Shown here: piece by piece, positions 1 to 64,000 of the stretch
How positions within the stretch are numbered: position 1 is the stretch's first letter
How the letters are laid out: every line of letters begins with the position of its first letter
Source of the DNA: a virus
Reading direction: 5' to 3' (one strand)
IMG/VR virus record: IMGVR_UViG_3300028388_003025
Span: 1-64,000 of that record
Length of the DNA: 64,000 bases
Notes under the pieces: generated by a model
What the model saw: the letters and a program-made list of their open reading frames with translations, nothing else
Databases searched by the model: none
Told to the model about the DNA's origin: nothing
Translations under genes and position numbers: made by a program

Positions 1-255
1 GTAATTACTTGCGTCATTGTTTAGTGAATAATATAGTTCTTCTTTTGCTTTGTAATATGTTTTGCAATCAACTGCGCCTCCAAACATAAATGCCCCGAAG
101 CTCCTCTCGTGTTCTTCATTCCTGAGATCACTTAGTCCAAATTCTATTTTGTCTAAGTCTTTATCACTCATTGATGTGTTTGGTGAGCGAGTAGTAACGC
201 CCTTTAGTTTGCATTGTATTTTAAATCTGCATTCCAAACAAAGATTATCACTCAT
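1..255 (-). CDS. Hypothetical protein with Cx2Cx5C motif (partial, runs off window start)
   Basis: Manual translation from ATG at 255: MSDNLCLECRFKIQCKLKG..., open to base 1; start overlaps the end of 248..568; not in ORF track. Confidence 0.75.
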   Translation of the reverse strand, partial: MSDNLCLECRFKIQCKLKGVTTRSPNTSMSDKDLDKIEFGLSDLRNEEHERSFGAFMFGGAVDCKTYYKAKEELYYSLNNDASNY

Positions 256-568
256 TTTGCTTTCCTTTTTTTGTTTCAAAATAATTATTTGCAAAATACA
301 TTACATATTGTGGTACGCCATTCTTCTTTGGCAGCCTAGAATGTCTTAATAGCTTTCTAAACTTCCATATAGTACACCAGAACGTTCTCTTGTATTCACC
401 ACCTGGATATTCTGCTATCTGCAGAATAGGACCAAGCTTGGCCTCAACCATGTACCAGAAAGAATACATCTCATGGAAAGAATCGCCTTCTTTAAGATTA
501 AATAGCCCAACTCTTTTGTGAGTTTCTTTTGAAAACTTATCAGTAACATTTGGTATATTAAGGCCCAT
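248..568 (-). CDS. Hypothetical phage protein
   Basis: ORF track; AAGGAG RBS upstream. Confidence 0.7.
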   Translation of the reverse strand: MGLNIPNVTDKFSKETHKRVGLFNLKEGDSFHEMYSFWYMVEAKLGPILQIAEYPGGEYKRTFWCTIWKFRKLLRHSRLPKKNGVPQYVMYFANNYFETKKGKQNE

Positions 569-579
569 GAGTTACTCCT

Positions 580-1638
580 TTATAATTCGTAGTTAATTTT
601 CTCTGGTACTTTACCTTCGCCTTTGATGTACGGCTCTATGAAAATCCACTTATGATCACTCGATGTTCGCTTGCCAACCTTCTGAAATCTTAAGTGACCA
701 CGCACAGCAAAGGTCTTGTCATTAAACCTAGTGAATGAATGATCTTTGCCTATGTATTTGGTAAGTGAGGTTGGTGTCTTTACATTTCTGCCTAATACAT
801 ACTTCTCTAGTATGTCTTTATGCTTATTTTTACGTGCATATTTCTTTGATTCGTATAATTTTCTTACATCACCACGCTTTTCTATGCGTTCAATGTCTTT
901 ATTGACTGATGTTGCATACATCATGGTTGATATTACATAAGAGAATATCTCTGCACTTTGCGATTCATTCTTTGCGTTTCGTATGTCATCATCATGACCT
1001 TCTGTTAGCTTTGATATGTAATTGAAAGATGAAATAGCATCTTCAACAGTAGTGTCTGCGTGCTTAAATTTAAATGTGAAGAAATAGAAATTAGCGTTTC
1101 CATATTCTTCTGCATTCTTTGGTTGTGATGCAACCATTCCTCTGATCTCCATATAGTGTTTACTAATTGTGGCAGCTGCTGGATCAACCGCTTCATCATA
1201 TGTTGTTACTGCTTCATAGTCTATTGTGTCTATGTCTCTATCTATATGTATATATACTCCTGAAGCTACCTGATCCTCACCATTAAAGTTAACTATAATA
1301 GTATTGTCTATAGGAAATTCTAAAAAGAAATTCTTATGAGGGTACATAATATCTTTAGCTTTCAACTTGCCTGGCCTAGACAATCTTAACATATCATGAA
1401 TGGCTGGTGATATTTTGTATGTTCGTCCCCCTGACATGTACATATTATATGCATGAAATGGGAGGATGCTGTATACAGATAGTTGTTCTATGCCTAGTCT
1501 TAAAGTGGCGGCCTCCCCAGATACAGCTCTGAAGCATTCCTCGTAGGTAATTCGACTTTTACCCTTAAAGTTCTCAAGGAATGAAGCCATTAGCTCCGCC
1601 CTAAGCATATAACCTATTGTATATTCATAGTGATTCAT
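580..1638 (-). CDS. Conserved phage hypothetical protein with C-terminal VRGHxRxQxxG...WIxxxPxxKG motif
   Basis: 352-aa ORF ending AVRGHLRFQKVGKRTSSDHKWIFIEPYIKG. Confidence 0.75.
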   Translation of the reverse strand: MNHYEYTIGYMLRAELMASFLENFKGKSRITYEECFRAVSGEAATLRLGIEQLSVYSILPFHAYNMYMSGGRTYKISPAIHDMLRLSRPGKLKAKDIMYPHKNFFLEFPIDNTIIVNFNGEDQVASGVYIHIDRDIDTIDYEAVTTYDEAVDPAAATISKHYMEIRGMVASQPKNAEEYGNANFYFFTFKFKHADTTVEDAISSFNYISKLTEGHDDDIRNAKNESQSAEIFSYVISTMMYATSVNKDIERIEKRGDVRKLYESKKYARKNKHKDILEKYVLGRNVKTPTSLTKYIGKDHSFTRFNDKTFAVRGHLRFQKVGKRTSSDHKWIFIEPYIKGEGKVPEKINYEL

Positions 1639-1871
1639 TTTAAAAACCTCACATTAGTGATGTGTGTGCGAGCAGCAGTGTAATTTTTATAGTTGCGCCA
1701 CTCTTTATTGCAATTGTATACAATGAAAGCGTATTCGTCAGACTGAACCGTCTTGATACGGCCTAGCTCTTCTCTGCCACCACCATCGTTTTGATAGATG
1801 ACATACCTGCCCTCATCACTTTTCTTAAACGCTGTCGAGTTCGTATTTACAATTTTCAATTGCCTCCTCAA
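1635..1871 (-). CDS. Hypothetical protein
   Basis: ORF track; tightly packed operon; true start may be TTG ~1859 after GAGGAGG. Confidence 0.6.
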   Translation of the reverse strand: MRRQLKIVNTNSTAFKKSDEGRYVIYQNDGGGREELGRIKTVQSDEYAFIVYNCNKEWRNYKNYTAARTHITNVRFLK

Positions 1872-2082
1872 GCTCTTTTATCCTGTCGTTTTGTTTAACA
1901 ACCTTAGGATCTTGTGTGTCATCAGGAGAAAGTGCTTTTGTACATAGGTATTCCTCAAGCCAGTAGGTATATTCTTCTAGTGATAAGATGCCACTGTCAT
2001 ATTGTAATGCAACTGTCTTTAATGCTGGGTGATAGCTTGCGACTGGGCGAACGCCAGTCTTTTGGTATACTGTAGAGCTCAT
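1825..2082 (-). CDS. Hypothetical protein
   Basis: ORF track; AGGAGG RBS upstream. Confidence 0.65.
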   Translation of the reverse strand: MSSTVYQKTGVRPVASYHPALKTVALQYDSGILSLEEYTYWLEEYLCTKALSPDDTQDPKVVKQNDRIKELEEAIENCKYELDSV

Positions 2083-2097
2083 ACTGTCCTCCTATAT

Positions 2098-2127
2098 AAA
2101 CAAAATGCAGAGACTCTGCCCTGCATT
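2098..2127 (-). terminator. Possible intrinsic terminator
   Basis: AATGCAG/CTGCATT stem (2104-2127) followed on minus strand by TTGTTT. Confidence 0.4.
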
Positions 2128-2150
2128 ATAGTTTTAGTATGTGTTGCTTC

Positions 2151-2315
2151 TTATTTCTTTGTCAAGTCTGTGCACATTGCTTTCTGTAATGAGTACGTTT
2201 TCCTGTCTTTAAACTCTCTACGCTTGCCTATGTTAAAATTAACTACGGGCCTAAAATACCCCACTATTCTGGAATAAACCTCGGTTGTTCTGTTACATTT
2301 AGTTGCTTCTGTCAT
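2151..2315 (-). CDS. Stand-alone NrdD (class III RNR) C-terminal glycyl-radical-domain protein, 54 aa
   Basis: Manual translation MTEATKCNRTTEVYSRIVGYFRPVVNFNIGKRREFKDRKTY...; matches NrdD YSRIxGYxRPVxxxNxGKxxExxDR motif; AAGGAG RBS. Confidence 0.85.
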   Translation of the reverse strand: MTEATKCNRTTEVYSRIVGYFRPVVNFNIGKRREFKDRKTYSLQKAMCTDLTKK

Positions 2316-2399
2316 TGTTTCATCTCCTTTTCTTTATTGTTTCAAAACGAAAGATTATAATATCAAATTTGATATGCTGATGAAATGATATAAGTCAAA

Positions 2400-2567
2400 T
2401 TAGGTAGATTTATTTTGATCTTCTAGCTTTTTTATCTTGTCTTGTACCCAAGCAAGTGCCGCTAGCTCACCATCTCTGACAGTGCAGGCATGCACATCGC
2501 CACCAAGGTCTTGGTCGTTAAGGTCGTACATATATTTATCTACATATCTCTTTAATGTGTCTAACAT
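2400..2567 (-). CDS. Small hypothetical protein (55 aa)
   Basis: Manual translation MLDTLKRYVDKYMYDL...; AAGGGGG RBS. Confidence 0.55.
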   Translation of the reverse strand: MLDTLKRYVDKYMYDLNDQDLGGDVHACTVRDGELAALAWVQDKIKKLEDQNKST

Positions 2568-2580
2568 ATTGTCCCCCTTA

Positions 2581-2928
2581 TTAAATCACGAACTTTGGCG
2601 CCTGACTAGGAACTAGTTCTTCCTTTGCTATGATCTTTACAGGCTCATCGCCCTTGCGACCCATGGTTGCAACTTTTAATTGCCTTTGGTCAAGCTCTTC
2701 CTTGGTAAGTGCGACATAAAACCCTGGACATTGTGTTGCTGACTTAACATATAAACTTTTAATGTCAGTAAGCTCGTCTTTAAATCTTTTTATCTCCATG
2801 TTTGAGTAAATGCTACCATGTTCGGCGATCTCTTCCCTAGAAATCTCTTTATATCCGTCCATGTTGTCCTTGATTCCAAGTTCAATGGCTTTATCTACGT
2901 CCATTCCGATTATCATATTATTCCACAT
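2581..2928 (-). CDS. Hypothetical protein
   Basis: ORF track; operon packing. Confidence 0.65.
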   Translation of the reverse strand: MWNNMIIGMDVDKAIELGIKDNMDGYKEISREEIAEHGSIYSNMEIKRFKDELTDIKSLYVKSATQCPGFYVALTKEELDQRQLKVATMGRKGDEPVKIIAKEELVPSQAPKFVI

Positions 2929-3274
2929 CCTTGCTTTTTAGAGTTAGTATTAAGGCTAATTTTATCATGCATTTTGCTTTGTATACATCTAAAAGTATCT
3001 CATTAACTATAACATTTAATATAAATACAAACGATAAAGCTGCGTGCATGTATTCCTTGATTGATATATAAAATAATAAAGAGAGTGAGAACAGAATCAT
3101 AAAGCTCCAGAACATTATTGAATCTTTGCTTATATATGAGCGCTTAAACTTCGTGTCGTGTTTGTCAAAGACAAATTCGTCTCTTGTTTCTGAATAGAAT
3201 AGAGACCCTTCTGATTCTTCGTACAGCTTTATGTATATATCCTTAGTTCCGTTCTTCATTTTATATTTTTTCAT
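2918..3274 (-). CDS. Hypothetical membrane protein
   Basis: Two hydrophobic segments; GGGAG RBS. Confidence 0.65.
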   Translation of the reverse strand: MKKYKMKNGTKDIYIKLYEESEGSLFYSETRDEFVFDKHDTKFKRSYISKDSIMFWSFMILFSLSLLFYISIKEYMHAALSFVFILNVIVNEILLDVYKAKCMIKLALILTLKSKDVE

Positions 3275-3285
3275 AATTAACTCCC

Positions 3286-3615
3286 TTATCTTATTGGATC
3301 AGAACAAATCTGAGCAGCTTTTTTGTAAGTGACTCTGATGTGTTGGTTTTCGTTCTTCCTGTATTGATTGGTTAGTATCCTTGTAAGGGTAATATCATGT
3401 ATAAACATTGCTCGTGCCGACTTCTTGCCTAAAGCTTTTAATGTGCATTCAAGCCAAAGATCGCACTCATTGCACACTTTTTCTTTACTTGCTAATGGCG
3501 TAATCAATGTAAAGAAGTCGTCAATAGCGAAGCTTGAGTTCTTTCGATCAACTTTATCCTTTATTAAGTACGGCAACTTCCTTTTTGTCATCAGCTTTAG
3601 CCTTTCTGTATTCAC
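3286..3615 (-). CDS. Hypothetical protein with Cx2Cx5C motif
   Basis: CNECDLWLEC. Confidence 0.65.
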   Translation of the reverse strand: MNTERLKLMTKRKLPYLIKDKVDRKNSSFAIDDFFTLITPLASKEKVCNECDLWLECTLKALGKKSARAMFIHDITLTRILTNQYRKNENQHIRVTYKKAAQICSDPIR

Positions 3616-4168
3616 ACTCGCCTATGAAGGCACGCTTTATGTTGTTAATCTTCTCTTCAAACAACTTTAATGTAGAATATGTTTCTTCAACTTCACTAAA
3701 GTCTATCTCTCCGTTTAGATAAACATCTTCACCCTCTGGTGCTGGTCCTTCATATATATTTGACTGAGAGTCAGTCATGTGCTCGTATCTATACTCATCT
3801 ATATCAAATCCCTTAATGGATTTTCCTTGATGGCTATATATTATAGCATGACCACCAGATCTGCCATTCAGGCCTATGTAATACCCGGTTTCTGTATGGA
3901 ATTCGTGTATCATGTCTCCAAGTGTATAGTCACAGAATGCATTGTCATCTATTATCTCGAATGCATAATCCATCAGGTCGTTAGGTACAAATTTATATAT
4001 CTTTACATTAATACTTGCAGTATTCATGTTGTTCCATGAGTTCATGATTGGATATGAGTCAAAGGATGTGATATATTCACACATCTCCTTGATTTTTTCA
4101 GTGCATTTGTCCTTGTCTTTGCTCTGCAATATGCAGGCTATTTTATGTACGCATTCTTTACATTCCAT
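3554..4168 (-). CDS. Hypothetical protein with N-terminal Cx2Cx5C motif
   Basis: CKECVHKIAC; GGGAGG RBS. Confidence 0.75.
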   Translation of the reverse strand: MECKECVHKIACILQSKDKDKCTEKIKEMCEYITSFDSYPIMNSWNNMNTASINVKIYKFVPNDLMDYAFEIIDDNAFCDYTLGDMIHEFHTETGYYIGLNGRSGGHAIIYSHQGKSIKGFDIDEYRYEHMTDSQSNIYEGPAPEGEDVYLNGEIDFSEVEETYSTLKLFEEKINNIKRAFIGECEYRKAKADDKKEVAVLNKG

Positions 4169-4200
4169 GCCTGCCTCCCTTTTGTTAAGCTAATCAAAGG

Positions 4201-4581
4201 CTATCCAGCTTTATTAAGCAAATGAGAATCTTGATATATGTTACCAATTACTTCTCTGTTTTGAACAAATATAATTTCTTCTTTAGCTTTCTCCCCAGTT
4301 GTTATATCAATACTGCCACACTCAATAACAAAACTGCCGTTAAGGAATCCGATCATTCTTTTTTGATTAAACTTGTCAACAACAACGTCGCCCTCAAAAA
4401 CCTCAACACCGTTCTTGTCTTCTAATCCTGTAAATAGTATTTCACCAATAACAATATAGATAGAGGGGGCAATATATCCTCCAGATTGTCTACGTAAACT
4501 TTTCAAAGTAATTGGCTCACTTAATATAAGTTCTCCTGTCTTTGTGTTTTTTAAAACATATTTAAACTTAATCTCTCTCAT
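4201..4581 (-). CDS. YopX family protein
   Basis: MREIKF..., TGLEDKNGVEVFEGDVV, EVIGNIYQ signature. Confidence 0.9.
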   Translation of the reverse strand: MREIKFKYVLKNTKTGELILSEPITLKSLRRQSGGYIAPSIYIVIGEILFTGLEDKNGVEVFEGDVVVDKFNQKRMIGFLNGSFVIECGSIDITTGEKAKEEIIFVQNREVIGNIYQDSHLLNKAG

Positions 4582-4886
4582 CTGCTGTCTTCCTTTTGTT
4601 TTTGTGCGAAAGCACCTTCAAGCACCATAGACAAGTAATCCATTTGATAAACAGGAGATTCAGTAACATAATGCTTGTTGTCATTTATATAAAGATACCC
4701 ATCTTTGGTTATTTTTATTTCTGAAAGAGGGTATAGCTCTCTAATTTGTTTGACTTGATAATCTACGGTTGCTTGACTTGCCTTTTTCGCCTCAAAAACA
4801 CCTAAGTTGTGTCTTCTCATAGAAATAAAAGTAACTGCTGTTATCATAATGTAAAAACCTACAACCCCAACTGCTATTGTGCTCAT
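4578..4886 (-). CDS. Hypothetical membrane-anchored protein
   Basis: N-terminal hydrophobic helix; ATGA overlap. Confidence 0.65.
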   Translation of the reverse strand: MSTIAVGVVGFYIMITAVTFISMRRHNLGVFEAKKASQATVDYQVKQIRELYPLSEIKITKDGYLYINDNKHYVTESPVYQMDYLSMVLEGAFAQKQKEDSR

Positions 4887-4963
4887 CTCCCTGCCTCGCT
4901 TTCTAAGTTTTTGCTATATTAATTACAGACCATGTTGTTATTATTGGTTGATGACGAATTTCC

Positions 4964-5446
4964 TTACTTAGATAGATCTAAATCTCTACCAGTTACTAAG
5001 AACTTAATAAACCATCTTCGTTTCTTCCTGTCTGATAAGTCAATTATCCATTCATAGCCATCTTCTGTAGATATGACTGCATTTGTATAATTGAAATCAA
5101 AATGCCCTTCATATCCTCTAAAGAATATGTAGCCAAGCTTATAGTTGTCACTGTGAGCAACAGTGTTGCGTATATTTTTTAGGCCTTGGCGCATGCCTTC
5201 TTTGTCTTTAACACTCATTGCTTTTTTATCATATATATCAAAGTTATATATGTTTCCAGTTTCATCTGCGATGTGGATTATTTTTCTGCCGTCTTTATAT
5301 GTAAGCGTATAGTTACAAAAGATTGATACAGTATATATATGCTCGTTAGGAGCAGCGTCATGTATCTTGCCCAAGAAAACGCTCTCTAAATTAGCGAATA
5401 CTAATGACATTAATATTAATAGTCCAATTATTATCTTCTTAATCAT
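4964..5446 (-). CDS. Hypothetical exported protein
   Basis: Signal-peptide-like N-terminus MIKKIIIGLLILMSLVFA. Confidence 0.7.
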   Translation of the reverse strand: MIKKIIIGLLILMSLVFANLESVFLGKIHDAAPNEHIYTVSIFCNYTLTYKDGRKIIHIADETGNIYNFDIYDKKAMSVKDKEGMRQGLKNIRNTVAHSDNYKLGYIFFRGYEGHFDFNYTNAVISTEDGYEWIIDLSDRKKRRWFIKFLVTGRDLDLSK

Positions 5447-5649
5447 TTTCCTTCTCCCTCTCTTTGATTGCTTCCAAGAATTCGTCGCTTAGAAAGCCTA
5501 AGATTACTGCTTCTAACATGTGTTCCCCCTGTCACTCCTATAATATAATTAAATGTTCATTGCTTAAGTCTTCGCATTCGCGTAAGAATGTCTTCGTTGC
5601 TATCAATATGCCTAAAATAAACCCTATTGCTAGTATTACCTTCTTCATT

Positions 5650-5889
5650 TTACTTCCCCCTGTCGTTTATATATACATATCCTCCATTGGCTGTGTGATT
5701 GTAGGTCTTGACATGCTGTGACTCCGCCCGGCGGATTGCCATCTCATGGTCAAGGTCGTGAAACAAATGTTTCATGGTGAATAATACAAACGCTGAAGCA
5801 ATTATTACTATAATGCTTATTATTATTGCTCTCATGTTACAACTCCTCAATAGCTTTATCTCTGATAAGAACTTTATCATAGATGCCAA
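5650..5889 (-). CDS. Small membrane protein
   Basis: Hydrophobic helix; probable start at internal ATG (MRAIII). Confidence 0.55.
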   Translation of the reverse strand: MASMIKFLSEIKLLRSCNMRAIIISIIVIIASAFVLFTMKHLFHDLDHEMAIRRAESQHVKTYNHTANGGYVYINDRGK

Positions 5890-6562
5890 TTTTATTATCT
5901 TTAATTACTATTTCTGAGAAATCTCCTTTTTCTTCTCCGTCTATGTCTAAATTCCCATTCATTATACCATCGTTAGGAATAATTATGTGCTGTCTAATGA
6001 AATATAGCCAGCTGCCTATCTCGATGGGCCCCATTTTGTTAAGTGAATAGTCCTGCATCTCTATATGTAGGTAATCATTGTTATTTACTATAATGAATGG
6101 CCAATATGCTTTAGGCGTATGATTATCAATGTATTCTGTATCAACAGATTCATTATATATTGCAGAGATCTTATGTTTAACGTCAGATAATGATGTGTCG
6201 TGAACTAAATTGTTCATCTGATAGGATAAACACTTTTGTTCTTGTGCTCTGTCACCATCCTTAGCTTTTATCATTAAACACTCTATTTTATTATCGCAAT
6301 GTTCACAGCCTAGCGCTATCTTTCTATTGAATAAGTTAAACTTCTTCATGAAAGGATGCTTAGCCTGTGTTGCTAAGTCTTCTTTAGATAGTACATGCTT
6401 AGTTGTCCTGTGTTCTGTTAGATATAACGTTGAGTTAGCATCAACTATCTGTAACAGGTCCCACATCTTTGGTAAGTTAGCCTTATCCTTGGCAGTGATT
6501 TCGAATTCGCCATGAAAATCAAAGTAATAACTCATTTCGACCACTCCGCTCTTAATCCGCAT
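5837..6562 (-). CDS. Hypothetical protein with Cx2Cx5C motif
   Basis: CEHCDNKIEC; probable start MSYYF. Confidence 0.75.
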   Translation of the reverse strand: MRIKSGVVEMSYYFDFHGEFEITAKDKANLPKMWDLLQIVDANSTLYLTEHRTTKHVLSKEDLATQAKHPFMKKFNLFNRKIALGCEHCDNKIECLMIKAKDGDRAQEQKCLSYQMNNLVHDTSLSDVKHKISAIYNESVDTEYIDNHTPKAYWPFIIVNNNDYLHIEMQDYSLNKMGPIEIGSWLYFIRQHIIIPNDGIMNGNLDIDGEEKGDFSEIVIKDNKIGIYDKVLIRDKAIEEL

Positions 6563-6792
6563 TGTATTCCATAGTGTGTGATAGCAATGAGTGCTGTTGC
6601 AAATGCTGCCTCGCTTATTGGCATGTTTGCAACAATCCTGAAGTATGCAAAGAGAAATGGTGAACCAACTATTAATATAACTTCTGCTATTATGGAGGAT
6701 AGGCCCCAGAAAATAATGCTAGCGATAATGAATAGCATTATAAATAAAGACTTAAATCCTAAGGTAATTACTTCTATGATCATGTCGTCCAC
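6532..6792 (-). CDS. Hypothetical membrane protein
   Basis: Largely hydrophobic; AAGGAG RBS. Confidence 0.65.
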   Translation of the reverse strand: MDDMIIEVITLGFKSLFIMLFIIASIIFWGLSSIIAEVILIVGSPFLFAYFRIVANMPISEAAFATALIAITHYGIQCGLRAEWSK

Positions 6793-7031
6793 TCCTTTAG
6801 TGCTCTGCCAGTTGTGCGATCGTAATCGTGCATCTTATACAGCTCTTCTTCAACTGACGTGTTGTTTTTCAAGCACTCTTTTACTGCTAATGACTCCGTA
6901 TATGTCATCGGAATGCCGTGACTTGGCCGGGGCTTGGGCTTTTCTTCTGGTTTGCTTGGCAGTAAGCCCTTCTTGTGCAGTCCTGTAAGAATATACATAA
7001 GCTCTTGTTTGTTTAGCAAGTTGTTCTCCAT
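6780..7031 (-). CDS. Hypothetical protein
   Basis: ORF track; AAGGAG RBS. Confidence 0.6.
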   Translation of the reverse strand: MENNLLNKQELMYILTGLHKKGLLPSKPEEKPKPRPSHGIPMTYTESLAVKECLKNNTSVEEELYKMHDYDRTTGRALKEWTT

Positions 7032-7380
7032 CTACTATACTCCTTAACTTTGAGGCTCTCTCTTTAGAGATTTCAAATTGATGGCATTGTATATAACAAA
7101 TGTTCTTCCATGCCGCCGTGTCATTTCTTCGCATGTACTGAAAGCTGAACATGTTTTTTGTTGTTGTATCATTTGACATTGATGCAGAAGCATAAACAAT
7201 TCGTATATTTCTGGCATCATTAAGAATGCATTCTAATTTTCTCTGACATAGCATACAAAAGTTATGACTATGTATGGACTGATGTATATCTAATCTTCCG
7301 AGATCTATTTGGGATCCGTCTTTATGGATTAGATACTGTATTGGTAAGTGATCGTTACAATTATACAAAGTTATTGACAT
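6850..7380 (-). CDS. Hypothetical protein with Cx2Cx5C motif
   Basis: CMLCQRKLEC; long 3' overlap with next gene. Confidence 0.6.
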   Translation of the reverse strand: MSITLYNCNDHLPIQYLIHKDGSQIDLGRLDIHQSIHSHNFCMLCQRKLECILNDARNIRIVYASASMSNDTTTKNMFSFQYMRRNDTAAWKNICYIQCHQFEISKERASKLRSIVDGEQLAKQTRAYVYSYRTAQEGLTAKQTRRKAQAPAKSRHSDDIYGVISSKRVLEKQHVS

Positions 7381-7383
7381 TGG

Positions 7384-7695
7384 TCACTCCTTATGCTCTC
7401 TTTCTTTCTGCTCTGCACATATCTCTCTTAATAATGTGACATGCATGTCGATAGTTTCTTTGTTATTTGTATGATAACTAAGTACAGATGTCTTGCCAAG
7501 ATGTTTCCTTAATGATTCTCTATTGACAGCAATTGGCTTGCCATTGAATAGATAGTCTGAAAGCAGGCATTCAAGCTTATTGTCGCATCCCTCACATATT
7601 TCTTTCGCAATATCTTCGTTTATTTCTGATATATACCTAGAAATTCTATTGTCTAGTTTGAATTGCAGCCACATGTAGACCTCCTGTATAGTCAC
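7384..7695 (-). CDS. Hypothetical protein with WhiB-like Cx2Cx5C motif
   Basis: [17 protein letters not shown]. Confidence 0.7.
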
Positions 7696-8033
7696 CCTGT
7701 ATGAGCTTTCTCACGGCTTCTTGCCCTCAACATTTTCATATAGTGTTTATTGCACAATCCTTTTGCATGATGAACATTGTTACACCGAGGCACACCACAA
7801 ATATCATGCTTTCGATTTTTCTTTCCGTTTTGATGGATCTTTGCATGTTTTTGATGAGTTAGAACAATTAGATTTTCAATTCTATTGTCATCCCTTATTC
7901 CGTTAATGTGATGAATTGACTCGTGCTTACCTAATTTGCGACCTAGGTGCTTTTCCATAATTAAACGATGTTCATATTCCCACCGCCTAATTTTATTATT
8001 CCAAACTCTATTGTATCCTTTGTATTGTGGCAT
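7692..8033 (-). CDS. HNH endonuclease with C-terminal Cys/His zinc-binding segment
   Basis: EHRLIME...[16 protein letters not shown]...H; CGVPRC...GLCNKHY. Confidence 0.9.
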
Positions 8034-8039
8034 ACAATG

Positions 8040-8068
8040 ATTATACGCTACACTATATCAAAAGTCAA
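8040..8068 (-). promoter_or_regulatory. Sigma70-type promoter, leaderless HNH transcript
   Basis: TTGACT-N17-TATAAT-N6-ATG. Confidence 0.75.
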
Positions 8069-8220
8069 TGCTATTCTGCCACCGGCAATATTATTATATT
8101 AAATATCATGATTACCCTGAATATTTTGTACTACTACATTGAGGACAAACTATTGTCCACATTTTAAGCACTTACAAGTCCTATATACTTCACTATCTTC
8201 TATGCCTACAAAATCTCCCA

Positions 8221-8433
8221 TTACTCTTGACCTCTCATGATCTCAAACCATTCCTTATCGATAGAGTCTAGGTTGTTTGCCTCAAATGTTTTGAGGATGT
8301 AATCCCAAACGCCCTTCTCGGCCTTGTTTATCTCAGTAACCATGGCCTCTGCGTAGCATTCGATGGAATCTTTTACGCCTGGGATAGGCTTGTTGGCGTC
8401 GAGTAATATCTTTATAGCTTGATGTATGTCCAT
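8221..8433 (-). CDS. Hypothetical protein
   Basis: ORF track; abutting neighbours. Confidence 0.6.
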   Translation of the reverse strand: MDIHQAIKILLDANKPIPGVKDSIECYAEAMVTEINKAEKGVWDYILKTFEANNLDSIDKEWFEIMRGQE

Positions 8434-8775
8434 TTATTCTTTCCCATCTTCAATGTCTTTAATTAAATCTGTTAAAGCTGAGACAGCTCGTTGTCCTGGC
8501 ACTAACTCTTCGAGTGGTGTGCCATCAGCATAATGTTTAATAGCTTTGTGTACTGCCTCATACGCTCTGTTATATACATCGGTATGCTTTGCGCCAGTTA
8601 ATCCAACCCTGTTAAGTGCAGTGTTAACGTTATACATGAATGGTTCGACTCTTTCGTCGCCTGACCACCATGACTTTGGTGGGTTAACTATTTCTTTGCT
8701 GTCCATTACGCGCTCCTTTTTTATTATCTCTCTATCTATTGTCGTAATCCTTATCCCATAAATTTGTGAAATCAA
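8434..8775 (-). CDS. Hypothetical protein
   Basis: ORF track; probable start MDSKEIV after AAGGAG. Confidence 0.65.
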   Translation of the reverse strand: MISQIYGIRITTIDREIIKKERVMDSKEIVNPPKSWWSGDERVEPFMYNVNTALNRVGLTGAKHTDVYNRAYEAVHKAIKHYADGTPLEELVPGQRAVSALTDLIKDIEDGKE

Positions 8776-9118
8776 AGTGCATGATGTCGCCCTTGCATAT
8801 GCCTAGACTCGCGCCGGACTGTACCATTATCTCTCGATAGCTTTTGCTACTACTAGTAGCTATTATGAATGCGGTTGTTATATATTTTGTATATTTAATT
8901 AGCACGTCAAGACCTGTGGACTTACCGCCAAGGTTACAGTCTAACAGTATCAGATCGTAAGTGTGATTTATAATTTGGTTGATTGTTTCTACATATGTTA
9001 AAGCTGTATCAATGTTCTTGAAGCCCTGTTGGGTGAGATACATCTCCAGTAACATATTAATAGGTCCATCATCCTCAACGATTAAAACTCTCTTGTCTGC
9101 AAGTATCTTTGTGTTCAT
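8732..9118 (-). CDS. Single-domain response regulator receiver (CheY-like)
   Basis: VLIVEDD, YDLILLD (phospho-Asp), GLDVL, IIATS, conserved Lys in GICK. Confidence 0.9.
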   Translation of the reverse strand: MNTKILADKRVLIVEDDGPINMLLEMYLTQQGFKNIDTALTYVETINQIINHTYDLILLDCNLGGKSTGLDVLIKYTKYITTAFIIATSSSKSYREIMVQSGASLGICKGDIMHFDFTNLWDKDYDNR

Positions 9119-9296
9119 GATTACGCCTCTCTCTTAGAATACGTTCCAATTTATACACTTCTCTAACAAAATGGATCGCCGTTTTGTTATCTTCTTCAGC
9201 AATAGCTGTATCTCTCCTTATTTTGGCATATTTTATGTATGATTTGATTACGTCTTCTCGGTTGACTGGATTATTTTCTTGGTAAGCTTTTTGCAT
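9075..9296 (-). CDS. Hypothetical protein
   Basis: ORF track. Confidence 0.55.
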   Translation of the reverse strand: MQKAYQENNPVNREDVIKSYIKYAKIRRDTAIAEEDNKTAIHFVREVYKLERILRERRNHEHKDTCRQESFNR

Positions 9297-9408
9297 ATTC
9301 TGTTTCCTTAGTGTATTTAGATAACAATCTTAGTCTATGTTTCTCGCACAGGCAATAGCCTAGCACTGTGATGACAGCTTTGTCCCCACATAAATAACAT
9401 GTTTCCAT
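9271..9408 (-). CDS. Small zinc-finger protein (45 aa)
   Basis: Manual translation METCYLCGDKAVITVLGYCLCEKH...; AAGGAG RBS. Confidence 0.65.
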   Translation of the reverse strand: METCYLCGDKAVITVLGYCLCEKHRLRLLSKYTKETEYAKSLPRK

Positions 9409-9524
9409 AACAAACTCCTTATAATTCGCGAAGCGCCCTTAACTACCGTCGCAATAAGAATAGCCAAATCATAACCAATAAACCGCCTAGTCCATGACTC
9501 TGCCTGGACAATGCTAAGAGCAAT

Positions 9525-9563
9525 AAAAAAGGGTGTATAGCATTGCTAATTGGCCATACACCC
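9525..9563 (-). terminator. Intrinsic terminator
   Basis: Minus strand GGGTGTATGGC-N11-GCTATACACCC-TTTTTT. Confidence 0.8.
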
Positions 9564-9634
9564 TAATCGTCAAGCGCTAAGGGGGCTTGAACTGCCACGC
9601 CCTGTTAATCTCAAACTAGTCGGAGCAAATTAAA

Positions 9635-9955
9635 CTAAAGTACTGTGTCAGCCTCTTTAGCTTCTGCTTCTTCTTCCTTCTTAGGAAGGAAGATAGATAC
9701 TTCGCCAGTGTCTTTAACGAATACAGATACGTTTCCAACAAACCAACCGTTATCTTTCTTTGTTCTGAATAAAGGGAATTGATTCTGTCCTTCTTTATTC
9801 AAAACTGCAACATATTCGTTGCCAGATTTCGACGTTCTCTTAATTAACTCGTAGTTAATTTCTAGATTACCAAGCTTTTCTCCTTGGGTTTCTTTATTTA
9901 CTACCTTATCAGTAGTAAATTTCATTACGTTCGCGTTCTCTTTTGCTCTATCCAT
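9635..9955 (-). CDS. Hypothetical protein (beta-rich with acidic tail; possibly ssDNA-binding)
   Basis: GGGAG RBS; acidic C-terminus; function is a guess. Confidence 0.7.
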   Translation of the reverse strand: MDRAKENANVMKFTTDKVVNKETQGEKLGNLEINYELIKRTSKSGNEYVAVLNKEGQNQFPLFRTKKDNGWFVGNVSVFVKDTGEVSIFLPKKEEEAEAKEADTVL

Positions 9956-9965
9956 GGGTTTCTCC

Positions 9966-10121
9966 CTATTTGTTCATAAATGATTGAATAGCTCTCGCCT
10001 CTGCTTCTAATAGAGTTGCTAAATTACAGGTCTCATACTCTCCTGTCTCATGGTTTCTATAAGAAGTTTCGCAAATGAATAAGTTTTTAACACTGTTGTT
10101 AACTTTTGTTACCTTTATCAT
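9966..10121 (-). CDS. Small hypothetical protein (51 aa)
   Basis: Manual translation MIKVTKVNNSVKNLFICE...; AAGGA RBS. Confidence 0.55.
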   Translation of the reverse strand: MIKVTKVNNSVKNLFICETSYRNHETGEYETCNLATLLEAEARAIQSFMNK

Positions 10122-10195
10122 GTCAAGTCCTTTCTATGCGAGCGAAGCGAGCTGCGATTTAAAAAATTCAACTCACTCCACTCTGAGTTAGACAC

Positions 10196-11308
10196 CTACT
10201 TGGTAAGTGCTACGGCTGACTCAAGAACCTCTACGTAGTTGTTCTTATTGATTGCCGTTACTTTAATGTCTTCAACAAAGTGACTGACTCCTTCGGACTC
10301 TAACCACTCACATTGCTTGTTAAAATCCTTAATCTTGTTGGCTTTTCTTATTAAATTCACTGCATTCTTTACAGTCTTGAACATATCATCTACTAAGCCA
10401 ACGGATAGTGATGCTATATTGCCAACAGTTAGTAAGTCTTCCTCTCTCTCGCCACTAGAATTCTCTGTAGCGATGAGCAAGTCTGTTAGATTGAATTCCT
10501 CTCCTTCTGAGTCGTTGAAATTGATTAATGGTCTATCAAAATCAACAGGAACTCCTGCAAATTCTAGAATAGTTGCGCAAAACGCTGACTCTTCTGCATT
10601 TAATTTACTTCCTGACTTGATTGCATACTTATCTTTCTTCAGATAGAGCTTTGACTTCAGTGTAGGAATGTCAGGGATGATATTAGCCTGCTCGGCTAGC
10701 CTGTATCCCTCTTTTACTAAATATAATGTAGTAAGCTGTGCTATTTTTCTCTCGCCAGCTACTATATTGTATGAAGTCTCTTCGTTAAGCTTGTGAGATG
10801 CTCCATTGCCTAAGTCTATAAGACCTAAAGCTTCTTGTGTATCATATTGACCACTGATGAAGTCGTGTTCTCTGAAGGAACCATCTGATAAGCTATCAGT
10901 GTGTTCATATTCTTTGATTTTACGACCTTCACTTAAGGATGAACCATATTTCTTGTTGGCACGAGAAGGTGCCACTCGATTCATTGTCTTTCCATGAGGT
11001 AAGATGCATTTAGCCTTAGAACTATAATAGAATATGTCTTTAAGTCCATCTAATAGCTTGGTAACACCAACTTTAGCTTCTCCTTTACGCATTATTCTAT
11101 ATCGAAGCTCTTTAGACGCTTCAATCTCACGTTCTCTGGCTAAGCCAGATGTTTCTAGGATTGTAACAACACGTTCTATGTCGTTAGCATCCCTAATTCC
11201 GAAATCAGGTCTTATACTATACGTACGACCCAGCTCGCATATTCCTTCGAATATCTCAAGATATCCTTCATACATAGCCTTGATGTTCTCTATTCTATTA
11301 CTTTCCAT
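10196..11308 (-). CDS. Hypothetical protein, 370 aa
   Basis: Long ORF; AAGGAG RBS. Confidence 0.85.
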   Translation of the reverse strand: MESNRIENIKAMYEGYLEIFEGICELGRTYSIRPDFGIRDANDIERVVTILETSGLAREREIEASKELRYRIMRKGEAKVGVTKLLDGLKDIFYYSSKAKCILPHGKTMNRVAPSRANKKYGSSLSEGRKIKEYEHTDSLSDGSFREHDFISGQYDTQEALGLIDLGNGASHKLNEETSYNIVAGERKIAQLTTLYLVKEGYRLAEQANIIPDIPTLKSKLYLKKDKYAIKSGSKLNAEESAFCATILEFAGVPVDFDRPLINFNDSEGEEFNLTDLLIATENSSGEREEDLLTVGNIASLSVGLVDDMFKTVKNAVNLIRKANKIKDFNKQCEWLESEGVSHFVEDIKVTAINKNNYVEVLESAVALTK

Positions 11309-11403
11309 TTGTCTAACTCCTTATGTTTTATTTACATAACCCATATTTACATGCGGGCTTGTCGCCCTCTTTTCGTTAAGTGCGAGGCGAAGCCGAGCCT
11401 TCT

Positions 11404-11505
11404 CTATGACTCAGTCAACGCATCGTAACAATCTGCTATGTCTACATAGCTATTCTCGATAGACAATTCTTCGTACTTATCTATCAACTTCTCTGTAAGT
11501 GTCAT
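11404..11505 (-). CDS. Small hypothetical protein (33 aa)
   Basis: AAGGAGGTG RBS then ATG ACA CTT... Confidence 0.5.
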   Translation of the reverse strand: MTLTEKLIDKYEELSIENSYVDIADCYDALTES

Positions 11506-11536
11506 GATTGCTCACCTCCTTTCTTTTCGCTCGCTT

Positions 11537-11691
11537 ATCAACATCACTGCTCAGCAACTGCACGGACAAGTCAAGGCCGAGTCGATGCTCTGCAGCGACG
11601 AGCTCTGTATAGCCTTGACCCGTGCTACAATTAAGCGGTGATGATGATGAGATATATCCTAGTAATCACCACTAACTAGTGTGGTGATTAC
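11537..11691. other. Long imperfect hairpin plus adjacent perfect 11-bp hairpin
   Basis: CATCACTGC/GCGGTGATG, GCACGG/CCGTGC, GTCAAGGC/GCCTTGAC nested stems; GTAATCACCAC/GTGGTGATTAC at 11662-11691. Confidence 0.8.
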
Positions 11692-11712
11692 GCCGTGAGT
11701 GTTCGAGAATGT

Positions 11713-11836
11713 AATGCAATGACTCTTGTATGACTACTCCAAGACTCTGCCTGGACTGACTTTAATGCAATGCAATGACTAGCTTTAATGCAATGCAATG
11801 ACTCTTGTATGACTACTCCAAGACTCTGCCTGGACT
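11713..11836. repeat. 45-bp perfect direct repeat (11713-11757, 11792-11836) with an interleaved 21-bp repeat
   Basis: AATGCAATGACTCTTGTATGACTACTCCAAGACTCTGCCTGGACT x2; CTTTAATGCAATGCAATGACT x2. Confidence 0.95.
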
Positions 11837-11991
11837 CTGCGAGGACTGAAGGCGTAAGCCTGAAGTCCGAGCGTTGTTTAAAATTGAACACCGGCAAGTA
11901 TAGGTTAACACTGAACATGAATTATTATGCATAGCCGATCGTCTCTCAAAAAGTTTCTGAGAGCGCATAACCACTATATACTTGCATGTAG

Positions 11992-12320
11992 TTATCTATA
12001 CGTATGGATAGATAAGTAATAAAATAAAATAAAAGATCAGATATTGGGTTTTTTCAGGTTTTTGATGTTGTTAATGCATAATTATTCAAGAGAATAATTG
12101 GCCTAGATTCCTGTAAATCTGATCACTGACATGAATAAATTATTCATTCGTGAAAAATAGCATTTTTTGTGGTCGATTGTTGCATATGGTCTACTGTTCA
12201 ATACTGCACAGCGGAGTCTAGTTATCCACAAAAAAATTAAATCGATATGCCAAGAAAACAATTATCTATCCACGCGTGTAAATAATTTTTCCTGATTTAT
12301 CCATACGCGTGACTGGATAA
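11992..12320. promoter_or_regulatory. Cluster of DnaA-box-like 9-mers (candidate origin)
   Basis: Perfect TTATCCACA at 12222-12230; variants at 11992, 12003(-), 12266, 12297, 12312(-). Confidence 0.5.
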
Positions 12321-12571
12321 ATTGGGGATTTCCACTGCACGTTTTATCAGTGGTTGGTAATATTCAAATAAATATGCCAAGGTTAATCTATACTGTACAG
12401 CATAAGTCAATGCGAATGCATAGAATATTCATTTAAAGTGCACTGAACATTGGGAAAGTTTGTAAACATTCTTGGCATTTAAATTGCATTTATTTATTGT
12501 AGATGCAAGGGGGAGTCTAGGCGGAGTCGAAGCATGTGCACTGAGGGGGTGCTGGGCATATGCAGGGACTT

Positions 12572-12661
12572 GGCAGTGGCAAGGCGGCGCAGCTGCCGAG
12601 CCCTGCCTCGCATACGCCGTGACTCAGGCAGTGCCAAGGCGGCGCAGCTGCCGAGGCCTGC
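12572..12661 (+). repeat. Duplicated GC-rich hairpin with compensatory change
   Basis: GCAGTGGCAAGGCGGCGCAGCTGCCGAGCCCTGC and GCAGTGCCAAGGCGGCGCAGCTGCCGAGGCCTGC. Confidence 0.9.
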
Positions 12662-12745
12662 AGACAAACACCAAAGAGCTTACGCCGTGACATTCCATGA
12701 GCAGAGCCCTAGAAAGTTCCAGGACTCTGCCGAGCAATGCCTGGC

Positions 12746-12964
12746 CTAGTCTTGCGACTCGCCAGTGCTGATGAAGTCAAGCTTCTGCTGGTCTGCTATG
12801 AATGACATTGCTGCCTGCTGCTTTGGTCTGCGCCCTTTGTTTGTAAAGATGGCGCTTAGTGCTGCAGGAGTGATGCCTAGTTCATTAGCTGTCCTATAGA
12901 AGTAATCCTTGTACTTCTTTTTGTTTGCTTCCAATAGCTTGTAAGCTTTTACTTTAAGTGACAT
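12746..12964 (-). CDS. Small putative HTH DNA-binding protein
   Basis: RTANELGITPAALSAIF HTH-like segment; AGGAGGTG RBS before ATG 12964. Confidence 0.65.
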   Translation of the reverse strand: MSLKVKAYKLLEANKKKYKDYFYRTANELGITPAALSAIFTNKGRRPKQQAAMSFIADQQKLDFISTGESQD

Positions 12965-12997
12965 AGTGTTCACCTCCTTTCTTTGCTGAGTCTTGGC

Positions 12998-13159
12998 CTA
13001 ATCTTCCCACTCGAGGTTCATGCCTTTGATTTGGCATTGAGTGTTTGGATCTGGCTTACGTACATGCTTCTTTGTAGTCTTGAAGTAGACTGTGTTGCCT
13101 TCGCGTTGCACTTCCACAATTACGTTGTCATCCTGAGATACATATGTAATATTTCCCAC
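12998..13159 (-). CDS. Small hypothetical protein (53 aa)
   Basis: AGGAGGTG RBS, GTG start, manual translation. Confidence 0.55.
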   Translation of the reverse strand: MGNITYVSQDDNVIVEVQREGNTVYFKTTKKHVRKPDPNTQCQIKGMNLEWED

Positions 13160-13504
13160 GTTAATCACCTCCTTTCTTATTTAGTATTAGTTAACGCATT
13201 TCCTCTCTTTATTTACTCATCACTTTGCTAGCCAATGGATCGGATCGGCGGTCTTGTATGAGTTCTGAACAGGCAATATCATCTAGTGCATCAGCGAAAC
13301 AAATTTATCCGGTTCTACAAAGGGTCTAATCTTACGCTCTTTAATCCGACGTTCAGACGGCACTAGGCCTATTTTGAAATCATGTGCGTGTGTGTTGTGT
13401 TAGTAGGTTGGTGGTTGGTGTGTTGTATTAGTATATGGTTTAGTTATATATAGTTTTAGTATATATAGTTTAGTAATATATATTTATATATATAGTTATA
13501 TATA

Positions 13505-13560
13505 TAGTTAGTAGTTAGTAGTTAGTAGTTAGTAGTTAGTAGTTAGTAGTTAGTAGTAAG
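13505..13560. repeat. (TAGTTAG)7 tandem repeat inside a C-free tract
   Basis: 7 perfect copies 13505-13553 plus degenerate TAGTAAG. Confidence 0.95.
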
Positions 13561-13724
13561 AGATGAGAGGAGAGTTTATATATAGTTAGTTTTTAGAACT
13601 TAGTATATATATTTTTTTTATATATTTTAGTATATACTTAGAGGGGGGTTAGTATATAGTATAATATATAAGGACTTAGATAGAGTATAAATTAAATTAA
13701 TTTTTAAATTAAAATAATAAATAC

Positions 13725-13938
<214 letters not shown>

Positions 13939-14151
13939 GTGGTTTCACCACCTTTCTTTTTAAGAGTATATAATATGATGACATGTCTACGACCCCCCGT
14001 CAGGCCGGTACACATATAATACATATATAAGTACATATACCTGTAAAAATACTTTTTGACCCTACTTTTTACAACTATGGAAATTTTCCACTGGCGTTGA
14101 CGGTGAGTTATTGCGGGTGTATCATTTTCTTGGAAGACAGGAGCGCCCAAT

Positions 14152-15366
14152 ATGAATATAATAACAAAGACAAGCGAAACAGAGCTAGCAGGTTTCTCAA
14201 TGGTGTATTACGGATCAGCGCTTAATGAGCATGCACCATGCCAGGGCATGGCTACAGGCACACGCGGTCTGGCACATCTATTCGAACACATGGGCGTCAA
14301 CCAGTATAAACATTTGTTTGCAGAGATGGAATCTCGCGGCATATACTTCAATGCATCTACATATGATTATAAGATAGTCTTCTATATTCACGGCCTTGTT
14401 GATGACATATTGGAAATTGCACCACAAATCTGTAAACTTATTCTGTCTCCACTATCTGCAGACAAGGGACGCTTCGAGGCAGAGCGCTCTGTAGTTATCC
14501 AGGAATATAAAGATAAGTTTATTAATCCGCGTACAGCAAACATAAACAACTTCGAGCGAAAGTTTCTAAAATATTATGGAGCAATAGGTGCTCTTGAAGA
14601 TTTGCAAAATTTCCCGTACGAGGATGCAGCTGGGCATTATGAGCATCTATTCCATTCTCCTGACGAAATCATAATCGTCGCACCACCAGGAATACATGAG
14701 TCTACATACTCTGACCAAATCATTGAATCAATCGCCCCATTCCTTGGGGATGTATCTGTTGGACCCGAGTTTATGACAACTGACCAGAGATATGACAAGA
14801 TGCTTACGCCAACTTATAACCCGAAAGGATATGCGAGCGAGCCGCTGGAATCTTCTCATTCCCTAGATAAAACTCCAATAATATACTCTTGGCCATTGAT
14901 ACCTGCAGAAGATGCACCAGCTGTTGTGTTTCTTGCAGAGTTGTTTGGTGGATCACTAGAATCACCAATATATAAAGAGGTTCGAGAAAAACGCGGCTTG
15001 GCTTATTTCTGTGCCGCTTACGTAAACCCATATGGATCAAAGGCAATGTTCATGATCGATACCATGACATCGCCTGATAATCATGAAGAGATGAATATCG
15101 CAATCCGTGAAGCTTTCGATAATGCTGAACAGAAGATCTATGACCGCTTTGATCAAACAATTAACTATGTAAAAAAATGTCGCCGAAAGCAAGAGATTAA
15201 CTCATATGAATCCCTAATGACATCAACTCCAATGTATAGCGCATATGAAGCCGTAGAGGCAGGGATAGACAGAGAGACTGCAGTCTATATCTTTATGAAG
15301 TATATGCACCCGTCATTAGCCATGGTTACGCATAATAGTGTAAGTCAGGGATATCTTTCCACTTGA
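14152..15366 (+). CDS. M16 family (insulinase-like) zinc peptidase
   Basis: GLAHLFEH (HxxEH), FNAST, ERSVVIQE, EVREKRGLAY. Confidence 0.9.
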   Translation: MNIITKTSETELAGFSMVYYGSALNEHAPCQGMATGTRGLAHLFEHMGVNQYKHLFAEMESRGIYFNASTYDYKIVFYIHGLVDDILEIAPQICKLILSPLSADKGRFEAERSVVIQEYKDKFINPRTANINNFERKFLKYYGAIGALEDLQNFPYEDAAGHYEHLFHSPDEIIIVAPPGIHESTYSDQIIESIAPFLGDVSVGPEFMTTDQRYDKMLTPTYNPKGYASEPLESSHSLDKTPIIYSWPLIPAEDAPAVVFLAELFGGSLESPIYKEVREKRGLAYFCAAYVNPYGSKAMFMIDTMTSPDNHEEMNIAIREAFDNAEQKIYDRFDQTINYVKKCRRKQEINSYESLMTSTPMYSAYEAVEAGIDRETAVYIFMKYMHPSLAMVTHNSVSQGYLST

Positions 15367-15398
15367 ATTCAAAAACTCGTACATGCTAGAATGCACAC

Positions 15399-15938
15399 AT
15401 GTTAAACCCTTGGTTAATAGCACCATTAATTCTCGGCTACGGCACGGCGGCTGCATGGCTGCTGCGACTTTTTAAACCGACAACTAAACTGAATCACCTC
15501 GGCAATCTTTCAACAGGATTTTCTGTAGCATTTGGCGAGGAGCTAATCTTTAGATATGGAATCATGCATTTATTTCTAATAAACTATATTGGCCTTGATC
15601 CAAACATTGCATTGATAACTAGCGCGTCAATCTTCAGCATACTCCACTTTCTTGCAGGCATGTACCGCAATGGTATTGAATATGATACGGACATAGAATT
15701 TATCATGATAGCTATAGGATTGTTTCTATTAGGCTGTGTGACCGGTAAGTACTTCTTAACATCAGGCAATATAATAAATGGAATGATATTTCACGCAATG
15801 GCTATCTTTGCTGTACAAACGTTGACTGGCATCATGAACAATGAGGGTGCGGCTAACAAATGGATAATTGACAATGGTCATCAATTCATTCGCCTTCCAT
15901 ACGCTTGGGCGATAATGATTCTTTTCCTAATCAAGTAA
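15399..15938 (+). CDS. CPBP (CAAX protease/Abi family) intramembrane metalloprotease
   Basis: EELIFR, FSILH, FHA motifs with several TM helices. Confidence 0.85.
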   Translation: MLNPWLIAPLILGYGTAAAWLLRLFKPTTKLNHLGNLSTGFSVAFGEELIFRYGIMHLFLINYIGLDPNIALITSASIFSILHFLAGMYRNGIEYDTDIEFIMIAIGLFLLGCVTGKYFLTSGNIINGMIFHAMAIFAVQTLTGIMNNEGAANKWIIDNGHQFIRLPYAWAIMILFLIK

Positions 15939-16286
15939 ATGAGTATCAAAAAGATAACAAGAGAGTTATTAAAGGGCAAGAAGTGGCTACCAGTAACTTA
16001 CTCAACAATATATGGAATGTTAATACCAATTGCTAAGAAGCATGGCTACGCATTGGCATTGCATGGCTCTATGGTTCGAGACCTAGATCTTGTCGCAGTT
16101 CCTTGGACCGCGAAAGCAAGTAGTCATAGAAAGTTAATTGGATCAATAAAGAAAGCAATCGGATCGCCACAGACGATAAAGAATATATTAGACGATGTTG
16201 GCATCAAGCCACATGGCCGCAAGGCGTATACAATACTTAGTGGCGATAACACTTGGATTGACTTAAGCATCACATCCCTTATATAA
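15939..16286 (+). CDS. Small nucleotidyltransferase-fold-like phage protein
   Basis: ALHGSMVRDLDLVAVPW (GS...DxD) and later IDLS. Confidence 0.6.
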   Translation: MSIKKITRELLKGKKWLPVTYSTIYGMLIPIAKKHGYALALHGSMVRDLDLVAVPWTAKASSHRKLIGSIKKAIGSPQTIKNILDDVGIKPHGRKAYTILSGDNTWIDLSITSLI

Positions 16287-16303
16287 TATTCATGCTCGCA
16301 AGC

Positions 16304-16330
16304 ACGAACGAACGAAACGAACGAAACGAA
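16304..16330 (+). repeat. Short ACGA(A) tandem repeat
   Basis: ACGAACGAACGAAACGAACGAAACGAA. Confidence 0.8.
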
Positions 16331-16347
16331 AGAAGGAAGTGATTTGA

Positions 16348-16770
16348 ATGAAGGATAAAACGTCTAAAGACGAGTTTGATTCCACGCTCAAGAAGGTAGC
16401 CAAGCAAACGTTTGATACCTCAGCAGTTTGGGAGATGCTCGCAGATCTCAAGTATTACGCAAAGGATATGTTAGAAGGCAAGGGCATGTCCTCGAAGAGT
16501 CCATTACTATTCAGTCTTAATGTCATAAAGCCATCCAGGCGAGAGCTTGACAAGATTCTCATAGATGAGAATGGTAATTATCGCGAAACAATACGCGGAG
16601 AGCAGATAGCCTCTGTGTATCATTACTTAGAGCACTCGGCAAGAGAATTCTCTAATTATGTACACAGCAAGGAAGAAGATGCAGAATATTTCTACACACA
16701 TGTAATGTCATTCATATGGAGAGCCATGAATCGAATTGATGAGAATGTAGTGTTCTGCGCCGCATGTTAA
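16348..16770 (+). CDS. Hypothetical protein
   Basis: ORF track; AAGGA RBS. Confidence 0.75.
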   Translation: MKDKTSKDEFDSTLKKVAKQTFDTSAVWEMLADLKYYAKDMLEGKGMSSKSPLLFSLNVIKPSRRELDKILIDENGNYRETIRGEQIASVYHYLEHSAREFSNYVHSKEEDAEYFYTHVMSFIWRAMNRIDENVVFCAAC

Positions 16771-16798
16771 TTAATTAGCCTGGTGTTTGCGAGCACCA

Positions 16799-16826
16799 TT
16801 GACAATTTAATTCATTAGTATATAAT
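16799..16826 (+). promoter_or_regulatory. Sigma70-type promoter
   Basis: TTGACA-N16-TATAAT. Confidence 0.75.
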
Positions 16827-16832
16827 ACATTC

Positions 16833-17135
16833 CGCAAAGTAAATGTTTGGTGGCCGAATAATGTGCTACGCAGGCATAAGGCACAGTTATTGATGGAGGT
16901 AACAATCCATTACCCAACGTCAAGTGATGAGGGAGAGGTAGCTGGTTCCCGCCCGTAGAAATCAACATGGACAGGACAGTCTTGCAAAATGATAACTACT
17001 GCGGAAGGGCGATAAGTTGAAAGACTAGGTTTAGGTGTTTGCTGGACTTGAGCAATTGTATTGTGGGAAGCCATGATACAGCCAGGCTTGAAAGGCGGCA
17101 TGTAGATATTTCTTTCCCTAACATTTACTTTGTTT
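16833..17135 (+). ncRNA. Candidate ~300-nt structured ncRNA, family unknown
   Basis: 13-bp closing stem 16835-16847/17120-17132, nested helices, begins just after a consensus promoter, no + strand ORF in track. Confidence 0.65.
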
Positions 17136-17211
17136 CTTAATATTCATGCTACTATATATAGAGTGATTAATAATGCTTGACTCTATGACTTCTTTTGCAT
17201 AAAATATTCAT

Positions 17212-17514
17212 ATGGTTAATCAAATAAATGAGACACCTCTACAACTAGTGTTAAGAACAGCAACTAACGCTATTGCAACTAAAGACAAGACCTTAATGCC
17301 GGAATGGGATGAGATCTTAGCAATTGAGTTAATGACTGCAGATAGCAGAATGGAAATGCCGATGGTCCTTGATTATGTTAACCGAGGCTTAATAGGCAGG
17401 TTCTTTAAAGCATTCTGTCCTACATTATTAGAATACGTATTAGAGAAGGCTGTTAGCATGTATGGCATGCAGCCGAAGGGAGAAGAGGATGCCAGTCCAG
17501 AAGAGAAAGAATAA
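17212..17514 (+). CDS. Hypothetical protein (leaderless)
   Basis: TTGACT-N17-TAAAAT-N6-ATG. Confidence 0.75.
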   Translation: MVNQINETPLQLVLRTATNAIATKDKTLMPEWDEILAIELMTADSRMEMPMVLDYVNRGLIGRFFKAFCPTLLEYVLEKAVSMYGMQPKGEEDASPEEKE

Positions 17515-18199
17515 ATCAGTCGGCGATGGAGTCCGCGCAGAGTCAAGGCGTCAGCTATTGAGCTTAGCGCTGCATCTTGCAGGGAAGCGATTCGGACCTG
17601 ACTTAAAGAGTTCATTAGCAGTTCACAAGTGTGGAATGAAATATTTTCTAGACAACGTTGCATTTCCATATGTAGTCTCTGCTTTATTGAAGGGAGACTT
17701 CCCTGACGACATGTTAAAGTATTTAGTTGATCCTGTAGACCCTAACACTGGAACGCATATTATTGACAAGGTTCAAGAAGATGCGCGTATAGTTAAGGTT
17801 GATTCTACTACTGGCGAGGTACAAGGTAGTGCAGAGCTAGACATGGCGATGGATACTGTCGAGACTGCAATGATAGATAGCGCATTAGAGTCTGACCTTA
17901 AAGATGTCACAGTTAATGACACTAAGCAAGATATTGATATGGTCGAGTCTGAAGAAGACTCTATTACTAAAATAGATGAGGATCTTTCAGAACAACTCGG
18001 ACCACTTCCCGAACTGGAAGAAAAAGGGCAGGGGCTCCCCCCAGCATCTGCCCCTCCTCTCAAAGCTGAGGAGTATATTGAGGATGATGAAGAGATTGAT
18101 AATGTATTAAACAATCTTGATGTGTCGGGGATACCTGAGACACCTGAAGAAGCAGTCACCTCTACTTACAGCGTAGAGGAATTAAAAGGATTTGTCTAA
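17489..18199 (+). CDS. Hypothetical protein with acidic C-terminal half
   Basis: ORF 17462..18199; probable start MPVQK. Confidence 0.75.
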   Translation: MPVQKRKNKSVGDGVRAESRRQLLSLALHLAGKRFGPDLKSSLAVHKCGMKYFLDNVAFPYVVSALLKGDFPDDMLKYLVDPVDPNTGTHIIDKVQEDARIVKVDSTTGEVQGSAELDMAMDTVETAMIDSALESDLKDVTVNDTKQDIDMVESEEDSITKIDEDLSEQLGPLPELEEKGQGLPPASAPPLKAEEYIEDDEEIDNVLNNLDVSGIPETPEEAVTSTYSVEELKGFV

Positions 18200-19296
18200 T
18201 GACTCAGGGGGGCGCTAAAGACAAACATACGGACTTAGCCAAGAAAGATGAGCTAGACCTAGCTGCATTGTTCGTTAGTAACAGAACAATTGCTGAAGGA
18301 CCTTATGGATCTGCAAGAGGATCCGATTGGCCTGACTATTGGTGGTATTCAGTTCTTTCATTAGAGAATTCTTTAGAGCGGAAGATATGTGGAGCTAGAA
18401 TCACTAATGGCGATGTATGTTTAGAAGATCCTGGCGATAATGATAGATGTGCCGAACATGAGCACTTCACATTCCATGCACCTAATCCTGATGGAGCCTA
18501 TTCCCTAGATGCTGCAAAGAACTTCCTTATAAGTAGGATATCTCATTCCTTTGTAAAGAAATGCAGTAGCGCGTGCGTGATGATAGGCGAATGCCAGAAT
18601 CCTCCTAAGGGAGAGCCATGCTTTAGAGAATTAGATGTTTACAACAATATAATACTGCATAAGCTTGCAGACAGTGTTAAGGTTGGCATACCGTTAACCT
18701 TTACTCAACTGATAGGATTAAGGCGATCAGCTATCAACGAGATCCAGATGTTGCGTAACGACGAGTTAATTGCAAGAGAAGGCACTACTGTTCGGCTAGA
18801 GAAACTAAAAGAGACAAGGTATGGTACAGAGTCTGAAGAGACGTACATTGTTAATCCAGCCTTGATGGCTAACACATATTTAAACAAAGAGAACAAGGAC
18901 TTGATGAGAGAGTCCCTAATGACGTCGAAGGTACAACATGAGAGTAAGATCGCAGAGAAGAACGCAGAATCCAAGAAACTCAATGCTGCTTCTAAAGAAA
19001 AGGCTGCAGACATACTTGAACATGTATTAAAGGAAGTTAATGACATGCCTGCGCAGATTCCAGGCGTTGGCTCGATGGATGAGGTATTAGCTGCGCATGC
19101 TAACTCGAATGCCAAGGTTACCGACGATCATCTCAACGAAGAGAAGAAGACGATTGATATAGAGCCCGAGCAGAGTCCAGGCGAGTCGGTCGCTGTTGAA
19201 GGGCAGGTTGTAGTAGATGAAGACAACAACCCTTCTGTAATAGATGAAGAAGGAAACTTGAGACCATTGCCAGGCAGAGCGGAAGCGGAGATATAA
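18199..19296 (+). CDS. Putative terminase small subunit
   Basis: Upstream of TerL; CGAR...C...RCxxH zinc segment and VNPAL helix like P27-type TerS. Confidence 0.55.
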   Translation: MTQGGAKDKHTDLAKKDELDLAALFVSNRTIAEGPYGSARGSDWPDYWWYSVLSLENSLERKICGARITNGDVCLEDPGDNDRCAEHEHFTFHAPNPDGAYSLDAAKNFLISRISHSFVKKCSSACVMIGECQNPPKGEPCFRELDVYNNIILHKLADSVKVGIPLTFTQLIGLRRSAINEIQMLRNDELIAREGTTVRLEKLKETRYGTESEETYIVNPALMANTYLNKENKDLMRESLMTSKVQHESKIAEKNAESKKLNAASKEKAADILEHVLKEVNDMPAQIPGVGSMDEVLAAHANSNAKVTDDHLNEEKKTIDIEPEQSPGESVAVEGQVVVDEDNNPSVIDEEGNLRPLPGRAEAEI

Positions 19297-19764
19297 GTGG
19301 CCGTGACAATTGCGATAACTGAGAATAGCAAGTATACAGTAGATACTGCATCATCTTCCGAGATTATGCCGCGACTCCGCCGTGACTCAGTATGTGTTGA
19401 GTGTCCGAGGAAATTCGAATGCCTTATGGGTGAAAACCAAAAGGAACCTATAACGTTGCTAGGTGATAGCGAATGCTTCCACAGAATGGTAGCCGACAGG
19501 ATTGCGTCGATCTATGATGCTGGCGAGACCATTATTTATAGTCTAGAGGTATCATTCGACAGGTTACTTAGCGATAAGCGCAAGGACAATGGATTGTCTG
19601 TATGTGTAAAGATCGTGAGCAGCAAAGACAAGCTTAACCTGTGCATTGAGGCAGTTTTCGGATATGACATCATTATAAGACAAGAACTCATGGATAAAGT
19701 AATTATGACTCATAACACGTTCGGCTATACCTCATCAGAGTTTGTAACTAAGGTAGAGCGCTAA
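19297..19764 (+). CDS. Hypothetical protein with Cx2Cx5C motif
   Basis: CVECPRKFECLM. Confidence 0.7.
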   Translation: MAVTIAITENSKYTVDTASSSEIMPRLRRDSVCVECPRKFECLMGENQKEPITLLGDSECFHRMVADRIASIYDAGETIIYSLEVSFDRLLSDKRKDNGLSVCVKIVSSKDKLNLCIEAVFGYDIIIRQELMDKVIMTHNTFGYTSSEFVTKVER

Positions 19765-21546
19765 ATGGTTTTAGAAGTAGACAATTATAAGCTAGAGTAC
19801 GAGGGAAATAAACTTTATCTCCCTCTTACCGACTTATTAAAGAACGAACCTCACCAGACGGAGCCATATCATCCTCAAGGTATATATATAAGAAACAAGA
19901 TGGTCAGGAAGATAACTGACCGTACCGATCTTGACCAGGCGGGCAAAGATTCCCTATTAAGGAAGTTAGACAAGCGAGTATTTACATACGACCACTTCAG
20001 GACAGACACTGGCGAACGGATGGAGCTTCGACCTTATCAGGTAGGGCTAGCAAATACATGGGCACCTAACATAGCGAACCAATCAAGTCGATCAGTAGGT
20101 AAATCAACTTTAATCGAAGTTGAGGCACTATGGGGCGCGGAAGTATTCCCGGGGTTCCAGACATTGATAGCAACTCAGGGTGAGTCGCAGCTATATCCTA
20201 TTATGGAGCGTATTATATATAGAATAAACAATGATCCATACTTAAAGTCTCAATTGGCAAAGAAGCCGGTACGTAATCCTAAGTATCACATAGTATTCAA
20301 GAACGGTCACCAGATATGGGGATCTATCGCTGGGCCAGACGGAACAAACTTTAACGGGCTTCATGTTCACAGGATATTGGTTGATGAATCGCAGATCATG
20401 ACGAAGAAGGCATGGACTGAGTTATGGCGTTGTCGAAACATGGGATCGTTAACTTCAATTAGAATTATGGGCGTGCCTAACGGATTACGGGACAGAAAGT
20501 TCTTTGACCTTACTAACGACCGCAAACATTGGGAGTGGTTTCATTTTACTCAGTGCATGTTACCTGAATCTAACTTCAATGAAGTAATTAGTGGTGCGAA
20601 GGAATATTCCGACATCGGCTACCCTGACTTTAACAATCCTGATTTCCTTCAGCAGTTTCTTGGATTGCATGCGGTACCTAGTAGAACTGGTATTGATTTC
20701 GATGCATACCTTAAAACAATAAAAGAATATGCTTTCTATCAGATCATTGATATACCTAGGTCAGTATTCCCAGAGATCATAACTGAAGACCCAGAACCGA
20801 TTGCAAGATCGTTCATGGACTTTGCTGGCGATCAGGTAAAGGAGATCGACCATTTTATTAAAGACGAAGGGGTTAGCAAGATATTTGCTGGGGCTGACCT
20901 TGGTTATGCATCCGACCCTACAGAAGTAGTATTATTTTACGAAGACCCTGCTAATAACAATAAGTTAACTGCGATGTGTAGATTCCACTTCGAACGTATT
21001 GATTATCCAATCCAGTGTGCATTACTAGAATTTTTATTCAATCGCTACCCGATAGTTCGAATGGGCATCGACCTTGGTAACAATGGTCTTGCTGTCCATC
21101 AATTCATGATGGCTAAGTCGTCAAAGTATTCCGAGCGGCTGCGAGGCTTCTTCGCCAACCAGAAGATACTAGTTGGGTACACTGCCGACGATCATGAACA
21201 GATAAGGCAGATGAAAGAGTTTACTACATCAAAGATAAACTCACTTTGCATATCTGATTCAATTACATACAAGCGAGACAAGTTCCGTACCGATCAATAC
21301 TCTAATGTAGTATATAGAATAACATCTGCAGGTAACACTGTATTTCCAAAGGGTAATGATCACATCCTTGATGCCGACAGGTGTATGGTAGCGGCATGGC
21401 ACTTATATAGAGAACGCTTAGAAGAGGGTGGTGGTGAAGGAGCGCTTGATCAAAATTTCATTGCATCATTAAAGACGAAGTCACATTTATCTAACAATCC
21501 ATCTGGAAGTAAGATTGCAGGTGTTGGGATATTGCCATCAGTTTAG
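19765..21546 (+). CDS. terL: Terminase large subunit
   Basis: LRPYQ, Walker A SRSVGKS, Walker B ILVDE, nuclease GADLG and DHILDA. Confidence 0.92.
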   Translation: MVLEVDNYKLEYEGNKLYLPLTDLLKNEPHQTEPYHPQGIYIRNKMVRKITDRTDLDQAGKDSLLRKLDKRVFTYDHFRTDTGERMELRPYQVGLANTWAPNIANQSSRSVGKSTLIEVEALWGAEVFPGFQTLIATQGESQLYPIMERIIYRINNDPYLKSQLAKKPVRNPKYHIVFKNGHQIWGSIAGPDGTNFNGLHVHRILVDESQIMTKKAWTELWRCRNMGSLTSIRIMGVPNGLRDRKFFDLTNDRKHWEWFHFTQCMLPESNFNEVISGAKEYSDIGYPDFNNPDFLQQFLGLHAVPSRTGIDFDAYLKTIKEYAFYQIIDIPRSVFPEIITEDPEPIARSFMDFAGDQVKEIDHFIKDEGVSKIFAGADLGYASDPTEVVLFYEDPANNNKLTAMCRFHFERIDYPIQCALLEFLFNRYPIVRMGIDLGNNGLAVHQFMMAKSSKYSERLRGFFANQKILVGYTADDHEQIRQMKEFTTSKINSLCISDSITYKRDKFRTDQYSNVVYRITSAGNTVFPKGNDHILDADRCMVAAWHLYRERLEEGGGEGALDQNFIASLKTKSHLSNNPSGSKIAGVGILPSV

Positions 21547-21590
21547 ATTGAATTGGTGATTGATTTATTATATGATAGAGGGAGCGAAAA

Positions 21591-21797
21591 ATGAATAACA
21601 AGAAAATAAAGCAGAGGCCGGTAACGTCTCCGCCTCCAAAGGAGAATAAAATATTTTTAAGCAAGGCGCAAGCCGAACTTTTAAAATTCATGGAGGAAAA
21701 GCTTTATGGCAAGTTGACTCTAGTAATAGAGAAGGGCGAGCCGAAAAGAATATTGAACGCCGAGTATTCGATAAAACTAAGGAATAGTAGTATATAA
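21591..21797 (+). CDS. Small protein, DUF2292/YezD-like
   Basis: YGKLTLVIEKGEPKRI pattern; GGGAG RBS. Confidence 0.6.
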   Translation: MNNKKIKQRPVTSPPPKENKIFLSKAQAELLKFMEEKLYGKLTLVIEKGEPKRILNAEYSIKLRNSSI

Positions 21798-21798
21798 T

Positions 21799-21963
21799 AT
21801 GGCACAACAAGAAGAGTTAGTATTTATTTCGGACAGGCAGCTTGGCCTATTAAAATTTATTGAAGCCTTCGATGCCGACAGTGGAGCTATCGAAATTAGT
21901 TTTGAGAATGGCGACCCAGTTATAATCTCTATGGCAGAGAAGGAAGAGAAGGTACTTAGTTAA
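21799..21963 (+). CDS. Small paralog of preceding gene (54 aa)
   Basis: Manual translation MAQQEELVFISDRQLGLLKFIE...GAIEISFENGDPVII; TAATG overlap with portal. Confidence 0.65.
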   Translation: MAQQEELVFISDRQLGLLKFIEAFDADSGAIEISFENGDPVIISMAEKEEKVLS

Positions 21964-23636
21964 TGTTTGAAGAAATAAGAAAGACTTTCAAGCCTGGTGG
22001 TTTTAATAATTTTGGGAAGCCCACCAAGGCACCAAACCCTAGACTGCCATATAGCCAAGTAAACAAGAAGCCATCTTTACTGGATAAGATAAAGAAGGTA
22101 AGACCAAAAGAAGTTACTGAACCTGATTATATAGTAGGCAAAGGCAAGATCAATGGCATAAGACCAAAGTCACATGCAACTGACCCTGGCCTTGATGCAT
22201 TAAAACAAAAAGAGACATTATACTTCCCAACCTTCGAAGATAGTATATACACATTAACAAAAGCGAAGGCAAAGCTTTATCGCTTCATGCGAGACACTAT
22301 TCCTGATATTGATGCAGGTATCTGGGCATGGACTAGAATTTGTGACACAAAAAGAAAATTAATTATAAATGGCGGGACTGACATTCAAAAGGCTAAGGCT
22401 CTTGAGATTGTCAACATGTTGGATGAACGTTTATATGAACATGACTTCGTTAAGGCATCTGGTTTTGATTTATTATCAGGCCGTGCATTCATGGATATGT
22501 TCACTACTGGATCATCAGCTGGTGAGGTATGGATTGGCAATGGTGGTAGACAAGTTAACAAATTCCTGACAGTACCACCTGAGAGTATAAGATTTAAAAG
22601 AAAGAACAGAGTTGAAGTTGAAGCGTACCAATATTGGGAGTCTTCAAACAAACTTGCGAAGTTAAATAAGAATACCTTCATATATATGCCACTCAATCTA
22701 GAGAGTGCAGAGCTTTATGGTAAATCAATGTTAACTTCTATTCCATTCGTTTCATTAATACAAAATCAATTAATGAGAGACATGTCTGCAGCAATGCACA
22801 ATGCTGGCTACACAAAGTATCACTATTCAATGACTCCACCTCCAAAGTTGGCTGGCGAGTCAAAGGACGCATACACACAAAGAATCTCTAGCCAGTTCAA
22901 TGAATTCATTATGCAAATGACTAAACTGAATCCAGAAGACAACATTGCTACTTATGACAACATAGACGTAAAGGTTCCTAGCGGAAGCGGTGGCGGTGGC
23001 GGCAGCGCAGTAGTCTGGTATGATTCGTATAAAGCGGTAGAGGAACAGATCATATCTGGGTTAAAGCTTGCGCCATTCATGATTGGTAGAAACTATGACA
23101 CCACCGGCGAATTTGGTACAGCACAGTATGATTTAATTTTAAGAAACGCAACTGCAGTTCAAAGAATAGTTGGAAACATGCTTGCCTGGTTAGCAAACTT
23201 AGAGCTAGCAATGAAAGGTTCTCCATGCCGAGTCCAGATTGAGTATGACAACACTCGTACGGTTGGTGCGCTGTTAGAATCACAAGCTGAGCTAATGAGA
23301 ACAAAAGCTACTATAATAAAGCGTAATGAAGGAATCTTATCTCAGAAAGAAACTGCCGAGGAGTTAGGCTATGATCAATACGATCATGATGGACCTAACC
23401 CTAAATTTATGAACTCGCAAATATCAGTTGACCAAGTGGGAGACACAATGCCTACTAATGGCCAGGCTTCGCTAGACAATATGTCTGAGCAAGAGATATT
23501 AAGATTAACTGATCGTGACATATTGGATATGAATTTAGATGCAAAGACGATTCGTGAGATTAGACTATTCAAAAGAGATGAGGCTAGCAAAAAACATAGA
23601 CACATCGAAGAGACTCACGATATTGATTTTGGCTAA
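21963..23636 (+). CDS. Portal protein
   Basis: Between TerL and protease; size; LYGKSML and IISGLKLAPFMIG portal-like segments. Confidence 0.82.
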   Translation: MFEEIRKTFKPGGFNNFGKPTKAPNPRLPYSQVNKKPSLLDKIKKVRPKEVTEPDYIVGKGKINGIRPKSHATDPGLDALKQKETLYFPTFEDSIYTLTKAKAKLYRFMRDTIPDIDAGIWAWTRICDTKRKLIINGGTDIQKAKALEIVNMLDERLYEHDFVKASGFDLLSGRAFMDMFTTGSSAGEVWIGNGGRQVNKFLTVPPESIRFKRKNRVEVEAYQYWESSNKLAKLNKNTFIYMPLNLESAELYGKSMLTSIPFVSLIQNQLMRDMSAAMHNAGYTKYHYSMTPPPKLAGESKDAYTQRISSQFNEFIMQMTKLNPEDNIATYDNIDVKVPSGSGGGGGSAVVWYDSYKAVEEQIISGLKLAPFMIGRNYDTTGEFGTAQYDLILRNATAVQRIVGNMLAWLANLELAMKGSPCRVQIEYDNTRTVGALLESQAELMRTKATIIKRNEGILSQKETAEELGYDQYDHDGPNPKFMNSQISVDQVGDTMPTNGQASLDNMSEQEILRLTDRDILDMNLDAKTIREIRLFKRDEASKKHRHIEETHDIDFG

Positions 23637-23719
23637 TTTGTTATGTTATACTTTAACATATCCGAGAAGAGCGAGCGGCCTTCCGAGATACCAAATATAA
23701 AAATGGAGGTCCGCGCTTA

Positions 23720-26461
23720 ATGGATATTAAAAACATAACCGAGCTTGTTGCACAGCGCAATGACATTTCTCTTGATCAAAAGTTTAGACAGAAGGCAGAC
23801 GAAGGTGACCTTTCACTAATAAAACAATTCGCACTAGATCAGGAGATCACAACGGAAGATGTACATGTTCGTGCAATGTACTTATGTAACGACTTAGTCG
23901 ATTACTACTTTACTAGATTTGACGAAGCAGACTTGGATGCGATAGCAGAAATGCTACCTGGCCAGTCAGTTATTGTTGGACACAAGAGAGAGATGGCACC
24001 TATTGCTAGATTTTATAAAGCAGAGAAGGTAGTTCGTACTGATAAGAAATTCATTAACGAAGAGACTGGCGAAGATGTTCGTTGGATCAAAGCTTACTTC
24101 TATTGGCCAACTGGTGTAGAAGGTTCTGAAGATATGAGAAAGAAAATTGATACAGGTGTATGGAAAGAGATTTCTATATCATGGTCATATAAAAGATGCG
24201 TATGTTCTATCTGTGGCAAAGACATGTTACAAGGAATGGCTGCACTATTTGCTGACGAAGATGAAGATGTTTGTAAGCACAGACTTGGAAAACAATACGA
24301 AGGCAAACTTTGCTACGGTACTGTAAAAGATATTACAAAAGTATTGGAAGGATCTGTTGTATTTAAAGGCGGACAAAAATTTACTGAATTAGCTTTCGTA
24401 AGATCTGCTGATGGACAAGAAGTTAATATAGAAGATGCTGATCCTGAAGTAAGAGATCTAGCTAATGGTACAATGGAATTCTATAAACAAAGAATACTAG
24501 GCGCAAATCCTGATGGCGAACCAGCAAAGAATGAATTCAGACATATGGCAAGAGCTTTAGAAGAAGCTAAAGTATCTAGCCCAGTATGGTACAACAAAGA
24601 AATGAAAAGATTCTTCTGCGCAGAGTCAGACAGAGATATTGTTTCTTCTATAGTAGAAGGCGCAAGATTTGTTGAAGGTGTTTCTGAAACACAGGACTTC
24701 ATGCGTGGCGAGTCCGAGGGAATCGTATCCTGCTTGGCTGCTCCTGTGGATAAGCAGCCTGGCATCTATTTCAAACCAACTAAGCCTCATCGTAGATATG
24801 ACGAGTCAAATGAATACTACAAGGCCGACAGATTAAGAGAGCTAGTTGGCTCTTATATGTTGTCGCCAAAGTATGATGGTATTCGTCTTACTGTTCATAA
24901 ATCTGAGAACGGCGAGATCAGAATGTTTACTATGGGTGGCATGGAAGTTGCTCGCAAATTCCCAGCCATAGTAGAGCAAGTTAGAGGTTTTGATCCAAAG
25001 ACTTTAATCCTTGACGGTGAATTAGTTAGAATTAATAAAAACAAAAGAACAACTCATGCAGATGTTTCTTCATATATAAACAATCCTAACTCAGACATTG
25101 ATCACAGAACATTTACATTCAAAGCTTTTGATATGGTATATCTAAATGGTGAAGATGTTTCTGAGAAACCATTATCTGAAAGAGTTCATTTATTAAACTC
25201 TAATATTCAGACTACTGCAAATGTTAATAGAGTAGCTAACATGACTGCTCAAAGCGGTGAAGAAGTTGTTAGCATGATTGACCAAGTATCTTCTAGAGAA
25301 GGTGCTGTGATAAAAAAATCCGACGCGGCTTACGCAGAGGCTCGAACTTGGTATAAATGGAAGCGTCAAGCAGAATTTACTGCAAGAGTTTCTAAAGTTA
25401 ACAAGGTAGATTCTAGCAGATTTACATATAATATTTCTGTACTAGACGAGAAGGATAATTTGGTTGAAGTTGGCAGGACTTATCAGACTGGTGTTGAGGC
25501 AGAAGAAGGCGACAATATCAGAATGTCAGTTGCTTACATTAAAAAGAATGAAGATGGCTCATTAATGATTTCTGAGCCTAACGTAGTTTGCAAAATGTTT
25601 GAATCAATCGAGCCAGATTCTATGATTACTATAGAAAGAATCATGGAAGAGTATGACGAAGATCGTCAAGGCAAGATGAAGAAATGCCCTAAGTGTGGGA
25701 TTTCTGTTGCTGCAGATGCTAAGGTTTGTCCTAAGTGTGGATATAAATTCACTGAAGACACTGGTAAGACTGATAAGAAAACAGATGAGCCTAAGGAAGA
25801 ATCAGATGATTCTAAATCTATAGTTGATGACCCTAACAAAACAACTTATAGAATAGAACACCATTGGGATTCTGCAGAGCAATTCAGAATTCTTGAAATT
25901 AATAAAGAAGGAAGATATTTCAACGTCGTTATCCAAGGGGGGATCAACGACGATTTAAGCAAACGTTCAATGAAGCGTGTTGATTTACATGTTGACCTAT
26001 CTATTGATGATAACAGAAAAATCAAAACGAAAGAAAGACAGGACCTACCTGATAGAGCGTTTGCACTAGTATATATGAAGGATGGACAGAAGGTTCGTAA
26101 GCTTCCGTTACATAATAGCAAAGTTTCTTCTGGACATACCTGGACAGGCGAAGATGTTGAGAGAGCGCAGGTATCTTCTGCAGCTCAGTTGATCTCAAAG
26201 ATTAAAGATGCACCAGATGCCAAGATAAGAATGGCTAAGAAGCATATCGATAAACATCTTGAAGCCTTGAATGAAGAAGGTATAGAAACGAAGAAGCGAG
26301 AAATATGTAATGGAGAAGCCAAGGTCGAGGTCTTGACAACCGGCGAGATCCGTGTAGAATTAATTAACACTAAACGTTCAGGCATTACAGAGAGATTTCT
26401 CCTGCAGCCTGTACGAATCAATGGCAAAATTGATTACTACTACAAGGCTATCCAAAGCTAA
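23720..26461 (+). CDS. Prohead protease fused to ATP-dependent DNA ligase domain, zinc ribbon and C-terminal domain
   Basis: N-terminal VGH...EISISW..CSICG..LEGSVV; ligase motifs KYDG, LDGEL, AFD, EGAVIK, WYKWK; CPKCG x2. Confidence 0.85.
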   Translation: MDIKNITELVAQRNDISLDQKFRQKADEGDLSLIKQFALDQEITTEDVHVRAMYLCNDLVDYYFTRFDEADLDAIAEMLPGQSVIVGHKREMAPIARFYKAEKVVRTDKKFINEETGEDVRWIKAYFYWPTGVEGSEDMRKKIDTGVWKEISISWSYKRCVCSICGKDMLQGMAALFADEDEDVCKHRLGKQYEGKLCYGTVKDITKVLEGSVVFKGGQKFTELAFVRSADGQEVNIEDADPEVRDLANGTMEFYKQRILGANPDGEPAKNEFRHMARALEEAKVSSPVWYNKEMKRFFCAESDRDIVSSIVEGARFVEGVSETQDFMRGESEGIVSCLAAPVDKQPGIYFKPTKPHRRYDESNEYYKADRLRELVGSYMLSPKYDGIRLTVHKSENGEIRMFTMGGMEVARKFPAIVEQVRGFDPKTLILDGELVRINKNKRTTHADVSSYINNPNSDIDHRTFTFKAFDMVYLNGEDVSEKPLSERVHLLNSNIQTTANVNRVANMTAQSGEEVVSMIDQVSSREGAVIKKSDAAYAEARTWYKWKRQAEFTARVSKVNKVDSSRFTYNISVLDEKDNLVEVGRTYQTGVEAEEGDNIRMSVAYIKKNEDGSLMISEPNVVCKMFESIEPDSMITIERIMEEYDEDRQGKMKKCPKCGISVAADAKVCPKCGYKFTEDTGKTDKKTDEPKEESDDSKSIVDDPNKTTYRIEHHWDSAEQFRILEINKEGRYFNVVIQGGINDDLSKRSMKRVDLHVDLSIDDNRKIKTKERQDLPDRAFALVYMKDGQKVRKLPLHNSKVSSGHTWTGEDVERAQVSSAAQLISKIKDAPDAKIRMAKKHIDKHLEALNEEGIETKKREICNGEAKVEVLTTGEIRVELINTKRSGITERFLLQPVRINGKIDYYYKAIQS

Positions 26462-26491
26462 TATTAATATCCGTAAGAGAGGAGAATGTAA

Positions 26492-27115
26492 ATGAAAGAA
26501 GAAATGGAAAAGAGAATTAACGAAGCAGAAGCTTTATCTGAATCATTGCTTGAAACTTCTGATAAAGAGTTTAAGCGTGAAGATGGCGAATTAGATATCG
26601 ACATCGCAACAGAAAGAGTTGCTGAAGGTTCTAGAGTTATTGGAGAACTTGTTGAAGCTGTTCGCACATTGGACGCTGAGGCAGAAGAGGTTCGAAAAGA
26701 GCTTGAAGAATTAAAGCCTAAATCAGAGGCTGCTCAAGAATTGGTTCGTTCTGCACAGAATGAAACAAGAAGATTGTTGGGTGTTGTTGCTACTACAAGA
26801 AACGATGAGGATTCTAAAGCTAAGCTTGAAGATTTCAATAAGCGTGTTGAAGAAGGTAGCATTGAAGTATCTGAGGTTCTTGAACTTCAGAAGGCTGCTC
26901 GTGTTGAATATTATGACATGTTCCCACCTGCAGTAGTTACTCGTGCATTCAATCCTGATGCGTGTCCAGAATGTGGCACCGAAAGAGCTGACGGCATTGA
27001 AGAATGTAAAGAGTGTGGATTGAAATTCGAAACTGAAGAGTCTGAAGAATCTAAAGCTGACAAAAAAGAGTCTGCTGAAAGATCTTTAAACATCGATAGT
27101 TTCAAAGTTAAATAA
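26492..27115 (+). CDS. Putative capsid scaffolding protein with zinc ribbon
   Basis: Acidic coiled coil; CPECG..CKECG; position. Confidence 0.65.
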   Translation: MKEEMEKRINEAEALSESLLETSDKEFKREDGELDIDIATERVAEGSRVIGELVEAVRTLDAEAEEVRKELEELKPKSEAAQELVRSAQNETRRLLGVVATTRNDEDSKAKLEDFNKRVEEGSIEVSEVLELQKAARVEYYDMFPPAVVTRAFNPDACPECGTERADGIEECKECGLKFETEESEESKADKKESAERSLNIDSFKVK

Positions 27116-27129
27116 AGGAGGAAAACAAA

Positions 27130-27573
27130 ATGGTTGGAATTAATGAATTTGATTTAGATAAAGCACAAGCAGATCACGTTGCTTACTTTTGCGCTAATAC
27201 TGGTTTGACAGCTGCAGACGTTGGTAAACCTGCTAAGCTTGAGGCAGTGACTGCTGCTGGGGTTACAAAGGGGCTTTTCAATATTGCTGGAGATGGCGAA
27301 GCTATCTACGGTAAAATCACTGTTATCAACGTTCTTAAGAACGATTGGAACTCTGGATCTAATGCTAGCGTTGCAAACGATGGTATTACTGTTCAGAACA
27401 AAGGGTTTGCTACATTTGAATATGATGCTACTGGAGTTGCCTTAGCTATTGGTGAAAGTATTGTTGGAGACGCTGCTGGTAAAGTGCAAGGCGCTGGAGC
27501 AGTTGGACCACATATCGTTCACGAGATTGATACAAACAACGAAACTTGTGTCGTTGAATTAAACGCTGGATAA
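27130..27573 (+). CDS. Head decoration/cement protein
   Basis: Small Gly/Ala-rich beta protein just before the major capsid gene. Confidence 0.65.
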   Translation: MVGINEFDLDKAQADHVAYFCANTGLTAADVGKPAKLEAVTAAGVTKGLFNIAGDGEAIYGKITVINVLKNDWNSGSNASVANDGITVQNKGFATFEYDATGVALAIGESIVGDAAGKVQGAGAVGPHIVHEIDTNNETCVVELNAG

Positions 27574-27587
27574 AGGAGGAGAAACTA

Positions 27588-28670
27588 ATGAATACTAAAT
27601 ATTTGGAAAAGATTAAAGAATACATCGGAGCAGATGCATTCGATCTAGAACTAGGTAAAGACATTTACTCTAGAATAGGTTCTGTAGACGAGGAGTCTGG
27701 CCGCATGGTTGGATCTCTTTCTGATGCTCTAGAAATCATGGATCCTTCGGCTCCTGATTCTAAAGTAGACGCTTTTGAAAGACAGTTAATGAAGAGAGGT
27801 CTTATCGTAGATGGACCTAACGCTGTAACTGTTGAGCGTTTTTACTCAACTGAGGACAGTGCATTATTGTTCCCAGAGTATATCGACAGACAAGTTCGTA
27901 TCGGTATGCAAAACTATGGTCGTATTGATGATATCGTTGCGACAAGAACAAGAATCGATTCTGATTCTTACAAAGCTATTAGATTGGACCTAGCTTCTCA
28001 GGCTGACCAATTTAAGCTTAAGCGTGTTGGTGAGGCTTCACCTTTCCCAACTGCTACATTATCATTGAGCTCTAGCGACATTCATATTTATAAGTTTGGT
28101 CTTGAGCTTCAGTCTTCTTACGAGTCTATGAGACGTCGTAAAGTTAACACTCTTGATATTCACCTACAACAAATTGGTGCATACATGGCAGACTCTAAAT
28201 TTTCTGCAGCAGTTGATGTTGCGGTTAATGGTGACGGTAACAGTAATCCAATCGATACTGTTAACACTTCTACAACTGGTGTTCTTACTTATGAAGACTT
28301 AGTTGACTTCTGGTTTTCTATCACTCCATACGAGATGAACAAATGGTTAGCTCGTAAGGATGTATGTACAACTATCTTAACTCTACCTGAGTTTAAAGAT
28401 CCAATGGCTGGATTCACTTTCCAAAAGACTGGTGAATTGGTTACTCCATTCGGTGTACAACTTGTTCCTGATTTCACTGACACTGTTGATGCCAACAAAA
28501 TCATTGGTTACGACCAAAGAAACTTCATCGAAGAAGTTTATGAGCAAGACATGTTAACTGAATCAGAAAAAATCATCTCTCGTCAATTAGAGAAGATGGT
28601 AATGTCTGAAGTAGCTGGCTACGCTAAATTGTTTAACGAAGCCGGTAAGATGTTAGACATCGCTTGGTAG
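27588..28670 (+). CDS. Major capsid protein (HK97-fold)
   Basis: LFPEYI, RVGEASPFP, KFGLELQSSYE, AVNGDG; strong RBS; position. Confidence 0.88.
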   Translation: MNTKYLEKIKEYIGADAFDLELGKDIYSRIGSVDEESGRMVGSLSDALEIMDPSAPDSKVDAFERQLMKRGLIVDGPNAVTVERFYSTEDSALLFPEYIDRQVRIGMQNYGRIDDIVATRTRIDSDSYKAIRLDLASQADQFKLKRVGEASPFPTATLSLSSSDIHIYKFGLELQSSYESMRRRKVNTLDIHLQQIGAYMADSKFSAAVDVAVNGDGNSNPIDTVNTSTTGVLTYEDLVDFWFSITPYEMNKWLARKDVCTTILTLPEFKDPMAGFTFQKTGELVTPFGVQLVPDFTDTVDANKIIGYDQRNFIEEVYEQDMLTESEKIISRQLEKMVMSEVAGYAKLFNEAGKMLDIAW

Positions 28671-28699
28671 TCAGATACCTAGTTGATTAGATAACTCGT

Positions 28700-28727
28700 A
28701 GGGGGCCTGACTATGGGCCCCCTCTTA
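28700..28727 (+). terminator. Hairpin after capsid gene (weak terminator or mRNA stabiliser)
   Basis: AGGGGGCC-N8-GGCCCCCT, short U tract. Confidence 0.55.
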
Positions 28728-28741
28728 GTAAAGGAGGATTT

Positions 28742-29077
28742 ATGTCTGATATTAAAATTGTAAAAGGAAGAATAACAAAGCCTAATTGTCAATTGTGGGA
28801 CAGAGCAGCCACTGGTGGTAGAAAGATCTACAACTATAACAGCGGAATCGTTGATGTTGAAATAACAAGAAATGTTATTAGCTGGGTTGAACAAGGCTTG
28901 ATGGAGTTGGTGAAAGATGATACTCCTGTGGTTAAAGAAGATGATGCTAAAGTTGTTGAAGAGCCAGTTAAGGAAGTTGTTTCTGAGCCTGTTGTTGAAG
29001 AAGGCGAAGAAAAGACCGAAGAGCCAGCACCAAAAAAAGCAAGTAAAAAGAAAAGCAAAAAGAAAAGTAGCGAGTAA
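28742..29077 (+). CDS. Hypothetical virion-module protein with Glu/Lys-rich tail
   Basis: AAGGAGG RBS. Confidence 0.75.
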   Translation: MSDIKIVKGRITKPNCQLWDRAATGGRKIYNYNSGIVDVEITRNVISWVEQGLMELVKDDTPVVKEDDAKVVEEPVKEVVSEPVVEEGEEKTEEPAPKKASKKKSKKKSSE

Positions 29078-29079
29078 CA

Positions 29080-29622
29080 ATGGAACTAGTTGCGTCTGAG
29101 CTTGAGATAAGAGAGAAGTCTCTTTACAAGGATTGGGGCTCAATTGATCCAATGCTTGTCATTAATGTATCTATGGAGGCACAGGATGTTATTTCTGTAT
29201 ACCTAGATACGCCATGGTCAGACAATTCAATTTCTGAGTTACGCGATAACAAACAAATTAAACTAGCACACGTCTTATTGGCGTGTGCTTATTTGTATAG
29301 AGACAAAGCTGTTGAGGCTACTGAAGATAAAGTAACAGAAGAGGTTGGCCCTCTTTCTGAAACTGCAACTGACAGAAACCTTGACTTCTTAAAGTTATAT
29401 GAAAGATGGGAGGCTATGGCATGGAAACATCTCATGGCATATATAAATACTGACGAGCCTCCAGTTTCAAATCCTGATCTATTATCAAAGATGTTGCCAA
29501 CATATATAGAGAGACACCCAAGAGCATATGCGGGAACTGTAAGCGGAGTAGCTTCAGGATCATCAATTGTGGGTAGAGATGCTCAAAGAGTAGTATCCGA
29601 CGGCGACGTCAATATGGTATAA
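29080..29622 (+). CDS. Putative head-tail adaptor
   Basis: Position; helical IKLAHVLLACAYLYR segment. Confidence 0.55.
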   Translation: MELVASELEIREKSLYKDWGSIDPMLVINVSMEAQDVISVYLDTPWSDNSISELRDNKQIKLAHVLLACAYLYRDKAVEATEDKVTEEVGPLSETATDRNLDFLKLYERWEAMAWKHLMAYINTDEPPVSNPDLLSKMLPTYIERHPRAYAGTVSGVASGSSIVGRDAQRVVSDGDVNMV

Positions 29623-29629
29623 TCTATCC

Positions 29630-30358
29630 ATGTCTGGATGGGATACAGCACAAAAATATAAATTTGATGATTACATATTTGATCAGCGGATGCGTGTGTC
29701 TATTTTAAAGACTGATCCGACAAGCAATGGCGCAACAACTATTGAGGTTCATCTTGGATTTAAAAGCAAAGACAAGAATGCTGTAATGGCCTCTTACGAA
29801 AAGGCTAGGCAAATGTTTTTCAAAACAGGATTAAAGTCTGGAAAGTTTTATTACAAATCAGATACTGAATATATTAATGTAAACATAATAGAGAAGGAAG
29901 AGATCCTTCATCCTAAGGGCAAATCGTATTATGTAAGATTAAAGATGGCTACAGAAGATGATCAAAACATTAAAGAGATAGAACATAAAGAAGAGATTAT
30001 AACCATAACTTCATCCAATAATACCCATATATTTAAAACAGTTTCAGATATAACAAACTGGCTACCATTCAAAATGGAGCTAGACATACAGAATAATATG
30101 AGCTACATAGAGATTTATCTTAACGGAAAAGGTCTAGGGTTTGAGTACAGCTTATTGGCTGGAGACATAGTAAAGATAGATACATCAATAGGAGAGTATT
30201 CTGTATACAGGGGTGGAAGCTTAATTGCAAAGAGAAGATATGATGGCGATAACTTAATGATAGTTCAAAACACAAATGAATTTAGCTTTGGCTCAAGCAT
30301 TACCGATGCAGATACTGACCTATTCAATCTTAAGATAGATGTTGAGGAGAAAATATGA
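29630..30358 (+). CDS. Virion protein, distal-tail (Dit)-like
   Basis: LLAGDIVKIDT...NTNEFSF resembles Dit-family C-terminal domain. Confidence 0.45.
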   Translation: MSGWDTAQKYKFDDYIFDQRMRVSILKTDPTSNGATTIEVHLGFKSKDKNAVMASYEKARQMFFKTGLKSGKFYYKSDTEYINVNIIEKEEILHPKGKSYYVRLKMATEDDQNIKEIEHKEEIITITSSNNTHIFKTVSDITNWLPFKMELDIQNNMSYIEIYLNGKGLGFEYSLLAGDIVKIDTSIGEYSVYRGGSLIAKRRYDGDNLMIVQNTNEFSFGSSITDADTDLFNLKIDVEEKI

Positions 30359-31029
30359 TACATGAAATTATTGACCGCTGGACTTCATACTTCCAATCAA
30401 GAAGAGAACTAAAATCTTATACAATAAATTATGACTCAGTAAATGTTGGTGCAGTATCATCAAATGGATACAATGTAATCTTTGTTCCTTTTGCAAAAAC
30501 AAATAAGCAAATGCCAGAGAGTGAAGGTAGGTATCCATCTTACGATATAGTTGTTAGAGTTATTGCATCTGGATCGAGCGAAGAAGATGCAAGTAGGCGT
30601 GCAGAAAGACTTGCTACAAAGCTAGAGGCTTTGTTCATGGCCAATAGAAAACTCTTTGATAGATCAAAGATATTTAAAGGCAATGCATATTATTTAAACA
30701 ACACTGATGTGATCGGCAACGCATATCCAGAAGATGTTCGAGGCATTACGGAGGGAAGGTCTGGAACTCTTCAAAAAGAAGTTGACCTATTTGTGCGCTG
30801 TTATAGGGATGAATACTTGAATTCAATACCAGGTGAGAGACCGGTCAAAGCTCCTGGCGATCCTGACGTGCCAGTAGACAAAGATGAATATCTTGGATGG
30901 TATATGCCAGAAGATCAATCCCTTTACTATAGCGGCCTTGACCCATCAAAGATAAAAGTCTCATTCAGCAAAGAGAATGAACTAGCAATGGTATTTGATT
31001 TAGATACAGGATTGATTGAAAGTAATTAG
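30355..31029 (+). CDS. Putative tail terminator/completion protein
   Basis: Position just before sheath. Confidence 0.5.
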   Translation: MIHEIIDRWTSYFQSRRELKSYTINYDSVNVGAVSSNGYNVIFVPFAKTNKQMPESEGRYPSYDIVVRVIASGSSEEDASRRAERLATKLEALFMANRKLFDRSKIFKGNAYYLNNTDVIGNAYPEDVRGITEGRSGTLQKEVDLFVRCYRDEYLNSIPGERPVKAPGDPDVPVDKDEYLGWYMPEDQSLYYSGLDPSKIKVSFSKENELAMVFDLDTGLIESN

Positions 31030-31058
31030 TTGCATTTTGATTTTCAATGATTTATAAT
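31030..31058 (+). promoter_or_regulatory. Sigma70-type promoter for sheath operon
   Basis: TTGCAT-N17-TATAAT. Confidence 0.65.
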
Positions 31059-31129
31059 ATTATTAATTCAAAGAGGACAGGGATACCGCCCTTTGAGAAA
31101 TCAAAGTAATTTGAGAGGGTGGTATACAG

Positions 31130-33235
31130 ATGACAACTAGAATAATTCCTGGAGTATATTACGAAGAGATAGAAGATAACGTAGTATCGATTAACCAGTT
31201 GCCTTCAGGCGTTGTTGGTATTGTTGGAACAGCAGACAAAGGTCCGCTTAATACTCCAACAAGAATAACTTCATGGGAGCAATTTATCCAAGTATTTGGA
31301 GGCTGGAGAGACGAGCTAACTGGGCCTGCGTCTTATCTTTCTGTTCGTAGACAGGGTGTTGAAGAAATCTATTTTTCAAGAATAGCTGGCTCAACAAAAG
31401 CAAAAGCAGCACAAGACTTCAATCAGGCAGGATCGGTAAAAGCTACTTACACGCTTCCGACTCGTGCTGGTGGAGCAGGCGTTGAATCAACGTTGACACT
31501 ACAAGATGATGGAGCTACTGATCTTATAACTATAACAGCTATAGAGGCTGGCGTTAGTGAAGACAGTATTCAAATCACAATCACAGACGGAACATCAGTT
31601 GGCTATAGCAACGTATCAATTGCTAAGACTGGATTCAATACAGAAACATATTCAAACGTAAGAGTTAAGACTGGCGACAGCAGAGACCTTACAGCACTTA
31701 TTAATAATAACTCAAAATTAGTTACAGCCGTAGCGCTTGCCGATGATGAAACACTAGCTAACATAGCAGCTACACCACTTGCTGGTGGCGCCGATTCTGG
31801 TTTGGATTCAATTAGCATTACTGCAAAACAAGCGGGCACAGAAGGAAACAGCATTACTGTTAAAGTTGATCATGGAGATACTGCTGGAAGAGTTAATGTA
31901 TTGATCACTGATGGTACTACTTCAGAGCTTTTTGAAGACGTTTATCTTGACGGTGTTGGAAATAGAAACTTAGTTGCAATAATAAATGCAACATCATCTC
32001 TTGTAACTGCAGAGCAAATTGCTACTACAGGCACAGGGCCAGATAACAATCCTCACACACAAGTGGCTACAGCTCTTGTTGGTGGAACAGCAGCAACTGT
32101 TGCATTCACTTTAACAGCTGCAGAATATGGTAAGTATGGCGATTCGCTGAAGGTTTCAATAACTGCAGCAATCTCTGGTGGATATAATATAATACTTGTT
32201 GATGCTACTACAAACGCTGTATTGGAAACATATACCAATGTACCGTTCGCAGATGTTGTTACTACAATAAATGCATCTTCTGAATATGTTGTTGCAACTG
32301 CAGGAACATTAGCGGCACTTGAAGAAGTTGATAGCGTTTATCTTGCAGCTGGAGACAACGGCGCAACTACTGTTGATTCTGATTATATTGGAACTGTAGA
32401 TGCTAACGGAAACCGAACGGGGCTATATGCACTATCAGGAGTTGATGTAATAACTATGCAGGTTGCAGCACAGCAATCTTCTACAGCAATTAACCAAGCC
32501 AATGTTTCAATATGTGAATCAGAGGGTGACAGAACTGCTATCATCTCTCTACCTAAAGATTCAACTCTTGCAGAGGTTAAGACTAAGGCAGCATTGACTG
32601 ATTCTAAAATCACTCAACAAGCATGGCCATGGAAAGTTGCTACACATCCAGTTACTGGTGAAGATCTAGTTCTTGCACCTGCTGAATTTTTAGCTGGAAC
32701 ACTATGTGCAAATAAAGTTAATTCATCTCCAAGCAACAAAGCAATACTTTGGGCTTATAGAGATTACAAAGAATTTGGTCCTAACTCTAATGAGATGGCT
32801 GAGCTAATACAAGCAAGAGTAGTTCCTTCCGCAAGAAAGAAATCTACACTTGATCCTACTGGAAGATTTGTATGGATGTCTGGACTTACAACAACGTCTT
32901 CTGTCCATAACAAAGACAAACAGATTTCTGTTATCAGACCATTCTTAAACATTGTTGAAGGAATCGTAGAAGGTCTTGACCCATACGTTTCTGAAAACAA
33001 TACACCATACTTGAGAGCAGCTGTTAGATATTCATCTAAGAGATATTTAGAGGGATATGTTAAGAGCGGAACTTTATCTAGCTATTCTCTTAAGTGTGAC
33101 GCAAGCAACAATACAGAAGAAGATTCTCGTAACGGTTATCTGTATGTTGATATTGATTTATATTTTACTTATCCAGCAGACTTTATAACTCTTAGAGTTA
33201 AAAGAGACCCTGCCGGAAATATTGAAGCAGCATAA
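31130..33235 (+). CDS. Contractile tail sheath protein
   Basis: PGVYYEE, GIVGTADKGPLNTPTRITSW..F...FGG, C-terminal PADFITLRV. Confidence 0.93.
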   Translation: MTTRIIPGVYYEEIEDNVVSINQLPSGVVGIVGTADKGPLNTPTRITSWEQFIQVFGGWRDELTGPASYLSVRRQGVEEIYFSRIAGSTKAKAAQDFNQAGSVKATYTLPTRAGGAGVESTLTLQDDGATDLITITAIEAGVSEDSIQITITDGTSVGYSNVSIAKTGFNTETYSNVRVKTGDSRDLTALINNNSKLVTAVALADDETLANIAATPLAGGADSGLDSISITAKQAGTEGNSITVKVDHGDTAGRVNVLITDGTTSELFEDVYLDGVGNRNLVAIINATSSLVTAEQIATTGTGPDNNPHTQVATALVGGTAATVAFTLTAAEYGKYGDSLKVSITAAISGGYNIILVDATTNAVLETYTNVPFADVVTTINASSEYVVATAGTLAALEEVDSVYLAAGDNGATTVDSDYIGTVDANGNRTGLYALSGVDVITMQVAAQQSSTAINQANVSICESEGDRTAIISLPKDSTLAEVKTKAALTDSKITQQAWPWKVATHPVTGEDLVLAPAEFLAGTLCANKVNSSPSNKAILWAYRDYKEFGPNSNEMAELIQARVVPSARKKSTLDPTGRFVWMSGLTTTSSVHNKDKQISVIRPFLNIVEGIVEGLDPYVSENNTPYLRAAVRYSSKRYLEGYVKSGTLSSYSLKCDASNNTEEDSRNGYLYVDIDLYFTYPADFITLRVKRDPAGNIEAA

Positions 33236-33247
33236 GGAGGTTAGAAA

Positions 33248-33964
33248 ATGGGTTACAACTTTTCTAGGGAAGCACAGTTAAGGGAATTAGACAGATTAAA
33301 AGCCCCTCTAGTTGGTAAGGATGTCGTAATTGAGATTCACGTACCGACAGACGCTGCTGGAAATCCATCCACAACTGGTGGAACTACAATGATTTACAAG
33401 GGACAGTATACAGACGTTAGTAGATATACCAACTCTCGTATTGTTGAATATGTTGAGACTGGGTATTCTACTCCGCTTAACATTGCAACAAACTATAGTT
33501 TTGGTGGAACGCTTGCTAAGGGTGACGTTGATGATGTTTTATCTCAAATAGCATTTGGTACTACAAAATTAACAAGATCTGGTGGACGTTTATTTAATAG
33601 TCCTGGCGATGCAGGAAACGATGTTCCTCCAACAGAAACTATTCTTGATGGTGATAGACCATATCTTACAAACGCTACTGCGTATGACAACTGGCAAAGA
33701 TCTTCACAGTCAGCAATGACTATCAATCCTTATATCTTAAAGATATTTAAGGCTTATACTGGTAGTGCAGGTGAAGATACTGTAAGGTCTGGAACCCCAT
33801 CTGGCGGAGAGTCAATTGATTTCTCTAAAGATTATGGTAGGGTTCATATCTATGAAGAAGTAGTATTCTCAAACTTCAGAGCAGTTTCAAATGCTGGATC
33901 AGACATATCAACTCACGTAGTTGATTGGTATGCATCTGGTTGGGAAATACAAGAACTAGCTTAA
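33248..33964 (+). CDS. Tail tube protein
   Basis: Directly after sheath; strong RBS. Confidence 0.7.
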   Translation: MGYNFSREAQLRELDRLKAPLVGKDVVIEIHVPTDAAGNPSTTGGTTMIYKGQYTDVSRYTNSRIVEYVETGYSTPLNIATNYSFGGTLAKGDVDDVLSQIAFGTTKLTRSGGRLFNSPGDAGNDVPPTETILDGDRPYLTNATAYDNWQRSSQSAMTINPYILKIFKAYTGSAGEDTVRSGTPSGGESIDFSKDYGRVHIYEEVVFSNFRAVSNAGSDISTHVVDWYASGWEIQELA

Positions 33965-33970
33965 TAACAT

Positions 33971-34018
33971 ACCCGGCAAGCCTCTTGATAATGCTCAAAT
34001 GTGCCGGGTTTTGTTTTG
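33971..34018 (+). terminator. Terminator-like stem with T tract
   Basis: ACCCGGCA...TGCCGGGT-TTTGTTTTG. Confidence 0.6.
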
Positions 34019-34045
34019 TCAACACATGACTATTTTATTCAACGC

Positions 34046-34074
34046 TTGCGTTACTGAATAATTAATTATATAAT
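34046..34074 (+). promoter_or_regulatory. Sigma70-type promoter
   Basis: TTGCGT-N17-TATAAT. Confidence 0.6.
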
Positions 34075-34107
34075 TCATTCATATTAAAATACATGGAGGA
34101 ATTACTT

Positions 34108-34455
34108 ATGGCAGAAGAAAAGAAGACAGCAAAGAATCCGGTTATAGAATTACCAATAAGCAAGAAGAAGATAGAGCTACGAATAGCAACTGGTAAGGAC
34201 GAGGTCAAGGCTAACAATGTTAAGCCTATAAAGGCTGGCGATCCAGAATCTTATGTTGCAAATAGACGTGCCTTGCTTTGCTCTACTGTTGTATCTGTTG
34301 ATGGTGAAGCTGTTGCTTTTGTTTCTGATAATCTTGACGAGTTACCGCTTAGAGATAGAGGCGTTCTAGAAACTGCATACCAAGCAATCAATGAAGTAAC
34401 TGAGCAAGACGAATCTGCAGTTAAAGAGGTAGTTAACCCTTTTTTCGGAAAGTAG
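34108..34455 (+). CDS. Tail assembly chaperone (G-like)
   Basis: IELPISKKKIELR..TGKDE, LPLRDR; GGAGG RBS before ATG 34108. Confidence 0.8.
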   Translation: MAEEKKTAKNPVIELPISKKKIELRIATGKDEVKANNVKPIKAGDPESYVANRRALLCSTVVSVDGEAVAFVSDNLDELPLRDRGVLETAYQAINEVTEQDESAVKEVVNPFFGK

Positions 34456-34898
34456 TCGTAATCGGGGATGTCGCTGGTTTCGGCTTAAGTGAAATACTAG
34501 ACCAAAGTTTAAAAACAATAGAGAGCTTATACATAGCTTCTGTTGACTATGGTAATCTTGAAGGCAAAGGTCAACAACAAGAAGCTGAGCAATCTCCTGA
34601 GAATGTCATAGACGAAGCAATCCTTGCTGGTGATATAGTAAAGATAAAAGACGGCGATCCTGATGTTGAAAAAGAAATAAAGAAATGCATCGATAGTTAT
34701 GAGAATTTAGGAATAGAAGTTGATCAAAAGATGCGCGAAGAAATATCTAAGAAGTTTTACTATAGATCATCTAACCCAGATGCCAACATGATAGTAGGAA
34801 CAAGCATGACTCTTGCAGAACTTAAGTCACAAACTCCTGTTATAGATAATAAGGAGAACTTTGAAGCAGGTAAAGCACAGGTTCAAGCACATAATTAA
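34437..34898 (+). CDS. Tail assembly chaperone -1 frameshift extension (GT-like)
   Basis: Slippery CCCTTTTTTC at 34437-34446; -1 frame open to TAA 34896-34898. Confidence 0.8.
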   Translation, partial: PFFRKVVVIGDVAGFGLSEILDQSLKTIESLYIASVDYGNLEGKGQQQEAEQSPENVIDEAILAGDIVKIKDGDPDVEKEIKKCIDSYENLGIEVDQKMREEISKKFYYRSSNPDANMIVGTSMTLAELKSQTPVIDNKENFEAGKAQVQAHN

Positions 34899-34913
34899 TG
34901 CTATAATTAACCC

Positions 34914-37900
34914 ATGGCTTTTGATAATATCGATGAACTTCAGTTACGCCTGCAACAACTTGAGGGCAAGATATATGGCGGCACAAGTGGCGAAGACATA
35001 TTAGATCTTTTTGAAGAGAAGGAAGAACTTGAAGGAAAGCTAGCGCGTGCAAAGTCTTTTATCTCAAATACGACTGACTCTGATTATCCAAATCTATATT
35101 TAGAAAATACTATATACGATCAAAACAAAGCAAATCTGCAGAAGATGATCTCACAGCAGGAGACAGAACTAATTCATGCTGATAATTCTTTTAAGTCAGA
35201 ATCATATAAAGAATTTTTAAGAAAAGATATTTCCACAAAAAAGAAAACTATAGACAAGATGATGGGCAAGAGCGTTCCACTAACAAAAGAGTTTAGTAAT
35301 TTTTATGGCGAAGACATTTCTATAAAAAATAAAACACATTCATTAATAGATACGCACGGAATAGGCAGGGCCTATCAAAGGTTTCTTAAAGATATGGAAA
35401 CTGGAAAGGTCTCAAAAATAGATTCTGCTACTGGGATTGCATATGATAAAAACATGCTAACTCCTGCAGACATATTTAAAGATGCAAGATCTGCGCTTGC
35501 TGGAGCTGTAACTAACATGTCTGGCAAGAATGATGACATTGTCCCAATAATAATGGCTAGATCAAATGCATTTGATTTAGCAACTATAACAGAGGCTTTT
35601 ACTGACCCGTATTCTAAGCAATCAAGAATGGTCGACATGATAAGAGATGGTAGCGTGAAGCTAGCTGGCGATCCAATATTAGTTAACAAGTTATCTTTAT
35701 ACAACGCAAACAAGCTTGAAAGGCTTAATGATACTGAGATAGAGTTCTTCAGAATGATGGAAGGGAATAGGTTGAAGTTTACTCCTATCGGAGCCAGGGC
35801 TGCAATGTTTCCTGAAGGCAGAGCAACATATGTCAAGAATAGAATAACAAAAGGGAAAAATATATCAGCAATAGGATTGTCTAGACTAAGGGGGTTAGAC
35901 AGCGCTGCATCATTTTCTGGCGCGTCAAATATAATCGACGAGTCGGTGACAGCCTATAACGAAGTATTTAAATACATTGCAAATAATTTCTTTGGCAACG
36001 TTGGCGCAAAGGTTGAAAGAGTTGATAGGCTTTTTGACGAAATATTTTATGGCAATCCAGAAGATGGGGCAAAAAGATTAACGAAGTTTATATCCAGAGA
36101 AAGCATTGCCCAGCCAATAAGAGAGAAGATAATTGAATCAATATATGGATACAAGCCATCTAAGAGACAAATAAGGGCTGAATATAAAAGCATATCAGAG
36201 GCTGTAATATCCTGGGTTAGAGGAGAAAGAGTATTTCCAAATACAAAAACTATAGGGACAGGATCTGAGCCAGGCAAGCAGTATATAACTGGAGATTTCA
36301 GGACAGTAATGTCTAGGTCAGCAATGAGAAAGAAAGCTACACAGAAGTTTATACCTACAGGTCACGACATGAGAGCGTTTATTAGCGCTAGAGAGTCGCA
36401 GCTTATAGAGAAAAAATTCCTGCTAAAAGAAGATAAGTGGAGTTTGTGGACTGGAATATTTACTAAAGATACTGACGAGATAAAAGAGGTTACTCAAAAG
36501 ATATTAAAAGAAGAACCATATGCTGCTCTTGGTGGTGGATTCAAATCGGCAAATAGAACTATAAACGAAATAATAAGAGCTTCATTCATGGCGGAGTCAT
36601 CGCTAGACATTGACGAAGCTAGGGATATATTCCTTGCCAGCAGAGCTGCAAACTACTCTCAAGATAGTAAGAAGTTCGCTTCATATGCAAGAAGAACAAG
36701 AAGCATGGGATACGATGATTTCGTTTCTATGTCAGAAAGATTTAGAACATATAGAGGTCGCGGGGATTCATTAAGAAATTTACAAAGACTAACCCTTCAA
36801 GGCTTTAGAAATATGAATTCATTAGAGTCTTCTGCTAAATCATATGGTTATGATGCGCTTATAAGTAGAATAGCAAAAAGTTTAGATAGAGATTTAATAT
36901 TAAAGACAACAGAGTCAGACGTAGGAATGGATATACTTGATAGTGTGAAAGGTATAAACCTTAGACAAGCTGCAGTTGAGCTGCTTTATGATCAACTGTC
37001 AGCATCTGGAGTGTCATTAAAGAATGTTAAGTCAAAGAGGGCAGAGCTTTCAAAGACAACATTGCACGGCATGATAAACCCACTACTGCTTAGAGACAGG
37101 GGAACGAATAGATTTGCTGGAAGAATGTTGTTCGATATTCCTGACAGGGCCGCAGGGCAGGTTGGTGATTTTGCTTCTGAATATTTAAAGATATTTAAAA
37201 ACAACCCTGGATTATTTTCATCAATGATGGATGTGTCTGGCTTAAACTTAATGGCGCAGCCAATGAACAAGGCTGGCGGTTTTACAAAACAGAATATAAA
37301 CATGCAGCTTAACGATGCTAAGGATTTTATTTCAAAGTTTATTGATCCATCATCTGGTAAGGCTAGGCAAAATATGACGTCTAGAGACAAGGTTATGTAT
37401 CGTATGTTCATAGGCCAAAGTGGATCACAAATGATTGAAGACATAGATAAATATAAGCAAAGCCTTTCTGAGGCAAGGCCAGCAATAAATGATATTGTGG
37501 CAAATGCAAATAGAAATAATAAGCTAAAAAGAATAATGACAAATCTATCTTCAATCGATAAGGCTGATCTAAACAGGATAGATTCGACATATTCTGAAAT
37601 GGTTGACAACATGAAGCTTCAGGTATCACTGCTTGGTGGCGACCCGAATTCAAAAGAGTATTCAGATTTTATAGTTGATGAATCTGCGCGGGCATTAAAC
37701 AGAATAGTAATGGGTTCTAACATGGACAATATATTTACTGCCAAGCTAAAGATGGTGCTTGATGAAAACGATTTAAAGGTTGGCAATAGGCTTGACGTTA
37801 GACGAAACACATATAGCAATCTTAGGGATAAAAGGCTAATAGGTTTTGACTTAGAAACACACGGAACAAAATATTCTCAGGGCGACGTTTACCAATTTGG

Positions 37901-40900
37901 AGCTACAGTAAGAAGAAAGGGAAAGACTACTAACTTTGCCGTAACATTGCCATTCACGTTTAAGGAAGGCGGGAAGAGTTCTGCACTTGTTGGGGCATAC
38001 ACTGGAACACAAGGGCCATCAAAGAAAGATCTTAGAAGATTAAGATCATTAAACAAATATATATCTGGACTTGATCCAGATCTAGCTGGAACATATTTTG
38101 CAGCTTACAATGCAGAGTTCGACTTAAAGAAGCTAGACTCCTGGATAAATGCTGTCGAGGGTTCTGCAGATGGACTTACTGCTGACCCATACTATCAAGA
38201 GTTAAAGAAGTTTCAGAAGTTTGTTGGCAGAGCCACTAGAAGAGGGAAGACAATCGATGTATTTGATGTTGTAAAAAATGTCAGCATAAATGACAAGTCA
38301 TTTAGGACGTCTACTTCTCTATCGCAAACAAAGGTAGCGTCAATGCTTGGCATAATGTTCTCTAATGCTCATGACGCTGGTGCAGACACGAAGGCAATGA
38401 TAGATGTTTTACTTGAGCTAGAAAAGAAACATGGGAACTTGTTTTCATATGGTGCACATAAGGGGAATAGATTTGTTGGCTCGGTAGAAGCTGGGGCAGG
38501 CTTCCTAGGAACAATGACAAAGATGTATGACATTGCAGATGAAGTTGCTAAGAGGCATGGGTCAAGCAATTACGAAAGAAGGCAATTCATAAAGATGATT
38601 GAAAAATCAGCTAGGTCAACAATGACAAAAGCTGTAAGGATTGTGTCAGAGAAGTCTATGTTCGAGCACGGCAGAGGCGCCAATGTTGGCGACAGCGTGA
38701 TGGATATGACCAAGGCCAGAAGGGTAGAGGTTGCACCAGAATCTGTTGGCGCAATAAAGGAAATGCTTATTGATATAGCGAGTATAGACAATAAAGATTC
38801 CTTTAGAGCTCTATTAGACAGGGGCTTCAATAGTGGGGTTAACAAGCTTTATCAAAAGGCGTACCAACTGGTAGAGGGTGATAGAGAAGTTGTTAGCCTA
38901 ATGAAGTATCTGCCTACTAGAAGAACAAAAACAAGTAGCAGTCAAGTAATACAAGAAGTGGTTAAGAGGATAAGATCTGGAGCATTAACCAACACAAGGC
39001 AAATAAAGGGTGCAATGCCTAGGATTATATTTGATCTATACCTTGAAAGCATAAAGCCAAAGAAGGAATTAAGGGCGACACAGTCATTTATAAAAGGTTC
39101 ATACACAGTAATGAAAGGTATTGGCAACTCAATAATGCGACGCGGAATCCCGACAGACGCAGAGGTGGCAGAGAATGTCAGAGCCCTTAGGGCCAATAAG
39201 GCTTACTCATATATATATAAAACTGCTGGAGATATAGAAGACAGGCTAATGGCTGCTTCAAGAAAGTATATAGAACCAATAACAGAAACAATAATGAAGC
39301 CTATCAATTTCTTTGCTGATAAGGAGTATGAAAGATTCGTTTCCTCTAAAGGATTTGGGAAGATAGACGATTTACTATCAGCATCTGGAAGCGCTGATGA
39401 TATGCAGAAAGTTTTAGAACATAGAGCTAGACTACATAGGAACGCTTTTAAATACAAACATATAAACACTGCATTCAAGGGAGTGAAGAGTGGACTTGGT
39501 AAAGTTGGTAGAGTGATTGGGCTTGGTGGAAAGCTAGGATTAAATATTCTAGACGCATACCAATTTGCAGATTCTGTATCAATGTTGTTTGGAAAGTCTG
39601 TGCACTTAAAGGGAATGCGCCCTGTACTTATAGATTCTAAAGAGGCGGCTAGACATGCCGTTATGTCTGGTGCGTATGAAAGCGAAAAAGACTTTAATGC
39701 ACAGAGAATATATGGAGCATTTTGGACAGCAAAAGGAATAAAGATGGGCGGCACAGGCGTTAACATATTCCTAAGAGGAGCAGGCAAAGGTTTAGCCAAG
39801 GGAGCCCTAAAAGGTCTTGGTAAAAAAACAATATCAAAATTCGGTATAGGTGCTGGGCTTGCTATGATACCAGTCGTAGGCCCATTTTTAGCTGGTGCAT
39901 ATGGTATTGCAATGGGAATATCAATGGCTATAGACATTGTTGGCCTTGGCCAAATGTTCATGGGTGGCCAAGGCTTTTCTACTCTAGATATATTTAGGAC
40001 AGCTACAGCATATAAGTATGATTCACTAGGTCGAGAGTACACAACTAGGGAGTGGTCTCTCTGGGCAAAGATGCGTGGTCACACTGCGCCTGGATATGCC
40101 GACGACTCTTCAAGCGGTATAAAGCTGCTTGGTGCAGCAGCAGCAATAGCTGCATTCAATGCTCATGGATCAATGCGTACACATAATGTCTCTGATATAG
40201 AAGACTTAATGGGTGCTACAGCAAAAAGAGCATTGATAAAAGACCAGTCAAGCGCACTGCTTAATAGCCTAGAACAAGTTTTCAAAGGGGGAGTCGAAAC
40301 AAAAGACAAGAAAGCTTTTAGGTCAATGTTAATTGATACACAGCGTCGCCTAAAGAAAGAGGTAGCAACAGGATTAATACCTGAATTTGAAGGTACCTCA
40401 ATAAGGCGTCAGTTAGTTAAAATAAACAGGATGCATAAAGCTGGGTATGAAGGGGGCACAGTTAGCGCTGAGCTAGTAAGAACACTTGCCGATGCTAAAT
40501 ATTACATGATGTTCGATAAATACAGAGGCATGAGCATCAAGCAGCGAGACTCGTTGAGACAAGTAATGTTCTCTGAAGATCTAAAGCCTTATCTAAACGA
40601 ATATAAGCATGCATTGTCAATGTCTGTTAACTATCTAACATCAGGAAGTGAAGGAAAGATAGCAGATATATTTAAAGATAATAATATGCTTGGCGAAGTA
40701 GCCTCAATTATTGGCAAGCGTGGAGACAAGAGAATAGATTCTAGTTCGTATGAACATATGGTAGATCTAGTTAAGTCTCAGTTAAAGGCAAAGACTGATA
40801 AGTTACAGAGAGTTCAAAACTTAGCAACTCAAGGCAATGTTGGCTATGAGGCAAACTTACTGAGAAAGGCATACATAAGTTCTGGGTTTTATAAGTCAGA

Positions 40901-43900
40901 TGCAGTTAAGCAATTAAAAGGAACTATAAACCTTTATGATATGACTGGCGAGTTTGGCAATCCAGGAGAATTTAAACGCTTTGTTAGTCAGTATAAAAAC
41001 GTTAAGACTGCAGGGAAATGGCTTGCAACTAGTCTGTGGTTCACTCCAGTAGATAAGCTTGCTGAAGCATATTATATTGGATCGCTACCTGAAGAAGACA
41101 GAGATGAAAGGCAGAGAGCCGCTGCTGCAAAGATAATGACGTTTGGCCCACTACAGGGATTCAATGTTCTAACTGCTGGGGCAAATAAGAATTCAAGCAT
41201 TCAGACTGTAATGATGAATATGGATGCTGTTGAGGGTGTAAAGAATCCATTAGTTGGCATAATGATGTCATTTTACTTTGGCCAAAATAATGACATATAT
41301 TCAAAGAGCTCAAGATATAAGTCAGGGCCATTCAAGGATGGAGGAATGCTTAGTGGGATTAAGTTAGCTACTGCAGAGGCGCTTAATACAGCAGCAACAA
41401 CTACGCTTGTTGTTAAGGGTGCGGAAGTTGCTGGTGACTTTCATACTTCTAAACTATCAAAGCTAGACAATCCTACTGTATTGCTTTCATACCACAAGAA
41501 CCGTATGCACTCATTTTATTCTGAAGGAAGCAATGTTAAGAAATTGAGATCACAGATAATAAAACTAAAACAATCAATCGTTGAAGGAAAGGTTGATGGA
41601 GGAGAATCTAAGAAGATAATTAAATATTATGACAAGATGATAGCTGACTTAGATAATTTAGATTATTCAAAATTCAAGAAAGCAATTGATAAAGACTTTG
41701 CACAGATGACTGATATGATAAAGACTAGGTATAAGGATGCGAATGAACATATATTAACAAGCACTTTCAAAGAGAACATGGATGATAGTACGAAGTATAT
41801 GTCGTCTTTCTATAAGTCATTTACAATTAGAACAAGACCAGAGGGCATGCCATCTACTACCGCTACAATAATGACACAAACTATTATGAAAGGCTTAGGC
41901 CTTTCGCCTAGAGATAATCAAGCAATTAATGCTGCATTCAATTTAGGCAGCATGGCATATATGGCGCTAGCATCTGCGACAATAGCTAATGCTAATTATG
42001 GATACGACACGTATGCTACGAATGCTTATATAGATGGATTAAAAGCCTTGCATTATATGGAAGAAAATATTGCTGGAGATATAGCAAATATTCCTCTTGC
42101 AAACTTGCCAATGAATTTAAGAAAGTCACTAGGCTCATTTTTAGATGAGAGAACCAGAGAGCTTAATAAAAGCAGAACAGGAAAATTGTTAAGGCTACCT
42201 GGAATTAATAAGTCACAAATGTTCTGGCAGGACGTAATGGGCCTTGGTCTATCAAGGGGCAATAAGAAACTTACAACAATGCAAGCTGCAACTAGAGCTG
42301 GTTATACTAGAGAGCAGGTTTTAAAAATGATCGCCCAGTATAGATCAGAAGCTCTAATGTCTCCGACCAAGAAGGTTTTATCGTATTCTGCAGAGGAAGG
42401 TAAGTTGTCTAAGCTTGGCATTGACAATAAGATGAGGAAAAAGTTAGGCCTTGATGAATATACTTTGGATAAGATGGAAAAGCTTGCGCAGTCAGGATTG
42501 ATTTCAGATCCAGGAACCTTTGTTAATAAGCGCGCATTGTTTTCATTACAGAAGAAGAAAGTCCACGGAAGCCTAACCTTCGCTGAAAAGAAATTGTATA
42601 GGGAACTAGTTGGTGCGTATACTGGCGGAGTAAGACAATATGAAGGTTATGAGAAGTTGTTTTACAAGCCAAGATATGGACTAGAAATGTTTGCAAAAGA
42701 GATTGAAATAAATAGCATATACTCAAATGCAGTTAACCCAAGCGGAAGTCTAGACTTTGCTTCGCTTCTTCAGGACGCAAGCATTAAAGAGCAACAGACA
42801 TTTATGAATACAAATATGTGGACGCCGCTTCAAGATGACAATACTTCGCTTGCAGTTGAAGGCCACAAAAACTTTGTTGTTTTGTCATCACTTGCATTGT
42901 CTCGTGATCCAGACTTTAGAAAAAGATTTGAGAATATATCAAAGAAATACAACGTGGTAACTGGAACAACTGGCAAGGGTGGAATGAGAGACGCAATAAA
43001 CATAGCCTCTTTCCTAATGCATAAGAAAGGCGATTATAAGGGAGCTGCAGATATATCAGACAGGTTCTGGTTTGGAGATGCGAATAGAGCCGTTGAAGAA
43101 GCTAGGATGTTTAATCTTGGCAGTGAATACCACGACCTATGGAAGTCACAAATGAATGACGCAGAAGCTATGCGTAAGACATTATCTGATTCTGAGTTCT
43201 ATGATTTTATGGTTGAGTCATCTACATATATTGCATCTAAAGATAAAGCGCTAGCAAATTTCTTCGTTGGTTCAGATGACAAAATGCTTAAAGAGGTTAA
43301 GCGCCGAATGTTCTTTAAGTTCGGTGAAGACAAGAAGTCAATGAGGATAATGGAAGACCCAGTAACTGGCAAGGTAATATTTAAACCAGGCGGACGAAAG
43401 ACGAGAAAGAGATTCGTATTCGATAGGCGTAGAAATATATTTAAAAACTATAGCTACTCAAGCGGGTTTAATGGCGCTGGGTTTAAGCCAGATAGCTATC
43501 ATAACAAGATGGTTCAGGCATACCTCAAGATAGATGAGAACTTGCTGTATACTGCACAATCATATGTTATAAGCCTAGATAAGGACGATGTAGTTCCGAA
43601 AGAAATGAAAAATGCGCACATCGTAATCGAGCAGGGCAACGCAGAACACTCTCTTGCCTTTAATCCGGAAACAAATGAATGGCATGTTCAGGTAAGAAAT
43701 ATAGACCCACAACTAAACTATGAAGAAAAGAACAGGTTCTTTACTCGCCACAACTATAAAAAACAGCTTACTGCTGAAGCGAAAACTCTTGTATCTATGA
43801 AGACAGATTTACAGGAGCTTTCTAAAGCGGTATCTCGTGGGTCAGTAAATGAAGAAGGTGAATTTGAATACGTTCCAGGCAAGTCTCCTCTATCTAAAGA

Positions 43901-44210
43901 TAAGGGGCATGCAGCAAAGATGCAGCGAGTATTTAACAGATTAAAGACAGAGGCCAAATACGTAAGAGATGATAATAGCAGACGAACAGAAATGGAGAAT
44001 AGCCAAGCTGCTGTGAAATTAATGATAGAAAAATTGAGACAAATTGGAGGAATAAACAAGGAATCAAAGAAGCTAAAAAAGATGGCTAATAAATATTGGC
44101 TAGATTTTATGTCTTTTGATTACTATTCTAAAGACAGCTTAGAACAACTTATAACGACAGACATATCAGAAATAAGCTATAATAGTCTTAACAAGGTGGT
44201 TGTATATTAA
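34914..44210 (+). CDS. Giant tape-measure-position protein with embedded DEDDh 3'-5' exonuclease domain
   Basis: Follows G/GT chaperone; Gly/Ala hydrophobic segment ~39480-39990; FDLET, YNAEFD, HDAGAD motifs. Confidence 0.8.
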   Translation: MAFDNIDELQLRLQQLEGKIYGGTSGEDILDLFEEKEELEGKLARAKSFISNTTDSDYPNLYLENTIYDQNKANLQKMISQQETELIHADNSFKSESYKEFLRKDISTKKKTIDKMMGKSVPLTKEFSNFYGEDISIKNKTHSLIDTHGIGRAYQRFLKDMETGKVSKIDSATGIAYDKNMLTPADIFKDARSALAGAVTNMSGKNDDIVPIIMARSNAFDLATITEAFTDPYSKQSRMVDMIRDGSVKLAGDPILVNKLSLYNANKLERLNDTEIEFFRMMEGNRLKFTPIGARAAMFPEGRATYVKNRITKGKNISAIGLSRLRGLDSAASFSGASNIIDESVTAYNEVFKYIANNFFGNVGAKVERVDRLFDEIFYGNPEDGAKRLTKFISRESIAQPIREKIIESIYGYKPSKRQIRAEYKSISEAVISWVRGERVFPNTKTIGTGSEPGKQYITGDFRTVMSRSAMRKKATQKFIPTGHDMRAFISARESQLIEKKFLLKEDKWSLWTGIFTKDTDEIKEVTQKILKEEPYAALGGGFKSANRTINEIIRASFMAESSLDIDEARDIFLASRAANYSQDSKKFASYARRTRSMGYDDFVSMSERFRTYRGRGDSLRNLQRLTLQGFRNMNSLESSAKSYGYDALISRIAKSLDRDLILKTTESDVGMDILDSVKGINLRQAAVELLYDQLSASGVSLKNVKSKRAELSKTTLHGMINPLLLRDRGTNRFAGRMLFDIPDRAAGQVGDFASEYLKIFKNNPGLFSSMMDVSGLNLMAQPMNKAGGFTKQNINMQLNDAKDFISKFIDPSSGKARQNMTSRDKVMYRMFIGQSGSQMIEDIDKYKQSLSEARPAINDIVANANRNNKLKRIMTNLSSIDKADLNRIDSTYSEMVDNMKLQVSLLGGDPNSKEYSDFIVDESARALNRIVMGSNMDNIFTAKLKMVLDENDLKVGNRLDVRRNTYSNLRDKRLIGFDLETHGTKYSQGDVYQFGATVRRKGKTTNFAVTLPFTFKEGGKSSALVGAYTGTQGPSKKDLRRLRSLNKYISGLDPDLAGTYFAAYNAEFDLKKLDSWINAVEGSADGLTADPYYQELKKFQKFVGRATRRGKTIDVFDVVKNVSINDKSFRTSTSLSQTKVASMLGIMFSNAHDAGADTKAMIDVLLELEKKHGNLFSYGAHKGNRFVGSVEAGAGFLGTMTKMYDIADEVAKRHGSSNYERRQFIKMIEKSARSTMTKAVRIVSEKSMFEHGRGANVGDSVMDMTKARRVEVAPESVGAIKEMLIDIASIDNKDSFRALLDRGFNSGVNKLYQKAYQLVEGDREVVSLMKYLPTRRTKTSSSQVIQEVVKRIRSGALTNTRQIKGAMPRIIFDLYLESIKPKKELRATQSFIKGSYTVMKGIGNSIMRRGIPTDAEVAENVRALRANKAYSYIYKTAGDIEDRLMAASRKYIEPITETIMKPINFFADKEYERFVSSKGFGKIDDLLSASGSADDMQKVLEHRARLHRNAFKYKHINTAFKGVKSGLGKVGRVIGLGGKLGLNILDAYQFADSVSMLFGKSVHLKGMRPVLIDSKEAARHAVMSGAYESEKDFNAQRIYGAFWTAKGIKMGGTGVNIFLRGAGKGLAKGALKGLGKKTISKFGIGAGLAMIPVVGPFLAGAYGIAMGISMAIDIVGLGQMFMGGQGFSTLDIFRTATAYKYDSLGREYTTREWSLWAKMRGHTAPGYADDSSSGIKLLGAAAAIAAFNAHGSMRTHNVSDIEDLMGATAKRALIKDQSSALLNSLEQVFKGGVETKDKKAFRSMLIDTQRRLKKEVATGLIPEFEGTSIRRQLVKINRMHKAGYEGGTVSAELVRTLADAKYYMMFDKYRGMSIKQRDSLRQVMFSEDLKPYLNEYKHALSMSVNYLTSGSEGKIADIFKDNNMLGEVASIIGKRGDKRIDSSSYEHMVDLVKSQLKAKTDKLQRVQNLATQGNVGYEANLLRKAYISSGFYKSDAVKQLKGTINLYDMTGEFGNPGEFKRFVSQYKNVKTAGKWLATSLWFTPVDKLAEAYYIGSLPEEDRDERQRAAAAKIMTFGPLQGFNVLTAGANKNSSIQTVMMNMDAVEGVKNPLVGIMMSFYFGQNNDIYSKSSRYKSGPFKDGGMLSGIKLATAEALNTAATTTLVVKGAEVAGDFHTSKLSKLDNPTVLLSYHKNRMHSFYSEGSNVKKLRSQIIKLKQSIVEGKVDGGESKKIIKYYDKMIADLDNLDYSKFKKAIDKDFAQMTDMIKTRYKDANEHILTSTFKENMDDSTKYMSSFYKSFTIRTRPEGMPSTTATIMTQTIMKGLGLSPRDNQAINAAFNLGSMAYMALASATIANANYGYDTYATNAYIDGLKALHYMEENIAGDIANIPLANLPMNLRKSLGSFLDERTRELNKSRTGKLLRLPGINKSQMFWQDVMGLGLSRGNKKLTTMQAATRAGYTREQVLKMIAQYRSEALMSPTKKVLSYSAEEGKLSKLGIDNKMRKKLGLDEYTLDKMEKLAQSGLISDPGTFVNKRALFSLQKKKVHGSLTFAEKKLYRELVGAYTGGVRQYEGYEKLFYKPRYGLEMFAKEIEINSIYSNAVNPSGSLDFASLLQDASIKEQQTFMNTNMWTPLQDDNTSLAVEGHKNFVVLSSLALSRDPDFRKRFENISKKYNVVTGTTGKGGMRDAINIASFLMHKKGDYKGAADISDRFWFGDANRAVEEARMFNLGSEYHDLWKSQMNDAEAMRKTLSDSEFYDFMVESSTYIASKDKALANFFVGSDDKMLKEVKRRMFFKFGEDKKSMRIMEDPVTGKVIFKPGGRKTRKRFVFDRRRNIFKNYSYSSGFNGAGFKPDSYHNKMVQAYLKIDENLLYTAQSYVISLDKDDVVPKEMKNAHIVIEQGNAEHSLAFNPETNEWHVQVRNIDPQLNYEEKNRFFTRHNYKKQLTAEAKTLVSMKTDLQELSKAVSRGSVNEEGEFEYVPGKSPLSKDKGHAAKMQRVFNRLKTEAKYVRDDNSRRTEMENSQAAVKLMIEKLRQIGGINKESKKLKKMANKYWLDFMSFDYYSKDSLEQLITTDISEISYNSLNKVVVY

Positions 44211-45265
44211 TGCCAATTAGCTACGATGATTATATGAGTAAGATAGAGACTTCTGGCAGTAAGTTCACAACAGGCTCTGCATATTCTTTTTCTGTTACAG
44301 GATCAGGGTACTCGTCTGTATATGCATCTAACAATGCAAGTAAACAGAATTTATCTGCATCGAATGTTTCAAAGAAGATAGGTGTGGGCCCTGAGGGCAT
44401 ATCCCACCTAGGAAATGCTAGTGCATTTGGCAAGTTCAAAAGAACAAGTATAGAAAGAAAGTATCAGGCAGATACAGAATATTATATAAGGAAAGACTAT
44501 ACGAAAGCCGTAACAACAATGCAGACCTATTCCGATTATGGTTCTGGGCCATTAGGGAAAGCAAATAGGAATATATTTGATATGGGTGAGCTTACCTATT
44601 CAAGAACAAGTACCCGCAGGACATATGACACAGCTTCTTCTAAGCTTCCAAACCACATGAACCCAACTGCTCTTGATGACACTTCGTTTCAGTATGGTGT
44701 TACTGGATCTACATTTGCAAAGATAAATACATCAAATCCATATAAATCAATGTCTGTTCTCTACAGCATGCAATTGATCAATACGGATACCAAACAGGTA
44801 GATTCGGATCTAGTCAATAAGTATTTCAGTTCTGCTACAAAGGATCCAACTGTATTTTCTAACGCTGTAAAAACGTTTAATCAAATAGAAAAGAAAACTC
44901 GTGCCTTGCGAAAGTCTGGAGAGCTACCAAAGGGAGATGGCGGGACGGCAACATTAGGTGCAGATGCAACAGAAGATGGTGTGTCTTTCTATTACTTAGA
45001 TAAAGATGGCAAAAAGCTAGAGGTTGCAACAATGCCAAACGTCTCGCCAGAGGATGCTGAAATAATAAGCATGGTTAAGGCTGGCGCACTTGCTGGCTCT
45101 ATCGATAATGGTTCCAAGACTTCAAATCCATACTATAGGCTTTTGACTTCTGGAAGTATAGACGCCAAGAAATTGGACATAGTAATGAAGCACGGCTTCC
45201 TTTCTAACGCAATGAACATTTCTGATGCATCGTTTGCATCAATTAACAAGATATTTGTGATATAA
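44210..45265 (+). CDS. Hypothetical tail-module protein
   Basis: TAATG coupling to TMP; Ser/Thr rich. Confidence 0.75.
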   Translation: MPISYDDYMSKIETSGSKFTTGSAYSFSVTGSGYSSVYASNNASKQNLSASNVSKKIGVGPEGISHLGNASAFGKFKRTSIERKYQADTEYYIRKDYTKAVTTMQTYSDYGSGPLGKANRNIFDMGELTYSRTSTRRTYDTASSKLPNHMNPTALDDTSFQYGVTGSTFAKINTSNPYKSMSVLYSMQLINTDTKQVDSDLVNKYFSSATKDPTVFSNAVKTFNQIEKKTRALRKSGELPKGDGGTATLGADATEDGVSFYYLDKDGKKLEVATMPNVSPEDAEIISMVKAGALAGSIDNGSKTSNPYYRLLTSGSIDAKKLDIVMKHGFLSNAMNISDASFASINKIFVI

Positions 45266-45272
45266 TTATTCC

Positions 45273-46274
45273 ATGGCATTTGTAGTAAATAAGATAGATT
45301 ACACACAGGCTAGGGATAATCTCAAGCAAGTAAAGCTTTTTGGCAATCCTATAGATATAGGCCCAGGAAATCAAAAGTGGCTTGACGAAGCTGCAAAGAA
45401 AAACTCTAAGGTAAATCAGTTATCATCTATATTATTAGGAAAAGAAAAAGATGCAGTAGTTCTCGAAGAGTATACTGGCAATAAAGATAATGGCAGATAC
45501 TTTGTATTTGTTGAATATAAAGATTGGCAGAACCAACAACGAAGAGGCATCACTGGTGATGGCAACATGATATTGTCTACCATGAGTGAAATAGAATTTA
45601 CAGACTCTCAGGTTCTACCAGATGTAAATGTTCCTGGCATGGGTGCAATAACAATGAACATGGGGCCTAATGCTAAGTATATAAACTTTAAAGGTATGTT
45701 TATGTTTGACAGGCCAGAAGAGTCTGTCGCTTGGCTGGAAGAAAGAAAAGATTCTGGGGCCGTATTTAAATTTCATTACAAGAATTGGCATAGATATGCA
45801 ATGATTGCCAGATTAAATTTTAAAGCTGGCAAAAATCATGAGCATATATCTTATGAGATAGGGTTAAAGTTCCTCTCGTTCGATCAGGAAGATGTAGTTA
45901 ATATTGTAAAAGATTCATCTAAGAGAACTAGGCTATCAGAGTTTGCTATGTCTGAAGTCTCAGGAAGATTATTATTAGCATATGCCGACGCTGCAGCTTC
46001 TGTTACTGGCCTTAATGATAAGGTTGATGAGTTCAGTGCATTTCTAGAAAATGCTGAAAAGAATTTCGGCTTCATATCATCAGTAATATCTGGTGCAAGT
46101 AACTCAATGAATGTTTTATTGCAGAACAATGTCTTAACAAAGGCAGCAAAAGAAACAAAAAGAGTGCTAGGCAATGCTACTGCAGATTTAACTAAAAGCC
46201 TTAATGCTGCTGGTAATTTTAATAAAACTATTGACAATGCTGTTTCAGATATAAAATCTAAACTAGGATTCTAG
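45273..46274 (+). CDS. Putative tail tube initiator / baseplate protein
   Basis: Position; VNVPGMG...NMGPNAKYINFKG tube-like motif. Confidence 0.55.
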   Translation: MAFVVNKIDYTQARDNLKQVKLFGNPIDIGPGNQKWLDEAAKKNSKVNQLSSILLGKEKDAVVLEEYTGNKDNGRYFVFVEYKDWQNQQRRGITGDGNMILSTMSEIEFTDSQVLPDVNVPGMGAITMNMGPNAKYINFKGMFMFDRPEESVAWLEERKDSGAVFKFHYKNWHRYAMIARLNFKAGKNHEHISYEIGLKFLSFDQEDVVNIVKDSSKRTRLSEFAMSEVSGRLLLAYADAAASVTGLNDKVDEFSAFLENAEKNFGFISSVISGASNSMNVLLQNNVLTKAAKETKRVLGNATADLTKSLNAAGNFNKTIDNAVSDIKSKLGF

Positions 46275-46283
46275 GAGACATTA

Positions 46284-48218
46284 ATGACTACTGATCTTGT
46301 AAATAATTACAACGCAGCTTCTGACTTCTTGCAGAATGCAGAAACTATCTTAGGATCAAATCTATTATCTCAGGTAGTTATAAACAGGCTGAATGGAGTT
46401 ATAAAAGATCAAGACAAGGCTGATTATTTTAATGCAATTAAGTCTGGACTATCAAGTGTTCAGGAAGAGTTAACACTCGTAGACACTGGTGAGTTTTCTA
46501 GCTTTACACAATCAGAGAAACTATCACCGCCTGGTGCATTGTATGGCAATGAGGATGAAGTAGTTTCTCCAGGTGTTGCTGAACAAGCTTCGTTCAGCGT
46601 AATGCATCCAAATGTTCTCGATTACGATATACCAGTAGCTGGCTCAACACCAAAGCCTGGGTATTTAATGTTCTACATAGGACAAGACACAAGTCACTCA
46701 CACTTAATGGCATGTCAAGGCTTGGCTCCGCAATCTTTTACAAAGCACGTAAACGTCCTTTCAGTTCCAAATATAGGCGAGAGCAATGAATTTGAAACCT
46801 CTCCACAACAGATAGCCTATCCATTTGTTATGAAATATAGTAACTCTGTTGATCCACTTGAATATAAATATTTAATATTTTATGCGTCAGAGAATCAAAA
46901 CATAGACGGGACACTGGATAGCACTTGTGATATACGTGTAGTGAAGTGGACAGGAGAAATAAACCCTGACACAGGAGACTTTACATATAACGGAAATAGC
47001 ACTATAGACGCGGTGTCTATAGATGTTGATGGTAATAAAGTATTTTCTAGTGGTGATTTAGTATTAGAGCATACAGCTGAGGTGCCTAGCCTTTATGCTC
47101 CATACGCAGAGTATGAAGAATCTACAGGCATTGTACACATATGGTACACAGGTCTCGATGCACAATCTGCAACGTCTGCAATCTATTATACTCAAACTAC
47201 TATAGCTAACTTAACAGCTGGCACGCCATCATTAGTTGCATTGTCTCCAGTACCATTCATTTCATTGCAAAGAGGAAGTGATGGATTGATTGCTGCAAAT
47301 GAATCCATCTTTAGAAAAGACGGGTCGACATTATCATTAGGCAATCATTGTATAGCATTTAAGGGAAAGCTTTTAGCTAGAGGATCAAGGCAGTATAGGC
47401 ATTGCTGGCTGAGTGTTGAAGCATTTTCTGAGGCTGGCGATTCAGAGTACATATGTCTACATGCAATAACGCCAACAGAAGTAATTACAGAGAGTTACAA
47501 TCCTAGCCCACAAATACATAGTATAGTTGGCGACAAAGACGATTTCTCTTCAGCAATATCTAGATGTTATGCTCCTGCAGTCTACTCTGTTAATGGTGAA
47601 GATACTTTTTATACTTGGTGGACGTCTGGTTCAGAATCTAAAAGCTTTATAGCATTTGCTGGAAACAAAACACTAGCATCTAAGTATTGGGCAGAGACAC
47701 CTGCGTCTGTTGTGTTCAATGAAATGCAAGGTCAAGAGGCGGCTAGAGCATTGGTTGACTCATCTAATGAAGGTCAGACAAATAACTTTTATGTATTTAA
47801 GGCTGGAGAGTCAAGCGCTGAAGTGCCGATGAACATACCGGAATTTCCGATAAGCTTAACTGTACCTGAGGATATTTATAATTTTGATATAGACAAATCC
47901 ATTAAGATGACAACACAGGCATCAATCGATGCTAAGGAGCCTATTGACAGCTCCATAAGTTCTAGCAAGTTTGATAGCTATACTGGCAGAAGCCAACAAA
48001 GAAAAGACGTCTACTTAGAGGGCTATTATGTTTGTAAGCCTGGCGACACACTTGATAGGATAGCCTCTTTGTATTATAAAGACTATATAAAGGATGACAT
48101 CCCATTCGGAGTTATACAATACGCCGGAATGATTTCAAGCGTTAATGGCGACATAGATGACATAGACATAACTCCAGGACTTAAGCTTAACATACCAGAT
48201 CCAAGAGAGTTGAAATGA
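46284..48218 (+). CDS. Baseplate LysM (gpX-like) protein with large beta-propeller-like region
   Basis: C-terminal YVCKPGDTLDRIASLYY...PGLKLNIP; repeated P-x-V...Y-x-x-Y blades. Confidence 0.7.
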   Translation: MTTDLVNNYNAASDFLQNAETILGSNLLSQVVINRLNGVIKDQDKADYFNAIKSGLSSVQEELTLVDTGEFSSFTQSEKLSPPGALYGNEDEVVSPGVAEQASFSVMHPNVLDYDIPVAGSTPKPGYLMFYIGQDTSHSHLMACQGLAPQSFTKHVNVLSVPNIGESNEFETSPQQIAYPFVMKYSNSVDPLEYKYLIFYASENQNIDGTLDSTCDIRVVKWTGEINPDTGDFTYNGNSTIDAVSIDVDGNKVFSSGDLVLEHTAEVPSLYAPYAEYEESTGIVHIWYTGLDAQSATSAIYYTQTTIANLTAGTPSLVALSPVPFISLQRGSDGLIAANESIFRKDGSTLSLGNHCIAFKGKLLARGSRQYRHCWLSVEAFSEAGDSEYICLHAITPTEVITESYNPSPQIHSIVGDKDDFSSAISRCYAPAVYSVNGEDTFYTWWTSGSESKSFIAFAGNKTLASKYWAETPASVVFNEMQGQEAARALVDSSNEGQTNNFYVFKAGESSAEVPMNIPEFPISLTVPEDIYNFDIDKSIKMTTQASIDAKEPIDSSISSSKFDSYTGRSQQRKDVYLEGYYVCKPGDTLDRIASLYYKDYIKDDIPFGVIQYAGMISSVNGDIDDIDITPGLKLNIPDPRELK

Positions 48219-50182
48219 TTGAGAATTACATAGAAGATATAAGAAAAGGACTTAATCCACTTGTCTTTGTCAAGATATCCAAGTCAGGAATTGATTATAC
48301 TCAAGATAATGATGGAGATATAGATACTGTAGAGAAGATAACTATCTCAGACTTATTTGATTCGACTAAAAAGAATATAAAGTTTTCTGAAATAATAGAC
48401 AGGGCCCAAGAAAAGGCTTCTTTACTTCCAAAGAAAACCAGCGTTAAACAGCTAGACAAATATATAATAGGAGATTTGCCAGGGCATCCAGGTAAGCACG
48501 TCTCTATCGCAGAGACTGAAGAATATTTAGAGCTAAATAATATATTCTCACTAAAGGTAGAGAATAATCAAGAATCAATGGCGGATACATTTAGGTTTTC
48601 TATTCCTTTATCATCAATGTATTTTGACTCAAAAAATGCATCAAAGATATTTACATATATTAAAAAGCTAGTATCAACGCTTCAAACAAAGGAAGAGATA
48701 GATAGCAGATCAATCAACCAACAGTATACACATCTCAATAAAATGAAAAGCTCTGGTAGATATGTTGAAATATATTATGGATATAAGGAACAGATCCCAG
48801 ACGGAGAAGAAGTTCATGATGTCTACGACCAGCACTTTAGCAGGTTCGTTGGGTGTGTTGACTTTTGTTCTGTAAATGAAATATATAATATAATTAGTTT
48901 TTCTGGCAGAGATCTAGTTGGGCTAATGATGGATATAAAGTCTTCTGTAGACTTTTCTCAAAGCCTAAAGAATGTGTCATCTGTAGTAAGAACAAGCGTA
49001 ATGAAAAACACAGGCTTAGTCCTGCTTGAAAATACTTATACTGACTGCATGATTAAAGGCACAAAAAAAGAAAGAGTTAAAGACTCAATACTTACAACCC
49101 AAGGCCAGATAACTAGCTTCTTAAAATCAGTTAGCACTACTGGAGAGAGATACGAAGAAGAAACAGGAAACATATTTGAAATAGCTGAAAAAGTTTTTGA
49201 TCCAGAAAAGGCTGGGGATTCAAATCAAAAAGAAATAAACAGGTATGCGCAAGCAGCGAAAGCCTTTCATAACTCATACGGAAATGAAGCTATAAATTTT
49301 TGGGATATATTACAATTTGCAGCGACAATAACAAACCATGTTGTATATCTAATACCAGGAACAAATATAATATATTTTGGAATACCTGACTACTCACTAT
49401 CAAAGGGTTCTATAAATTTGCCAAGCAGAGATACCAATACTGGTGCAATATCTAATGGCAAAGAAGTCAATACACTTCAATTTAGATATAGTATGCCTGT
49501 GTCAAAACATTCAAAGAAGATATTGGTTGCAACATCATCATCTAATGCTGGAGGATATTATTCTTATGTCATATGCCCTAAAGAGATATTGGGAACAGGC
49601 GGAACTGTGTCTTCATTTGTTAGCGACCTAAAGGCAAAGCTTAATGCTTTTGCAGCTAAAGATTCTAATGTAAATAAATCATCTCTTGCTACAGATTTGA
49701 TGTACAGAGTAAAGACCAAGGATGGCTTTCAAGACTATTCAATAATATTTGCGGCTACTGGCAGTAACTTTGGAGATGCTAAAGACTTGTTTAGGTTCTC
49801 TTCCATAGTTGCATACAAAAGATTATTGGTTGATACAGTAAAAATAAATGCCATGGTTATTGGTGATGGCACGATTAATACAAGTTATGCGTCTACTATA
49901 AAAAATGCTTCAATTCTTGAGAGAATATTTAATTATAATGATACAACACTTGTTAATGATACTGAATATAATGGTGTAAAGTTTAAAGTGGCAGAAGCAA
50001 CGCATGAATATACTTCAGAAAAAGGATTCTTCACAAATCTATTATTGGAAAAATCTTTCCTTGAAGATATGAGAAGCACATCTACAGGGTTAGATAATGG
50101 AATTTATTGTATAGAGCTTCAGTTAGACCAGGAAACAGTTGCTGGCCTTAGTCAAGATAAAGGAAGCAGGATATATAACTAA
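48215..50182 (+). CDS. Baseplate hub protein (gpD/gp27-like)
   Basis: ADTFRFSIP, VEIYYGY, FSGRDLVGLM, VAEATHEYTSEKGFFT. Confidence 0.75.
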   Translation: MIENYIEDIRKGLNPLVFVKISKSGIDYTQDNDGDIDTVEKITISDLFDSTKKNIKFSEIIDRAQEKASLLPKKTSVKQLDKYIIGDLPGHPGKHVSIAETEEYLELNNIFSLKVENNQESMADTFRFSIPLSSMYFDSKNASKIFTYIKKLVSTLQTKEEIDSRSINQQYTHLNKMKSSGRYVEIYYGYKEQIPDGEEVHDVYDQHFSRFVGCVDFCSVNEIYNIISFSGRDLVGLMMDIKSSVDFSQSLKNVSSVVRTSVMKNTGLVLLENTYTDCMIKGTKKERVKDSILTTQGQITSFLKSVSTTGERYEEETGNIFEIAEKVFDPEKAGDSNQKEINRYAQAAKAFHNSYGNEAINFWDILQFAATITNHVVYLIPGTNIIYFGIPDYSLSKGSINLPSRDTNTGAISNGKEVNTLQFRYSMPVSKHSKKILVATSSSNAGGYYSYVICPKEILGTGGTVSSFVSDLKAKLNAFAAKDSNVNKSSLATDLMYRVKTKDGFQDYSIIFAATGSNFGDAKDLFRFSSIVAYKRLLVDTVKINAMVIGDGTINTSYASTIKNASILERIFNYNDTTLVNDTEYNGVKFKVAEATHEYTSEKGFFTNLLLEKSFLEDMRSTSTGLDNGIYCIELQLDQETVAGLSQDKGSRIYN

Positions 50183-51060
50183 TGCAAGGATATACTTACG
50201 AAGGTGCAATATCAGACCTAACTGCAATGGACTCAATGCCAGGGACTTATACTCGTCGCGGAGATGTTCAAGGCAAAGTCCATAGTATTGCAAAGAACGC
50301 TACAACAAGCATCAGAGCCTTCAAGGGCTTTGTGGTTAGCGATAGGCCTTACACAAACTCTGATGGTATTGCATTAATGAAGGTAAGGAATCCCAGGTCG
50401 CTAACAATAGAATGTAAGTTATCTACACCTATAGGCGGTAGAGATAGAGTAAGGGACTACACTCCTACAAAGGGAGATGTTGTTTACTGTATTCACTGCA
50501 TGGATGATGACTATCCAATTATTTTCGCATTTCCTAATGGACACTCAGGTAATAGGCAGTGGGCAAGACTTGAGCCTGGCGAAGAGCGTGATGTTTACAG
50601 AAATAAAACATATATGTGGCATAAGATAAATGGTAGTTGCAACTTTAATATTCGTAATAATTATTTATTAGAAGTTGCCAATGACTTTAAATCTATAATC
50701 AAAAACAATTACACACTTGAAGTTAAAGATACTATCAATATATCTTCAGTAGATAGGACCTGGATATACGCAGGCTCATTCCTTAATCTTAAATCAGCTA
50801 AGAATGTTAATATAAGATCAGAGTGGTCTTCTATAAATATGCGTGCAGCTAAAAACTTTTGGGCCCAGATAGATGGAAAAGTTGAGCTGAAATGTGCTAA
50901 TATACTACTAGGGGCTAGTGAAGGACATGAGTTGGCGCTTAAAGGAACGACAGCGCAGCTTGAGTTTAATACTCATACGCATATAGGTAATTTAGGTTTT
51001 CCTACTGCACCACCAACTGTCCCAATGAATGCGTTAGCATCGGAGGTAAAAGTTGTATAG
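50182..51060 (+). CDS. Baseplate central spike (gpV/gp5-like)
   Basis: OB-like PTKGDVV, beta-helix repeats, C-terminal FNTHTH motif. Confidence 0.85.
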   Translation: MQGYTYEGAISDLTAMDSMPGTYTRRGDVQGKVHSIAKNATTSIRAFKGFVVSDRPYTNSDGIALMKVRNPRSLTIECKLSTPIGGRDRVRDYTPTKGDVVYCIHCMDDDYPIIFAFPNGHSGNRQWARLEPGEERDVYRNKTYMWHKINGSCNFNIRNNYLLEVANDFKSIIKNNYTLEVKDTINISSVDRTWIYAGSFLNLKSAKNVNIRSEWSSINMRAAKNFWAQIDGKVELKCANILLGASEGHELALKGTTAQLEFNTHTHIGNLGFPTAPPTVPMNALASEVKVV

Positions 51061-51466
51061 TGTCCCTAATGATATAATGCTTGACACAGAAACGAACGAA
51101 CTTACGTTTAATGCTCGTGGCGATCTAATGACAGCAGCTGACCTCGTTGGTGAAGATAATAAGATAAATGCAAGCGTTAAGCAATGGGTTAGAAATAGAA
51201 TTTTACTTGATTACTTAAATGGACACCCAGAGCTTGAGAGTTTAAATAACTATGTAAGCGAATTAAATACAGACAATCTAGAGGTCTCAACGCTTTCTAC
51301 TATAAATAAGTATATAGAAACTGCGCTTCTTGAGAATGAGTTCATAGAATCTGTATCAGTATCAACATCTCAAGATAAGGAAGACTTATCTTTGATATTA
51401 AATATAGATTATGTTGTATATGCGTCAGCATCTACTGATAGTTTACAAGCAATTTGGGAGGTTTAG
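51053..51466 (+). CDS. Baseplate wedge protein (gp25/gpW-like)
   Basis: Position; GDL.., IETALLENEFIESVSV. Confidence 0.7.
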   Translation: MYSVPNDIMLDTETNELTFNARGDLMTAADLVGEDNKINASVKQWVRNRILLDYLNGHPELESLNNYVSELNTDNLEVSTLSTINKYIETALLENEFIESVSVSTSQDKEDLSLILNIDYVVYASASTDSLQAIWEV

Positions 51467-51467
51467 G

Positions 51468-52571
51468 ATGGGATTTTTACCAATAGGGCTGGAGCTTTTA
51501 ACTTATGACCAGATAGTCAACGATATAGTTGATGTATTTGATGCAGAGGACAAACATGCTACAGACGCAAGAACAATAGGATCAGTTCAAAGAACATATA
51601 TAGAAGCTATAGCGTTACAAATATTTAAGATACATAACAGACAAAGAAAATTAATGTCTCGTCCACACTGGGCATCGGCATCTGGTAAAGATCTAGATGA
51701 TTTAGCTGCAGGATATGGGCTCACAAGGGAAGATGCATCAAAATCTTCTGGTCCATTAACCTTCTATAGAAGCACAGCAACACAGCCAATCCTAATTCCT
51801 GCAGGAACAAGGGTAGTTAGACCAGCCTCTGGTAGCGTTGAGGAGCTTGGATACTATACATTGTCAGACGTATATCTAGGCATTGGCGTAGCGTCTCAAA
51901 CAGTTGATGTCGAGGCGGAGTCTACAGGAGAAGTTGGAAACACTGGCATAAGAACAATTACACAAACTAGCGTAGCGGGAATCACTGGCGCTTATAACCC
52001 ATCTGAATATACTAATGGCAGAGACATAGAAAGTGATGATGAGTTAAGAAGAAGATTATCATTGCTGTTTGCATCAATGCAGAAAGCAACTATTGATGCA
52101 ATTAAATTCGCTGCATTCTCAGTGGCTGGAGTTGACTCTGTTGTTATATCAGAGAATGATCCATACCCTGGATATATAAAAGTATATACTTCAGACGAGA
52201 ACGGTATTCAAACGCTGAGCACAAAGCTTGCCGTTGAGGATGCTATAGAGGAATATAAAGCTGCAGGCATTACTGTTGTTGTAGACAAGCCTCAAATAAG
52301 ATATGAAGCAATAACTGTTCAGGTCAATATAGTAGATCCAACATTATATGTAGATGTAAAAGACGAACTTGAACTATCTCTAACTAATTGGCTTAATCAG
52401 TTTGCCATGGGAGAAGCATTGTTAATATCAGAGATAATTGCAAAACTTCATGAGAGTTCAAATGTTTATAATGTTGAGTCAGTAGTTGCACCAGCGACAG
52501 ACATAGAGCCATTAAACAATCAAATAATAAGGCCATCTTCAATTAATGTGGAGATAACAAATGCCGCTTAA
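51468..52571 (+). CDS. Baseplate J-like protein
   Basis: ASGKDLDDLA, IPAGTRV, TGEVGN, GRDIESDDELRRR; start after GGAGG. Confidence 0.92.
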   Translation: MGFLPIGLELLTYDQIVNDIVDVFDAEDKHATDARTIGSVQRTYIEAIALQIFKIHNRQRKLMSRPHWASASGKDLDDLAAGYGLTREDASKSSGPLTFYRSTATQPILIPAGTRVVRPASGSVEELGYYTLSDVYLGIGVASQTVDVEAESTGEVGNTGIRTITQTSVAGITGAYNPSEYTNGRDIESDDELRRRLSLLFASMQKATIDAIKFAAFSVAGVDSVVISENDPYPGYIKVYTSDENGIQTLSTKLAVEDAIEEYKAAGITVVVDKPQIRYEAITVQVNIVDPTLYVDVKDELELSLTNWLNQFAMGEALLISEIIAKLHESSNVYNVESVVAPATDIEPLNNQIIRPSSINVEITNAA

Positions 52572-53685
52572 TAAGTTTCTAGAGTCAACAGTAAAAGTAG
52601 ACAAGACTACTGCGCTGAAGGTTCTGGAATCATTGCCAGAGCCAATGCAACCTACGTTATTAAAGAATGGCGCTGGTATACTAGAGAGTCCTACATACTT
52701 ATTTCTCCACAAGCTTTTCAAAGACTATGTGGATAAGTTTAATCAAGAATATAATGAGATGTATAACGGGCTGACGCTTAAGACTGCCTATGGGTTTTGG
52801 TTAAAGATGTATGGAGCTTCTGTAAACATTGCACCTATATCTGGAGAGACTATAGAGAATCAATATACCTCAGACGAGACTGTTGTAGTAGAAGTTGATG
52901 AAATAGTTAAGGTTGTTTTAGGGCATTCAGCTGGAGGAGCTGAGCTTCATTATTATAAAAGACTTAATACTCAGCTTCCGTTAACAGACTTATCAACAAT
53001 TGATTTCACTTCTTTAGACTGGCAAGATGTAACTACATATGATGAACCAGAGGCTACATTTAAAGCAAGAATAATAAATGAAATATTTAAAAACAAGGTA
53101 TCAAATATTGCAATCAAGGATGCACTGCAACCTTTTTCCTCTACTGAGGTTTTTGTTCTTGATAAGCTAGGAGCTTCGGCATCTTCAAGCATTGGAATAC
53201 AAACAATACCGTCCGAACTCCCATTCCTTTCTTATGACGAACAAGAGATATACACTTCACTATCTTCAGATATTGATTCATCAGTGCTTACAATCCAGCT
53301 TGATGACACTTCGTTCTTCCCAGACTCTGGCGTGATACAGATCGGTCAGGAGTATATGTTATATAGTTCAAAGGATTCTAGTAATATATACGTAGAAGAA
53401 AGAGGATATGCAGAAACTTCTGCAGCTCCTCACTATGCAACAAATAGAGTTTACTATGCTACTAGATTTTTTAATATGTTTCTCGATGCCTTTAATGTTT
53501 TAGGTGGCCTAACGACAGACGCTGATGGAAATCCTGCTGTAAGCGGTGCCTTTGAGTTTGATATATATATCACACCATATCCCAATACTGACAATACAAT
53601 AAAGACAATTACTAATATCGTCAACTCTTTTAAAGCATCTGGAACTAAGTTCAATCTTAAAATCGGGTTGCCCTATAGTGGCTAG
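52561..53685 (+). CDS. Baseplate wedge protein (gpI-like) with insertions
   Basis: TAYGFWL..YG, EPEATFKARI, FKASGTKF. Confidence 0.7.
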   Translation: MPLNKFLESTVKVDKTTALKVLESLPEPMQPTLLKNGAGILESPTYLFLHKLFKDYVDKFNQEYNEMYNGLTLKTAYGFWLKMYGASVNIAPISGETIENQYTSDETVVVEVDEIVKVVLGHSAGGAELHYYKRLNTQLPLTDLSTIDFTSLDWQDVTTYDEPEATFKARIINEIFKNKVSNIAIKDALQPFSSTEVFVLDKLGASASSSIGIQTIPSELPFLSYDEQEIYTSLSSDIDSSVLTIQLDDTSFFPDSGVIQIGQEYMLYSSKDSSNIYVEERGYAETSAAPHYATNRVYYATRFFNMFLDAFNVLGGLTTDADGNPAVSGAFEFDIYITPYPNTDNTIKTITNIVNSFKASGTKFNLKIGLPYSG

Positions 53686-53703
53686 AAAGGTTATAATTAG
53701 AAT

Positions 53704-54162
53704 ATGCCAGGCTCATTAATTACAGTTCGTGAATACACAGAAAACGACACAGAGATGTCCATCTTTGACTTCGGTTATATAGCTCAAGATCAGATAGGAT
53801 TCTCTAAGCGATTAGTAATATATAACAACTACGATGCGCTTGCTAACGTTGGTGACGCACTAGCTGTTAATATATGTGCCTATGACGATGAAGACAAGAA
53901 CGCTGCAACAGAGCCAATAGTTGGTAAATGGATAGAAGCTAGACAAGTTGAATACAATGGCGTAGCTCTTGATGATCAGCCTTGGACTCCGATAGGCGGA
54001 TCAAATAAGCTTCTGCTTCCTTATAACTCAGCGAAGATAAATGGATCTGACGGAGAGCGTGGATCAAGCACTATTATAGAACTGAGGATGAATATTCCTC
54101 ACGACATTACAATATATGGCGAATACAAACCGTATATATGCCTAGAATATGAGGAAGCTTAA
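53704..54162 (+). CDS. Hypothetical virion protein (leaderless)
   Basis: TATAAT-N6-ATG; coupled to fibre gene. Confidence 0.75.
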   Translation: MPGSLITVREYTENDTEMSIFDFGYIAQDQIGFSKRLVIYNNYDALANVGDALAVNICAYDDEDKNAATEPIVGKWIEARQVEYNGVALDDQPWTPIGGSNKLLLPYNSAKINGSDGERGSSTIIELRMNIPHDITIYGEYKPYICLEYEEA

Positions 54163-57100
54163 TGGTAAAAGGTAAACAAGTATACTCAGCTGGTGAGCTA
54201 TATACAACGTCAGCAGTAAATCAAGAACAATTAGATAGAGAGATTGGAGATAGCAATCTAATATCAGACCTTATAACCAAGGGCAAGGTAATAATTGGAG
54301 ACACAGGCTTAAAGGGAGTTGCTGGATCTTCAGAATTTTCTATAAACCCAGGCACGGCATATGCATTGCAGAGTAATGATATTGTAAGGCGTATAGCCCT
54401 TGAATCTTTTATTGAATACGAGCCTCAAATGTCTGTTGATAAGAACACAGTTGTTGTGGATCACAAGATAAAACCTGGCGGCACAGTGAGAGTTTACAAA
54501 GCTTTCGCAGCAAACAGATTCATCGAGATGGAATCAGTTGGCGAAGGCGATGGGACTATCGCTCAATTTGATTTACAATATGTTTCCGATGGCGACGATG
54601 CTGATCCTAATTTTGTATATATAAACGAGAACGCTATCGATCCTTCTAAGTGGTTCTTTACAACTGGATCTAATGGTCAGTCTCAAAAAGCAATTAAATT
54701 TAATCAAACAACTTCAGAGATAGAAACAGATAACGCTCAGGCAGATTGGAACCTGACAGGGCTTATATTAAAACTATCTCTCTTTAATCCAGCAACACTC
54801 AGCTTTATAAACGTAGATGTTAACTTTGTTGGCGCGAATCCGCTTGCAACTAATGATGTTGTTGCGCAAATTCAATCAGCAATAAACAATGCTGGCATGA
54901 ATCCTTATTATCAAGCGACGACAAGCGCAAGTAAGATAAGTATATCAAGTATAAATACAGGCTTTGACAAGAGAATTAAAATAATTTCAAGCGGTAGCAC
55001 AGCAATAGGCGTTGGGCTTCTAGAATACAGTGGAGCAAATTTAGACACAGAGGTTGCTGGCTCTGGTGAGGTTACATTATATGATAGGGTTTATTGTTCT
55101 TACACTAGATATTATAAGGATTATTATGGAAGCTTTAGCTTAACCGACTATAAAACAATAACGCTTAATGATGATCTAACTAGTGAAGAGGATCAGAATG
55201 AATCAATTCCAGTTATCGTAGAATATGAGCCAGACCTTACATATTATTATGGTGGTGATGAATACTCAATAGCAGCTCTGCCATCTAGTGGTAATAGCCG
55301 ATATGATTTAGTATACATCGAGTTTAAAGAAGATAAAAAATACCATGAACAATTCTTTTTCAATACTGATACATTAGCACCAGAAAGAAAAACATCTCTA
55401 TCTAGAAATGTATATAGTTATGAGATTAAAGTTTTATCAGCAGCAGAGGCCGCTACGAATCCTCCGCATGTTGATATTGACGATTTATTAAATTCATCAA
55501 CTGGTGTTAGTCCATATGCCATACCACTATTTGAGGTTCTAGTAACTGATGCTGGCGCTGTTTCTATAGAGAATAACATTATAGGTTCGGTTACTGGCAC
55601 TCAGGACGTAAACTATTTAAGACTATCTGACTATAGGTTCTATAATTCAAACCTAGATAATTTTAGACGAAGAGAAATTGATGTTCCAATAAAAGAACAA
55701 TGGACAGTCACTACAGGCAATTCAACTCAGATATTAAACTTTGACGAAGAGTATGGATATTGCATAGCAGATGATTATGTTACAGTTGCTGACCAGAACC
55801 CTAGTGGAGATCTTGTATATAGAGATGCAGCTGGAGCTCCTGCGGCAGAAGATATTGATAACTTAATATTCGCAAAGATAACAACAGCAACTCCTGGTTC
55901 CGAAGAAGTCACGTTCTATCGTGGCGATCCAAATGGAACTCTCGGTGTTGACTATAATGTATTCACAACAGCTTCAAATGAAGACTGGATTCTTAACTAC
56001 TATATAAGATCAACGATAGAAAGAATGCCTGTTGATATTTTAAAAACACTATCAACAAACGGAATGGCAATAGATTCTGGCGCATTAACTGAAACAGCTA
56101 AGAACTTAAGAAAGCTTAGGGTAGACTTTAATACTGTAATGAACGGCAAGCTTACCTATATTAAGAGTTTGCAAGAAATAAAATGGACAGCAACCAGATT
56201 CTTATTTAGAGACATAGATGGTTCTTCTGTCAATACTCTAACAGCCAGTGCGGCCAATGTTGCAATAGCTGACGGAGAATATGCTTATGTTATATTTGAC
56301 AGAACTGGCGCCACTGTATTAAATGATGAAGTAAAAGTGGACTCAAACCCTTGGGCCCTACATCCTGATTATGAAAACGATTTAATAATTCTTGGCGTAA
56401 GAGATGGGCAAGACTTCTTTTATGCAAATGATTCTAATAGTGGTACTGGCGGTGGCGGAGAGTGGGTTGAAGAAGTCAATGCTCCAGCCACAATGACTGG
56501 TTCAAATCAGCTAGTTATACCAGACGCAGACGACGTTGCTGATTCTATATATTCTATTGGAAGGTTTGTCAGAATTGAAACAGTTGAAGGACTGGGTGCT
56601 GAAAATTATTACTATGCTCAAATATCTGCAGTAGCTAGTGCTCCACCAAACTTCACAATAGATATAGAGAATGTTCAAGATAAAGATGGAACATCACAAA
56701 CAATTACTAGCGGAGCTACAATATTATCTTTTAAATATGTTGCCATGCAGATGAAATATATGGGAATAAACAATGATGTCAACCCACAGAACAAAGCCTT
56801 GCTAGATCACGTAAGTGACTTTTCAATTCACAATTCTTTTAAATATGTATTTAACACAGAGAATCTTTCATCACAAATTGGTGTAGGGGGATCCGGATTA
56901 TCCTTTACAATGACTTCTGATGGAGAGACAGACTCTATAGTTGTATATCATAATGGTGTTTTACTTGATCCTGCAAGTGAGTATACTGTTAATTCAACAA
57001 ACTCTTTTACAATTATTGGCAACGTTGATCCTGATGATAGCGTTTTCGTATCATATGCACTGCTAGGTCAGGAGCAAGGATTCGTGTTTAATGAAGACTT

Positions 57101-57956
57101 GGGCGTTCAAGGCATAGGAAGCGTGTTCACAACAGCACAAGAATTCGTTCCATCATCTATAATGGTATTTAGGAATGGCGGTTATTTAACCTTAGGTAGT
57201 ACTCCAAATGGATATACTGTAACAGATTCAAATGAAATAACATTAGGCAGTGCTTTGACTGCTGGAGAAACTCTTGTTGTGCACTATGATATAGCTGGAG
57301 GAGATACGAACTTTGTCATATTCAATGAGAACGTTTCTAGTCAAGCACCAGGATCTACATTCTCTTTAGTCAACGCGTTTTTTCCAGACTCATTAATGGT
57401 CATAAGAAACGGGCAGGTACTAACACAAGGAATAGACCCAGGAGACTTTACGGTTTCTGGAACAAGAACATTTACCCTCAATACTCCAGCAGAAAGCTGG
57501 GAATCTATAGTCGTTACATACAATAGACAATGGACTACAGTTGCTGCACTTATAGATTTAACAGATGTAAATCTAGAAAGCCCTGCAGAAGGAGATGTTC
57601 TTACATATAATGCAACTTCTGAGAAGTGGGAAAATACAGTTCAAAAAGAATATATTACGCTTAAGGCAATGGTTCCTTCAGTAAGTTCTTATCTAGACAT
57701 AGCATCTATTCCTTGGGACGGAACTATAACTGGAGTAAAAATCAAGTGTGACCAAGGTACTGCAAACTTAACTGCTAGTCTATATAAAAATGGCGCCAGC
57801 TTAGTCGCTGGACCGACAGCATTATTAAATAATAACTGGACAGATCCAGGCCCATTGGCAAACACGTCTGTTGTAATAGGGGATACACTTAACTTAGATG
57901 TTTCTTCTTACACAACAGGAACAGTGTTACTTATTGAGGTTGAAATAACCCGATAA
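54162..57956 (+). CDS. Tail fibre / receptor-binding protein
   Basis: 1264 aa after baseplate; SRYDLVYI; three tandem VxxNG repeats; LIDLTDV...GDVLTYN...WEN. Confidence 0.78.
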   Translation: MVKGKQVYSAGELYTTSAVNQEQLDREIGDSNLISDLITKGKVIIGDTGLKGVAGSSEFSINPGTAYALQSNDIVRRIALESFIEYEPQMSVDKNTVVVDHKIKPGGTVRVYKAFAANRFIEMESVGEGDGTIAQFDLQYVSDGDDADPNFVYINENAIDPSKWFFTTGSNGQSQKAIKFNQTTSEIETDNAQADWNLTGLILKLSLFNPATLSFINVDVNFVGANPLATNDVVAQIQSAINNAGMNPYYQATTSASKISISSINTGFDKRIKIISSGSTAIGVGLLEYSGANLDTEVAGSGEVTLYDRVYCSYTRYYKDYYGSFSLTDYKTITLNDDLTSEEDQNESIPVIVEYEPDLTYYYGGDEYSIAALPSSGNSRYDLVYIEFKEDKKYHEQFFFNTDTLAPERKTSLSRNVYSYEIKVLSAAEAATNPPHVDIDDLLNSSTGVSPYAIPLFEVLVTDAGAVSIENNIIGSVTGTQDVNYLRLSDYRFYNSNLDNFRRREIDVPIKEQWTVTTGNSTQILNFDEEYGYCIADDYVTVADQNPSGDLVYRDAAGAPAAEDIDNLIFAKITTATPGSEEVTFYRGDPNGTLGVDYNVFTTASNEDWILNYYIRSTIERMPVDILKTLSTNGMAIDSGALTETAKNLRKLRVDFNTVMNGKLTYIKSLQEIKWTATRFLFRDIDGSSVNTLTASAANVAIADGEYAYVIFDRTGATVLNDEVKVDSNPWALHPDYENDLIILGVRDGQDFFYANDSNSGTGGGGEWVEEVNAPATMTGSNQLVIPDADDVADSIYSIGRFVRIETVEGLGAENYYYAQISAVASAPPNFTIDIENVQDKDGTSQTITSGATILSFKYVAMQMKYMGINNDVNPQNKALLDHVSDFSIHNSFKYVFNTENLSSQIGVGGSGLSFTMTSDGETDSIVVYHNGVLLDPASEYTVNSTNSFTIIGNVDPDDSVFVSYALLGQEQGFVFNEDLGVQGIGSVFTTAQEFVPSSIMVFRNGGYLTLGSTPNGYTVTDSNEITLGSALTAGETLVVHYDIAGGDTNFVIFNENVSSQAPGSTFSLVNAFFPDSLMVIRNGQVLTQGIDPGDFTVSGTRTFTLNTPAESWESIVVTYNRQWTTVAALIDLTDVNLESPAEGDVLTYNATSEKWENTVQKEYITLKAMVPSVSSYLDIASIPWDGTITGVKIKCDQGTANLTASLYKNGASLVAGPTALLNNNWTDPGPLANTSVVIGDTLNLDVSSYTTGTVLLIEVEITR

Positions 57957-57987
57957 GCTCTGATATAATTTAAGTAAGGAGAAAATT

Positions 57988-58191
57988 ATGACAAGAGAAG
58001 GTTTAAGAGAAGTACAAGTAGCATTCTATTGGGGCGCTAAAACTGCAGCAGAAATAACTACAATAGAAGGATCGGGTGATGCAGCTGCTGGAGACCTTGT
58101 TTACAATAGCGACGACTCTTCCCTTCTTGTTTTCAATAGTACGTCTGGAACATTTGTAGCTCCATATGCCGAATGGTTCCCTGGTTCATAG
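57988..58191 (+). CDS. Small fibre-associated protein
   Basis: AAGGAG RBS; GDLVYNSD motif. Confidence 0.7.
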   Translation: MTREGLREVQVAFYWGAKTAAEITTIEGSGDAAAGDLVYNSDDSSLLVFNSTSGTFVAPYAEWFPGS

Positions 58192-58210
58192 TAAAATCTT
58201 GGAGGATTAA

Positions 58211-58813
58211 ATGAGTAATTTTGATATAAAAGAGATACAAGACAAACTTGATCTAGACTTTAAAAGTTTTGATAAAGGCAATGCCCCACAAGATGTTTTG
58301 TTTAACTATAAAGGTGAAAGCACAGAGAATAAGATAGAACTTTTCAAGCTTCTATTAACTCATGGCGCTGTCTTAAACAGCTCAATGCTTTCAAATCTTT
58401 GGTTTTTAATTAGATCTGGAGCAGACTTGTCAGATGATTTCTTTAAGTTAGATGCCGTATGGTTCAATGATCTTGAAGAATTTCTTGATATAAAAATAGA
58501 ATTGAAAAAAGAAATAGATATATTCACAAGAGAACTTGTTAAGTATTACCTTGCAGTTATGGCCTCTGCTTCATATGAAATGGAAGGCTCTGACGAAGGA
58601 GCCGAAGGAATTCCTTATACATTCCAAAGAGTATTGCTAAGCACTGACTTATTTTCTTTATCAAATTTAGTATACAAGGTTGATTTAAATACAAAAGATT
58701 TACCAATAGTTTCAGGCTCTGTAAAAATATTGAGTGCACTTGTTGGTAAAGCTAAATTTATAATGAGCTTTGCTGAAGATGTATTAAACAAATCTGTAGA
58801 GGTAGATAGGTAA
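58211..58813 (+). CDS. Hypothetical protein
   Basis: GGAGG RBS; TAATG coupling to next gene. Confidence 0.75.
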   Translation: MSNFDIKEIQDKLDLDFKSFDKGNAPQDVLFNYKGESTENKIELFKLLLTHGAVLNSSMLSNLWFLIRSGADLSDDFFKLDAVWFNDLEEFLDIKIELKKEIDIFTRELVKYYLAVMASASYEMEGSDEGAEGIPYTFQRVLLSTDLFSLSNLVYKVDLNTKDLPIVSGSVKILSALVGKAKFIMSFAEDVLNKSVEVDR

Positions 58814-59406
58814 TGGCGCCAACTATATCATATCAAGCAGTAATAGATGCAGTCTTGGCAGACATAGAAGCTAAGTGTTCTAATGTTGGAACAGACACTG
58901 TTCCTGCAGCTGCTAAAAGCGCTGTATATTATTCTGAGTCCGGAACCTATGATCTTGGTGGAGCTTTTGAATTAGGCGCGGGGATCAATTCTGTCCCTAC
59001 AATTTTAAACCTAGTTGCCGCAGCTACTGTTCAAACACAGCTTGATGCGTTTTTATTACTACATGGCATGGACAGTGCTAGTGGCAAGATGACATCCAAG
59101 TTCTTTTTTAGACTAATAAGTTTATTGGCATGCTTTTATTCTGCAAGAGTAGTACATGCAACATATGCTGCAGGTCAAAGTCTTGTTATATATAACTCAG
59201 GCGCTGTAACTTATAATACTCCAGTTGTCACTGATGATCAGAACCTTGTAACAATTACAGATATAAACGATTTAATAACAAACTTTAAAGATAATTATTC
59301 TAATGTTGACAACATTGCAAACCTAGGCTATTACACTTCTGCTACTAGCAGCAGTTCTAGCAGTTCTTCGTCGAACTTTATTGCCTATTTTAATTTAAAT
59401 GGATAA
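58813..59406 (+). CDS. Poly-Ser-tail protein A (Ser9, ends NFIAYFNLNG)
   Basis: Translation; paralog of 59420..60115. Confidence 0.85.
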   Translation: MAPTISYQAVIDAVLADIEAKCSNVGTDTVPAAAKSAVYYSESGTYDLGGAFELGAGINSVPTILNLVAAATVQTQLDAFLLLHGMDSASGKMTSKFFFRLISLLACFYSARVVHATYAAGQSLVIYNSGAVTYNTPVVTDDQNLVTITDINDLITNFKDNYSNVDNIANLGYYTSATSSSSSSSSSNFIAYFNLNG

Positions 59407-59419
59407 GGAGTATATATAA

Positions 59420-60115
59420 ATGTTTCCAAACTTGAAGACCTACGGACAACTATATGACGAAGGATTGGCTTATGTAAAAAGCATCTGCAAAAATATAGAC
59501 AGCTACGATGTGTCTGTTCCAGACTCCTTGAAACACGGAGCAATATTAACGAGAACTGCTCCACATAACTTGATTGACCCAGCCGTTGCAGCAACCCCAG
59601 CCCAGGTAGATTTAACACAGACTGCTATTGCCGCAACATCAACAGCAACAGTAGACTCTCAATACCAGGCATACTTCAATGCAAATGGTTTTACTACTGC
59701 ATCATCTACGTACGCAAACACTAAAGCAATCGTTAATTACATTTCACTTCTTAGTGCGTTTATAACTGCAAGATGCGTCACTGTAAAGAATCCAGAAGCT
59801 CCAGCAGAAGCTGAGGTTATGTATGACGATGGAGCTGTAACATATCCAACAACTGTAGAAAACAAATATAGTATTGATTACATACAAGAAGAAGATTTTG
59901 ATGCTCTTTACTCTACGTTCTTTGACTCAATGTCCAGCACTTTGAAGGTTCAGTTCGTAAGCTCTGCAGCAGCACTTAGCTCATCTTCATCCAGTTCGTC
60001 ATCATCTAGTTCGTCAAGCTCATCTAGCTCATCATCGTCTAGTTCTTCTAGCTCATCATCATCTAGCAGTAGCTCTAGCTGTTTGTTTGTAGCGTATTTC
60101 AACCTTAATGGATGA
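59420..60115 (+). CDS. Poly-Ser-tail protein B (Ser34, ends CLFVAYFNLNG)
   Basis: 34 Ser codons at 59978-60079; AAGGAG RBS. Confidence 0.88.
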   Translation: MFPNLKTYGQLYDEGLAYVKSICKNIDSYDVSVPDSLKHGAILTRTAPHNLIDPAVAATPAQVDLTQTAIAATSTATVDSQYQAYFNANGFTTASSTYANTKAIVNYISLLSAFITARCVTVKNPEAPAEAEVMYDDGAVTYPTTVENKYSIDYIQEEDFDALYSTFFDSMSSTLKVQFVSSAAALSSSSSSSSSSSSSSSSSSSSSSSSSSSSSSSSSSCLFVAYFNLNG

Positions 60116-61029
60116 GCTCCTATTTAAAGATTTTACAGTTTCTCTTATGGGAGAACTGTAGTAACGGGTGCGAATTTTGTCTGTTTAAAGATGGCAATTT
60201 TTACAATGAAGAAGAAAAAATATCCTCTATAGACAATGCTATTTCTATAATAAAGAAAAAAGAAACTATTGATAAGTATGACGGCGTCGGACTGATAGGC
60301 GGCGAGGTCCTTGAAAGACAAACTCCAGACGTTGAGTCTAAGTGGTTTGAATTAATAGACTATATAAATAGTAGCGAATATAAAACAGTGTGGCTAGCAA
60401 CCAGCTTATTGTATAAAGATAATTCTTTACTGCATGAAACAATAAACAGGCTTAAAGATGTACACATATATCTATGTACAAGCTTTGATGTTGAAGGTAG
60501 ATTCAATGAGATTAAAAAAGAAAATTGGCATAAGAATATAGCATCAATTGATTACGATAATGTCACGATCCACACATCAATTATATTAAATGATTCACTT
60601 ATTGATGCATTTAATAATCATAAGCGCCTTTTAGATAACGTACCAAACTTTAGCTTTATTGCCCCGCAATTAAATGCTACAGAACATTGGGGAAAAGATC
60701 TTAAAGACTATAATAGCCTTTTGAGAGAGCTACATAACACATATCACCCCGGCTTCTTTATAAAGAACAGGTCAGTTTTGTTAAAATTTGTTAGAGAATT
60801 TTTTATGCATTATGGTAAGAATATACTTAAACATTCAATTGAGATTAAAACGCATAGTTATGATACAATAATACCAAGCAGATTTTCTGAAGACTATTAT
60901 AAAGACAAGTGGTTGTCTTCAAGCAAGTTTAACCTTGGCTGTGGCCACGAGAATTATTCTAAATTTTATTTAGACTCAGACAAATGTGTGTTTTGTGATA
61001 TTGAGGAGGTTCTTAATTGCTTAGAGTAG
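60112..61029 (+). CDS. Radical SAM enzyme 1
   Basis: CSNGCEFC (CxxxCxxC), LIGGE, C-terminal CGH...CVFC. Confidence 0.88.
   Translation: MSSYLKILQFLLWENCSNGCEFCLFKDGNFYNEEEKISSIDNAISIIKKKETIDKYDGVGLIGGEVLERQTPDVESKWFELIDYINSSEYKTVWLATSLLYKDNSLLHETINRLKDVHIYLCTSFDVEGRFNEIKKENWHKNIASIDYDNVTIHTSIILNDSLIDAFNNHKRLLDNVPNFSFIAPQLNATEHWGKDLKDYNSLLRELHNTYHPGFFIKNRSVLLKFVREFFMHYGKNILKHSIEIKTHSYDTIIPSRFSEDYYKDKWLSSSKFNLGCGHENYSKFYLDSDKCVFCDIEEVLNCLE

Positions 61030-64000: not shown

Follow-up and report, generated by a model that had tools for sequence, protein, structure and literature searches.

The main conclusion of our analysis concerns a gap between genes p140 and p100 of an uncultured phage, in which a consensus promoter, P1, stands immediately ahead of one arm of a long-range helix. 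The best-supported reading is that P1 is a real, strong promoter, that its product is non-coding over at least 300 nt, and that the 5' end of the transcript can clamp to a segment 285 nt downstream. The architecture of promoter plus terminal helix is real and noteworthy. As judged from sequence, the ~300-nt RNA itself is a plausible orphan candidate; it is unproven because no relatives turned up in the collections searched and because its interior folds no better than chance would predict. Coordinates refer to the window, by which we mean the whole 64-kb stretch of DNA analysed. The source is an IMG/VR contig, and its 79 kb amount to 72% of the genome, which would measure ~110 kb if complete.

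The stretch 16835–17132 is non-coding. It lies within 441 nt devoid of a credible ORF, between the p140 stop codon (16770) and the p100 start codon (17212), and this gap is the sole large gene-free stretch within a long plus-strand gene block, with which the candidate unit is co-oriented. At the end of p140, TAA at 16768, TAA at 16772 and TAG at 16776 provide stops in all three frames inside 11 nt (16768–16778, plus strand), so that translation arriving from upstream stops short of the unit. Each plus-strand frame of the gap contains many stops, with all three codon types present, which rules out an alternative genetic code or a recoded gene. Pfam and PHROG searches with the five small ORFs of the gap (31–63 amino acids) were empty at thresholds as loose as E ≤ 1. 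What looks like a 417-nt gap separating the genes for the large terminase, TerL, and the portal protein (21547–21962) is coding, not RNA: two small ORFs start in it, at 21592 and at 21800, and L082, the nearest relative, has a comparable small ORF in its own TerL–portal gap (8416–8590).

P1 (TTGACA-16-TATAAT; 16799–16826, plus strand), to which an earlier sequence-only reading of this DNA had drawn attention, is present as described. It matches the sigma-70 consensus at 12 of 12 positions, is the only such match across the 79-kb record, and is very probably a real, strong promoter. Its start point can be predicted from the phage's own leaderless genes, at least eight of which begin exactly 7 nt past the end of a TAnAAT hexamer. 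In such starts, the TAnAAT, often TGn-extended, is followed by exactly 6 nt and then ATG, with no Shine–Dalgarno sequence; those listed are at 15399, 17212, 29630, 34914, 45273 and 53704 on the plus strand, and at 8033 on the minus strand. Leaderless starts look systematic in this phage and may hint at the translation habits of its host. The same spacing, applied to P1, sets the predicted +1 at 16833/16834 (plus strand; the end of the −10 element plus 7), at the foot of the terminal helix.

A second promoter, P2 (TTGACT-17-TAAAAT; 17177–17205, plus strand), matches the consensus at 10 of 12 positions. Six nucleotides separate its −10 element from the start codon (ATG) of p100 (17212–17514, plus strand), the first packaging-side gene, which has a homolog in L082. 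The earlier claim that the next gene has a promoter of its own is thereby borne out. Because p100 is leaderless from P2 and lacks a Shine–Dalgarno sequence, P1 transcripts are neither needed nor well suited for its expression, and transcription running on from the stronger P1 would presumably occlude P2. The gene p245 (17462) has a usable Shine–Dalgarno sequence and could be read off P1 transcripts.

The helix starts 1–2 nt past the predicted +1. Its 5' arm, CAAAGTAAATGTT (16835–16847, plus strand), and its 3' arm (17120–17132, plus strand) are perfect complements over 13 bp, as the sequence-only reading had claimed, and 14 bp are reached with G16834–U17133, which is followed by C16835–G17132. 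The mean pair probability is 0.96, and the helix is worth about −15 kcal/mol. It is the position of this helix relative to +1 that is improbable; the mere existence of a 13-bp repeat in the genome is not, as one perfect 13-bp inverted repeat with 100–500 nt spacing is present vs 1.4 expected from Markov shuffles. By a post hoc estimate, the coincidence of helix and +1 amounts to ~1.7e-5 per position and ~1e-4 per promoter (start within 4 nt of +1), or to ~1e-3 once ~20 promoters are allowed for. During transcription, the 5' arm is no freer than it is with shuffled interiors.

Directly 3' of the helix lies a U-rich tail, TTTCTTAATATT (17133–17144, plus strand), at which we propose that the RNA would end. 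The tail passes the U-tract rule of the terminator scan, yet no local hairpin precedes it, and the scan found no canonical terminator between the helix and P2 (the 3' arm is 44 nt upstream of the P2 −35 element), nor anywhere in 16300–17700. Because canonical terminators are scarce across the whole phage, their absence at the unit says little. A helix that closes a loop of 272 nt is not an established terminator.

Ornate structure inside the helix is not supported by single-sequence folding statistics. The 303-nt unit has a minimum free energy (MFE) of −95.5 kcal/mol, with a z-score of −3.6 (−3.3 with a separate set of shuffles); nearly all of this folding excess is, in these models, the terminal helix, and the inner 272 nt without it have a z-score of −1.1, with 27 of 200 shuffles folding equally well. 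Positional entropy (z = −0.8) and ensemble diversity are the same as in shuffles. When 1580 sliding 303-nt windows of the genome were regressed on composition, the unit lay at −2.0 SD (rank 44) on the plus strand and at −1.6 SD on the minus strand. The 5' inner domain (16848–17013, plus strand; z = −1.2), whose most stable piece is a hairpin at 16891–16912, folds no better than shuffles. The sole inner part that beats them is the 3' arm at 17014–17119 (z = −2.7; MFE frequency 0.11), with an irregular extended hairpin arm of 98 nt (17019–17116, plus strand) and an 11-bp GAAG-capped tip (17056–17081). Both the MFE and the centroid structures are multibranched.

The nested helices that had been read by eye within the unit (AATAATGTGC/GCACAGTTATT, ATGGA/TCCAT, AGGGAGAG/CTTTCCCT, ACATG/CATGT, AGTCTT/AAGACT and the GAAG-capped hairpin) were all found in their places; they are, however, mostly what shuffled sequence of the same composition yields. 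When enforced as a joint fold, the set lies 13.5 kcal/mol above the MFE. Nested helices listed in this way should be treated with caution, as they contribute little past the terminal helix. The further argument that G-U pairs favour the plus strand does not hold. The plus and minus strands fold at −95.5 vs −74.4 kcal/mol, and composition alone predicts −83.9 vs −65.3 kcal/mol; because composition predicts the 21 kcal/mol strand difference, G-U content (22 of 102 predicted MFE pairs) cannot discriminate between the strands, and the promoter alone singles out the plus strand. Of the original proposal, a novel structured RNA of ~300 nt, the non-coding sequence and the very probably real strong promoter ahead of it are supported; the inner fold is near chance, and no terminator or other defined 3' end was found.

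We found no homolog of the unit by distant blastn against phage and plasmid collections, by nhmmer and blastn at 81 TerL-related loci, or with a single-sequence covariance model (R1), the targets of which were 82 + 80 + 12 loci plus 5 + 135 Hydrogenedentota genomes. Among viral contigs, scans with five patterns, exact or gapped, gave chance matches only, the 3 and 9 matches to two 17-mers lying in unrelated coding sequence, and a sequence index of other genomes contained no similar stretch. The earlier remark that hallmark motifs of tmRNA, RNase P and SRP are missing is in keeping with the absence of any known RNA family: the covariance models of Rfam 15 gave no match on either strand of 16700–17300 even at E ≤ 10. 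At the gathering threshold, the whole window returned an abiF motif at 33972–34009 only, and ARAGORN found no tRNA or tmRNA gene in the window. The abiF motif (RF03085, plus strand) scores 48.3 bits against a gathering score of 37 and lies just 5' of a 120-amino-acid ORF (34093–34455) that has no Pfam family.

Close relatives of TerL are few, with those at 76% (P0002) and 68% (P0004) identity on ~2-kb contigs and one at 53% on a longer contig, L082. Alignments with TerL and p365 likewise identified one related viral contig only, L082/L163. L082 has p100, p365, TerL, portal and protease–ligase genes in common with our phage; it contains nothing that matches 14152–17135, which holds an M16 peptidase, a CPBP protease, p115, p140 and the candidate RNA unit. 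The unit forms the last part of an accessory block missing from the nearest relative, as is the case with morons. Because the flanking genes p140 and p245 are ORFans, they offer no path to further loci.

Several other features of the phage are of note. The accessory block (14152–16770), absent in L082, encodes the M16 peptidase, an intramembrane protease of the CPBP/CAAX type, a Zn-ribbon protein that is widespread among phages (phrog_35913) and the ORFan p140. The region 11309–14151 is divergent, ORF-poor and repeat-rich, with a 50-nt direct repeat at 11708/11787, a 35-nt GC-rich repeat at 12572/12627, and, at 13.4–13.8 kb, both TAGTTAG runs and AT-rich palindromes; at the same relative position, L082 (1845–3100) carries short, perfect palindromic hairpins lined up one after another. 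This region is probably an origin or control region. In the early leftward block, a gene at 8732–9118 (minus strand) encodes a response-regulator receiver domain as a stand-alone protein (PF00072, E = 1.7e-11). The best 80 genome-contig relatives of TerL (19765–21546), at ~30% identity, are mostly in Candidatus Hydrogenedentota MAGs, the remainder carrying Nitrospirales, uncultured bacterium and Armatimonadota labels. The TerL matches suggest a prophage-like element conserved in Hydrogenedentota, or may be a clue to the host.

The explanation that we tentatively favour is that the element is a moron-like transcription unit, autonomous and non-coding, with the end-to-end helix and the U-rich tail closing it. 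We prefer it because p100 has its own leaderless promoter, because P2 would be occluded by polymerase reading through from the stronger P1, and because the element sits in an accessory block that a relative with the same packaging genes lacks. Host sigma-70-type RNA polymerase would initiate at 16833/16834, on the strongest promoter of the phage, and the first 13–14 nt of the transcript would then pair with 17120–17133, thereby closing a domain of ~300 nt within which the 98-nt hairpin arm alone looks designed. The U-rich tail that follows the helix would end the RNA, or mark a trimming site, upstream of P2. An RNA with protected ends would result, acting by itself and most likely through protein binding. 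We infer the transcript itself, along with its 3' end, its stability and any action in trans. Counting against the proposal are the lack of homologs in the collections searched, the chance-like interior, the 22 G-U pairs among the 102 predicted, the chance expectation of a repeat of this size in the genome, the 5' arm being no freer than with shuffled interiors, and the lack of a canonical terminator.

In a bolder form of this proposal, the RNA would be the first member of a new phage RNA family, ~300 nt in length, that is transcribed from the strongest promoter as infection begins and targets a host or phage protein in trans. The end helix and U-tract would double as a 'giant-loop' intrinsic terminator and a clamp against exonucleases. 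We consider this rather unlikely.

The main rival to the moron-like unit is a cis-acting leader of the packaging genes, which we regard as possible though doubtful. P1 and P2 would then be tandem promoters of the packaging and structural genes, and P1 would add an untranslated leader of ~380 nt without making a separate RNA; the long-range pairing of 5' and 3' segments might stabilize the 5' end of the mRNA or constitute a processing or attenuation site. Such a leader would share the direction of the long plus-strand gene block, as the element does, would need neither an elaborate inner fold nor a terminator ahead of P2, and could deliver p245, with its usable Shine–Dalgarno sequence, to ribosomes. 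However, p100 has no such sequence and has its own leaderless promoter, L082 runs p100, p365, TerL and portal without any leader of this kind, and the scarcity of canonical terminators throughout the phage makes the missing terminator a weak argument.

It is less probable still, in our judgement, that the gap is spacer DNA between the accessory block and the packaging genes, holding two promoters together with a repeat and helices that arose by chance, and with no RNA function. A 13-bp repeat is expected ~1.4 times per genome, the interior has a z-score of −1.1 and shuffle-like entropy, the unit lies only 2.0 SD below the genome background, and the portal gene offers an unrelated antisense match of 13 nt at the same blast E of 0.29. 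Against this explanation, the repeat begins 1–2 nt past the +1 of the best promoter, with both arms in one large gap (the ~1e-3 coincidence estimated above), and the 3' arm has a z-score of −2.7. Phages, moreover, seldom retain 440 nt of idle DNA.

The two 13-bp arms might instead work at the DNA level, as protein sites, either operators for looping between P1 and P2 or the repeats of an invertible switch within a 5' leader; we find this improbable. The geometry is suggestive, with a promoter, an inverted repeat, 272 bp, a second inverted repeat and then the next gene, and the left arm covers P1 +2 to +14, a typical location for operators. However, neither tyrosine nor serine recombinases (PF00589, PF00239) were found in the 79 kb (72% of the genome), and the segment contains no promoter or terminator on either strand. 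Nor do the arms belong to an operator family, as copies of the 13-mer at up to two mismatches number 6 vs 3.7 expected, and the phage would gain nothing obvious by switching its packaging genes off.

We give almost no weight to a structural role for the RNA at the packaging motor. A packaging role is unsupported. The nearest relative, L082, carries the same packaging genes without the element. Least credible of all is a gene for a small protein, encoded opposite the unit (17101 to 16910, minus strand), to which the RNA would be antisense: at 63 amino acids it is the longest ORF of the gap and has a weak AGGGAAAG 10 nt upstream of its ATG, but it belongs to no Pfam or PHROG family at E ≤ 1, shares three 5-residue words with none of the proteins in a library of 5.8 billion, has no promoter-like site leading into it on the minus strand, and opposes the direction of the entire gene block.

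Other functional classes were considered and rejected. A group I intron splitting p140 and p100 is contradicted by L082, in which p100 is complete and p140 has no partner, and by the absence of an Rfam intron match. A CsrA-type sponge would be expected to be enriched in GGA motifs, of which there are 7 vs ~6.4 calculated from base composition. For a trans-antisense regulator, the best match is the 13 nt to the portal gene, in which 17082–17094 is perfectly antisense to 21985–21997 (codons 8–12 of the portal mRNA); at a blast E of 0.29 this is at chance level. RNAs of the 6S or Ms1 type need a rod-like fold with a large central bubble, whereas the structures predicted here are multibranched, and there is no Rfam match.

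If the moron-like unit is real, it adds one more accessory non-coding RNA gene to a very poorly known phage lineage, among neighbours that are mostly ORFans, and it provides a case in which transcript ends are set by long-range pairing instead of a hairpin nearby. RNAs of this sort are candidates for roles in host take-over or anti-defence. The present value of this single sequence is that it flags the locus.

Comparison with known systems places the candidate among several arrangements that it resembles in part. In retrons, the msr–msd unit resembles ours in that a1/a2-like inverted repeats, here of 13 bp, flank ~300 nt with its own promoter, but the candidate locus lacks a reverse transcriptase; the PF00078 domain is absent from the 79-kb record (control genomes gave matches), the neighbouring genes encode no reverse transcriptase, transposase or nuclease domain, and a retron was rejected on these grounds. 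Clostridioides difficile cwpV and flgB are precedents for invertible switches. In these and in fimS, inverted repeats flank 100–750 bp between a promoter and a gene, as they do here; unlike them, the candidate is accompanied by no recombinase in the 79 kb and contains no internal promoter or terminator. GOLLD and ROOL RNAs are likewise non-coding and phage-borne, but the candidate is much smaller, has an unremarkable interior, occurs in single copy, and has neither a family nor an Rfam match.

The pRNA of phi29 (RF00044) is also a phage RNA with a strong host-type promoter and paired 5' and 3' ends. It differs in length (174 nt, against ~300 nt for the candidate), and its covariance model gave no match here at E ≤ 10. 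The context differs too. Phi29 has a small protein-primed genome and a gp16-type ATPase in place of a large terminase, whereas our phage has a genome of ~110 kb, a portal and a conventional TerL of 593 amino acids (which matches annotated large terminases weakly), and its relative L082 has the same packaging genes without the RNA.

Leader RNAs provide a further parallel. In T7, the long leader behind promoters A1–A3 is removed by an RNase III cut (R0.3), and phage P4 immunity depends on leader pairings between seqA, seqB and seqC. The T7 leader, P4 CI and the C4 RNA of phages P1 and P7 (Rfam C4 family) share with the candidate a strong promoter, an untranslated stretch of a few hundred nucleotides, and long-range complementarity ahead of an operon; the candidate, unlike them, has no Rfam match, no second target site and no identified processing signal.

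Phage morons, as described by Hendrix and colleagues, are autonomous promoter–gene–terminator inserts in late regions. The candidate differs from them in that its cargo is non-coding and in that a long-range helix with a U-rich tail stands where a canonical terminator would be. Like a moron, it has a strong promoter of its own, is flanked by conserved genes at the border of the structural block, and is missing from the relative L082.

Follow-up and report, generated by a model that had tools for sequence, protein, structure and literature searches.

Tail-module context and the ORF in the tape-measure slot

The window analysed here is a stretch of 64,000 nucleotides (positions 1 to 64,000 of IMG/VR record IMGVR_UViG_3300028388_003025), and the full record is linear, 79 kb long and 72% complete. 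Genes for a sheath, a tube and G/GT frameshift chaperones are followed in the window by an ORF of 3098 amino acids, the biggest of the tail module, and then by baseplate genes (Table 1), in agreement with the initial annotation, which had put this ORF in the tape-measure position, after the G/GT chaperone. An earlier ATG for chaperone G stands at 34093 in the program-made ORF list, and the -1 slip at the heptamer yields a GT product of 263 amino acids whose stop (34896-34898) lies directly upstream of the giant ORF.

Table 1. Coordinates of the features discussed in the text, as positions in the window
Feature	Position	Strand	Remarks
913-aa ORF flanked by portal and capsid genes	23720-26461	+	LigD/NHEJ-type ATP-dependent DNA ligase domain, zinc ribbon
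Tail sheath	31130-33235	+	phrog_23, E 2e-46
Probable tail tube	33248-33964	+	By position only, between sheath and chaperone genes; no family match
Tail assembly chaperone G, 115 aa	34108-34455	+	Start at 34108 preceded by GGAGG
Slippery heptamer T TTT TTC	34440-34446	+	-1 frameshift site, perfect TTTTTTC
3098-aa ORF, tape-measure slot	34914-44210	+	Exonuclease is the sole recognisable domain
DnaQ-like DEDDh 3'-5' exonuclease domain	37818-38438	+	aa 969-1175; HMM-aligned core aa 972-1172
ExoI IGFDLETHG	37839-37865	+	aa 976-984; codons of D979 37848-37850, E981 37854-37856
ExoII AAYNAEFDLKKL	38100-38135	+	aa 1063-1074; N1066; catalytic D1070 38121-38123
22-aa insertion after ExoII helix	38178-38243	+	aa 1089-1110; by comparison with phage DnaQ-like domains; an additional helix in the AF2 model
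ExoIII HDAGADTKAM	38370-38399	+	aa 1153-1162; H1153 38370-38372, D1158 38385-38387
Gly/Ala-rich hydrophobic block	39711-39983	+	aa 1600-1690; 36% Gly+Ala; hydrophobic core aa 1640-1683
Baseplate wedge genes, downstream of ORF	51053-52571	+	Two genes
gp25-like baseplate wedge gene	51053-51466	+	phrog_120, E 1e-5
gpJ-like baseplate wedge gene	51411-52571	+	phrog_6, E 4e-58

The giant ORF contains no cysteine, and neither a DxDxD nor an HExxH motif occurs anywhere in its 3098 residues. The Gly/Ala hydrophobic segment that had been noticed earlier is indeed present; it is Gly-zipper-like, lies downstream of the exonuclease and is the sole membrane-type segment of the ORF. About 2900 residues carry no recognisable domain: tape-measure models in Pfam, PHROG and NCBIfam matched neither the whole ORF nor its 400-aa pieces, and the ESM features of the ORF and the pieces were uninformative about tape-measure family. 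Tape measures belong to many unrelated families, and a missing family match does not exclude membership. Judged by its position, the ORF very probably encodes the tape measure of the tail, and the phage is an uncultured myovirus.

Searches of 1.84 billion representatives and 5.8 billion clusters, and of the scanned IMG/VR, JGI metagenome and GenBank phage collections, returned no homologue of either the ORF or its exonuclease domain, and because of this, selective maintenance of the active site is not demonstrable. The 913-aa ORF has, in turn, a 53% identical homologue in a relative (L003), and its ligase domain (aa ~379-612) is matched by PF01068 (E 3e-25) and TIGR02779 (E 5e-29). A Ku gene was not found.

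The exonuclease domain: motifs, profiles and predicted fold

The three exonuclease motifs lie in frame with the ORF, in the order and at the positions first reported, the codon of D979 beginning at 37848. All five catalytic residues (D979, E981, D1070, H1153 and D1158) are present, with 91 residues from D979 to D1070 and 83 from D1070 to H1153, and the H-x4-D form of ExoIII, with His and not Tyr, is the hallmark of the DEDDh subclass. A permissive regular expression for each motif found a single match in the six-frame translation of the 79-kb record, all three matches being located here and in order, and the ordered triple appeared in none of 20,000 shuffled copies of the ORF; a chance origin is therefore excluded.

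When compared with known enzymes, ExoII aligned with VAHNANFDYRFL in 2p1j, the PolC exonuclease of T. maritima (YNAEFD against HNANFD), and the HDAGAD of ExoIII aligned with HDALAD within NAHDALADVRA of Exonuclease I 4rg8. In a MAFFT alignment of 49 sequences (A1) the five catalytic residues sit in invariant columns, and N1066 and F1069 of ExoII in nearly invariant ones, while the identity of the domain to other phage DnaQ domains is 11-23%. In GC content, GC3 and codon usage the domain is the same as the rest of the ORF, and upstream of it there is no in-frame start led by an SD sequence. Such full amelioration of its composition indicates a long residence.

Profile searches pointed in the same direction. 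The model phrog_192 ("DNA polymerase exonuclease subunit") matched the domain end to end (positions 4-204 of 207; E 5.9e-12, 46.6 bits), and positions 4-177 of a custom HMM of 180 positions, built from 51 IMG/VR phage DnaQ-like exonuclease domains, aligned to aa 972-1172 (E 2e-17, Z=1) with a score of 49.7 bits. Among 5000 plain shuffles the top score was 11.0 bits, and among 5000 that preserved the three motifs it was 30.8; the real score lies above all 10,000 decoys, and the likeness to phage DnaQ extends past the motifs. Six of the seven NCBIfam matches were DnaQ-type, the two halves of the domain matching separately (epsilon on the ExoIII half, E 3.5e-5; PolC on the ExoI-II half, E 8e-5), and the DinG-exo model also matched. 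The ESM-feature neighbours of the domain were phage DnaQ-like exonuclease clusters (0.94). Pfam RNase_T (PF00929) gave 17.2 bits, under its gathering cut-off of 24, with the ExoIII half alone aligned, and no match in the search at genome level; this reflects divergence from that one model, and membership rests on the other tests.

The AF2 model built on alignment A1 (pLDDT 82.1, pTM 0.81) presents the order beta1-3, alphaA, beta4, alphaB, beta5 of an RNase H-like fold with a five-stranded sheet. Its top Foldseek and VIA matches were DEDDh enzymes exclusively (Z 12-13.7 over 150-172 aligned residues, rmsd 3.3-4.3), a result that is partly circular since the input was an alignment of DnaQ-family sequences; a single-sequence model of the domain reached a pLDDT of 35. 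The DnaQ/RNase T-type DEDDh identity proposed at the outset, with its catalytic residues in place, is thus upheld by phrog_192, the custom HMM, NCBIfam, ESM, the alignment and AF2, and residues 969-1175 are almost certainly a DEDDh exonuclease fold, divergent but of DnaQ type, whose active site is intact.

Proposed action at DNA entry and competing explanations

Because an exonuclease with a complete active site sits in the N-terminal third of the ruler protein of the tail, a ready-made nuclease probably travels with the phage to the site of DNA entry. As an explanation of the whole we lean, by a modest degree, toward an exonuclease-bearing tape measure acting at that moment. The tape measure would leave the tail ahead of the DNA at infection, the hydrophobic block (aa 1600-1690) would help to build a channel through the envelope, and the N-terminal portion, being the last out, would put the exonuclease, with its complete two-metal active site, where the channel opens into the cytoplasm. 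There it could trim 3' ends of DNA. The likeliest substrate would be the phage genome's own ends as it enters, trimming of which might, for example, bare a terminal repeat as complementary 5' tails, or clean 3' ends for a ligase to seal the circle; 3'-ended nucleic acids of host defence would be a less likely one. Delivery of the domain and its activity at entry seem to us evenly balanced between true and false, and the choice of genome ends as the substrate is tentative. Three copies of a folded domain of ~23 kDa fit poorly in a tube lumen of ~4 nm, and an active exonuclease beside packaged DNA would be hazardous; for both reasons the virion may hold the domain in an unfolded or sequestered state.

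The LigD-type ligase is possibly a partner of the tape-measure exonuclease. A more speculative extension, which we consider improbable, is that the virion carries a two-enzyme end-joining kit in which the exonuclease resects and a capsid-loaded ligase seals the ends of the entering genome, the ligase reaching the capsid by fusion to a portal-adjacent head-assembly protein (protease/scaffold slot). If this were true, the phage would need neither recombination nor ligase from the host to form its circle, and it would escape end-directed defences such as RecBCD.

The delivered exonuclease could instead destroy 3'-ended immune nucleic acids of the host or host DNA ends, and not phage ends; retron msDNA, DRT-made ssDNA and guide or signalling oligonucleotides with a free 3'-OH are examples of such targets. 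The evidence for delivery (tail-slot context, hydrophobic block and phrog_192) is the same as for action on genome ends, and an orphan, fast-diverged sequence (at the low identity to phage DnaQ domains given above) fits an arms race. DEDDh enzymes require a free 3' end, however, and their established mechanism makes cyclic signals poor substrates, which weakens, for signals of that kind, the role in degrading oligonucleotide signals that the initial annotation had proposed; the families nearest to the domain (epsilon, PolC, DinG-exo and ExoI) act on DNA, being proofreading and repair exonucleases and not oligoribonucleases, and no defence-related context is present. Proteins that enter with phage DNA do carry many anti-defence enzymatic domains (PMC5512222; PMC7824862), but the catalogue of these polyvalent proteins, which join 2-15 effector domains to processing peptidases, lists no DnaQ or DEDD domain (Iyer et al. 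2017, PMC5512222). We regard a counter-defence role as rather unlikely.

Less likely still, the domain may not work as a nuclease in vivo, being either an exapted DnaQ fold that grips the leading 3' end of the genome as a tow hook, or serves as a tail spacer or plug, or else a neutral relic of a replication gene captured in a single lineage. The replication-type match to phrog_192 fits the capture of a polymerase-associated exonuclease gene, the danger that an active enzyme would pose to packaged DNA speaks against a working nuclease, and in a singleton that has no relatives purifying selection on the catalytic residues is not demonstrable. Against this, the five catalytic residues together with N1066 and F1069 have been kept despite divergence to 11-23% identity, whereas relics usually lose catalytic residues, and the ameliorated composition of the domain speaks for long residence in the ORF.

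The least probable of these explanations, and a doubtful one, is that the ORF is no conventional ruler: only the C-terminal part (from ~aa 1550) would be the tape measure, and the N-terminal ~1550 residues with the exonuclease would be cargo that is cleaved off to work in the producing cell, for instance in replication or packaging, or that never enters the virion. By the general rule of 1.5 Angstrom per residue, 3098 residues would give a contractile tail of ~460 nm, an unusual length, and no stretch of the ORF is recognised as belonging to a tape-measure family. The domain could also be the sole such exonuclease of the phage, as the 79-kb record yielded no further DnaQ-like gene. Against this, no internal SD-led start or stop divides the ORF, the record is only 72% complete and the part off the contig may hold a replication module equipped with an exonuclease, and the N-terminal enzyme part of the P23-45 tape measure was detected in virions (PMC10770324).

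Comparison with known systems

In the literature searched we found no published description of a DEDDh exonuclease as tape-measure cargo. The closest precedent for a tape-measure-borne exonuclease acting at DNA entry is gp96 of Thermus phage P23-45, a tape measure of 5002 amino acids with an N-terminal virion RNA polymerase that was shown experimentally (Chaban et al. 2024, PMC10770324), and proteins of this type are also found in P74-26, G20c and TSP4. Both are giant proteins of the tape-measure slot with a nucleic-acid enzyme in the N-terminal part, upstream of membrane segments, and for both an action on phage DNA at the tape-measure channel is proposed. The enzymes themselves differ: that of gp96 is an RNA polymerase of the two-barrel type, whose motif reads DFDGD; because the ORF described here contains no DxDxD, its DEDDh exonuclease is a different cargo. 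P23-45 is, moreover, a siphovirus, whereas the phage studied here is a sheath-bearing myovirus. No sequence similarity between the two proteins was detected, and the resemblance is one of architecture only. The presence of gp96 in virions and its activity have been demonstrated, whereas both are predictions for the ORF described here.

A nuclease in a comparable protein is provided by Tme, a tape-measure-related effector with an EndA-like endonuclease in the contractile injection system of Streptomyces davawensis (Nagakubo et al. 2024, PMC11126660). Tme is likewise a large tape-measure-like protein with a nuclease domain; it has transmembrane helices and is loaded in a contractile tail-like particle. 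Its nuclease, unlike the one described here, is a C-terminal EndA-like beta-beta-alpha-Me endonuclease, and it belongs to a bacterial system and not to a phage, acting on the release of the producer's own DNA. The initial annotation had held that any domains on tape measures are typically muralytic, a statement that needs correction in view of the virion RNA polymerase of gp96, a nucleic-acid enzyme that acts in the cytoplasm (PMC10770324), and that an injected 3'-5' nuclease would be unusual, which stands in so far as DEDDh cargo is concerned but not for enzyme cargo in general, for which precedents exist (PMC10770324, PMC11126660). With the gp96 polymerase and the Tme endonuclease known, a nucleic-acid enzyme on a tape measure is less unprecedented than had been stated.

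At the level of the domain, the proteins of phrog_192 and the cellular DEDDh exonucleases (Pol III epsilon 1j53/2gui, the PolC exonuclease 2p1j, the DinG exonuclease 8zef, Cas2-DnaQ 8h18, ExoI 1fxx, RNase T and TREX1/2) have in common with it the fold, the order and spacing of ExoI, ExoII and ExoIII and the five catalytic residues. Known DnaQ-like proteins stand alone (150-530 aa) or form part of polymerases and helicases in replication, repair and RNA maturation, whereas this domain is embedded in a tail protein of 3098 residues and is set apart by its low identity and by the 22-aa insertion after ExoII.

Tape measures with peptidoglycan-hydrolase or metallopeptidase domains are also known, for example T5 Pb2 and that of mycobacteriophage TM4, and these domains act on the cell wall and not on nucleic acids. 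Set beside the polyvalent proteins, the ORF has one recognisable domain and no HExxH, and about 2900 of its residues are unassigned. What these tape measures and the polyvalent proteins share with the arrangement proposed here is an enzymatic domain placed on a protein that exits the virion at infection.

A DnaQ-type domain inside the 3098-residue protein

Residues 969-1175 of the 3098-aa ORF almost certainly form a DnaQ-type DEDDh exonuclease domain. The three motifs that the initial annotation had read in this protein were confirmed, namely ExoI (IGFDLETHG, with D979, at nt 37848, and E981), ExoII (AAYNAEFDLKKL, with D1070) and ExoIII (HDAGADTKAM, with H1153 and D1158). When the 79-kb record was translated in all six frames and scanned with a permissive regular expression for each motif, every expression matched a single time, the three matches lying in this ORF in the correct order; shuffling the ORF 20,000 times never gave the ordered triple. 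The first tests of family membership were weak, yet all of them pointed one way: the excised domain fell short of the Pfam RNase_T cut-off (17.2 against 24 bits); phmmer against the PDB, at E values of 0.4-0.9, aligned ExoI and ExoII to the PolC exonuclease of Thermotoga (2p1j) and ExoIII to Exonuclease I (4rg8); six of the seven NCBIfam matches were DnaQ-type, with Pol III epsilon (E 3.5e-5) covering the C-terminal half of the domain and PolC (E 8e-5) the N-terminal half; and the neighbours by ESM features included phage clusters named 'DnaQ-like 3'-5' exonuclease' (0.94).

Stronger similarity emerged with a custom HMM of 180 positions, for which about 120 IMG/VR loci were fetched by a DNA pattern for F-D-x-E-T-T-G and 51 ORF segments were kept as real DnaQ-like domains. 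Residues 953-1182 scored 49.7 bits against this model (E 2e-17 for one sequence) and aligned with it from end to end (HMM 4-177 to aa 972-1172), with one 22-aa insertion after the ExoII helix. Plain shuffles reached 11.0 bits at best (n=5000), and shuffles in which the three motif blocks were held in place reached 30.8 bits at best with a median of 12.4 (n=5000), so that the similarity is not confined to the motifs. Chance occurrence of the motifs was rejected on the combined evidence of their uniqueness in the record, the shuffles and the HMM decoy scores. An independent MAFFT alignment (A1), in which the domain is 11-23% identical to the other 48 sequences, has invariant columns at D979, E981, D1070 and H1153 and nearly invariant ones at N1066, F1069 and D1158. 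The trimmed domain also matched phrog_192, 'DNA polymerase exonuclease subunit' (E 5.9e-12, residues 4-204 of 207), a match that was missed by hmmscan of the whole ORF against Pfam and PHROGs, which returned nothing; whole-protein scans can therefore overlook domains embedded in giant phage proteins.

Structure prediction with AlphaFold, which the initial annotation had proposed as a check, gave no usable fold from the single sequence (pLDDT 35). The model predicted from A1 (pLDDT 82.1, pTM 0.81) had the strands and helices in DnaQ order, and its top Foldseek and VIA-align matches were DEDDh enzymes only (Z 12-13.7 over 150-172 residues), comprising 3'hExo, the DinG exonuclease, Cas2-DnaQ, PolC, RNase T, ERI, TREX, ExoI and epsilon. 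Because A1 is made of DnaQ-family sequences the predicted DEDDh fold is partly circular, and we treat it as a consistency check and not as independent proof.

The domain appears to belong to the ORF in which it lies. For GC, GC3 and codon usage its values fall inside the range seen in windows of equal size along the ORF, whose frame stays open for 9.3 kb in a genome of 38% GC; since its composition matches that of the remaining ORF, neither a recent insertion nor a chimeric assembly is indicated. The possibility of a nested gene was rejected, there being no in-frame start led by a Shine-Dalgarno sequence ahead of the domain.

Position and composition of a probable tape measure

A myovirus late module of canonical form occupies the + strand of the IMG/VR virus record (79,120 bp, 72% complete according to CheckV, the window being its first 64 kb) from about 19.7 kb onward.

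Features of the late module and of the 3098-aa ORF
Feature	Position	Strand	Remarks
Terminase	late module	+	weak match
Portal	late module	+	phrog_3753, E 7e-39
913-aa ORF with ATP-dependent ligase domain	23720-26461	+	between portal and scaffold/capsid genes
Scaffold-like ORF, 207 aa	26492-27115	+	coiled-coil-like, scaffold position
Major capsid protein	late module	+	phrog_3922, E 3e-74
Head-tail connector candidates	late module	+	after major capsid protein
Tail sheath	late module	+	phrog_23, E 2e-46
Tube-position ORF	late module	+	after tail sheath
Chaperone G, 115 aa	34108-34455	+	chaperone pair
Slippery heptamer T TTT TTC	34440-34446	+	perfect; -1 frame open to stop 34896-34898
3098-aa ORF	34914-44210	+	tape-measure slot
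DnaQ-like DEDDh domain	37818-38438	+	aa 969-1175 of the 3098-aa ORF
Five unassigned ORFs			between 3098-aa ORF and baseplate wedge genes
Baseplate wedge genes			downstream of the five ORFs; phrog_120; phrog_6, E 4e-58

The order of genes, running from the sheath through the tube position and the frameshifted tail assembly chaperone pair G/GT to the ORF and then to the baseplate wedge genes, puts the ORF in the tape-measure slot, as the initial annotation had claimed. The GT product of the -1 frameshift has 263 aa, and the ORF starts 16 nt past the GT stop. Only one stretch of its sequence, rich in Gly and Ala, is strongly hydrophobic (aa 1600-1690, core 1640-1683). Cysteine does not occur among the 3098 residues, and this could relate to an unfolded protein passing the tube or the envelope. 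On these positional and compositional grounds the ORF is very probably the tail tape measure. Tape-measure models of Pfam, PHROG and NCBIfam matched neither the whole ORF nor its 400-aa pieces, the ESM features of aa 1400-2100 were uninformative, and no further domain was recognisable in the 400-aa pieces (against Pfam and PHROGs) or from those ESM features. The DxDxD and HExxH motifs are both absent from the entire ORF.

Two further features of the region were observed. The starts of the ORF (34902-34916) and of the gene at 45273 (45261-45275) both lack a Shine-Dalgarno sequence, and in both a TATAAT ends 6 nt before the ATG (GCTATAATTAACCCATG and GATATAATTATTCCATG, respectively), an arrangement expected of leaderless transcripts; GGAGG-type sites are present at other late genes. 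Just upstream of the packaging genes (14152-15938, +) lies a gene for a peptidase of the M16 family (insulinase-like; PF05193, E 9e-12), followed by one for a CAAX/Rce1-like membrane protease (PF02517, E 1e-10).

Searches for relatives returned little beyond the protein itself. It alone was found in a word-indexed set of 5.8 billion proteins (clusters), queried at near lengths with regions 900-1250 and 1-3098, and with the domain alone at 126-403 aa and E <=10. Exhaustive phmmer against 1.84 billion representatives added two repeat proteins, a TPR protein and one with tandem repeats of about 90 aa, which we read as noise. Neither the ORF nor the domain had a tblastn match among GenBank phages, and peptide-pattern scans of IMG/VR and JGI metagenome contigs were negative for relatives of both, as they were for relatives of the sheath and of the baseplate protein. 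The major capsid protein has relatives at 26-76% identity in IMG/VR and in MAGs of Calditrichota and others; no homologue of the ORF and no DnaQ-like match was found in those examined. The contig of the closest (L003, 76%) ends just past the capsid gene, and the more distant ones, including Calditrichota MAG contigs, have other tail modules. Within prokaryote assemblies the closest capsid relatives are two contigs of Calditrichota MAGs, JAJRSO010000057.1 (L153, 40% identity) and JABGPL010000007.1 (L155, 30%), with tail genes unrelated to those of this phage; the Calditrichota contigs are a weak clue to the hosts that the head lineage may use.

Possible action on the ends of the incoming genome

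The tape measure of a long-tailed phage has its C-terminus at the tip of the tail and is ejected before the DNA, and its hydrophobic segments take part in an envelope channel. The N-terminal part would therefore exit last, next to the leading DNA end. We favour the ends of the incoming phage genome as the putative substrate of the exonuclease: the domain would refold on the cytoplasmic side and remove nucleotides from 3' ends. If the genome is linear and terminally redundant, 3'-5' trimming would expose complementary 5' tails that could anneal into a circle; alternatively, the enzyme might clean 3' ends for ligation. All models of delivery face two difficulties: a folded domain has to fit sterically into the tube lumen, which raises the question of how a folded enzyme of about 23 kDa passes a tube of about 4 nm, and an active exonuclease beside packaged DNA would be a hazard.

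Whether a 3'-5' exonuclease on incoming DNA would process ends for circularisation or counter host defence is a further question that these results raise. The nearest families of the domain are DNA-acting members (epsilon, PolC, DinG-exo, ExoI and phrog_192), and a counter-defence nuclease directed against 3'-ended host nucleic acids seems to us an unlikely reading. The active site of the DEDDh fold, which lies within the N-terminal third of the protein in the tape-measure slot, is complete, and we give little credence to the proposal that the domain is a non-catalytic end-binding module or a relic. That the N-terminal part is cargo, removed by cleavage and absent from virions, is very improbable.

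The favoured action on genome ends can be set beside the ligase ORF of the head module. The 913-aa ORF contains a LigD/NHEJ-type ATP-dependent DNA ligase domain at aa ~379-612 (TIGR02779, E 5e-29; PF01068, E 3e-25), together with a double zinc ribbon, and its homologue in L003 (6090-8858) is 53% identical and keeps the KYDG nucleotidyl-transfer motif. The N-terminal ~220 aa correspond to phrog_16951, which in capsid relatives occurs as stand-alone ORFs of 235-310 aa beside the portal genes, as expected of a protein from the protease or scaffold slot that becomes part of proheads; no direct protease-family match was found for this part. A LigD-type ligase domain in the portal-adjacent head-assembly slot makes this phage unusual. 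The adjoining 207-aa ORF in the scaffold position has a C-terminal zinc-ribbon match (aa 157-201) similar to the ribbon of the ligase ORF. For mycobacteriophages, circularisation of the genome by NHEJ has been reported (Pitcher et al. 2006, cited in PMC12848934); no Ku gene was found in the record of this phage. A phage 'end-joining kit' of exonuclease and ligase is an attractive and speculative idea, to which we would assign a low probability.

Comparison with known tape-measure-borne enzymes

Taking all the results together, the observation made in the initial annotation is confirmed and its interpretation is partly supported. We found no published link between a tape measure and a DnaQ/DEDD exonuclease in the literature searched, and neither tape measures nor DnaQ/DEDD domains figure in the catalogue of polyvalent proteins (PMC5512222), a group delivered along with phage DNA. 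In Streptomyces, one contractile injection system has a tape-measure-related effector, Tme, that bears an EndA-like endonuclease at its C-terminal end (PMC11126660) and serves as a second, partial precedent. The closest precedent is gp96 of Thermus phage P23-45, a tape measure of 5002 aa in which a virion RNA polymerase that carries a DFDGD motif takes up the N-terminal ~1100 residues; it was found in virions, is active in vitro, and has been proposed to sit at the tape-measure pore and to act on DNA during entry (PMC10770324). Both gp96 and the ORF have the enzyme in the N-terminal part and a membrane block downstream, whereas the enzyme in the ORF is a DEDDh exonuclease, without DxDxD. Enzymes borne by tape measures are known, and the class of cargo is new. 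From gp96 it is known that a tape measure can bring RNA polymerase into a host. A DEDDh exonuclease with its full catalytic set, occupying the corresponding place in an unrelated contractile-tailed phage, would make the tape measure a vehicle of wider use, bringing nucleic-acid enzymes that work during the first seconds of infection.
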